A DNA stretch of 53,905 bases, filler included, from Sphacelaria rigidula (lineage: Eukaryota), in NCBI GenBank assembly GCA_964200075.2. It is 3 parts of 3 records of this genome, joined end to end, with 100 filler letters (N's around TTAATTAATTAA, not from the genome) between each part and the next. Parts side by side here need not be neighbours in the genome. Positions count along the whole stretch, not along the records: positions 36,008 to 53,905 come from CAXNAA020000969.1; 2 more parts are not named here. The stretch is one strand, 5' to 3'. The position numbers were made by a program, and so were the translations under genes. Position 1 is the first letter of the stretch. Every line of letters begins with the position of its first letter. The notes below the pieces were generated by a model. It ran no database searches. It saw only the letters and a list, made by a program, of their open reading frames with translations, and was not told where the DNA came from. Positions 1-53,905 of the stretch are shown piece after piece.

Positions 1-402
1 GCTCCCACTAAAACCCCCTATCAACTTGGCGCAGTACACGCGCCGCCCTGCTCTCGAGAGCTTCGGCCCCAAACGCGTCCTGTCCTCTTGGCAGTCGTTA
101 CTACCGTAGTCAGAGGAAGGTTGCCCTGTTCGCCCTAGCTGGAGATTAAAGGTGAAGAGGGAGTAAAACAAGAGCTCGTTGTCTGAGTCCCAAGCACCAA
201 GCAAGTGGCGGCGGAAAAATCATGTACCCACCTTCTTCAAGGCCTCCTCGATCCCGGCTATCTCCCGATGGTCACCCTGTCGAATGAGGCGCATACGCTC
301 CCCAACGTGTACCATGGTCGTTTTGGGCAGCACCACCGGCGCAGGTTGGTGTGACTCCCGTTTGTCATGTGCTCGTTTCCTCTTATGTCGTGGAGCATGC
401 AA
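1..402 (-). CDS. Possible exon pair of an unidentified gene running off the left contig end (exons ~402-232 and 138-1)
   Basis: Donor AAG|GTGGGT at 232/231 and polypyrimidine acceptor (ctcttcacctttaatctccag) at 139/138 join ...IAGIEEALKK to LGRTGQPSSDYG... in phase 0, and the frame stays open to the edge. There is no recognisable domain, and an in-frame stop lies shortly upstream of 402. Confidence 0.25.
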
Positions 403-765
403 GCACGATTCAGTCGGTAGTACCGGGGATCAAAATATGTCCCCGTATGTCTCTTCACTGAAAACATCCACGGTAGTAGCGACCAATCGAGAGGCAGCAC
501 ACAACAAGTGCGTGTCACAAGGCTGCCGGGTTCACACACCGTCGCTTCTGCGGGACGATTTCTCGTGTCGAATATTCCTGTGTATCGCAACACCAGCCCG
601 GCGAGTTCGGCTGGCAATATTATACTTCTAGATCGATCGGTATGGGGTAGCAGGATGTTCGACAACCAAATACAGACTGGTGACGGCTCGCAGCATACAG
701 GCTGGTTCACGCTTGTGATCCAAAACACATTCATCGGCAAGACTTCACGCCGTGTTTTGGAGGCA

Positions 766-954
766 GGGCGTGTTTTAGCACATTAGTTTTCGATCGATAA
801 AGTGCGGTGTAAAACGAAAATCCCGATCTGATAGGTCGTAATTTCAACCACCATCGTTAATTTTGAAGATGGTTAAAATCACGACCTACCAGATCGGGAT
901 TTTTGTTTTGCGCCGCACTTTATCGATAAAAAAATGATTTTCTAAGACACGGCC
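766..954. mobile_element. ~190-bp foldback MITE-like element (GGGCGTGT...ACACGGCC termini)
   Basis: Long imperfect inverted repeat: atcgataaagtgcggtgtaaaacgaaaatcccgatctg pairs with cagatcgggatttttgttttgcgccgcactttatcgat. A related copy lies at 43798-43997. Confidence 0.65.
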
Positions 955-1929
955 TTGGACTCTGAAATTTTGCACACATGTACTTCGGGTCATGACAAAA
1001 CTTTCGAAGAACGAGGGTTTTCTGACATTTTTTTTTTTTAATTCAGCGGTTCCCGGGAGTCCCAGGGTTCTCGGAGGATCGTTTGTCCCCTGAGACCCCC
1101 AAAAAACGGCGAATAAAAAACAAGCAAAAAACGTCGTCCACCGAAATATTTGTCATAATCCATTATTGTACATGTGTAAAATGTTTTACAGTCCAACTCC
1201 AAAAAACGACGTAAAGTTTTGCGCCTGGATGCCATGAAGTTTTCCTCGCCCGGTGCAAACTTCCAACTAGTTTATTCTAGTACGGAAACGTCTATTTCGG
1301 GTATATTTATCGTTAAAACGAGAAAAAACTGCATCAAGTTTCCGAGTTATCCAACGAATGTTTGTCCAATTTTTCAAGGTTGTGTTCTGTAGGGTATCCC
1401 GACTCAAACCCGGTCATTTGAAATAGTATAAATGAGGTATTTTGAGACGTCTGAGGAACCTTCCTTCGTGCTAGAACGCTCCCATGAATAGAACCAATAA
1501 AATGTTCTTGGACAGAACTATGAGGTATGTTGGGTTCTCACAAGTGTGGTTCACAACTTTATCGGTAAATTCCCTTCCGAACAGTACCGGATTGTACAGG
1601 ATAAGGCTCGATACCCTCCGGGACCATACCGGCATATTCGGTAGACATTTCGGTATGGTATGTTACAGTATGCCAACCAAAAATCGCCCACTTCCGGGTA
1701 TGCCCTAGAAGAGCACGACCTCGCAAATTATTCGTCGGCTATTCCGGGACGCAAACGCTATTTTTTTTTCGAGGCACTCTGTATCGACTTCCGGGGGTCC
1801 CGGCGTGAAGATTCCCGGAGGCCGGTGAAGGGCGGAGAAAAAATTAACAATCTTCAACAACACATTTCTCCATTGGGAGCACTAATGCCTACCGAAATGC
1901 CAAGTTTGAGGGTGGTCGGAGTTCTCTAC

Positions 1930-2252
1930 GACATAAGGGAAACCGCAGGAGACTTTCTGGGGTCTTTGGTGCCCATCATAACTGAAAATCCGACGATATC
2001 AAAATATCACATCACCGAAATATCACGTTGTTGGTTATGTACGAAGTATATACCGTAGTTTGGTCCTGTTGTAACGTTTTCACATCTGTTTTTCTCCGTT
2101 AGATTGCCGAGCTGATGACGGTTACGACAATTTGAAGCATGTGAAGAAGGGGTAGAAATTGGGTTGGGGATTGGTTTTTCCTTTTCCAGAACAATTCGAA
2201 GGTCGCTGATTGGTCGAGGTACTTTTTTCCGCCCTTATTAGCGCCACCCCTA
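1930..2252 (-). mobile_element. End of a dispersed repeat, possibly hAT-like (terminus TAGGGGTGGCGCTA)
   Basis: The reverse complement aligns by eye over ~300 bp with 17606-17905, sharing blocks ggtggcgcta, ccaatca, cccaattt, acatgcttcaaat, aatctaacg and aaagaccc. Confidence 0.55.
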
Positions 2253-2260
2253 TGGCCTAA

Positions 2261-2358
2261 CCCTTAGACCGCGAGAGTAGGTCATCTGTTGAATCGGCAT
2301 CAATTTCACTTGAAGAAGGTAAGCATAATCCAGATGGGCTATCGTCGCCTTGCAAGGG
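2261..2358. mobile_element. ~100-bp MITE, piggyBac-like (CCCTT...AAGGG)
   Basis: Termini cccttagaccgcgagagtaggtcatctg and cagatgggc...aaggg, flanked by CTAA/TTCA. Seven further related copies occur in the window. Confidence 0.6.
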
Positions 2359-3327
2359 TTCACAAAAATATCCGTCTGTGTCACCCTGTTCAATTGTCAC
2401 TGGCGGGTCGGTAAGATACCATCCATGCAACTCCTGGGTAGGTACAATATTGCGGGAGGCATTTACTGATGAGTGCATTTTGGGTTTTCGGGTGGTGAAC
2501 GTCAACCAGCCTGCACTCATACATTACAGTACGATGATCTTCCACGACAGAACAGTACGGTAGCACGGTGCAGTGCCGTGCAGTGCAGTCAGAATAGGTT
2601 GTGCAGTACAATTTCCACCGCAAGTCAGGTTGCTGCACGTGATGGTTCCGCCATATTGCTCTAAACGGCAGAAGACTTGCAAAGCCACTACACTGCGTTG
2701 TACTGCAATGCACTGTTGTGTGAGCGTACCGCACAGCCAGGCCGTGTCAGCTCATAGAGAAGCAGCACCCCCTGTCAGTTGCCCTGGGAAAGTGACCTCA
2801 CCTCTTCGGTGCCGGTTTGCGGTTGTGAGCGCAATGATGCTAACAACGGCATGATGGTGTCCAACTTGGGTACCGGCGAAAACTTTGCAACAAGTCACAG
2901 TGAACGCCAACTACATACGTTGTGTGTGTGGCTACCTTGCTTCCTACTGCTTAGTAATCAGACAGGAAGCGCACGAGATATCCGTTTCCGCGCTTTGAAC
3001 CTACAGAAGTAACGGCAAATATGGTTCTGAATAGAACCAGCTTGGCGGGACTGTCAACCAGTTTTGGCGCGATTAGGCTGATCACCTTCGGCTTGCTGGG
3101 AGAGCCTTGCCTGCGGGAGCATCCTGTCCCCAAGCTGTGTACACCCGATTGGCGCTTCAGTTGTTGTGCTAGGGTGCCAAGTATTAGCTGCAACAAGCAC
3201 AGCAGTGCAGTAGGAATTCAAGAATTTTGATTCCAGGGAACATTCACTACATCGTGCTCGTGCTTCCTCAGTAGTACCAAGTACCATACGGAAGTCCATT
3301 TGTCAGGCGAGGACATTGCAGCAGATC

Positions 3328-6300
3328 ATGTTATGGGGTGCTCTAGCCTCCTCAGCCTTCGTGTCCTTCTGTCCATACAACAGCCATCGTTCCGGTTGTT
3401 CAATATCCAGTGGTGATGGTAGTAGTACGAGCAGCAGGAGTGCGCGATTTGTGCTACACGAAACAAGGGGGCAGCGCCGCGCATCATACACATCTCGGTG
3501 GATATACCCAACACTCCGCTCCGATGCCATCGACGGCAGCAGCACTGCACTACAGTCGAATTCTTCCCGACGAGGATGTTCAAGAGTAGCGAAGGGGAGG
3601 AAAAGGCAATTGGGCCAGGCAGTATCTGGATGGCAAGATGGCCTTTGCCAAGTATCGGAACCAGAGGTTGGCTGGGGGAAACAGCCTGGGGGGCGATTCA
3701 CAGGTGAGCGCTCTAGATGTTCGTCCATGAAATGCTTGTCTTGACAGCACATGTATCTCCTCAAGTAGTGAAACGACCACATTGTGAGCGAGTTGCACCA
3801 TGCTCCAGCTCTATCGTGTGAAATTCTGTTAGCTTTGGCAGTCTTATGGTTAATGGCGTCCACAATTGCTGCTGTCTGTGACAAATGGCATGAGATATAG
3901 CTATGGTACCGTGCTGTACAGTACAGGCGTGATTTCGCAAGTAGAGTGGTATCTGACGTGATATCAAAAATGGATATACTGTACTGTACAATGCGCAACT
4001 GGACGGCTTCGCTCTCGTGGCGGAAGCAAGGGATGCAACAATGCACTGCGTATTCAATGCCATCTGTACAAAAAGTGGACTTTGTCAAGGCCTACTTGAT
4101 CGTGGTACCGCGCACTCGGAAATTCGCGCGAACTCACTCTGCCGTCAATCCTTACAAACGCATCTGTTGTGACCTGCACTTGAGCGCCATCGTGCACACA
4201 TTACATTGAACACGTCGCGCTGAAAGGATATTGCTCAACACTCCTACCCTGCGTGGTCCCGCTATCTTGTTGCGTCGTGTTCAGGGGATGTTGTTCTTGA
4301 TGACCGTTTTGAAGAGCTTGAGGATCGCGTAACGCCGTACCCGTGTGTTCTACATAATGCGCTCGGTGCCCCAACTCCCTACTCCGAGGGCTGGGCATGG
4401 CAAAAGCAGGTGACTCGCAAAAATTGTGTAAAATGAGCGCGTGCCAATACGCTGCATAAGTCATTGCTATCCGATTTTCACGGATACCGTTGCACTCGCA
4501 TAGTGTATAGTATCAGCACCCGTTGTAATTTTTTACGCTGGAAAGACCTCTATGAGATCGGCGAGGTACGCGATTTTTCGGTTTTATATTTTTGGCGTCT
4601 TCTCTTCGCTCCAAAACTCTTGTTTGCCAGGACATTATCTCACCGACTGTTGCAAAGTGTGCAATGCGGTACACTTCTGCATATTTTGGGGCACCAGAGA
4701 AGATATGTTTGCTGGGAAAAGTCGTGTCAAGTTGTCACTGGTTTTGCTTATACCGCTACCTCCGACAGGGCGTGATGATGTCATGAAAAATAGGTTGACT
4801 AACTGGCAAACTCAACCGTGAACATCCGTCGATTTCCACCCGCTTAGACTTGCCGGGTGAATACGCTTTAGTTATTACAAGTTACCACAGCAGTCCATTA
4901 GATGTCCTTCCGCACCCGCCAACCAAACTTGACTCCTCCCGGGTGGCAGTTATGCCGCAACCTCAAGAGAGAAATCGCATGCGACCATGAAGATAATGTT
5001 GTCCCCTCTGTCGATAGTTCATCCGATAGACGAAGAATCCTTACCATATCAAAGATTACTTTTCCCCGCCAGTCAAACGTGTGTTCATTTTTTCAACGAA
5101 AATTTCTGCCTCCCCCCAATGCAGGCCGTCGAACAGCGAACACGAAATGCTCCAGATCTCTCAGAGCCTGATGTGGTACTCATGACGCAGCACAACCCGG
5201 TGTTCACGCTAGGAACAGGCAGCACGCGTGACAATCTCAAGTTTTCGCCTGAGGACGCTCCGTTTGAAGTGGTGCGGACGGAGCGCGGTGGTGAAGTGAC
5301 ATATCATGGGCCAGGACAGGTGCGAGAAGGGCTGATTCTGTCCATTTACTATAATGAAAAAATAGGTTTAGCAATGGGTCGGAATCGAGAGTGTTGCGTG
5401 GCCTGTACCCCACATCTGTAACCGATTTTTCAGCAGTGAGCTTGGAGAATAGAACACAAAATCATTAGTTGGACGTATGACGAGTATGTCGTGCAGAGTT
5501 CCTTCCTGCGGAGTTTTGACAACGCACTCCTTTCCCTGGTAAGATAAGAAGTAAATCTAGTTGCAAATGGACCGACGTTTCTCTTCTCGTACGTTCAGCT
5601 GTTGTGAGTCATAATCCAGAAATCGAAACGGATTGATCCCTGATAAGGCCCTATACACTGCAGGCCGTGACCCATCACCTTGATTTTGGAAAAATCTCGT
5701 TCTGAAGGAACCCTCAGGGGGAGGGTGACGTGTATCCCCTTTTAAAGGACGGGTACACCCCAAATGCCATGGAAAATGCCGATGGTGGGCACCGTGCAGT
5801 GAAAACAATACAGCAGGGGTCTCACAATAGTGCAGCCATAGGAGGTTGGCGACCACTATGGTGAGACGTTGTACTGACTGTACAATAAGACGGTACAGCG
5901 CAGTACAGTAGGTTGTTGAAGTACATGAGGAGTAACTATCGTGCCTTCGGACAATTTGTGTCTACGGGAATAGGTTCGTATATCAGGTGATTGACCAGGA
6001 AAATGTAGCCTTGTTGCCGTGTGGGGTGCGGTTCTTGATCCACTGCGCGACTAGAACGTCATCATCCAGCGGCCGAAAACCCACAGCCGCTGGCCCCAGG
6101 AAAAACGAAGATACAAAGACTCATCGGTTTCGGGCTGCTCGCGCGTAGACGATCCCTGGGTGCTGAAGCCGCTGTACAACCGGGTACATCAATGGAAGAA
6201 ACAGGTAGAATAGGATTTCGGTCATCCATTTTGGGGTTTTCGTCATTTTGAAGGCCTCCCGAGCGGGGGGGGGGCGGGGGGAGGGGGGCGGCGACCTGCA

Positions 6301-8128
6301 GTTGACAAGGCCCCTTGATCCATAGGACCCACATCGCACGTAAAGATTGTTCGGAATCTCATTTGAATCGATCCCCTGCACCTTCCCCCAACCGCGATGC
6401 TCTTGTCGCGTTATCGTTGCTGATATGATGATGAAACAGATTGTGCTGTACCCTATCATGAATCTCCGGCGCTATCGGCAAGACATCCACTGGTACCTTC
6501 GCGCTCTAGAAGAAACGGTAATCCGAGCTCTATCTAAATTGGGTCTCTGTGGCGAGAGGATCGAGGGGTTGACTGGGGTGTGGGTGAAAGGGCACAAAGT
6601 GGCGGTGAGCAATCCGACGGCAGTGGGACTGTAAGTTGGTGCGCGAACAAACGGACCTGGTGTAGATAGTGTATGACGGTGCATTTCTTTACTTATATTT
6701 TCTCGAGGGTGATGCGTCATCAAGCCCCCAACATATCACTGAATATCGGCATCCCGATTATTCGAACTACTCCTGACGGCCCAAAGCGACGCCCGGACCT
6801 GCAGTGTTCGGCAAGAAGTTGGCCGAAGCACATCCTCCCCTTAAATGTGCAGTGACTTCGGTAAGTACCCTTTGTCCGAAATGGTCCGGACGTTTGATGG
6901 GTACGGGGTACTTAATAGGTGGCGTACTTGGTACGTACGGCGTTCGATGGATATGGTGCGAGCGGGCACACGGAACATAAGCTTGCGGTTGTCAGGTACA
7001 TCAAGAGTGTGGGAGCGGGGCGGCAGAGGTGCCGTCGCCGAAGCCAGCGCTGAAGTTGCTGGCGCGATTGTGAGAGAAGAGTCACATTCCGATCGAGTCG
7101 CACTGGCCCCCACGGCTACTTCTACCAGACATAGGAAGAGGACGAGGGGCGGGAGAGGACGTATTACTTTGTAGCTCGCCTTAGTCATTAGACCATTGAC
7201 CACGTATCCCTTTCTAAACGGAGCACCGTTCCTACTCCTAATGAAGACACATCCAACATTTGGGGGGGTAGGGGGGGCAAGGGCGGGGAGCATTCTCCTG
7301 TCATGGACGGCTCCTGATGGTACGCATAGCACTACTGGAAATCGACGTGAAAATACTCTGACGGTTAAATCGGGACTGATATTGTGCCCCATGCAACTAT
7401 TTTTCGGGACATTTTCTTCACCCGCTGTTTTTTCGCAATCAAATGGTTGCTTTTATACGTGGTGGAGGCAGGCGGTGGGCGTGCGAGTGAAGCGCTGGAT
7501 AACCATGCACGGGCTCTCGCTCAACGTACGGCCAGACCTGACGCACTTCCAGCACATCGTGCCCTGTGGCATCGAGGACCGCCCCGTAGGCTCAGGTGAG
7601 CCCGTTTTTGCTCTTTCGCGTCGTGTACTTTGGTGGATCCATCTGCCGAAAGCTTACACCACTGGCAGGTTCGGGGTTCGCTTAGCATTAACCCGATGTG
7701 ATTGCGCAGCCGCACGTTCATCGACCCATCACACGCTGCGAAATCCTGATGGCGTCATTGGCAAACAATCTCGTGTGTGGCGTTCGTAACCGCGATCGAT
7801 TGTGCGTGTGGGGAGTTGCTTTCTATCTGTCTTGCGGTGTGGGGAAACTTCTTTTACGTTGTTGATAATTTGTTCATGTTCGCTTGGTGCGTTTGTGGGT
7901 GCGCAGATCCGTTGATCGCAGGTGCTACTATAATACGCGGGCACGCAATTCTGCTGAACGACACAACAATGCTTTTTTGGTGTGCTTTGTCATTTTATTT
8001 TTTCACCAGTGGAGCAACTGTGTCGTGGGGACGAGGACACCAGCTTGGAGCGCGTCGGTGCTCTGCTTATTGAGTCGTTCGAGGAGGTTTTTGGTGTGGA
8101 CACGATGCCGATGGACGACTTTCCATAG
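3328..8128 (+). CDS. lipB: Octanoyltransferase (lipoate-protein ligase B, LipB/LIP2), ~367 aa; exons 3328-3703, 4285-4409, 5125-5319, 6440-6604, 7472-7595, 8010-8128
   Basis: LipB motifs [51 protein letters not shown] and IVPCG. All introns are GT-AG with matching phases, and exon lengths sum to 1104 nt ending in TAG. The start codon is uncertain. Confidence 0.92.
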
Positions 8129-11100
8129 TACCCGCGTTAAGCACGCGGCATTGGTTCGGTCAGGGTCATCCAAGCGAGAGAAAACACGATAGTATACTCC
8201 GAAGCACTGTAGAGACGGCCAGATCGGTCTCGGCAAGACACAAGGGCGGCGGTATTGCGTGTATGGTCTGATTTGTTTTGTTTTGTTTTGTGTTTCAAGA
8301 CGATGAATTGAGAGATGCCTCAACACCATCGAGGTCAGACGTGTTTTAATCTTCCTGTCCTAATAATGTATGGGGTACTGTACTGCGTGTTTCATATTAG
8401 GATCTTGTATCTAGGCTCCTTTCATCATCAAGAAACGGGGGCGAGTTGCCCTGGTCCGCGGAAGGGTCAGCAGCGACGCCAGGTGATTTGACGACGAGAC
8501 ACAGCGTTTCAACTACACTTGCATCACATGATCGCTCGGTCGAAAATACCCGAAACTTGAGCGATCGGCCCATCGAGCATCGGTTAAAAAAGTTGAAACG
8601 GACGGTCAGCTTCTCGCGATGAATCTAGGCGTAGCAACAATTCCTCGAGGGGAATTTCCACACCAACAGCGTGCAAGGTACACACGTTTTTCCCTCCAGT
8701 ATTTGAAGGTTTGGAGCGTGACACATGGTCCCTCGGAAAAAGTGCACGGCCGAAAAAAACACGGCTTCTCAAATGAAATAACGAAGTAGCCGCTTTAGCG
8801 CCCGCGGCCTGCTGCGAGTCCTGACAATCCAGTGGGGGGATCACGATGTTGTACAACAGCAAGACCTTGGAGGGCGTCCGGACTCTAAAGCTATCACGCA
8901 TATGTTGTTCTTCGATAAATGACATCCCAGCAGATCAACATGTCTGAGCAGCAAAGGCGGGGAGTTGTTGCAGTCTAGCTTGTGTGATGCAATGCTCATG
9001 GCGAGCAGGATGGCCGCACTCTGTACGCGTTGGCATCCTGATGGCGTTGGCGTTGATGTCCACCACAGCGGGGGTGCATTTGCGACTGCGGTGCAGTGTT
9101 CGGTGGTGTGCAAATAGCACCAGGAGAGGGTACGAGCTATGTGCGTGAAAACCACCTAACGGGCCCGAACCCTCCTATTTTCACGATGAGGGCATGTTTC
9201 TTCCTGCGATGCGATTCCGAACCCCCCGCGGAAAGAAAAAAGCGGCTTTTCGATTTACGGGCGCTCAAGGGGTTGCTGAACACTTCCCCGTTCCGTTTGA
9301 GGGGTTCATTTCGGGACGGTATATGTGCAAACTCCGGCGAGCATACCGGCAGGATTTTGAGGGCACCCAAGTGTGTTTAAGCCGCGTGTAACGACATGAG
9401 GGTTTTGACCTCAGATGTGCAAGGGTACGACTTCGAGCCATCGCCAACCTTGCAAAATATCGCCGAAGTCCATACCATCTTGATTTTCTCTTTTCACAAA
9501 ACATCATCACGACTTTCGGGACACTAGAAGTGATCTTGAACAGGTTTCTGCGACGTCGGAGTCAAGTCTCGCGGATGATTTTTCAAAACACGTCAGCCGT
9601 ATGTCAGAGGTTGATTGCATTTGTCTACCGTCATGAATTGGCGAACACAAAATTCGACGTTGGCTGATGTGAGGAGCCCCGCGAGATGAGCACAAATCCG
9701 GTCTTGAAAAATGGAGCCCTTCCCTCCAAAAGCCCCACCGAAACATCAACCCATGTTCTTGACGGGACGACGAGTAGGTGCGAACCTCAGGCGACGCACG
9801 ACGAGAAATTAAGAGTTGGACGCTGAAATTTTGACAGCAGCTCTGCATGTTCGAAATGCAGATCACTAGAGCAGCAAATAAAATCAAATAAAAAGGAAGT
9901 TATGGGGATTCGAAATTTCAGAAAAAAACTAGATAATGCCAGAAGTCCAGGATAAAAAGGAGAATCTGCAGCTGGACTCGTGAAGAATCAGTCTCTTGGG
10001 TGCAGAAGGTCTTCCTGAGATTTCAGCTCAAGACTCGTCGAAATGGGCTGTGCGTTTCACATTTTCCGTGACGCTGCTGCATCCCACTAATACCCAGTGC
10101 GGGGTGATTGCTGAAGTGAATCCGCCGCATAAAAAAGAAGAACGCACTCCATACGCTATCGCTTAACGATATCAGACCCACCCTGTACTCTATGCAGTAC
10201 AATGACGTCATCGGCAATACAACGCCAATCGAAAAGCGACGCGGTCCTTTGTCATCAGGTGGGTCAGCAGTTCACAGTGATATATGCTTACATCGGGTTC
10301 GTTCGGGAAACTGTGGAACCTGTGGTGTGAGCGACTTTTAGTAGCTTTCAAGCTGGCCTAGCTCGTACTCTTCAAACAGGAGCAGGAACAAGGTTTCGAT
10401 GAGGAAACAGAATGCTTGCAGATAGCCCCAGGATATGATACGAGTTTCGAGGACACTGCATATAATTCTCTGTGTGTGAAAACTGAAAATTCTTACATTC
10501 TAACCATCGCTCGCTATCTTCCCTCTTCCTACCCCCGAAAGTTGAAAAACTCCTCCTCACGCGACAGTTACACGTCCCCATACGTGGCGACAGGAGTATA
10601 TATTGAGATGAATATCGCTATGTCTACAGCTATCGTGGGGTCAGTTGCCTACGTGTCAACGGCGCATCAGGACACTCTCCGGGTAGTGTGATGTTAACAC
10701 AACCCACACGACATGTTGCATCCACATTAGTGAGCTCAACAAAGCGTGGGACATGGCAATTTTCACTTCAAGCTAACCCTCCGGCCACCAGTTGAGAATC
10801 ATCAGCATATCAAGAGAACCGTCATCATTGCAAACACATGACCGTTGATTTTTCTCCAGCGAAGTCGCGTGATCTTCCATACGGAAAACACGGAACGGGG
10901 TAAAGCCCATGAGGAAGAGAGACTGACTCGGGTACAAGAAAGGTACATATGCTATAATTAGGGTATCACAATCTTGTAAAAATTCGTTTTTTGTTTCCAG
11001 CCAAACGAAGCGACGCATTTGGATCGGTCATACCCGGGCACCAGTGCAACATGGCATGGGACAAACCCGCTATCGGGTTCTATTTTTTTTTCGCCCTCAA

Positions 11101-12096
11101 CGGCGAGATAACAAGACGACACGACCGCGCAGGGATAAGAAAAAGCGCAACCACTAATCGCTATATGCAGGTCATGCAAGCGAACGCAACACGATGAACA
11201 GATGCACAACGTTCAAAATAAACCGACACCAAAAAAGAGACGAGAAACAAAAAAAACTACCCGTGTGACCCTCTCACTATACCCACCATAGTACAGCCGT
11301 CGCTTCATGAACCAAAAGCAAGTCCGACAACACCATCATGCACAAAAGCCAAGAAACTGAATATATAACGTACTCGCGGGGGTAAAGTCTACAGCCGCTC
11401 CCACAATCGGCAGTTGCAATACAGGACAAGAGCACACGTTTTTCTCCATCGTTTTGGTCCCCGGGATCCCCCTTTCACCCTTCCCCCCTCGTCCCATTTT
11501 TAGCACGTCAATGCCTTGAGCTCCTCTCCACGGGGGCCAAGGTGACTAGAAACCAAAAACAAAACCCCCAACAAAAATCAGCGGATCAACTCTGTGCCAT
11601 TCCGTTCATCTCCCGATTCAAGCATCGCGTACCGTAGCTCATGTCCGCAAAATCATTCAAAACACTAAATGAAACAGCAACACTCGACTAATCCGCTTTC
11701 CCACTCCACCCACAACTCACAAATCATTTTTTCCTACCTGTTTCAACCGTGCGGTCTCCACGATCAGCACAGATACAACAGTGAAAGTTTTCGACCGACA
11801 TCGGTGCGCAAGTTCCTAACACGCGCACATACCCTTCAGACTACCCCCCCCCTCGCCCCACTTGTTCGATAAATTCACCCAAATCACCTAGACCTACATG
11901 CTTTACCACAAGACATGACAACGTGATTTTTTTTTTTTTTCCCAAGCAAGCACGCTTCTTGTCCCCTTGTCTGCCGAAATTTTGCTTCGTTTTTTCCCCC
12001 CGTTCCACCTCCAACCATGACCTAACAACTGTGCGACGCCTTTTCTAATTTAATGCGCCGCAGCACTGCACTCGCCACCCACAACAAATCTTCTTC

Positions 12097-15000
12097 TCAA
12101 TTAGCGGGAATGTGAGGCTTGGCAGGTAGCTCTGGGAGCGCATCAATTGCCACGGCGAGAAAACGCTCTCCCATGAACTTCTTTTTGACTGCCACCAGAT
12201 GCCGCTGGGAAGCGGTAACCGGCTCATCGAGTAGGAACTTGATGACAAGGCGCGCGCAGCAGTCCAGCCCATCCCGCGGGATATTGCAAAAGTCCGACAG
12301 CACGTCAGACTACATAAGAGTATGAAAGCGAGCGGGAGAACGGGAAGCGGCAGGGACAGCAACGTTACTTCGCCGTCTGAGGAGTTCGTCGAGCCTCGCA
12401 GCAAGAATAGCTGTCAGAATTGAGTAGGGCGAACGCGCCACCCGGGTCAAACGGGCGTCGATGTTAGCACTGGCGCGCAACTCAACTCCACAATATTCGA
12501 GGCACACGCTATTAGCATCGACAGTTGACAACCAGAGGCAGCATGATTGCCCCGACCTTGAATGATGCTGTTTGCTGTTCGATCTCTTTTTTTTTCCTCC
12601 TGTTCCTTCTTCTTCAGAGCGTGTTTTAGTTTCGTCTCTCTCGGGTACGTCCATCATGACACCACGGCTGGACCGCTGGGGGATCAATTTAAGTGCGACA
12701 ATCGATCAAAATCAATCAGCTGCAGCACAACAGACGCTTTTCAGGTTCGGGTACGAATATCAAAACCTGTTGCCACAATGAAAACTGAAGACCAAAATCA
12801 CACGCAGAACAGCAGCAACATCTAAGGCACCGCTTTCAGGTCTTGTGCTCACCCATGCATCCTCCAGTCCAGTGTCCGGAATCCTCGCCAGGAAGACAGC
12901 TGTGGCAGCCAACATCGACGGACGGAACGACAGTCCATCGTGCTCCTGAAGGCACCGCTCCAGGTAGTACTGCGCGCGGTGATGTTGTCGATCCGTGGCT
13001 TTTGCCACCTTCAGGAAACGAACGAGGAAGGTCCAGGGAGTGGGAACGGTGATCTTGAACTTGAGTCTGCGCAGGATCATCTGCTCCATCTCAAGCACTT
13101 CTTCTCGGGTGTAGGCATGGTCCGTAATGTACACGCAGTCCCGCACTTCAGTCGGGTATATCTCCTCGTACTTGCAGGCGATGAGCAGGGCCGTGACACC
13201 CACGAGCTGCAGCTTGCTGCGGTGCACGTTCTCCAGCATGCAGAAGCGGTCAATGATGTGGCATGTAAGGTACAGCGTTGGGTCTGCCAGCTTGAACTTG
13301 AGGTGCACCTCGACGATCCAGTCGATCAGGATCGCACGCATCTTGCAGTTGATGTCCATTTGCGTGTGCATGTACACTGTCGGGGTATATTTCTCCTGTG
13401 TATGCAGTTTTGGTCGAGCCAAGCGGCATGAAGTGGAAACGACCGGGAAGGGGACGGGGGTGATTGGGATGAGGACGTGCAGTACACGAGGCCTTCGTTG
13501 ATCCTGACCTTAGTTTGTCAACACGATGTAACAAAATAGACAAGCAATCTCTGTACCGTGCGGCAGCAGCATTTCCTCACGCATAAAGTTGACCATCAGA
13601 AAATGACCGAGCCATCATCTTTGGTCGGACGAGTAAGCGCGCAACAAGGAGCTACCTTCGTAACCCCTGGTGTGTGAACATCGCGTCTGTCGGAAGCCAG
13701 ATCACACGCGGCCCACACTTTGTTGGATATGCAACTTCACCAGCCAGTAAGCATGCCTGCCTGTCATAAACAATTTCATTCAAATTTGAGCGTACAGTGC
13801 AACTTTACGACACCAAGTGTCAGGAAGAAGCAGACGGTCACTTTGCTGTCGAAGCCTTTCCACGAATAGGCACCTGCCTCGTACACGGCCAGACAAGCCG
13901 GCAGGGTTACGAGACCATGTGACAGGACATGTTTTGTCGATCTACTACTGACTGTACCGTACCGTAGTAGAGACAAATGGGCAATGTACTTTGTGGGGGT
14001 TGAAGCCATCACGTTGGACACAGTTGTAGCGGAGGTAGTTGTATAGCGGTAGGTGGTCCAGATAAACTCTTTCATCGCGTAGAGCAAGTGGTACTTCCTG
14101 CGTGATAATATCTCATCACACCAAACATTGAACATCGGTGTCAGGCAGTCACTCCACACTTGTATTGTTCTTCGCGCTTACCGAACGTCCGAATAGCGAT
14201 GCACAACAGTTGTTGAACACGAGGCATGTAACACCAGTTGACTCCTACACATGGCACCAGTACAGACAACAGGTATCATGTGCTACACTGTAGACACATT
14301 CCAACCGCATCCGGACACGGTGCCAATTGTGCACTGATGTCTGTAGACAACATCGCTGATCGTGCGGCTCGGCCGACCCTGTCGAGGTCAGCCAACACAG
14401 GCATAGCAAAATTATATGGCTAATTTCAAATATTTTGAGGGTCTATCGGAAACACCAGAATTGCTCTTGACTGGTCAAGTCCCGTTCCATAGTCACATTG
14501 TCCTGGTACTCTAGCCGCCCCACCGTGCACGAACGATCTCGCCATCTCACGGAAACTAACGCTGCAGCACTCCGTTTTGCCCACTTTCGTGAGTTAGTAT
14601 GTGTTTTTGGCCCCACGTTACTTGTTGCTCAACACGAAAATCCCTTTTTCGGGGGGGGGGACATGAAGCTCTCAAGTCACACCCGGTTGTGCGCTTGCGA
14701 GCACGCGGGCACACACGCACGCATACGCCCAGGCGTCGGCAGCGCACACTCTGATGAGTAACGAGGCTGCTGGAAGCTTCGTCACTGAGAGCGAGTTATT
14801 TCGACTCAGGAGCATTTCTGCTGCACAAAGTTCATCAACAAACAGCAAGCTGCTCGATAGTACACCCCAGACACATGTAGGGCATCGCAGAGCGCTACCG
14901 AGTGAGGTGACGCCGTTGCTGTTTTCAAAACCCTGGAGACAGTACGATTTCAAAAATCAAATAAGAAGTGGAGACATCTGGCTCTAGTAAATCTCAAGAA

Positions 15001-15838
15001 CTCTGCTCATCGCGTATCAATGCTCCCTTTCTCTCACCTCCAGCTCCTTGAAGTGCTTGTACATGTCCACCACGTACTCGGCGCACGCACAGGGGTCGTC
15101 CTTGTCAGCTAGGTCGTGGTCCGTTACGACAGGTTCCTCAATTCTACATCGCTTCAGTCTGTCCAACGATTCGCGAGCGAGCTTTTTACTTGCATCTCGA
15201 TTCGCGCCCTCGCGCAGAGTGGTGGTCCGGCGCCCGGCCTCCGTGTCCTGGGCAATGCTGTGATTGTTGCTGCAGTGGATAGTTCTACTGGGCTGGGAAG
15301 GCGGCTTGGCAGCTTGGCTCCTGCTGCACACAGAGAAGCCGCTGTCCGCTTTTCGTTTGCGCTGTGATGGGACCGGACAGACCGAAACAAACGAAAAAAA
15401 AGAGAGCACAACAACGGGCAAAGAGGACAACCAGAACGTATGGTTTTTCAAGTTCAAAATTGGTGACTCGCAGTTGCAAGACACATTTATCCTGCTGATG
15501 GGCAGTGTCAAAACGCAATGGGGAAAAGCGCGCGCGAGCCACAGCTGCGGCTGAACAATCAAGAAGAGCCCATCAATTGAGCTCAGAACAGACATTGCTC
15601 CGGAGGCGGATGCTTAGCAATGCTTGGGTAGCGCGCGAACCCTCACCGATTTGCGAGCTCCAGCGGCGGCGCCTTGTGTTTGCCCTTGAGCTCCGGCGGC
15701 ATTGGCAACTGAGGAGCTGATATCACCCAAGGCAGATCGCCGTCGCAGCTGCATTTTGTGCGCAGCGCCGGAGCCTGACTCTGCGTTCCCTGCCCCGATA
15801 CCCGCTTCTGCTGCCGTCCTCCTGCTGTTCTTCACCAT
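12097..15838 (-). CDS. CYCB: Mitotic B-type cyclin, ~423 aa; exons 15838-15647, 15361-15038, 13395-12853, 12309-12097
   Basis: N-terminal destruction box RSALGDISS; DP...AEYV.DMY motif; cyclin box MRAILIDWIVEVHLKFKL...KLQLVGVTALLIACKYEEIYP; cyclin C-terminal helices. All three introns are phase-0 GT-AG. Confidence 0.93.
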
Positions 15839-16403
15839 ATTAGTGCAGCTTGCTGGTACTCGCTTCGAGCGATGCGCTGCACGAGAGATTAATATTTTTT
15901 GCGATCTCCAGCCTGCTCCTTCAAAATTACCAAAATGAATGCCCAACGGCAGGCGCGCCTCCTCCTCTTTTTAGGGTGTCTACGAGCACGTTTTACGCGC
16001 AACGGAGCAAGGCACAGACTGCAATGGCACCATGCAGATAACCTTTGAACAGTCTGTAGGGTTTGAAAATATTACGATGACCTTGCAGATCGGTGTCCTC
16101 GCAGTACAACGCTCAACGCTCGCACACAAGACACGAAACTGTTTGGTGTGAACCGGGGGTAGGTTTAGCTGCCAAATTCCCCTGGATATCTTAGAGAATA
16201 GTCATAATTCTTTGCAGAATAGGACCGGGGGAGTAGCCACGTATTTTGGGGTACCCACCACTGCGTGTTGGCGGCTCCGTCCTGCGCCGCACCCGGAGGT
16301 GAGAAGAGAGGAAGGTAGTAAAATATAGAGACACGTCCACGGGGACAGGTAGAGAAAGGACAAGATATATATATATATATATATATATATTTACTAGCTT
16401 CCC
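15839..16403. promoter_or_regulatory. Shared divergent promoter region between cyclin B and Psf2, with MSA-, CHR- and E2F-like motifs
   Basis: 565 bp separate the two ATGs. CAACGG at 15944-15949 and 16000-16005; TTCAAA/TTTGAA at 15920, 16044 and 16062; TTGGCGG at 16268. The motifs are short, so function is inferred. Confidence 0.5.
16365..16390. repeat. (AT)13 microsatellite just upstream of the Psf2 ATG
   Basis: Read directly from the sequence. Confidence 0.95.
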
Positions 16404-16603
16404 ATGCCTGTCGATGCCGGAGGATTGGGACGGCTTTCGGCTGCGGAGCTGGAGTTCATAGCCGAGGATCAGTTGATCGAGATCGTGCCCAAATTCAAGC
16501 ACGGTCCCTTGCATTTGATCCAAGGCGACTTCGGACCGTTTGTTCCGCAAGCAAGAGCGAAGGTGCCTTTGTGGCTTGCCATCACCCTCAAGAAACGACA
16601 GAA
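16404..16603 (+). CDS. PSF2: DNA replication complex GINS subunit Psf2, exon 1 only (remaining exons not found before the contig end)
   Basis: ELEFIAEDQLIEIVPKF...GDFGPFVP...KVPLWLAITLKKRQK is the characteristic Psf2/GINS2 N-terminus. Donor GTGAGT at 16604. Confidence 0.9.
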
Positions 16604-17605
16604 GTGAGTAGGTTCAGTATGCTGGCTATATTTTGCTGTTATATAGTCCTCTACCGGCTTGGCTGGCCGTAGCGCCGCTGTCCAGCACGGTGAAAAAGGT
16701 TAGGTTGGCTTACCTCGCTCCTCTTCATCTTGAGCAATACTGACCGCAGCAGATGCCGTGCATGCTAGTCTTTCCGCGCCTTGCGAAAGCAAGTTGCTAC
16801 TGGCAAACTTTGGAAGACTGGCGGCTAATCTCCCGCGCAGCTTGCGCTTCATACGCCACCTTTCAAGATGGGAGCTTGCTTCGGTCTTCATATATGCAGT
16901 TCCCTCGATCGATGGCCCAATGAAAAAAACATGTGCTTAGTCGAGGTTAGTTCGAATTTCAAAATTTCACCGCTTTTTTCTCCACTGGTGACATCTACAG
17001 ACAGCAGACAACGCAGAAGTGTACTGGTATGTTCCTCACATGTGCTCCAACCGGGCAGCAGTTCACAGTCGTATCAAGTCCACTTTTTGATGTAAGGAGT
17101 AGGCCGCCTCATTCTGAACGTAGTACGCCGCGTTGGAAGGGGTATGCTTGGCCGTACACATATCATCATTCGAGGCCCTTCTCTGCAGCAATCTATCCTT
17201 TTAAAATGCAAAATTACAGACAGGGTCATGTTCGGACGAGTGTTGGGTGCAATTTGGCGATGATACTGTACAAGTAGGTCCAAGTAGGAACCGAGCAGTG
17301 ATGACTTCAATATCGAGAACAGATCGGCGGGATACTTACGATATATCCGACATCTCTGCTGTCGAAAATTCGCGATATCGATACAGTATCCGATACATTT
17401 CATCGCGTAGTATCGCACGATATCGGACACAATATCAGGAAATTCGCCTCAGAACTTCCCAACGCGCCTACAGGCTGGTTCACGGTGATCCCCCAAAATT
17501 GTGTCATCAGCAAATGCCTTCCGCAATACGCACCCAATAGTCGCATCTATGGTATCATACTGACCGCAATGAAGAGACGAAGAGGCTGACATAGCCGGAT
17601 TTTTG

Positions 17606-17905
17606 TAGCGGTGGCGCTATGGACGAAAATGTGTCTCAGCCAATCAACGCCCTTCAAACTGTTCCGAGATCTAAATTACGAGCAGCAAGCCCAATTTTCA
17701 CTCAATTTCTACATGCTTCAAATCGTAGTAACTGTCATCGACACGGGAATCTAACGAGAAAATCAAACTGTTAAAACGGTTACTACGGGGGTCGAATTAT
17801 ACCCGAAACCGTGGTGTTTCGGTCATGTCGGGTGTCGGCGTCGTCGAATATCCACTGATGATACGCACGAAAGACCCAGGGAGCCTCGTGACGGTGTCCC
17901 CTATA
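17606..17905 (+). mobile_element. Second copy of the hAT-like repeat end, in the presumed Psf2 intron, cut by the contig end
   Basis: Starts TAGCGGTGGCGCTA and is homologous to the reverse complement of 1930-2252. Confidence 0.55.
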
Positions 17906-18005
17906 NNNNNNNNNNNNNNNNNNNNNNNNNNNNNNNNNNNNNNNNNNNNTTAATTAATTAANNNNNNNNNNNNNNNNNNNNNNNNNNNNNNNNNNNNNNN
18001 NNNNN
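17906..18005. other. Artificial contig spacer (N44-TTAATTAATTAA-N44)
   Basis: Exactly 100 nt with a six-frame stop linker at 17950-17961. Confidence 0.97.
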
Positions 18006-18634
18006 CCGGGTTTTTGCCGGACCAGGCTCGCATCAATCACCAAGCGCGAAGCGCCGTGGTGTGTTTGGCGAGTCGCATGAAGGGTAAGCTGCATCCCCGC
18101 CAAGATTGTTCGACCCGAGGCCTACTGATTATCTTGCATTTGGATAGCAGCCTACATTGGGTCGTTCATTTTCTGGTATCGCCACTTTCAGAGACAGCCA
18201 CGGCTTATACATTGCCTCATGGTTGTCTCACCGTTCAAACATTGTGTCGTACGATCATCCCCTTTGTGCGGAGTTGAGGTTCTCCCACGCCGCACAACAT
18301 GATCTAGCTCGACTACTATCATGGTTACCGCTAAAAAAACGCAAGCGCGCGCAGAATAAAACGGTAACCTCGTTGCCTAGTTTACGCAGTGAGTAGCGTC
18401 TTTTACAGCATCATTGCCGACCGACGCCAACCCCATCGAGGATCCGCCCCTACAAAGCCGGGATGGAGCACGCCGGGTTCTCGCCGGACCAGGCGTGTAC
18501 CGGGGGAAAGATGTGTTGATCTCTTGAAACCACGAACTCATCCCGAGGAGGAGGGGGGATCGAAGTGCGACAAATAATAAATAATACGCCGGAGTAGATA
18601 ATAATCAAAAACAACAACACACGAGACAACGCAC

Positions 18635-21600
18635 CATATACGTGTGTCTTGTACATGAGATGCTGGGCATCTCGCTGTAAGAGGTCTCGTAGCTTATCCG
18701 TGAATCTTTCCAGTCGCGATCGCGAAGCACTGCGATGAACGTGCGAGGCGATGAGGAGGGAACAAATACTTCATGGCTTGCATATGAAGTGAATTAACAA
18801 TAATACCTGGATCTCCCTCCAGGAATCGAGGAGATAGTCGACGTCAAATGCCAAGTTCCAAGTTCTACCTGCCGTTGGTGATGTCTTGGAATTTGTGCTG
18901 GACCAATAAAAAGTACTCCTCCAAGCTCGTGCGCAAAACCTCTCCAATCTGCAGCATAAAGTTGGCAGCCGGGAAACACGGGAGTAACGGTCGAATAGCC
19001 CCCGAACTCGAAACCTGCAATAAGTGGCCCTGCTCGTCCGCGAGCGTTGGCGCAATAAACTACACGAACTCTCAACAATATATTGCTTCAGAGAAAGTGG
19101 GGTGGAACCAAAGGAGACCACACATCAACACCCAACGCTGAACACAGCCTGGAGACAGCTACCTGGGATATGCACAACAATTTACACCACACAAGCTGGG
19201 TCAACCAAAGAACCCGCATTCCTTTGGCACACGATAAATTTCCCCGTTTCCACAATCAACCCGAAGTGAGTATATCGCTGTGAATTGCAGACCAACCTGC
19301 TCATCACACGCTCTGCCGCCAAGAATGAGTAGAAATGAAACGTATAAAAACTAAAGCAGCCCGAGTTTTTTCTCATCGAATTACGATATTTCCCCTCTTG
19401 AAAAAATATCAATTTGCTCCAACTTTCTGTCTGTTATGTTGGCTGCTGTCGCTACTCTCCCGGTATTGATATAAATCTCGGGTCGAAATTTCAGCTCCTA
19501 ACTCCCAATTTATCAAGAGGGGAAAACTGTTCGGTCGCCAGTGGTAATACATGGCTAGCCCGGCTCGTAGCTGGTCATGGTATATGGCAAATGACGGGGA
19601 GCTAGCCCGCCGAACTGTTTCTTGGTGTTTACTCTTCTCTTAGGGCCTGGCAACTCCCCTCAAATATACGGGGGAAAAAATGACAGCAAATGTCGACGAC
19701 AGATATAATAGCACTGCTCAGAAAATAAGGTTTCAGATTTGCATGAGTCCAATGTCTCCTGTCCCGGCCGTGGTGCTGCATAATCAACGTGTACTCAAGT
19801 TCACCTCTTCCGCATACTGGGGCATCTGCACCATAGCTCTGAACAGGGTGCGCGCTTGGATATAAATATCTTCGGCACCTCTACTGGGACGAATATGTCC
19901 AGCACCACCTGCACCCCGTTCTCGAGCACCCATGCTAGTCGTGGGCGCATTCCCACGGTTAGCATCAACAGGCCCTCGTTTAGTGCCCGCCTGGGTGCTC
20001 GAAGGCATCGTTGTGGGGAAGAACGAGTCTTGGTCCAGTACGAGCTGCCAAAACGATAACAATAGAGTCGAATAAGACGGAGATACGGACAGAACAGAAG
20101 TAAATACCAGCGAAATTTGCGTCAATAATGCGCGTTGTTTCAATATACTGACGTTTTTGTTCGTGTGCAAGATATCCTTCAAGGTCACATGGGAGCGCCG
20201 ATACATTCTTATCCTTTTCCGAGTCCAGAATGCGAGGGGGAAACCAACGATGCAAGGTGGGACAGGGGCTTCACGCGCAATAGTCTTACCCTATGTGCAT
20301 ACAAGTGGAAAAAAAGAGTCTCTTACAGTGTTTCAGCATCGAATAGCTTTGCCATCACACATCATCCCAAACACGCTAAAATACACGAAAACACACGAAA
20401 ACACACCACGTTAGTCCTTCCGCACGGTACAGGGCAAGATTTTCCAACCTCTCAACCTCCCATCGTCCAACTTCGCGCTTCTGCGGGTGAGTATCCCCTT
20501 CGTCAGGACAAGGACTTGTTCCAAGGTTAATTGTCGATAACTAAGAGAACACGGCCGGAAGAGCGTGTTGACTGTCCGCGAAGAGCTTGACTGTTGATAA
20601 TAAAACTTGTCGGCGTCTGAGGAGGGAGACTCAATGGCAAGATTCTACCTGGGTTGTAGCCGAGAATCGCCGATCAAGTCTTTCCTTAAATTAAATGTCT
20701 TGCCAAGATCATCCAGAGGTATGAAAAAGCGACCACCGTTTCATCCATCTTCGCCAAAGGCGCAGGCACGTACGACAAGGTCCGCGTGAGCTACCAGAAA
20801 CTGTCGAATGACACATTTGGTGCGTTGTTCGTGTTCGGTTCGGAACTACAGGTAGATTGCCCTGGACAACTCATCATGAGGACACAACGTTTCGAGCTTG
20901 TCCGACTCTTGCCTGCTCGTGTGTAGTCTTGCAGTTGGTACTTAGAAGGGGCAAAAGCCTATCGCGGGCAGCTGCATGCATAAACGTCGACAAACTGCTT
21001 CCCTCGAGATCGACCCCCTCCTGAACATCTCGACGTCCCCCACGATCTCGAACGTGCCCGGACTCGAGCACCTCCTTTCTCATGGCGTTGATTGCAGCCT
21101 GCACACACGAGGTGCAAAACATGACGAAAAGTGAGCAATTTGATTTCATCGTAATCGTTTTTTTTTCTTGCATCGGCCTCACGCATTGGCCTCACGCATG
21201 ACAAGCACTAACCATCATCAAACCAAGGGATGAAATGCCGCGCACACACGCACACACACGCACACACACATCACCTAGTGTAACTCACCTGCTGCATTTC
21301 GACGAACTTGAGAGTGGGCCGGAAGATACCAATCATGATTAAGGGAGAACGGTCCGCCAGAAGGCAAGAAGAGCAATAGTCTGTGGCATTGACGTGATCT
21401 ACTTCCAAGGTTGTGCTAAAAATGCCTGCGGTGGATGAATCTGGGTGCCTCAATGGGCGGAGGAAAGGATCCGATGATGATACTCCAGACGGTTCAGCGT
21501 GAGAAAGCCCAGGGTGTAGTTTCGCACTCTGCACCCGACTCGCTTCGATGTTGGTCGTCTGAGGTGTTGTTTCGTCGTTATTCGACGGGCTAATCAGGTG

Positions 21601-23725
21601 CCGGTCCAAGACGTCCTTGAGGTGAGACTGGATATGCTGCCACAGTCCGACGACCAGGGATTCCTTGTAGGGTGCGTCCGCCTCAAAAACTGGAGCCCCA
21701 GGATCGCTGTCCCGGAGATCCCGCAACCGGGCAGCATGCAAAAGTCGTACGAGATGCATATGATTGACTAACACACAGGTAAAAGAATCGAACACTAGAC
21801 TCAAGTACGACGTCAGGTGCTGCACATGCCTCGTCGAACCCTCATTTTTGCCTGCTCCATTGGGAGGAGCAACGCGGGCTTTTGCGTTATCCTCCTCCTG
21901 CCGTCCCGCACACGCACGCATATGCATGGCGCTGAGCGTCGTGACTTCACTCGACAACCTCTCAAGCAAATACCTCTCCACGTCGTCTAGGCACCGCAGT
22001 CGGCGCACGGCCTCCACCAACAGACGTAAGTATACACTGAATTCGCGTGATGGATCTTCCAACGCCTGTTCTTCGTCATCCCCAACATCTGTTACATCCA
22101 CTTCGAGGCCGGCCCACATGATTCCTACCGAGTCACCGTCCCCAGCACTTGACTCCGAGGCAGCATCTGCCGTAAAACCACCAAGTCCCGCGGGGCGATT
22201 TTGCGCAGACCCGGAATCTTCTGCGAAGATCCCACCAGCACCTCCGCGCTCCCTTCTCCTCCTATTCTTCGCTCCCCTCGTTTTGTCTAGATTTCGCACT
22301 CGCGAGGTTGCAGCGCGCAGGAACAGAACATCAGCGATTTCCTCCACCAGCATGTCTAGTATCCTGCCTTTTTGTGCCAGCATCTCGTCCCGTACATTCG
22401 AAACTGCGGGTACATCGACCAGCTCCGGACTGAAGATGTTTAGCAGAGACTCGTTCAGCAATCCCACAGCTCCAACAAATCGTTTTTGGCGAACAAGGCG
22501 CTCAAACTTCACAGGAGCATCCTGCGGAAAGAGAAAGACGAGTCAAAGCGAGGAAAGCTGGTGGGAATCAAATCCACCCACTGCTTCTCACCACTGTCAT
22601 CAAACACGGTGAGTACGACGGCCGCTACCTATCCATCGCCACTCCTCGCAAATCGCAAATGGGGTCTGCACAGGGGTGCGTGTGTTGCACATGCATAGCA
22701 AAAGCCTGAGTTCCATTGAAGAGGAGCAAAAAGCTCAAATTTCCTCACGTTTTGCACTCCTCACAGTACATCGTACACATAGTACACACAGCACACACAG
22801 TACACAGAGTACATAGTACATAGTACATTAATTCGTGCAAGATCGCACCGTCGCAGTGCCCCCGGTGGTCACAGTGGCACAGTACGTCATCGGCCAGCTC
22901 GGCTCCAGTAGTGACTTTGAATCTCGACAGAATGGCTTATGCTACTAGTTTCCGCCATGGAAAGGGTGAGAACGTGAGTGACAAAGACATTCGATGGACA
23001 TCGCTGGGCTGGGCGAGTACTGATGAGTCATCATCCACTGCTCGGTGATACTGGTAAACGACAAGGCGGGTAACGAGGGATGGATGAGTGTGATCGTCTG
23101 GGTATGTTGACACCACGGACTCGTCCCGAGCAAAAGGGGGGGGGTTAAATCATGACTAAAAACAACAACAGCCCAGAACGCGTGCTGGCCCTCAACATCC
23201 GAGACTCCGGGTAACCAAGACTCCGGGACTACAAGAGTAAGCGTTGAGATGGATCAATCCTCACAGCTGTACAAAACCGATCCAAGCAACACACAATACA
23301 CAATTTGCGTAACGGTAGTTCAGCCTGCGCAGCGGGGACTGACCTTGATCATGTTGAGTGCATTGAGCAGCCGCAGAACGAGGGAGTATTGTTGCTTTCG
23401 TTGCCATAACTCGCGTACGTCTGTCTGGCTCACTCCTGTTTGCAAAAGCTGTTTGCATTCCCGCAGTTGCTCCCTCAGAGTCCCCACATTCGTGCGCGTT
23501 TGATTGTAGTGTCTGGCCACACCGCCCATAGCTTGAACGGAACTGTTCAAGCGACCGTGGTGTTCCACGGTTATGCGTTCAACGACGTCATTGCAGACCG
23601 AAAGTTGCCGCTGAATATTCTTATGTAGCGGGTTGCCTGCCAAGTGCTCAAAATCTGGGCCACGACCGTCGTCCTTGTCTTGGTCAAGGCTGACGCTCAG
23701 AATCTCGATCACTTGGTTGAACGGC
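18635..23725 (-). CDS. SEC8: Exocyst complex component Sec8/EXOC4, partial; exons 23725-23344, 22521-21289, 21098-20913, 20044-19805, 18948-18869, 18729-18635; candidate first exon 26264-26200; 3' end unresolved or missing
   Basis: Sec8-type N-terminal coiled region (VVERITVEHHGRLNSSV...LRECKQLL...VRELWQRKQQYSLVLRLLNALNMIK|DAPVKFERLVRQKRFVGAVGLL...VSNVRDEMLAQKGRILDMLVEEIADVLFLR). Splice phases are consistent across six exons. Confidence 0.82.
21241..21270. repeat. Interrupted (CA)n microsatellite in a Sec8 intron
   Basis: cgcacacacgcacacacacgcacacacaca. Confidence 0.85.
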
Positions 23726-25488
23726 CTGAGCGACATTGGAATTGAAGATGAACGAACTAAACGTGAGGACAACAGCATCGCGAACGAGTAGTTGAGTCAG
23801 TGGCTGCGCTCAATTTGTGCTCACTGGTACGCACCGACTCTGACCAAGTAAAAGGGACCTTTCAAGACCGCATTGCTGTGATGCTCCCCTAAGCGCAACG
23901 CCTCACATTTCTCACTCGCCATATCCGTATAACAAAAGTGAGACAAGGCTTTTTGCAAAAACACCCCACTTAAAGAGATAGCACAATTATTGCAAAGCAG
24001 AGCACGAACCATGAACCGTTCAGCATAGCGATCTATTTGCGAGAACCTATGTACCTAGCATACAACATACAACGTACAACATACGTACGAGATCCGTCAG
24101 TTTACGACGGATATCTTAAACGTATACATCCTGCGACTTTCAAAAACCCTCCCCGGACCTTGGCAGGTACTGTTCATGCCCAGCCAGTCAAGAACGTTTT
24201 TTTTGCATAATAGTCATTCAAAACTTTTCATGTACAATATGTAGTTTCCCATCTGTGATTTGGTTTGACCGGTTGAGAGCGGAGGGCGGCAGGGGGCAAA
24301 GCGAAAGTCACCCTGTCGATCCCTGTTATTTACTATTTTTGTTGTTCGGCAGATATGATATCAGAGACTCATGTTTTGGGAATGTGCGCACCGCGCATGT
24401 AAACGACGTCGGACACTTCGATATGTTGAACGAAACGACATAATGAACATACTGGTGATGAGCATACTACATACATTAAATATTTCGTATGCGGTGCTGT
24501 GGTCACCGTATACTAATCGCACAGTTGTAATGCACCGAAAATACGTGTTGTGTAATACATAATCGTTTCATATTCCCCACCAACTTCGCGTTCCGCTCAA
24601 CCCCTCGACCACGAGGAGTTTGGGATCTTTTCTGAGCAGTTGTATACAATAATCAACACAAGCAAGCAATACATGCACACGACCCCTCTTCGAATTGCTT
24701 CATGTTGCCTCCCTGTATTTTCATTTTCAAATTTCTGATGTACCTCTATATATGTTCAACCGATGGAAGCTAATATCATTCGATTACCGTTCGAAGTACA
24801 ATAAAACAGTTGTCAAGTTCCGTTTCCTGCAAATCTTGTGCGACTGGTATTGCAGGGGATTTAGGATCTCGACGTCAACAGTATCGTATTCGTCACTAGC
24901 CACGAGTATCCAAGATCATCTGTACCGTGTCGTCTGTACACCCTACTGCATAGGGGTCAACTCATGATGCCAGTAAAGCTCCAATGATTAACCATTTGAC
25001 TGCCACCGTCGTCTCGGAACAGCTTCGCCATCTGATAGTCCCCAGGTATCCAGGGGTTTACAGAGGAGAAATTCCCGATTCATAGCTCAATGGAAAAGCT
25101 TTCGAAGTCAACCATGCGTGTCTTCACAAAAAAAAAGGGAGACGAGCAACGGGAAATCTCACTCGAAGCCACGAAAGAGGGGCTGTCTGGCCAACCGAAA
25201 GCAGCAAAATGAAGAGCAAATGATAATTCATAGCACGTCACCGACGTGATATTATTGCCTACGGGCGGCGGGCGGCGGGCAAAGGCATGTTCCATCATTT
25301 TTGGGGGACAGTTTGAAAATACGATAGTTTTCTTTGGAGCATCTATGGCACACGTGCACCCCGTAGCGTTGGGAAGAGAGGCGCTCCGAGCAAATCAGGG
25401 CAATGAACCACGGTTCGAATGAATCATTGCCGGTTCGAGTCACCAAATGCACGATTTTTTAGGGCTGATTGCTCGAGAGGCACTAGTT

Positions 25489-25532
25489 GACCGCTGGTCA
25501 AAAACGTCTCGACCGCTGGTCAAAAACGTCTC
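25489..25532. repeat. Perfect 22-bp tandem duplication
   Basis: gaccgctggtcaaaaacgtctc occurs twice in succession. Confidence 0.9.
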
Positions 25533-25883
25533 CACGCATTTTTGCACTATTCCACATGCCTGGGGTGCGCGTACCTGGGTTGCAACGATGAAAACAAAGC
25601 TTGAGGATTGATTCGTACAATACGAATCAGTTACACTAAAATCAAGTCATTTCCAGGCGAATCATCAATTCGTCCGACCCTTGCAATGAACGAAAAGGCG
25701 CAGTACCGTGCTACAACCGCGTTGAAGCAATAGTTTACTGTGGTTCCCAACGTCGCTCGTGTTACAAGCCACCCATGCTCCGCTGCATACCGCACAGCCA
25801 GCTGCATAGTACGTACCGCATTCAGCACACCCTATGATGACTAAAGGTACAACAGCACACGAGCTTTCGAGTCCAATCCCGTG

Positions 25884-25912
<29 letters not shown>
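25884..25912. repeat. (GT)n microsatellite
   Basis: Read directly from the sequence. Confidence 0.95.
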
Positions 25913-25916
<4 letters not shown>

Positions 25917-27463
25917 GGCAGATTCGGGTGTAGAGAGGAGGCAGCGGGGAGGGGCTCAATAGTTTTCTCCCTGCACCATTTCCTTTTATCATGTACTTAA
26001 ACGACTTCGTATTTTAGTAAATGATCAAAATTACGTGAGATAGGCCTGGACGTCGCTCACCTGACCCCCATTTCGTCGAAGCATATTATGAATATACCAC
26101 GCATCGAGTTTAATCGACTTTGACTATGACATCTATTTCAGTGTACTCCATAGATGAAGGCCAAACTAGTATCGATTCTTCGGGGCAAAATGAGATTACG
26201 TGAAATGAGGGAGGGCGTAGTTTGTCGCTGCGTTGATGTATACCGCCCCCGCGGCGCTGAACATCTTCAAGCTGTTGCGAGACTGCTCCTCTCCGAACAC
26301 GTCGAGTATGATCAATACATAACAAAGTGACGCTCAATACTTTGATTATCGACGTTCCATAACAAGAGGTTTAGCGAGTTTACATATACCTCGTCAACTG
26401 AAGACCTTGGTTGAAGCCTGACGACGTGCAGACGATTTGAATGTAAAATAGCGTTTGACGCCACGTCTGTGCTTAGGCATCTACACTGCGGCCTCCACGC
26501 TGACATAACATGGCGAAATCTCTTGCAACCCCCCACGTGGTCTGTTGTTACAAGAACAATATGAACGATACGCACGATATCCATGGATCATGAGTAGTCA
26601 ATTGCAAAGGTTCAGTGGGATAACATTTGCGCCGCAAGTGTAACGTAGCGACAGAAGAGAGACAACCTTACAAAAATCGGCGCTCAAAGCCTACTTGTCT
26701 TGGGTTTAGTACATACTCCTGGGAATGACCTCGCCTTAGTTTTATTCCCATGGAGCAATTTTGAGCGTTTGAGCGGGGGGCAGAATGCTCCATGAAATGA
26801 CTAAAACGGGTTTCTAAAAATCCTCAAAACGATCCTCCCAACCCAGACTGTTCCCAGCATCTCGGCTGCAAACCTTCAGTACAAGTTGGGACGCACTACA
26901 TGCAGTCTGTAGCGATAAACAGCACGTTACCATTCCAACGTTCAGATAATAAGTTTTCAGGTTTGTTGAAGCCAGTAGAGTTTACCCAGTTTGTCACCAT
27001 TAGGCGATCGTTGATTTCGTACTTTGTTTTCGTGTAAACCATGATACTCGGGACTTTACAGGGCTCACAGTCCCAAGCGCAGCCCAGCGTGCGCCCAGGT
27101 TGGGCGGAACGTGTTCAGGGACTAATCGGCGCCTCAGGCGCTACTTTGAGCGAAAACAAGGTCCATCTCGCCTACGGGACAATGTTCACCACTGCCGAGT
27201 GTTTCCGGTCCTGCTTGGGTTGCGTTCAAGGTTAGGGTTAGCGGTAGGGTTTGACGGAAACAACGTATGCTTCAACCATTGCTCAATGACACCGAGCTGG
27301 GGTATACTCGCCTCGTTAAGGCGACCATTTCTTTCGCGGCTTGAGCAAGGGGGAATATCGCACGAAAAAATATGTGTACGGATGACTCTTTTTTTCTTAC
27401 ATTGCCAACGCACCCCTGCACCGTACATGAGGCCTTCATCTAACTGTGGTGAAGCTGCGATGA

Positions 27464-27893
27464 CCCTTCAACCACCAGGGTGCGCCAACTCCACCGTACA
27501 CATATTTTCCAAGTGAAAGTGATCTCCTTGTGAAAGATGACCCGCCAGGGCGGTCAAAGGGTCTACTGGTGGGGCAAATAAAGCAATGGAAGCTTCTCTA
27601 GCTCCACTGAGGATAAATCGATACACTAAATGTCGTCACAGTTCTCCGCATTCGCTCTCATAGAATGAAGAACCATTGACCGGCAGGTTCGGTCATCTGG
27701 GCCTTACAGTCATTCTTGCAGTGAAAATACCTGGAAAATGTTTGTATAAACGACACTTTGATGACCCTCGTTTGCCGTGGAATGGTTAGCCTTTTGACCG
27801 CCTTGACCGCAAGGATAGGTCATCTGTTAAATGCGATTTTTCAGTTGAAAATATAGTGTAACACCCAGATGACCCACCCTCACAGTCCAAGGC
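27464..27893. mobile_element. Cluster of three degenerate ~100-bp piggyBac-like MITEs (27464-27561, 27673-27785, 27790-27893)
   Basis: Each copy has CC(C/A/T)TT(T)GACC-type and GGTCAAAGGG-type ends or ggtcatctg/agatgacc subterminal motifs. The last two copies abut across TTAG. Confidence 0.55.
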
Positions 27894-29043
27894 TTCAACC
27901 CTCAGGGTTCCACTCCCCCACAGGTGTCCTCAGTCGCCTATGGTTTAAAACATAAGGAGTGCTGAGCAGTTGCTTTTTTTACAAGAAGAAACGCCTATTT
28001 ACTGGGACACGTGAACGTTGAGCATCTGTATAGAAATCAGTGCTGGCGAATCGCTGACCAGTTTTGAGCCTAACGCCAGGTGCATGTACTCCGTGTATGT
28101 CTTCGCTGAGCCGTTATCGAAGGGTGCTTGCTCACTGGTTTGCAAATGGTGCACGCTGCCAGTTACTGCTGCTGTGATATATATTTTCCTATGCTTCCGC
28201 AGTCTCGGTACTTTCAAGGTAGAACTGATGCACCCCGAATACGTTTGGATCTTTTCTACTATATGTACTACGAGGTATTAGTGGTTCCTTTGTCCTGTAC
28301 ACATAACGTTCTTCATCGGTGGCTGAGAACACCGGAATAAGACGATCAGCGTGTGTGCCATCGATTTCCACTGCACACAGTCTACTGGATGCGCTTACTA
28401 TCTCTTCCTAGTGTTCCACGACACTACAGTGTATTGCCACCTCCAAAGCACGAGGAACCAGGCAGGCGTCAAAAATGACGTACAGAGTTCAATGAACCTC
28501 CTTTTCATGTCTTCAATGGTTCAATGGTCGGTACTGTAAACCACACGATTTTTTCGGGTGTTCGCTTACCATGACTACTCACAGTTTCTGTTTGATCCTA
28601 AATATCTGGAATCGAGAGACATGAGCACCCGACAAAAGTTTCGAGAAAAAAATGTAATACACCACCAATTTCGAACGAGATACGGGCTTACCGGTCTTTG
28701 GGGGTCCTGCGACTATACAGCCCCCGGTTCTCGGTCTTTGATATTCTCGCTCGACCAAACAGATCGGGATCTTTCTAGTGAACATTTTCTTGCCTTCAGG
28801 TTTCCTATTTTCTTGATATCCATCGCGCTACAGCCGATGAACCGTAATTTTGGGTCACATGCGGTCAATATCCCTCCCTCGATAAACGGGGTTCTATTCC
28901 GTATTGTTCCGACGACACAAATATTGGAAATGTGTCCTGAGCACGACTTGCGTCTTTCTCGAATGCCTACTACCGACTCTCAAAAATATGGAGTGTAGGT
29001 GACAAATCGTCTGTGAAAAAATCCCGATTGAGTGATGACCATA

Positions 29044-30381
29044 TCAAAAGTTTCACACGTCGGACAGATCAGCTCCCTATAGCTCGAGCTAGCTCTTTTT
29101 TAGCGTAGCTCCCTAGTGAACTATGAGAGCTACATGAGCTACGCATGTTTCTTCTGGGGTGAGCTATGAGAGCTGTATGAGCTACGCATGTTTACCGTAG
29201 GTGAGCTACCAACACGTACCTCATCAGCTCATATTTGTCCTGGGTGAGCTATGAGAGCTGCATGAGCTACGCATGTTTGCCCTGGATGAGCTACCAACTC
29301 GTAGCTCATTAACTCATATTCGCCCTGGGTGGGCTATGAAAGCTGCATGAGCTACACCTGTTTGCCCCGGATGAGCTATGGGAGCTGCATGAGCTACACA
29401 TGTTTGCCCTGGATGAGCTATGGGAGCTATGAGAGCTACGATTGCCTATCCCTTTGACCACGAGGGTAGGAGGTCTCTGAATCGGCATCATTCACACCCG
29501 AAAAATCAAGTGAATTATGCTGATTTATCAGATCGTCAACCCTCGCGGTCAAAGGGCTGAACCCTTGACGGCGAGCATAAGTCATCTATCTGTTGAATCG
29601 GCTCCACTTTCACTTGAAAAACGTATGCGTAACCAGATGGACTCGTACCCTCGCGGTCAACCGATCGAAAGAAATGAATCAGTCGATTACTGTAGACACT
29701 GAATACTAATACTTTTTTTAACCATCCGACCAAGCGAACGAGGATGTGTTAGGTTCAAACATTACAACAACCTAATGATATGTGGCACCATCCGTTCGAA
29801 CAAGAATGTTGCATCATAAGCGGCACGGGGTTGGCCAGCGGCGAGCTAGGCATATGACGTGAGTGAGCCACGACCATGTGTCCCTGGGGTGAGCTACCGG
29901 GCATAGCTCATCCGCTCATGTTGTCCCTGGGTGAGCTACAAGAGGAGCTGCGTGAGCTACACATGTTTGCCTTGGGTGAGCTATCGAGTGTAGCTCGCTC
30001 GCATATGTTTTCCGTGGGTGAGCTGTGAGAGCTACATGAGCTGTACATGTTTGCCCTGAGTGAGCTACCAACCCGTAGCTCATCGGCTCATATTCGTCCT
30101 GGGTGAGCTATGAGAGCTGCATGAGCTACGCATGTTTGCCCTGCGTGAGCTACCAACCCATAGCTCATCAACTCATATTCGCTCTGGGTGAGCTATGAGA
30201 GCTGCATGAACTACACATGTTTTTCCTCGGTGAGCTACCAACTCGTAGCTCACCAGCGCACGTTTACCTTGTGTTGAGCTATCGGACGTAACTCACATGA
30301 ACATGTTTGACTACAAGTGATCTACCGCCCGCAGATGAGCTAGCTCATGAGCTGTCCTACGTGTGAAAAGTTTGACCACTG
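29044..30381. mobile_element. Inverted-repeat-bounded non-autonomous element filled with a 42/85-bp AGCT-rich minisatellite
   Basis: tcaaaagtttcacacgtcggacagatc (29044-29070) is an imperfect inverse of gagctgtcctacgtgtgaaaagtttga (30349-30375), and the right end finishes CACTG|TA. Internal units resemble gggtgagctatgagagctgcatgagctacgcatgtttgccct. Confidence 0.65.
29450..29660. mobile_element. Two adjacent piggyBac-like MITEs (29450-29556, 29562-29660) inserted into the minisatellite
   Basis: Terminal inverted repeat ccctttgaccacgagggt / accctcgcggtcaaaggg. The second copy shares atctgttgaatcggc...tttcacttgaa with 2261-2358. Confidence 0.7.
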
Positions 30382-33238
30382 TACTCCGCAAGAGCTAGGA
30401 GAAGTGGAATGTACTGGACAACCGAAATATTTACGTACGAACCTTCATGAATTTCCTCAACCCTCAGACAGCGACCCCTCCGCAAGTGGACTGAGATGGA
30501 CTATGCCACATTTGGGGTTCAAAACAGCTGCTTTCTCGCTGCACAAAACGCACTTTTTCATTATCTTGTGGATGTTGAGTATCTACTGGAAAATAGTCCC
30601 CGAGACCCCCTGACCGGTTTTGAGCCGCAGTCTATCGCGTGCAGAGTTAGTATGTGTGCTAAAGATCTTCGCTAGAAACAACGGCAAGAAACAGTCAGCA
30701 TGCCATCGCTCTCCACTAAACACAATCTACTGTAGCGGTGTTCCACAACAACACTTCAGACAGCGTAAAGCTATATAATATATGTAATATAATAGTATCA
30801 TTTCACATTTTTCACCACTTTTGCCGCGTCTTCTCTTGCGGCGAGGCATTTTTCCCGCACTATCTTTCGCAGCGCACTGAGAAGGCTCAGCGGTACGTTA
30901 CCGTTCAGGTTTGGGTGTCACCTGATACCTGTGGCCCGTGTTTTGACCACCGAAAGTCACTCAAACTGGCCCTTTTGTCGCGGGGTATCGATCCCGGACC
31001 ACAAAAGCCTCTTCAAAGTTATGGAAAACTTGAAACGAGAAACCGAACCACAGAAAAAGACTGTTGAAGATCATGGGAGTTTTCAAACGGGATTAATTTT
31101 GGCGGGGTATTTGTTCCCCGCGTTTCTCTTTGTCACGTCCTTGTTCATTTGGGAGCACGAACACACCGGTTATGCCGCCAATGTCACGAGAAAATGAGAG
31201 CAAATCAGTTGAGAACAATTGAACACTGCCTCGGCCTTAATCAGCAGCAAAGACAAGACCGCGCGATGGGCCGTTGGAGAGTTGAACAAGGCACAGCAGT
31301 ACAACAGCACAGGAATGTTTTGCCGCAAAAACATCACCCTATTTAAAAAAAGGCCCGGTGATGTGGAGGCCACAGTGATGTACAAAGAACATGTCAAGAA
31401 TGTTTCACGCATTCCAATTTTTCGGGAGTGCCTCCCGCTGTCACTTCTTTGTCGCACGAGAGCCACTTCAATCTCTGGCACCTCGGAAATACCACATACA
31501 CGTGGCCATTCGGCTCCTTTTTGAAGATCCCCTATCGTGATTTTCATCCTCTCAAAGGGCAAAATGGCCCTCCGGAGGATTAAATACCCTCTGGTGGTTC
31601 ATGATGCCTCTGGAATGGACAGTAACCGAAGCCGCCAGAGGGCACATAATTCCCTTGAGCACAAAATTTTCATGAGGGTGCCTCTGGAGAAACTTGTGGA
31701 AAAATTACTCTCCAGGTGTGTAAATTTACCTCTAGAGTTCGCACTACATCAAACCTCTGAACTACTCCTGTGTCCTAGCTACCTTCGGGGCATCTCTGGG
31801 ACCCCAGCAATCTTGTTTAGTATCGATCATCACGCAAGATATTTATCACCCACAGCCATCCACAGATCAAACCATGCAAACCCCACAACAACTAGTCCCA
31901 GCTATCACCACAACCCTGCAGCAAAGAGCACGCATTGGGCACAGGGATATAGTTGGGTATCATGTATTTCTTGTTGGTGGAAACTTATTGAGTATCTTCT
32001 TTCATGGTCTATCGCGGAATCGCGCGGCGACGAACCACATGGGGTGGGGTGCGGGCAATAACCGGCTCATTGCATACACGCTCATGGACGGTGCAGGCAG
32101 TAGTAAGCTGCACGTTGTTCAAGTCCTTCTCACGTCGCACTGTAAGCAGAGAACATATTTAGTCCTGTGCTGTCTGTACTGTACTTTGCCCGCTTCCCTC
32201 TCACGTCCTACTGACTGTGCAGTTGTGCGTATGCTGCTGCACTAACGCGCGTCTGTACTGCAGTAGCTGACGGTATATAATACCCCCATATATTCATAGT
32301 TACAGGCATCGACGTTATTTGTATAGCCATACGTAGCGCATCTGCCGCGCTAACTCTGCAGTATATGGCACCGCACGTATAAGCACAATATGGTCCTGTT
32401 ATGGGTAGGAATGGGGGCCGATTTTGGGTACTATATTTCTGGAAAGTACAAGCTGAACGCTATCTGCGTCAGAAGTAGCCCGTAATCCAACGAATCATGT
32501 CAACGAAAAATAAACGCGTCACCTACAAATGACGACTTGGCTCATAATAAATGAAGTATATTTCTAGTACATTTATTCAAGCCTGGGAGTGGTCGATGTT
32601 GGGGTGACATAGTTCCTCCGGAAAGCTCGCTCCACATCAGTAGATGGACAATCTTGTTGCACTAGCTAATGTCCTGCTTCTGTCTGTACTACTCGGGAAG
32701 CACACGCCCCCGAGCTGACACCCCACGTTTACCGTCATTGCGAAGATTACAAGACAAGAGCACGAACAGCAGCTGTTGTGGCCGCCACAAACCAACGTAA
32801 CTGCAGTGAAAGGCGTGCCTGACATAGTGCTAGAACGAGAAAGTACGGAAATTTGGAGATCATGAGCAGCAGCGTCGCGCATGCGAAAACTACTGAGAAC
32901 GATGCTAATAATGATGACGATCAAGAGGTTCACGCTGTGCGGATTGGCTACGCGCTGCATTTCCTAGACACAGTTGTGACTGCGGGATTGGAGAGTGAAT
33001 TTCTCACGGGCCCCACGGGGTCAGGGTCATGGCATGAGTGGAAGGAATCCCAACTTGTCTGGTTCTCCCTGTCCAGATCAACATCTTCGACGTCAATTTT
33101 CCCCTAGTTTCAGTATGTACAGGCAGTCACTTGAAACATCATGGCTCTGACGACCTGGGCATACGTAGTGCGCAGTCTCAAATCAAAATCACTCTTGGCG
33201 CATTGGCTCTCCGCTGGAACCCTCAGACACAACAGCCG

Positions 33239-33560
33239 AAGTTCATGTGTGACCTCGCTCTCTGCAACCCAAAACATGAAAGGTCGCTGTTGAAGGGCGA
33301 ATTTGCTCATTGTGCACAGCCGTACAGAACGAGCACCTGGTGGCATGCCACACAGTGAAATGCTGTCCGTCACACACTGCTACCCGCAAGTTCATGTGTG
33401 ACCTCATTCTGAACTATTAATAGTATACACAGACAGTTACTAAATACATGACAGCAGCCGCCAGCTTTGTAATTCGACACTTTGAAGGATACTCGCCGTT
33501 GAAAGGCGAATTGCCCTTTGTGCGCAGCCGCACAGAACAGAGCAGCGCCTGGGAGCACGC
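33239..33560. repeat. Diverged local tandem duplication
   Basis: aagttcatgtgtgacctc at 33239 and 33388; tcgc(t/c)gttgaa(g/a)ggcgaatt...gcagcc/acagccg...acagaac at 33284 and 33493. Confidence 0.7.
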
Positions 33561-34407
33561 AACCAAAGTGCATGTTCTCATGACTTGCTTTTGGCAGGAA
33601 AAAAGTATTCCCACCGATTTTTTGGATTCGCCACCTTCGACCTCGAAAGACGTTACTGGTCCTCAACCCAACAGTGCCGATCACGCAACGCTTACAACTC
33701 GGCAACGAAGCGGGGGATTAGACTGCGGTTTCTCGCGTGCGCTTCCCACACATCCAAGCTACGTCGCCTAGTTTGCGTTTCGCATTTGCGCGTAATGCTG
33801 ACTCGCAAATACTCTAAAAATACTAAAATAAGGTGTATTCTGCTCTGCGGGGGGATTTCCGAGCCGCTGATGCGCCGCCAGCTAAATATCAAACTAGGTC
33901 CTCTGGATCTTGCGTGGGGACTGTCAAGTGCCGTGGACCGGCTTGCTTCCTGTGTCGAGAACCGAGCGATCTCCAGTGCTACAGGTTTTCCATACTAAAT
34001 CAAGTGAATAAGTGACTGAGCATGTGTTCTGTTCGTGAGGGCCTCGGCACAGGTCTGACCACCTACTGGCTTATCGCTTATTTTAAATCGTGTCGATTTT
34101 TGGTCGTTAGGGCCCCCATTCCTACCCATAACTGTCCCACGCCCGGTACTGTAGGTCCAGTACAGCACCACACCGTGCTTATTGTTGTAATCACACCCCC
34201 GCCATCAAAGTACAGAATAAACCGCGTTCAGAATTTTTCACGTTTTTGATCTAAAAATGCTCGGGTGTGTTATTCCAGTAGACACTGGACTACGGGGTTT
34301 TCAGGACCCATGAATACATGTGCGAGGTATGTACGGACGCTTCAGCATCACCACTAGCGGAAGCTGTACCCCGTACAGCGCGGCCGTGTGGACATACACT
34401 CGCACTT

Positions 34408-34572
34408 AGTGTATGGCATGAAAAAAAAATACGTGGGTACCAAAAGTTTTTTTTTTTCTTCATGAGTTCAGGGAATTTTACTGAAACCTGAAAACTGATT
34501 ACTGCCCCTGAGTCATGAAAAAAACAAAAACCCTTTTGGTACCGACGTTTTTTTTTTAATGTCCTATACATT
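34408..34572. repeat. ~165-bp imperfect palindrome (foldback)
   Basis: cgtgggtaccaaaag...ttcatgagttcaggg pairs with ccctgagtcatgaa...cttttggtaccgacg, with complementary A/T tracts. Confidence 0.7.
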
Positions 34573-35769
34573 GTCCATACCAAATTGTACGTTCCAACTC
34601 TAAATATTGGCCGGAGCATGGGCCTTTTAAAAAACCGAGTCGGCAGAAATTCGGAACAGTATTTCGCAGGCCATTCACCGGCCCACGTTTGGTTTTCGTG
34701 AATTGAAATCTTGTGTGGGCGCTCTCTAAGACACAATTAACAACACTCAGTAGGTCAGTTTTTTTTCAATTATTTTCTTGATTGATTTAGGGCGTTCTAG
34801 TATGGTAGCGACCATATCTTCACGAGAACGCCCGAACCTCTATGAAAAAAAAATGGAGGCCCATGTTTTTTAATATTCGGCACACCTACGTGGTTCTCCA
34901 TGCCAAGTGTCAATCACATTTCTAAAAATTGAGATAAGGCCCAAGAGCAATGGTCATTTCTCCTCAAAACTCCATTAAAAACACGAAAAATAATGAATAA
35001 AAATGAAAAAGGTAACGAGCTGTTTGAATTAATTTCATTATGCACTAGCGGTTCTTCATACGAAATTTCATAGAACAACTCTCAAAAACTAAGACGCGAT
35101 ATCCGATTTAGGGCATCTAGTGTCTCTTCTCGTAATATTTTGATTTTAGTATGGAAAACTATGTGCGCCATATCTCGAAATAGATGACGAATTAGGTGAT
35201 GGTGAGGGTATCTATCGTCTCCCCGTGCTCCAGGGAAGGTGCACACCAAAATTCGTCGCCATCCGCCGAGTGCATCGATCGGGGTTTTCATGTAGACTTT
35301 TGTATGGGCGCTATCTCCCTTAGGTATAGGAATTACTAGACATGGGGTTTAATCAACGACAAAATGTGGGCCAAAATGTTGAGCAGATGGGCACCTTCGC
35401 CCTGGTTAGACGATGAATACGATATGCGGATCATGGGCCAACTCGTCGATGTCGATGAGATATTGCTTTTGGAGCTTAAATCCGTTTTTAGGCTGGCCCA
35501 ACTCGTACAGCGGAGGCTGTTGAAGAATTCCATCTTTCGGCCCAATTGAGGGGCAAGAGATTTTTTCTAACAATCTCTGCTGCCTTTTGAACCCCATTCG
35601 CTGATTACGGTACAGTATGTGGGACTTGAACAGCAGAGGCTGCTCGCAAATGAGTACTTTTTCTGCTCACTTTCAGGATGAATTGGCGAGCAAAACGAGG
35701 ATCTATTTCGAACAGCTTCTGCTGTACAACTCCCATCTGCCAGTGTTCATGGGTTTTGAATAGCCCATG

Positions 35770-35868
35770 TTGTTGTGTGTTGTCCCTTCTATTCTGGACT
35801 CCGGTCTACAACTGTCGGTATATGTGGGCGCATCAGCCGGGGTCACACAGGAGGAAGGTTAACACAGG
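35770..35868 (+). mobile_element. Terminal repeat of the same family as the 37422-39330 element
   Basis: tcggtatatgtgggcgcatcagccggggtcacacagga is nearly identical to 39280-39317. Confidence 0.7.
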
Positions 35869-35907
35869 AGCTTTTTCTTTTTCATTTGTTTTTACTACCC
35901 CACCTTC

Positions 35908-36007
35908 NNNNNNNNNNNNNNNNNNNNNNNNNNNNNNNNNNNNNNNNNNNNTTAATTAATTAANNNNNNNNNNNNNNNNNNNNNNNNNNNNNNNNNNNNN
36001 NNNNNNN
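35908..36007. other. Artificial contig spacer (N44-TTAATTAATTAA-N44)
   Basis: Exactly 100 nt with the six-frame stop linker at 35952-35963. Confidence 0.97.
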
Positions 36008-37421
36008 TCAGGCCGAAGAAATCGTGAATTTGGTGATTTTGAGTCGTGATGATTTGTCCTAACCGTGAAAGATTCCACGGCTGCATGCTCTGTGTTTCCC
36101 TACGCGGGATATGCGGCGTAATCGTCCCTGCCGTATCTTCACTGGTCTACTGCTATTATTTTGCCGTTTTTTACTCAAACCTCGGTTGTGAAGTTCTCCC
36201 CCGAGGGTGTAAGACCCCACGTGAAAATTGGCATACGAGTTGGGTATGATGCAGCCTGCATGTACACCAAGCGGGGGCACGTTTCGTCCGTGCGCGAATA
36301 TAAGGGCAGTGGTTGAAGATGTTTTCGTACTATTGACCATATGGCCTCCACACGGCCTCCCCGCGGCAGAAACTTCGTACACCCACCCACCCTTGTGACA
36401 CATTTTTGATGCAGCGGTGCACTGACATCCACACTATGAGCCCTTCAACGGCTGTAGCAAGGGCAAACAAACATCGATCTGTAATGGGACGCCTGCTGGA
36501 AAATGACAATCTCTGCAAAACCCAGTCACACACTGCCTGCAGAGGAGCTGAGGTGCGGAGGAACGCCCATACGTGCGCTGTGGGTGCTTTAACGCGCTGA
36601 AACTTTGGCCACATGCTCTGTGAAGCACAGCCAACAAGCCCATGTCATTTCATCTCCGCTTCCGTCGTGCAGCGCCGCAGCCGGGGGCGAAAAGGGTCAG
36701 ATTCTATTTTAATTCTGTCCCAAAACATTTTTTTCTTCACGCGCAAGACTGACTATGGGAAGTGTGAAGTGTGGCTTGTGTTGCGGGGTTTGCCGGCAAA
36801 TTTAATGAAGTACATCTTCATTTTGCCTCCCTCCCTCTACATGTACCTGTAGTAGACACCAGGTGACACACCAGTCCACGGTCGCGCGGGGCAGAGAACG
36901 TGTGTACACTTGCTAAAGTCGCCAGCACAAAAAGGGCTGGGTTGCAGACGGAAGGCAAAAATAATCAACGGCACAGCAGTTGGACCACGACGACTTTGAA
37001 CACGTCAATCTCATGATCTCTGATCTTGTTTGACAATCACGAAACGCAACTCGGTAAGAAGCCGCTGCTGCCTCTAGCGGTGAGACCATACCCTATTTTA
37101 TACTGGCGTGACTGTTCGCCTCGATACTCCGGACGAGATTCACCTTCTTTTTGGCAGACTTTGATGATTTCCGTCTCTCTCTTCTCCTCTCTTCCGAAGA
37201 AGAAGATGAGGAGGAAGATGGACTTCGGCTGCGATCACGCTTCCCCATAACAATGCAAGCGCCCTTTCAGCTCAAGGGTCATGACAACATAGTTGCTATG
37301 TTGACATAACCCTTTGCTTCAACATTTACACCGACTCGACTCCTCGTCGTGTTTTTCACCTTCACATTTGTCCAAAGATATTTTGATATCGGACCGGCGG
37401 TGCTGCAATTAGAATCCTATT

Positions 37422-39330
37422 CGTGTGTTGGCCTTCCTCCTGCGTGATATTGTACCCCGGCTGATGTATCTACATAATATACCGAAAGCTGGTGCAGACT
37501 GACGTCCAGGATATAGATGTGATGACGACACTACAACACGCACACAGTATACGAGTATCACTTTAAAGTGTTAACTGATCATATGATATGACAAATAGAT
37601 AATAATCATGATGAGTGTGTATGTGTTGCACAAGTCAGACGGATCAGCTCGTTACAGATCCGGGTCAGCTCATTTGGGGCATAGATCATGATCCGTCCGA
37701 GGTGAGCTGTCACCCGTGCACGTTTCTCCGATGCTGATCCGTAGGACTCGTTTGACCCGTACATGTTTGCCGAGCGATGAGCTGTACGACGCGGTTCACA
37801 CAAACACTTTCGTGTACAACTGATCTGCAGACCCGTGTCATCTGTACAACATTATTACATAGTTGTGATTTACATCACTCGGGTCAGGCAAGCGCAGTAG
37901 TAGCTTGTCGTCGACCCGTGCGATCCGAATCTCATGTACACCAAAAAAAGCTAACCCCGACCCGTAGAACCCGAATCTAGCGTGCAGGAAACCCTTTCCC
38001 GCATCCGTAAGATCCGGATCAAGTATGCAAGAAAAACAATATTCAGCTCCCTCACCTGTTCACGTGTATGGCCCGGGTGCAATGCATGTCTACAAGAAGT
38101 CCGGACGTTGGCTGTAGCAACCCTGGCATATGGAACATGAAGTAAGTATACTTTATTCCGAGTGGTTCCACGGTAGGGCTGCAAACTTTTCCCGAAGATG
38201 TGCACTGTCGGCGCATCCGAATGAAGTATACAATAAACATTATTCAGCTGTGCCAGCGGCTGTATGAACGACTGACTGTTTTCGTATATTCAGAGTGTAC
38301 TGTACAGTCATGCGCAGCGGGAAAAAAAAAAGCACAACTATATTATGCTCGATTGGTTGATCATGACGTTCGGCTGACGTCAGACGAAAATTTCCGCAGA
38401 AGAGTCATTGACGTGTACATTGCCGGCGTTGAAGCGCGGGTATCTCCTGCAAGCCTGCTCGATCATCAGCTGAATGACCTTTGCGACCCGAGTCATCCTA
38501 CGATAGGTGGGGGGGTATTTTGGGCCATTATTTGTTGCTCGAAATTTCGAGTCAGATCGTCGTTGAAAGCAGCAACAACGGTTGTTCGAACAAGCTTGAT
38601 GTGGATCAATAACGCTCATCCATACTGCCTGACACCGTTTGTAACCAAATACAAGCGCAACGCAAGTGTGGAAGGATGTCTGACACACTCATGAGCCTTT
38701 TCTTTCGTGCAACCAAATACCCCCCCCCTATCTTAAGATGACTCACCCGTTTAATCTCACCCGTTTAATCTATATACTTCTCTCGTGTGGTAACCTATAA
38801 ACCCGATTGCTCTGGACACATGGCGTGATGACTGACCTTTATGACCCGTGCGATTCGTGCATATCTGTCCGATGATGACCTGTATGGCCCGTGCGATACG
38901 TACATGTCTGTCTGATGATGATCTGTATGACCCGTGCGATCCGTACATGTCTGTCCGATGATGATCTGTATGACCCGTGTGATCCGTACATGATCTTTTT
39001 GGGCACACCTATCTATGTAATCCGAATCAGATATGTACATGAAACGTCAAGGAGAACCTGTGTATCCTTGTACCCCGTACAAGATACCTCCCTCTTGATC
39101 GATGAGATCCGGATCACAAGGACCGTTCCATAACTAGTTGAACTGTATGTATCACCCGAATCGGGTACACATGTTTCTTCACATTTGAGCTGTTGTATGA
39201 CCCGGATCCTATAGAAAGTGATCCGTCTGATGTGTGATGTGTTGTCGTCCCATCTATTCTGGATGCTGGTCTACATCTTTCGGTATATGTGGGCGCACCA
39301 GCCGGGGTCACACAGGATGAGTCAACTCAA
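37422..39330. mobile_element. ~1.9-kb element with long degenerate terminal inverted repeats and subterminal 43-bp minisatellite arrays
   Basis: 37438-37540 (cctgcgtga...ccccggctgatg...atataccgaaag...tccaggatatagatg) is the inverse of ~39235-39316. The unit cgatccgtacatgtctgtccgatgatgatctgtatgacccgtg repeats at ~38820-39000, with decayed units at ~37620-38030. Confidence 0.65.
38243..38640 (+). pseudogene. Possible decayed OTU-like cysteine protease fragment inside the element
   Basis: ASGCMND*LFSYIQSVL, a frameshift at an A-run, then FRRRVIDVYI...HQLNDLCDPSHPTIGGGVFWAI...NNAH. Resemblance to OTU motif order is by eye only. Confidence 0.2.
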
Positions 39331-39340
39331 TCAGATATTA

Positions 39341-40235
39341 CCGTAAAAGTGCGAGAGATGGCACCGGGTGCGACAGATTTTCTAAATGATTTTTTCTCGG
39401 ATTTTTTCCACACCCCGGTGCCGTCTCCCCGACCGGTGCCATCTCCCCGACCCCGGTGCCAAAATGCAATTCAATGATTCTTTCTGGATTTCAATGCACT
39501 CTGGTGCCATCTCTCCGACCGGTGCGATGCCCAAACAAATGCAAACCGTGGCCTACATACTTGAGCGTGTCGGGAGATGGGGACGAGGAAGGAGGCATTG
39601 AGTTGTGAAAGATCGCTAGTTGAGAATACAGAAGATCATCCGTGGAGAGCAGCGTTCTTTCGTTTGTGCGGTGGGCGCATCATTGGTATCTAGGTACCTT
39701 TGTTGCTGGCTCAAAGGGATCACGGCAACGGGGTCTGGAACGTAGTAGCTCGCACTAGCTTGCCGTACATCACCATAGCACAAAGGCCATCTGCTGTATA
39801 CCGGGAGGTGTTCAGTGCTAGTCTGGATATGGCGTGAACGTCAAAAATGTTGGCTGCTTCATTTGGGTGTGTACCGTACTTCGTTCGGACGGAATGGGCG
39901 ATTTTCCATGCGGATTAAATGAAAATAACAGAGATCATCCTGCTTGAACACTGACCATACACAAAGTAGTGTTGCCCCGACAACATGTTTACAACACTGC
40001 ACACGTGAAAGGTACCCATGTGTGTACATGCAGCAGCAGCAGCTCATGAGTGGCCCTGCTCCACCCGCGGAACCCTCACAGAGTTGGGTTCCGGGTCGGT
40101 AAGATCGCGCACCCCGGCGCGATCTGACCGATCCCGGTCCGAAAATACAAATAAACACTTTTTTGGCGCACCCCCACGCCAGCTCCCCGACCGGTGCCAT
40201 CTTCCCGACCGGTGCCATCTCTCGCACTTTTACGG
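39341..40235. mobile_element. 895-bp non-autonomous Tc1/mariner-superfamily (pogo/Tc2-like) element
   Basis: Perfect 27-bp terminal inverted repeats ccgtaaaagtgcgagagatggcaccgg (39341-39367; 40209-40235), flanked by TA on both sides, with internal repeats of ccggtgccatctccccga. Confidence 0.88.
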
Positions 40236-41529
40236 TATGTATGCTGCATTCTTGCTGCAATACCCACCGGCCGAAATATATATGCATGCATCGCTGAGTT
40301 ATCTTCTACACAATTCTCCCGGTCAGAATATGCACCGCTGAGCTTGCGCTGAGTGATCTTTTATAACTCACTCAACCAGAATAAGCACTCTATAACTCAC
40401 CACACCAGATTATACTTACCGCTGAGTTATCCTCTGCCTTGTGTTGGACGGAACAGGGTACACTGCGAGGCGCACATGTTTGCAGGGGTGCCGATCGGTC
40501 CTAAATCGCGCTGTTTGTTTTTCGCGCAAGTTGGCGTAGTACATGCTCTACAGCTGTACGGACTGTGGGCACCTGATCTTTGTGTCGGGATTGAATTTTG
40601 AGTGGTGTAGGCCTAGCACGGACGGACAGCTCCATCTTGCGCGTTTACCTGTGCCTACTCTTGGGCTGAAATAGGTTGTGATGTACGATACCCACGTTCC
40701 TGTATATAGTTCGTCTGTCTTCTGCCCTTCACTACCAACGACCAACGGGAACTAACAACCATTAATAGGTTCTGGAAGCCTGTGATGCTCGTCCCGTGCG
40801 CAGCAAAGGGTATGGTATATGTGTCATATCCTTTGGTGCGCAGCTTACTGTGATTTCCCCATCGCAGCCAGGAGTATCATGGCGGCAACGCTCCAACTCA
40901 TCGTGCCACAAGATGTGCTACGCTAACCAGTGAGTGTGTCGATGCGTTTTCATGTAAAAGCGCCAACTCCATCGCTGGCGGTTGGTCTATATGTGGCAAC
41001 AAGTAGTGGGCTGACCGACTGTGAGATGTATGTTCAATTTTTACGGAGATACGAAAAGCGGCACGTACGCCAATTGGATTTTCGAGAAAATACCCTGTCG
41101 TGCCATCGTCGTGCTCAAAATGTCCCATATCCAGCATCTCTGCAATAACTGTCAACACGCTTTTTGCGTTACAGCCGTGTGTTACAAGTGTTGGTATCGG
41201 TAAAGAAGCGCCAGGGAGCACCTCCAACCATATATTTCACGCTTCTTACATCCTGGCTAGGTCAACGTGCGGCGATTTACGGGTCAAGCGGGGTGTTTGT
41301 CGGGTGTACCGTCATTTTTAAATTAGGAATTGTTGCTACCAGAACTATACCGGGACCGGTGCAAATTGGAATTTTTCATTGAATTTTCTAGAAGTGACGT
41401 TGGCTTATTCGAATTCAACGACCCGTAGTTGAAATTTACCCTACACGGGATCAGCACAGGACAGGATAGTGTCACCACCGAGACCATACTGGATTGTGTC
41501 TACATCTACAACCGACACGCATCCATTTG

Positions 41530-43523
41530 ATGACCACCCAACGCCGGACCTTCCTCGTGGCTCGGGATCAAGCGCAGTTAAACAACTGCGCTCTCCTTCA
41601 GTTGGTAAGGTTTCGTTTTGATCCCGTGAACAGTCTGTCGGGTAGCCTAGGGAGCCAGCGCAAGCTCCTTGGTATTCTCGAGAAGAGAATCAGATGACGG
41701 GATACAAGCCACCATTCTATACGAGTGCTATAGGTGCAGGGATAGCGAACTTTACGATAGTATTGGTGGAGAAAAGCTTCATAGGCAGCCCTCATGAGGC
41801 CAAAAAGCCGTGGAAGCTGTAGCCAAGTGGCATATTGTTTTTAGAAGATACGTACGAAATGCATGAGCGGAGCTTTTGCGGGATTAGCGACTGTTCATGA
41901 GTCAACTTGTTGTTGCTGTTCGAAGGCTGACGCAAATCCGTCTAGTCGGTCGTCGGAGCGCCTGAATTTCTCTCTGACATCCACGGCCTCTTAGCTTGAG
42001 TTTAGCGACGTGTGCAACACCGATCGCCTTCAGATTATTGCTTTCAATTTTTTCTCTCTATCCCGTTTTCCCGATGTTGAGTCCCATGTGTTCCCATCTT
42101 GCAGGGACTGTAGACGTCGGTCGCCGCGTTTTGCATCGGGTGTCGGTGTAGTATTCATTTAAATTTAGTACAGACAGAATTTTCGGATTTCGAGAGGATC
42201 GGCGTGTTCGGCGCATTCAACTTGTTCGGTTAACCGTTAGACCGCGATGCAGGTACTCATAGCCCATCTGGATTACCGATACTTTCAAGTGAAACTGATG
42301 CCGATTCAGCAGATGGACTACGCTCGCAGTCAAACAGAGTAGATTGCCATCAGTCATCTCGAAATTGTCCTGGAGTAGGGCTGCGTTGTGGGAAAATGTG
42401 CTAGGCAATGACCCACCATGTAGCTGTACAGTACACTTGTTTAAGCCTCACGACGAGAGTAGGCCATCTGTTGAACATGCATCAGTTCCACTTGAAATAA
42501 TTGAAGGTTTGCATGATGCAGATGGACTACCCTCGCGGTCTACAAAAGCACTCTTGGATAAGATTTACAACAAATCTGCTGCCGCGGCGGTGAAAAGGGG
42601 GAAAGGTGAAAATATATCTCCGTGTGGCGACCACCGTGGGTAAAATAAGCGGAAAAATCGGATTTGCGACTTAGTTCGTGCTCAAGTAGTGGAAAGATCT
42701 CAGCACGAGCGAAAATGCTGACTGTTTCCTTTGGCCTGTTTGAAATACGAGTACTGTCTGCTATCCTCCATGTACTGACTGTACTGTGCTGTGAAATATC
42801 GAGTTAAACGGCGCTCATCCGCGTAAACCAACCACCGTGCGTGCCTGTTGTTTGTTTCCATTTTTATTCCCTCCCGCGCAACAGGATCTGCGAGCTCTTG
42901 CAGGCTGTGTGGTGGCGAAGAACAAGCTGCACATCAACTACGTTTTCGGATGCATGGGCCAGCGGACATTCTTGGTTAACCTCAAAAACAAGGCAACAGG
43001 ACGACTGGTCGAATCCGTTGTCAAGGCCGCGCTTGGTTCGGAGGTCGAAATATCCACCGTAGAGACTGTTGTGCCTGGAGAGAAATTCGCGCCCGGTCTG
43101 CGAAAATCGGCTGGCAGGCGTTCTCCCCTGGATGAAGCACCAATTGAAGCCACGGTCGAACGCCACGCGGCGAAAGTGTTTGGCGAGTCTGGTGGGACAG
43201 CCCTGTTGCTGGGAATAACCGGTGTCGTGAAGACCTACTTGTATGACGGCAGGGGCAGACCCGGCCTTGCCCTCACATCAACATCAACATCAACATCAAC
43301 ATCAATATCAACAGCAGCGACAACTTCGGAACAGCAACATCAACAGGAAAAGCAGCCGCGGCAACCTTCACCACAGCAGCAACTACACGGCAAATACGCA
43401 GAGGAAAGCGAGGGGGGCGATGATGAGGACACCTACGCGTATGCTGATGCTGAGATGGAGGAATGGGATTCATCGTCCCAATCAAGCGACGTTCTTGCAC
43501 CACCCGGAAGCCCGCCATACCAG
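41530..43523 (+). CDS. Uncharacterised protein module, copy 1 (exons 41530-41604, 42885-43523); either its own gene or the 5' part of the HSF-like gene
   Basis: MTTQRRTFLV...NNCALLQL|DLRAL...INYVFGCMG...FLVNLKNKATGRL is clearly paralogous to 45550-46470. Canonical GTAAGG donor and polypyrimidine acceptor in phase 0; followed by an S/T/Q-rich and acidic tail. Confidence 0.75.
42234..42541. mobile_element. Two oppositely oriented piggyBac-like MITEs (~42234-42339, ~42445-42541) in intron 1 of the module-1 gene
   Basis: Both are preceded by TTAA. The first contains the reverse complement of catctgttgaatcggcatcaatttcacttgaa, and the second ends cagatggactaccctcgcggtc. Confidence 0.65.
43275..43310 (+). 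repeat. Coding hexamer repeat (ACATCA)5 plus one variant unit, encoding TSTSTSTSTSIS
   Basis: Read directly from the sequence. Confidence 0.9.
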
Positions 43524-43797
43524 GTGCGAGGAGGAACTTGACTCGGAACAACTCACTTGGCACAACCCTTGAGTCCAACAGTACAGTAGAACGCGCTGTT
43601 TTACTGAATTAATTTGCCCAGTCTATCCATTACAGGGAGGATTGACGTTTCCTTCCTACGATGTATATGTCTAACAGTCCGTCTGTCGTTTGTTGTTGCC
43701 CTCAGCTGTGGTCTGTAAGGGGCCGTATGTCTTCGCCAGTAACCGGGTGGTATTGTGTGACGCGTAAAGCGTACTACAGTATTTTACACTCGCCTGG

Positions 43798-43997
43798 GGC
43801 CGTGTCTTGTAAAAACGTAAAAGCAAATTGGTGTCGAAAACGTGCGGTGGAATCGAATTCGCTCTCATCTGATACGTCCACGTCATTTTTTTGCCTTAAA
43901 TGGTTGAGAACATGAACGTGGTGGATATCAGGTATGAGCAAATTCGATCTCACCGCACGTTTTCGACGTCATAATAATTTTTTTGGAAGACACGACC
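43798..43997. mobile_element. 200-bp foldback MITE-like element (GGCCGTGTC...GACACGACC)
   Basis: gtcgaaaacgtgcggtggaatcgaatt pairs with aattcgatctcaccgcacgttttcgac. Same layout as 766-954. Confidence 0.65.
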
Positions 43998-45549
43998 TGA
44001 CAGCAGTTATTTCCACAATCGAAAGTGTTTTGTCAGGAAAGGACAAGGAACTCAAAGAACGTTCCGAGAGCATCGATCAATCCCCGAGTTGACCATCTAT
44101 CATAAGCTGGAAAGGAAGTAGTAGCTGAACCACCTGGAGGGAAGTGAAGACAGTTCCAGCATTAGCTACTTCATTTCATTTTTGTGGTAGCTTGGTTGAG
44201 TCTTTGCACCGCGCAACACAGGCCAGTGCTTCCTCCGTGGTTGGGCTGTTATTCCACATTTAAGTAAAAAGAAATAAGCTCAAATCTGCAGACATGGGAA
44301 ATGACGGGGAACAAGCCAGATGGAGAACATTGACTGCTGAACCGCACGATCACCTGGTACTGAACCGCGCAACTAGCGTAGATAAACAGTTGCTCACGGG
44401 CAGTGTACATGCAGCGCCACTCGGCCAACGTCTCTGGAGACAACGATGGGAGGTTCACCTCCAATTATTTCATGGAGTTGGTGTGATGTGTACCCGGATG
44501 CACGATGCTCACTCTAGGTCGCATCTCTCGTCAGGCAAGCAGGTGCTATCAATATAATAGTACAATGTAATAGTACGAAATACTAGTTTTCTTTACTCGA
44601 CACAAGCAATGCTAGAGGATAGCCGTTAGGCCGTTCAAGTGGACATATCGTCAAAAGGCACATACATTCGAGTCATTGAAGATGTGTCTCCAGTGGGTGC
44701 TTGTGTGTCTTGCGTATTGTACCGCACTTCCTTGGGTATCATACCTCATCCCGACCGACCACACCCAACAATCTAATTCATGTTGTCACCAGTTTTGAAA
44801 TCTGTTTTTTGTTGTGAAAGTGTGTGCTCTTGTGTCTCTCAAGTGTAGAAGAAGAAGATTGGCGGCGTAACTTGCACCAAGGTGTACAGCAATAGCGCCC
44901 CCCCCCTCCCTCCCAGTGTCATTCTCTCCGGAGAAATGTCAACGGGGAAAACTTGCAGTGCCAAAAAATGTCGCGCATGGGGGTACCTCGGCATCTTTCC
45001 AAAGGTACAAATTCCACCTCCTCTTGCACGCTAATCCTGGCGGAGAAGTGTGACTTGTATCCATTTTCTTTCGTTGGGGGTGTCATCTACCGAATTCCAC
45101 GGTACAATCCATCACTGCCATGTTTTCTGGATTGTTGACGTCGTATCGAAGACACAAATAAACAATTGTTCGTATAATTGTTCATGTGAACCACATCCCA
45201 CGCACACCCTCCGGAGTCACACGCCCGCGTTCTCCCTGCAAAGCATTAACATGTTATTGCTATAATAGTCTCAAGAGACGCAGTCGAAGCAGCGATCATC
45301 CCCACATACAGCAAGTGCAATTTGTGTTTCGTCGCGAATTTGCACGCTGGCACTCAGCAATTGGCTGGTCTATGAGTCACTAGAACCACAAGAAACGGTC
45401 TTCATAGCACACCGCCTCCTTACCCGCACGTCATTTATTATCGCCGACAAGCCCACTCATCACTCACGCCTCTGCCTTATGACATACAGCAACATCAAGG
45501 CCAGCAACAGCAGAATCTGTCACCCAGAAAAGCTGCAAGTGATCGCCTC

Positions 45550-48500
45550 ATGGAAACGCAACGAAGGACCTTCGCCGTAGTGCCGGCCGAAGCCGAGGGC
45601 CAGCCAAACAATCAGGAGCTGCTTGAACAGGTGCTAGAGTTATTTTATGCTTGTCAACACAGTACATGACGTCCGTGGATAATTCCTGCACCTGGGCGGG
45701 AAAAGTAAACAAAAAATCGTCATCGGTGACTTTTTTCAGTCAGTAGTGCCTTGGCGCGGCTTTCGGCACAACGGAAGATTGTCCACGAACAACCTCCCGT
45801 TTCTTGCTTTCTGAAATGGCAGTATGAGTACATGCCCTTTATCTCGTCATGTGAAGACGTTTCACTGTCATCTCCCAAGAAGATAGTAGCATTCTTTTTT
45901 GAGTATTTTCTTGTGTGTGGAGCTCATTCTCTACGAAATGTTTTCACCTCGAGAGCTTGAAATTCATGTCGATGAATGTATCGCTGTCATGATTGGAATT
46001 GAATACACGTTGGCATCGCCGCGCTCAAATCTTGCCTGACTGCGTTACTGAACTGAACTGCTTCACCTGTATCGATGGCCGAAATATCGTTCGTTCCAGG
46101 TGTTGAGTAAGCTACGGGAGTGCGAAGTAGTCGGGAAGAGAATCCGTATCAACTACTTGTTCGGGTGCCTTGGTGAAACACGATTTCTAGTAAATCTGAA
46201 GTGCAAAGCCACGGGACGACTCGCCGACTCCATAGTCAAAAACGCACTTGGCCCCCGGTGGGAGGCGACGCCCTTCGAAACGCAACAGAGAGGGGAGAAA
46301 TTCGTACCTGGCCGGAGCTTCAGAAACCGCGCAACGACCAGCGGCGAAAACAAACGCAAAAGGGGCGAAGCCACGATAGAGCGAGAAGCGGTGCGAGCGT
46401 TCGGAGCCTCCAGCGGAATTGCTCTTTTGCTAGCAGCCGGTGGCAAAGTCGAGGCGTATCGGTATGATGGCGTGGTGGGTCTGGTGCTGGGCGACAGCGG
46501 AGACCAACAGGAGTATGTTGCTGCGGGCGCGGCCTTAGATGACGGCGACGTGGCGACGGCAGCGGCGGCGGCAGCGGCAGCTGGAGGAGGAGAATCTGGT
46601 TCGACTCACACAGCAATGGAAACGCTTCACTCCAAGGTATTATCCCCCCAGCTCATGAGTCCTGTGCAAAGCGTCTTGCTTTCAGTGGCGCCCAGCGGAT
46701 TTCTTCCATGTCCCGTTTTCACCAAGCACGGGCTCGGCGTGGTGGACAAAGTTTTGCCTCTTGTATCTGGTGCCGTACATATCTAGACTGCCATGTGTGG
46801 CACAACATAGTCTTGACCTTATCATTCGGGATGCGTTGTATGGTGCTGACCCTGATGTCAGTTCTCGTTGTGGCGTGGACGCTGATTTCACGATCCTGTA
46901 CCCGAAAACCCGATTGTCCTGTCTGTACTCGTACTATTGCTTCTACCTTCTACTTTTGAACATTCGGACATCAGAAGCAGTCGCCACACCCACCGATCAC
47001 CATCCCTCGCGATATGAGCTGCGACATGAGCGAAGACAGTGACCACGCCGGCGGCGGCGAAACAGCCAACGCTAGCGATTCGGAGCACCCAGAGAGAAGC
47101 GGAGATGGCGAGGCAACAACACCTATGGATTCCGAAAACGCGGACGGAGTGATCGACGTGGGCCGTCGTTCGCTGTGGGCATCGTCAAGTACGAACTCCT
47201 TCGATGCGCGGCGGGGACAGCTGCCATTGTCTGCGCGGGAGGAGCCATACGCGAGGTCGAACAGTCAGCAGAAAACTCCACCTGCTGCTGCTTCGTTGCT
47301 GTTGGCACGTACCTCGAGAGCTGAATGCATGGTCGAAGGCCAGAGAGAGAAACAGACACGGAGCGAACAAGAGGTCGAACAGGAGACGCAAGCCGGCGCG
47401 CCGTACGACGCTTGGGAAGATTCGGAAGAGGAACAGATGGCTTGGCGGTTTGGGCTGACAAGGGATAAACATGGCCGCGCCGGCACTATGGGGGCGGAAG
47501 GCGGGTGCAGCGAAGGACAGGATGGAAGAGCTAGGCATGAGGCACAGGAGCCCTCCGAGGTGCTACACACGCGCGCTCGGGCGTGGGCTTTTTTAAGCTT
47601 GAGCATCGATTCGCCCCAGTCGCCGCAGCGGCAACAGTCTCTGTCGGAGAGTAAGGTTGCGATGATTGCGGGACTGGCGGGATATTCTCGAACTGCTGAT
47701 GGGGATCTGGTGGCCTGCCAAGACCGTGTCGGCAAGAGTGACAATACTGGCAGTACCGGAAGAGAGTCTTGGAGAGTCGTGAATACGGAAGGCCCAACTC
47801 GACGTTTGTCGCAGGGCATGCCAAGGAGTAAAGGCCTCGTCGACCGATGGCGAAAGGTGAGCTTGTGGGGTTGTCATGTAGAGTGAAAGTACTAGTAGCG
47901 GTCAGGCTCGTGCTATTATTCCCCGTCTGTGTCGGAGGAATACATTCGGAGGAATAACAAATCGTCGCGCATCTGCTTCTGCGGAAGATCTAGCCAGGAT
48001 CGAGACTGGACGTTTGTGTTCCCCTATGCTGTAGTTGTTGGCAAATACTCGGACTTTGACATCGAGAAGCAACACATCCCCAAGTCTCCCGCTCAAATCA
48101 ATTTCCACTACCCGACTGACTCTGTCATATGATCTTGTGCTCCAATTTTTTCCACTCTTGAAACATTGGCGCTTGCGCAAGCAGGACAACGCTCTACCAA
48201 GTAGAAAACAGAAAAGCGCGTCGTTCGTGGTGGACCTTTACAACATCCTGCAACAGGAAGACTCGGCCGTGATAAGCTGGTTGGGTGCACCGGTTCTGGC
48301 CACGGGGCTCTCGGAAGATGCGTTCTTCATTCGAGATCCCAAGCGGTTTTGCATGGACATCATGCCGCGGTATTTCAGCCGACGTGAGTACCCTCGTAAA
48401 CGCCTTTTGTACACGAAGCCATGCTGCAGGGGCTGGTCTTTCCTGATTTTATTTCGTCACTTTTATTATTATATATCCTTTATCATCATTATTTCTTCCA

Positions 48501-51402
48501 TTATGGGTAGGTCAAGAGTGGGTTCGATTTTACCCGTTGCGCCAACGTCGCCCATCACTCTGTTTTCGCTGCTCTCTTTTGTTACCACATACATGGAATC
48601 AGTTCACCATTATACCCCTCGAGAATACTCGGAGCGCTGCGACGGCGACCAGGCTACAGCCACGGAGCGCATGCTGTGGGTCTTCGAGATGGAGCTGTGC
48701 TTGCATGGCTTTCGCAAGGCAGTGAATCATTCCGGCTATTCGCACCCATTGTTTAGGAATGGAAAGCCCGATCTGCTGTCCCGAATTCATCGATCGATTG
48801 CGTTCGAGGGTGATGCTGGTATCCGAAGCCCATTTGGGGCACCCTGGAGTAGGGCAACACCTTGCAGGGACTACGGAGATGACTCACCGCCCAAGATAGA
48901 GCCAAAATCTGGCAGGGCGCGGCGGGGCCAGCACGTCATTTTCAAAATGGGTGAAGGGCTGGGGAATAGCCATATGTGGGTGTTGGAGCGGCCTTCGGCA
49001 ACTGAGGCGGCGGAGTTTGTCAGGCAAAGGTGACTCAATATCCACGCGCCTTGGGTGATGGTTTCGTTTCGTTGTGCGTTCAATATGTCCATACCTACCC
49101 TTTTTCACATTGTCTGGTCATGCAGTTGATACTCACACCACACTAGACTTGACATCTGTTGCATCGGAGTAAGGTAGACGAGGCCCATGTACTCTTAATA
49201 TCATATATCGTACGTCCTTCAATCTTTGAAGCGGGAACAGCAAATGGCTGCACCCGACACGTACGAGCAGATGGCCACACATTGCTCCGTTCGGTTGGTC
49301 GTATGCGGAGCATCACCACTCACACTCGCAAAGTTCAGCTGCCACGGTTGTATTTAATCAAACCTGTGTCGTTGAACGTGTTTGCCCCTCCGCAGGTGTA
49401 CCCTTGACGAAGTAGTGGCCATCCTATCGGCACCGCCGGCAGTTGGGGGAGGCTGTAAGGACGCCGGAACTTGCGGGGACAATCCTCTGCCGCACGCCCC
49501 ATGGTGGTACCGAGACCTACGGCCGGACCGACACGATGAGAAACGCCCCCGCACTTCCAGAGTAACGCCAGATGCATCGCCTGCCCGCGGCGCATCGTCC
49601 CCTCCTTCACAAGGACGTCGAGCGCATGCGGCGGGGAAGTGTGAACTGGACTTGTTCGATCGCATGCGGTCCTACAACGTATTCGATTCCCCGTCCATCG
49701 ACGACTTTCGGTCGTCTCTGCAAAAGGTGAGACTGTAAGACTGCTGAAGGAGTTGGGATTTACGGGCTTGTATCGCCTGCTTCACTGGAAAAAAGAGCCA
49801 GGGGTTGGTCTGGGATTTCCGCTATTCCTAGACAGGTCGTAGCGTCGACCGGTAACAGTTCCATCTTGGTTGTGTGTGTTCTCGTTCGATCTCAGGATTT
49901 CCGTTGAGAGTAAGAGGGCGCCGTCGATTGTGCTACAATACACGCACCGACACTTTCGGGTTGTACTTTTCCCATGAACACAGGTGCTCCAACACTTGGG
50001 CTTCCAACTCGAATGTCAGGAAGATAAATTCGGGCGACAGGAGCCGTCGGCGCCTCTACCGCCCCCTGCGATATTTCACACTGCGGCGGGAATGGTTTAT
50101 GGAAGAGCGTCTCCAGCCATGCGATGGGGCGGCACGTCTGCCATGTCCTTTGAAGTGAGCGAACATCCTTGCGATCGAAGTCGCCGATTTATGAAATTTG
50201 TTGTGCATCGAGGACGAGCGACTGGCAATATTTGCCTGCAATCGGACATCGCTGGGGCATGCGTAAGACACGAATGTTTTTCACCATGTATTCAACCGAG
50301 ATTTTTTTTTTGCCGACGCCTTGTGGCTCGGGTTGTGCTGCTGAACACCGACAGAGTTCCCCCCCCCCCTCGCCCCGTCACCGAACACGTATCATTAACC
50401 CTCCCTCCCCTGCCGCGGCTCCACCGATCTGCATCCTTATCAAATTGACTCAACCAGGACTGCTCCACCGATTTCCACGAGAGCCTTCGGCAGCTACCGT
50501 TCAGCTGGCGCTCGTTTTTGTCGAGCATTGTTTCTTGCCTGGGTGCTGTTGCAGATCCCTCTACGAGCTACGCTCAAGGCGACGCTGACGGAAGGCAACG
50601 TGTGTTCGGAAGAGGTGGGGTGTCAATGGCCCAGCTAGAGAGCAGGCATAGGATGGGTGTGGTGGATGTGGGGAACACGCCAGGAGGATCTCGAAAACGA
50701 AAGGTGGGTTGGGCATGATTCAGTACGCGCACGGTAGAGAGAGAGAAACTGCATATTGCAAGCGGTTGCTTCGGTATGTATGCCGGCCTGTACCGAATCT
50801 GGCTCCTGTCAGAATATCTTGCGCGTGTACGCTGTCGTTGCAAAGCCGTAGTGGCTGAGAAATGGATCAGTCATCAGTTGAAAATAAAGCCAGCGCTGTA
50901 TTGAGTCCACGAGATTCAGCCAGGGTTGTGGGCGCGGAGTTGCTGCGAGCCAAGGGCTCGAGATAACAGGTTCCTGTACGGGCCATCCTCCGGAAGTGCT
51001 ACTTTTCTCTCTCTGAACCGTGCTCGCAACGACAGCCAAACCCTGGCTGTGCCACCTCGCCTCTCGCCTTTCTCAACTCCCCTCCCCCCCTCCCTGTGTC
51101 TCCAACTACCACGCGTTGACACATGCTACCACTACACCACCGATGGGCCATAACAACAACAACGTCAACAAAAACAGTGGAACGCCGAGCGGATAGAGAG
51201 CCGAGCATCACTGGAGATCCTGCAGTCTGTCATGAGAGAGACGCTGGGTCTTGATATCACCAGGTCACTTTTGGGAGGTGATGAGGACGATGAGGACAAT
51301 GATGATGAAGAGGCCATGGCGGCAGCTGCGGCAACCCGTGCCATCGGGTCGATGTGTAGAGCACAGTACCAGTCACTTTGGGCAGATACATGTATTGGGT
51401 AA
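45550..51402 (+). CDS. Multi-exon protein with uncharacterised module copy 2 and a divergent HSF-type DNA-binding domain; exons 45550(or 45490)-45630, 46100-46636, ~46975-47856, 48185-48383, 48603-49029, 49396-49726, 49984-50154, 50458-50703, 51178-51402
   Basis: HSF DBD signature FVVDLYNILQQEDSAVISW...AFFIRDPKRFCMDIMPRYF...GFRK...YSHPLFRNGKPDLLSRIHR. All eight introns are GT-AG and phase-consistent to a TAA at 51400-51402. Confidence 0.75.
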
Positions 51403-53905
51403 CCCGAAAGAACCTGGGTGTCGACTCAAGCGTTTAACAAGCGCCACAAAACGCTCAGTTTTGAAGACTAGAACAAAAAAACAGTAGGTTGAATTATACA
51501 AGATACAGTACCAGTATATATGGTGAAAGTTTTCTTGGTGTGACACCTGTTGTTCGATTACATTATTAGGTGTATTTTTTCAGATATTACAAGGGATGTT
51601 GAATACCCTTCTTTGCCTCGCGGCTGCTCTTGTATTCAATTCGTGCCGGAAAGTTAGTGTAGAATGTAGGAGCAGCACACCGTGTTTTCAGGTGAAACAA
51701 ACAAATGTGCAAGTACGCGTGTGTGATCATTGATGGAGGAATAACAGATACAAGCTGTAGAGCGAAGGCGAGTGTTTGTGTGTTTGTATCAATCTGCTTG
51801 TTGAGTCAGGCCGGGGTGAAAATTCATGTACTGTACTTCCTGTATATGGTATATGTGGAGGTGCTACAGTACGACGATAATTCGAAAAGCGTGAAATGGG
51901 CGTGCGTACATGAAATGCGGAGTATGGACAGGGGTGAAAGAGAGCACCCCAGCCATTGTTGCAACACTATGGCAGTGTTGACACGGATGTTGGTGTCATT
52001 GTCGTCGCTTCTGTTGTTTCTTGCTGATGACGAATGATTTGTTTTGACGGTACCCACAATGTTTTCCACATGGTCCATTATCCCCTCTGGGTGTATTCGA
52101 CCTCGTCATCGTACCGGTGCTGGCGTACGAATAATTTAGCGTGTGTTCATGTTTTTTTTGTTGATGTTATTTTTATAGTGTGCGTTGTGTCCCCCTTCTT
52201 GTGTTGGTTCACCATTTTGTTTGGTGAGGCGTGTCTTTCGTGTGAACTAGAATGTAGTGATACCCCCAGTTTTGCCACCGTGCAGTCAGCGGAGGGTGAG
52301 GAACATGAAGTAAGGTAGTGTTAATGTGGCGGAGGGAGAGGAGAGGGTATATTCATTTTCTAGTGCGACATCATATAGCGCAGTTGATTTTTCTGGTTCT
52401 GTAGATGTGGACACGAACGGCTGTGCGAAGAGACGCGAGCATCTGTAATAGTTCGAAGAATATACGTGTGCATGCTGGGTCAACCCCTGATGAAGAGGAG
52501 GCGAGGTGTGTAAGTGCGTAAGTGTTTGTGTAGGGACGATATGTATGTCGAACCCTGGTTCGTTCTACTACCCTTGTACCTATTCCAGGGTTTCTGTAAT
52601 ATGCGTTCAGCACAGTACGGCGATTCCCGTCGACCGGCTGTCGTTTGCGATTTCTTTTACGATCGACGATGCTCGAGTACGAAGCACAATTTTGGCCATA
52701 CGCACGACGCACGAGCCTTCGTACCACTGGTGTCGCGCACACGACGGCCTCATCGTCCTTATTGGCCTTATTGGCCTCATTGCATGCGCTGCGTGGAGGC
52801 GTGGAGGCGTGGAGGGGTGAGGTTGATCGACCTGTTTTGTCGATATTAAGGAGGGAAAAAATATTTTGGATGTATTAATGACGTGTACATGTAGTCTTTA
52901 CGAAAACGATTCCGTGTAAATGTCGAATCGAGTGATCCGTAGAGCTGCGAAAGTGGAGCCTTGGCGTGTGAGAATGGATCCGTACCTGATGCAGGGGTGC
53001 AGACGCGGACAGGGAGTTTCATTTCACGATATGAACCTGTTTGTGCTACTCTTTAGAGTGCTTGGAACTTGTGAAGTACCCAGTTGCAGTGCGTGTTTTG
53101 TTTTCATGGATCGGTACTAACGAATCCAGATACTGTTGTACTGGAGCTATGCTATGCTGTAGAGGATGCGGCTGTAGGTAGCCAAACCCGGTGAGAGACG
53201 ACGACTGTCTATGGTGCTGACACGTTCGGTCGCAAATGTGTATTGTGTGTGTTGTCAGGAGTGAGTGATGATCGGGAAGAGTGGGAGCGTGTGGCGTGAT
53301 GACTACCCTTGCGGTGGCGCGCTCCTTGTGAGTTCGAGCGTTTGAAGTATCAAATTAATAGATAGTGGATGTTGTGCTGTAATCTCCTGTGCCAGAAGTC
53401 TCGGGTAAAATCGGCGGGGACTGTACGCGATTAGGAAAATCCCTGCGAACCAAAAGAGCCCCCGTAGATGCGGTAAGGCATCATGCTTCGCGGTGATTCT
53501 CACCTGCTGGACCCGCCTCCTCTTACCCTTGGCGAAATCATGTCTTGTTAATATATACATACTATTGTATACAGTAGTTAGCGTCTGATATTTTCAAGAT
53601 CCGTAGTTTTTGAATTTTATACTGAAAATAGAGAGAAGTCGTGATTCCGCCGCTTTTTTTCATCATGTTTCAGCCAACATCGCGTGCATGCCAGCAAGGA
53701 TATCTCAGCGTATAATGCTCCCCCTGCGTAAAGAAAGATATCGTGATGACCGCTGTCAAGTGGAGAAGCCGAACATCCGCGTATAACAGGGTCAACTACC
53801 GTGTGTGGTGAACACGGTGGGTGGGAAGAACCCCCACAAATCAGGTGGTACGCTGCGGACTTGAACATGACGGCTGTCAGAAAACACATCGAAGGCGTTG
53901 CATGT

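Follow-up and report, generated by a model that had tools for sequence, protein, structure and literature searches.

A duplicated, apparently undescribed domain spliced to an HSF-like domain in one gene of Sphacelaria rigidula

Introduction

Do two copies of an unnamed domain, lying upstream of an HSF-like domain in the genome of Sphacelaria rigidula, belong to one protein, and may they have taken over the choice of its targets? Complex multicellularity evolved independently in brown algae. Brown-algal families of transcription regulators appear fairly stable in domain-profile surveys (bioRxiv 10.1101/2024.02.19.579948); such surveys are blind to any domain that has no profile. The locus is found on the third of the three N-joined pieces (36008-53905, CAXNAA020000969.1) of the window, i.e. 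the whole stretch of 53,905 nucleotides that was analysed (assembly GCA_964200075.2). A sequence-only reading had placed at 41530..46470 a two-exon module duplicated ahead of an HSF-like domain, leaving the choice between two tandem genes and a single protein. That interval does hold both modules, here A and B, whereas the gene spans 40814 to past 52400.

Gene structure and transcripts

Contigs were examined from four of the eight sequencing runs that contain the stretch; none of these is recorded as RNA, and the RNA-like status of three was deduced from spliced joints. Ten GT-AG joints are identical in all the RNA-like runs, which come from two studies, and do not occur in the fourth, DNA-like run: 40929 to 42885, 43523 to 45490, 45630 to 46100, 46636 to 46975, 47856 to 48185, 48383 to 48603, 49029 to 49396, 49726 to 49984, 50154 to 50458 and 50703 to 51178. 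In two runs a single contig (5952 and 6109 nt) covers all exons, and the coding exons form a single open frame with 51402 as the last base of its stop codon. Module A, linker, module B, linker, HSF domain and C-terminal region are therefore parts of one spliced gene.

All features lie on the plus strand. The 5' exon of the assembled transcripts (40814..40929), defined by the first joint, contains on an ATG scan one out-of-frame uORF of 64 aa, overlapping the main ORF, and two in-frame uORFs of 35 and 15 aa; the latter end two codons before the junction, and no coding sequence of the exon runs in frame into the main ORF. The next exon, 42885..43523, holds the second part of module A (domain end near 43250) and a low-complexity linker, whose end is encoded at 45490..45630 together with the exon-1 part of module B. 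The remainder of module B (domain end near 46490) and another linker are found at 46100..46636, with the same exon boundaries in a relative, and a basic KRKR cluster is present in a variable loop of this module. A long low-complexity linker exon follows (46975..47856), poorly conserved apart from two short motifs at its 3' end. The HSF-like domain, at about 48224-48800, occupies exons 48185-48383 and 48603-49029; four C-terminal coding exons with conserved blocks (49396-49726, 49984-50154, 50458-50703 and 51178-51402) include a WGGTSAMSF motif at 50125 and an RKRK cluster at 50692. The 3' UTR, 51403..52400, is covered by contig pieces at 51176-52400 in the three RNA-like runs and continues past the examined stretch.

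Two tandem genes, a module-only one next to another with module and HSF domain, would agree with the aligned Met that begins each copy, with the stop that the unspliced 42885-43523 frame would meet at 43541, and with the single module of most relatives. However, the joint 43523 to 45490, with 141 letters on its short side, is spliced in frame in all three RNA-like runs, so that the aligned Met of module B (45550) is internal to the protein; the NCBI model P0003 has the same joint, and the relative P0004 is a single ORF of 1138 aa with the order module, module, linker, HSF, C-terminal blocks. The two-gene reading is thus contradicted as the main structure and is extremely improbable, while the in-phase acceptor at 45489, already pointed out as allowing one protein, is indeed used in RNA. 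P0003 is 100% identical over its matched part and starts at 42954, where the isoform supported by RNA has its first in-frame ATG; this opens an ORF of 1242 aa without the first 48 residues of module A. The annotation is corrected accordingly: the public model, of 355 aa, covers only part of a protein of 1242-1290 aa.

The skipped first exon of module A

The exon that encodes the first 25 of these residues, 41530..41604 (strand beta1 and the start of helix alpha1), is intact and conserved, but it is missing from the assembled transcripts of all three RNA-like runs: the contig with the first joint passes directly from 40929 to 42885, and depth is zero in the bin 41202-41602. Since rare isoforms are dropped from contigs, the exon may still see occasional use. 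It is kept in the spliced ORF of P0004, where the first 50 aa are 66% identical, and the Phe that it contributes to beta1 is conserved across the family, in 22 of the 23 rows reaching that far.

A perfect three-unit heat shock element (HSE), GAAnnTTCnnGAA, is located at 41381..41393 on the plus strand, 137 nt upstream of the ATG of the skipped exon. The window holds two HSE matches against 0.49 expected, a number reached by 11 of 100 shuffles; for a 500-nt stretch of the same composition the chance is 0.5%, to be read knowing that the element was noticed post hoc. It is a guess, and a weak one, that this is a candidate element of an alternative promoter with an HSF-inducible first exon; rare inclusion as a cassette exon, or recent loss, are other possible readings. 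From the common mRNA, which starts at the upstream uORF-bearing exon, a protein would be made in which module B alone is intact; for both modules to be complete, the skipped exon would have to be included, and the HSE-containing promoter might perhaps provide it.

Duplication and distribution of the module

Modules A and B, compared as translated 41530-41604 plus 42885-43523 against 45490-45630 plus 46100-46636, align end to end with 74 of 147 residues identical and a score of 310, the best of 500 shuffles reaching 59. The motifs listed by the sequence-only reading all recur in both copies, and the introns, 41605-42884 and 45631-46099, are both GT-AG and phase 0 at the equivalent position. Between the copies, identity is 61, 66 and 33% at codon positions 1, 2 and 3, and pN amounts to 0.35 while pS, at 0.80, is saturated (147 codons); these values indicate that the duplication is old and that both copies were under purifying selection, much as had been supposed. 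With the family HMM, no third copy is found in the six frames of the window.

A two-sequence profile run against 1.84 billion representatives gave 43 matches at E <= 0.001, 40 of which carry the module motifs; P0026, P0032 and P0034 were dropped as false, being SprB-repeat proteins, and a further search added P0049. In these relatives the module usually occurs once, at the N-terminus or close to it, and what follows is mostly of low complexity; many of them are exon-sized ORFs only. One bears Arm repeats and one LRRs, and the complete fusion of two modules with an HSF domain is seen in two species only. Between the window gene and P0004 the modules are 56-76% identical per 50-residue block and the linkers 6-36%, with 6-26% per 50-aa block over residues 401-700, in the long linker. 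P0005, an unspliced ORF, is identical to P0004 over 281-430 and departs exactly at the splice positions, which indicates that the module B intron is conserved.

In a tree of 40 rows, from which self-matches, P0005, the SprB rows and four short ones were left out, module A falls in one clade with P0008, P0004-A, P0007 and P0009 (98/93). Module B falls in another with P0004-B, P0006 and P0011 (100/98), which joins seven single-module rows (98/92). These groupings place the A/B split before these lineages, and the tree does not show A and B as each other's nearest kin.

The early statement that the module has no named domain holds in Pfam, where six window pieces give no match within the modules at E 1, except two sub-threshold low-complexity ones, and 44 proteins give none at E 0.01. 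No NCBIfam match was found for seven proteins; PHROGs gave only single-member matches in 3 of 40 rows, three of the five matches falling on the LRR-bearing row; PDB sequences gave one hit, at E 1.8, and none with the profile; and ESM Atlas gave no usable hit for two queries, which speaks neither for absence nor for novelty. A ubiquitin-L40e match to residues 2-86 of P0004 (E 0.026) was rejected, since the predicted model is not a beta-grasp. Scanned with the close-clade alignment, which reaches close relatives only, viral, metagenome and prokaryote-genome contigs yielded 58, 54 and 53 pattern matches, none of them confirmed as a relative; on this basis and on one named match, the family may be limited to brown algae. 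In a viral fold search, EsV-1-231 appears at E 0.083. No description of the domain or of its architecture was found in the accessible text of the literature searched, and the orthogroup and composite-gene supplements of Phaeoexplorer could include the family. Thus, the domain family and its combination with an HSF appear undescribed, and the fold and the HSF part are of known kinds.

Predicted fold and function of the module

The module is predicted to adopt an RRM/palm-type fold. Its 90-residue core is matched just as well by ACT, CheA P2, CcmK and metal-binding domains as by RRMs; this, the fusion of the family also to Arm and LRR domains, and a pseudo-HSF surface, W-V-F-E-x-E-L, conserved between the window gene and P0004, would suit ACT/ferredoxin-like domains for protein interaction or small ligands, in a DNA-blind HSF decoy or scaffold titrating cofactors or canonical HSFs. 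The fold matches that reach helix alpha3 and beyond, however, are mostly Thg1, origin-binding and Rep domains, and the charge of the module is uniformly positive, in 40 of 40 cores (mean +0.047 per residue; pI above 9 in 31), whereas outside the module it is +0.001 per residue and positive in 9 of 19 proteins. A role of this kind is rather unlikely.

Conserved polar residues are concentrated in the loop between beta3 and alpha2 and in the helix (N57, K59, K61, T63, K72), and also in two motifs, GEKF and TIERE. If the latter two, as a G-E-K-F-x-P-G loop and a T-I-E-R-E-A helix, made an active site of their own on a Thg1-like palm, the module would be an enzyme. Acidic residues define palm enzymes, one where strand 1 ends and a pair in the hairpin between strands 2 and 3 (PMC2904730); none of 23 rows has an acidic residue at columns 9-11, at the end of strand 1, and the beta2-beta3 hairpin shows no conserved acidic pair, with at most 5 of 39 rows acidic per column. 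Judged by these columns, the module is without palm catalytic residues, and an enzyme is most unlikely. Rep proteins, in turn, need HUH or HUQ on strand beta3 and YxxK on helix alpha3 (PMC10288648). H-x-H on beta3 occurs in none of 40 cores, His in at most two at any beta3 column, and a Tyr of any kind in the alpha3 region (the YxxK test) in three.

Binding of RNA by RRM-like modules, in a protein acting post-transcriptionally or coupling RNA to the HSF-derived region, is a further reading. RRMs are marked by exposed aromatic residues in RNP1 and RNP2; in the family alignment Phe is conserved on beta1 and beta3. Pfam RRM is matched neither by the window pieces nor by any of 44 proteins at E 0.01, and the module has about 60 further conserved residues, and a conserved loop, a helix and three strands that are missing from RRMs; RNA binding is held to be improbable. 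In RepB and papillomavirus E1, dsDNA is read by a helix and by loops that lie at a distance from the catalytic site (PMC9943647), and by analogy their DNA-reading helix may correspond to alpha2 of the module. Nucleic-acid binding by the modules is, on balance, probable, with DNA a likelier ligand than RNA.

The HSF-like domain

The HSF-like domain, recognised before any search, matches PF00447 (E 1e-7) with 32.9 bits in the unspliced ORF of the window and 29.2 bits in P0004, against a curated cut-off of 22; the PDB match of this part to HSF2 reaches only E 0.4. Its recognition helix (helix 3, 48677-48718, plus strand) is altered and is preceded by an insertion. Aligned by eye and anchored on the FRK end, the helix reads W-V-F-E-M-E-L-C in the window, W-V-F-E-A-E-L-R in P0004 and S-S-F-Q-R-Q-L-N in the kelp SjHSF-08: the invariant Arg (HSF1 Arg71 / HSF2 Arg63) is replaced by Met and Ala, and the conserved Asn (HSF1 Asn74) by Cys and Arg, respectively, with the hydrophobic positions retained in both proteins. 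The Arg makes a base-specific contact and the Asn is its neighbour (PMC8379338), and R-Q-L is retained in 16 of 16 kelp HSFs (PMC12899012). With these replacements, HSE binding has very probably been lost. An HSF domain without its key DNA-reading residue suggests that recognition of targets may have passed to the new domains.

Proposed role and significance

The gene may have arisen by the joining of two single-domain family members to a duplicate of an SjHSF-08-type HSF, whose domain would have kept its hydrophobic core and ceased to read GAA repeats. The modules, basic and non-catalytic, of RRM/palm type, would attach to nucleic acid, dsDNA being the likeliest, by way of the conserved basic loop and of the helix following strand beta3, in the manner of origin-binding domains, and would bring the HSF-derived C-terminal region to new targets. 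A nuclear location is suggested by the KRKR and RKRK clusters, at residues 370 and 1213. Transfer of targeting to the modules is about evenly balanced against its opposite, and the explanation as a whole, a nuclear two-module protein with a degenerate HSF domain and targeting by the modules, stands at even chances too. A bolder version, improbable as it stands, would have the module be a catalytically dead Rep or origin-binding domain, captured from a virus or HUH transposon and turned into a brown-algal family of sequence-specific DNA-binding domains; the tandem pair would have replaced DNA reading by the HSF, and the HSE would switch between one- and two-module isoforms, placing the gene downstream of canonical HSFs.

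If the module binds DNA, its about 40 unannotated representatives are a missed family of regulators, and in this gene nature has retargeted a stress factor by exchanging its DNA-binding domain; a module that binds proteins only would still make a new domain family, though one of modest interest.

Comparison with known systems

Among known HSFs, SjHSF-08 of Saccharina japonica is similar in motifs around helix 2 and at the C-terminal end of the HSF-type domain, in a C-terminal WGGTSAMSFE motif, listed as AHA-like, and in total length (1325 vs 1290 aa) (PMC12899012). Given the shared motifs, compared by eye, its clade is the likely parent of the HSF part. Unlike SjHSF-08, the window protein has other residues in place of the helix 3 Arg and Asn, as well as an insertion ahead of this helix. 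In all 16 kelp HSFs, over the first 400 residues compared, the HSF domain lies within that stretch with no module before it, whereas here it lies about 770 residues in, behind two new modules; HR-A/B is not clear in the kelp HSFs as described in the same source, whose HMM search could have missed a degenerate orthologue.

Thg1 and Thg1-like palm polymerases are 6-12% identical to the module, have 220-260 aa against about 150 and possess the catalytic acids that it is without. Replitron transposons are reported in brown algae (PMC10288648); from these, compared by their published motif definition, and from the Rep HUH endonucleases of CRESS viruses, the module differs in being without HUH/HUQ and YxxK. 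The origin-binding domains of polyomavirus large T, papillomavirus E1 and plasmid RepB are 8-17% identical to it, which gives no sequence-level link, and no SF3 helicase accompanies the module: P0004 has only PF00447, and there is no helicase among the best five family matches listed per protein. Compared with these domains, the module has in addition a conserved GEKFxPG loop and C-terminal strands and, differently from the viral ones, it is encoded by a cellular, intron-containing gene.

Surroundings of the module-HSF gene

Spacers of N occupy positions 17906-18005 and 35908-36007; the window consists of three separate pieces, so the genes left of 36008 need not lie next to the module-HSF gene. 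Exon-like ORFs are found at 4933-7789 on the plus strand and at 12760-15970 and 21271-23796 on the minus strand; judging by eye, we take them to resemble, in this order, a LipB-type lipoyl transferase, a B-type cyclin and exocyst Sec8.

Gene structure and intronic repeats

The 5' exon of the module-HSF gene (40814-40929) carries stacked uORFs, and its first position, 40814, is a contig end in all three RNA-like sequencing runs; this shared end hints weakly at a transcript start or a branch point. A scan of the window revealed a perfect three-unit heat shock element at 41381-41393, upstream of the skipped first exon of module A; a second perfect three-unit element lies at 30439. The NCBI model of the gene, P0003, is a partial protein of 355 aa that ends within module B, and the HSF part is missing from it.

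Short high-copy repeats are present in introns of the gene at 42260-42541 and 43828-43967, where DNA depth reaches about 16,700 and 24,900, respectively, versus 65; the latter repeat is palindromic and MITE-like. Diverged repeat arrays and an inverted repeat of 190 bases also occur in the window, at 29116-30309, 38826-38992 and 765-955.

Module family

Among the proteins sharing the module, a distant clade (100/99) comprises P0027, P0029, P0031, P0033, P0039, P0042, P0044-P0046 and P0049. Inspected by eye, their ORFs run unbroken through beta1, the strand encoded by exon 1 in the Sphacelaria gene; these members appear to be devoid of the phase-0 module intron, which points to a gain or loss of this intron during the evolution of the family. 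Two further members, P0040 and P0047, carry Arm repeats or LRRs behind the module.
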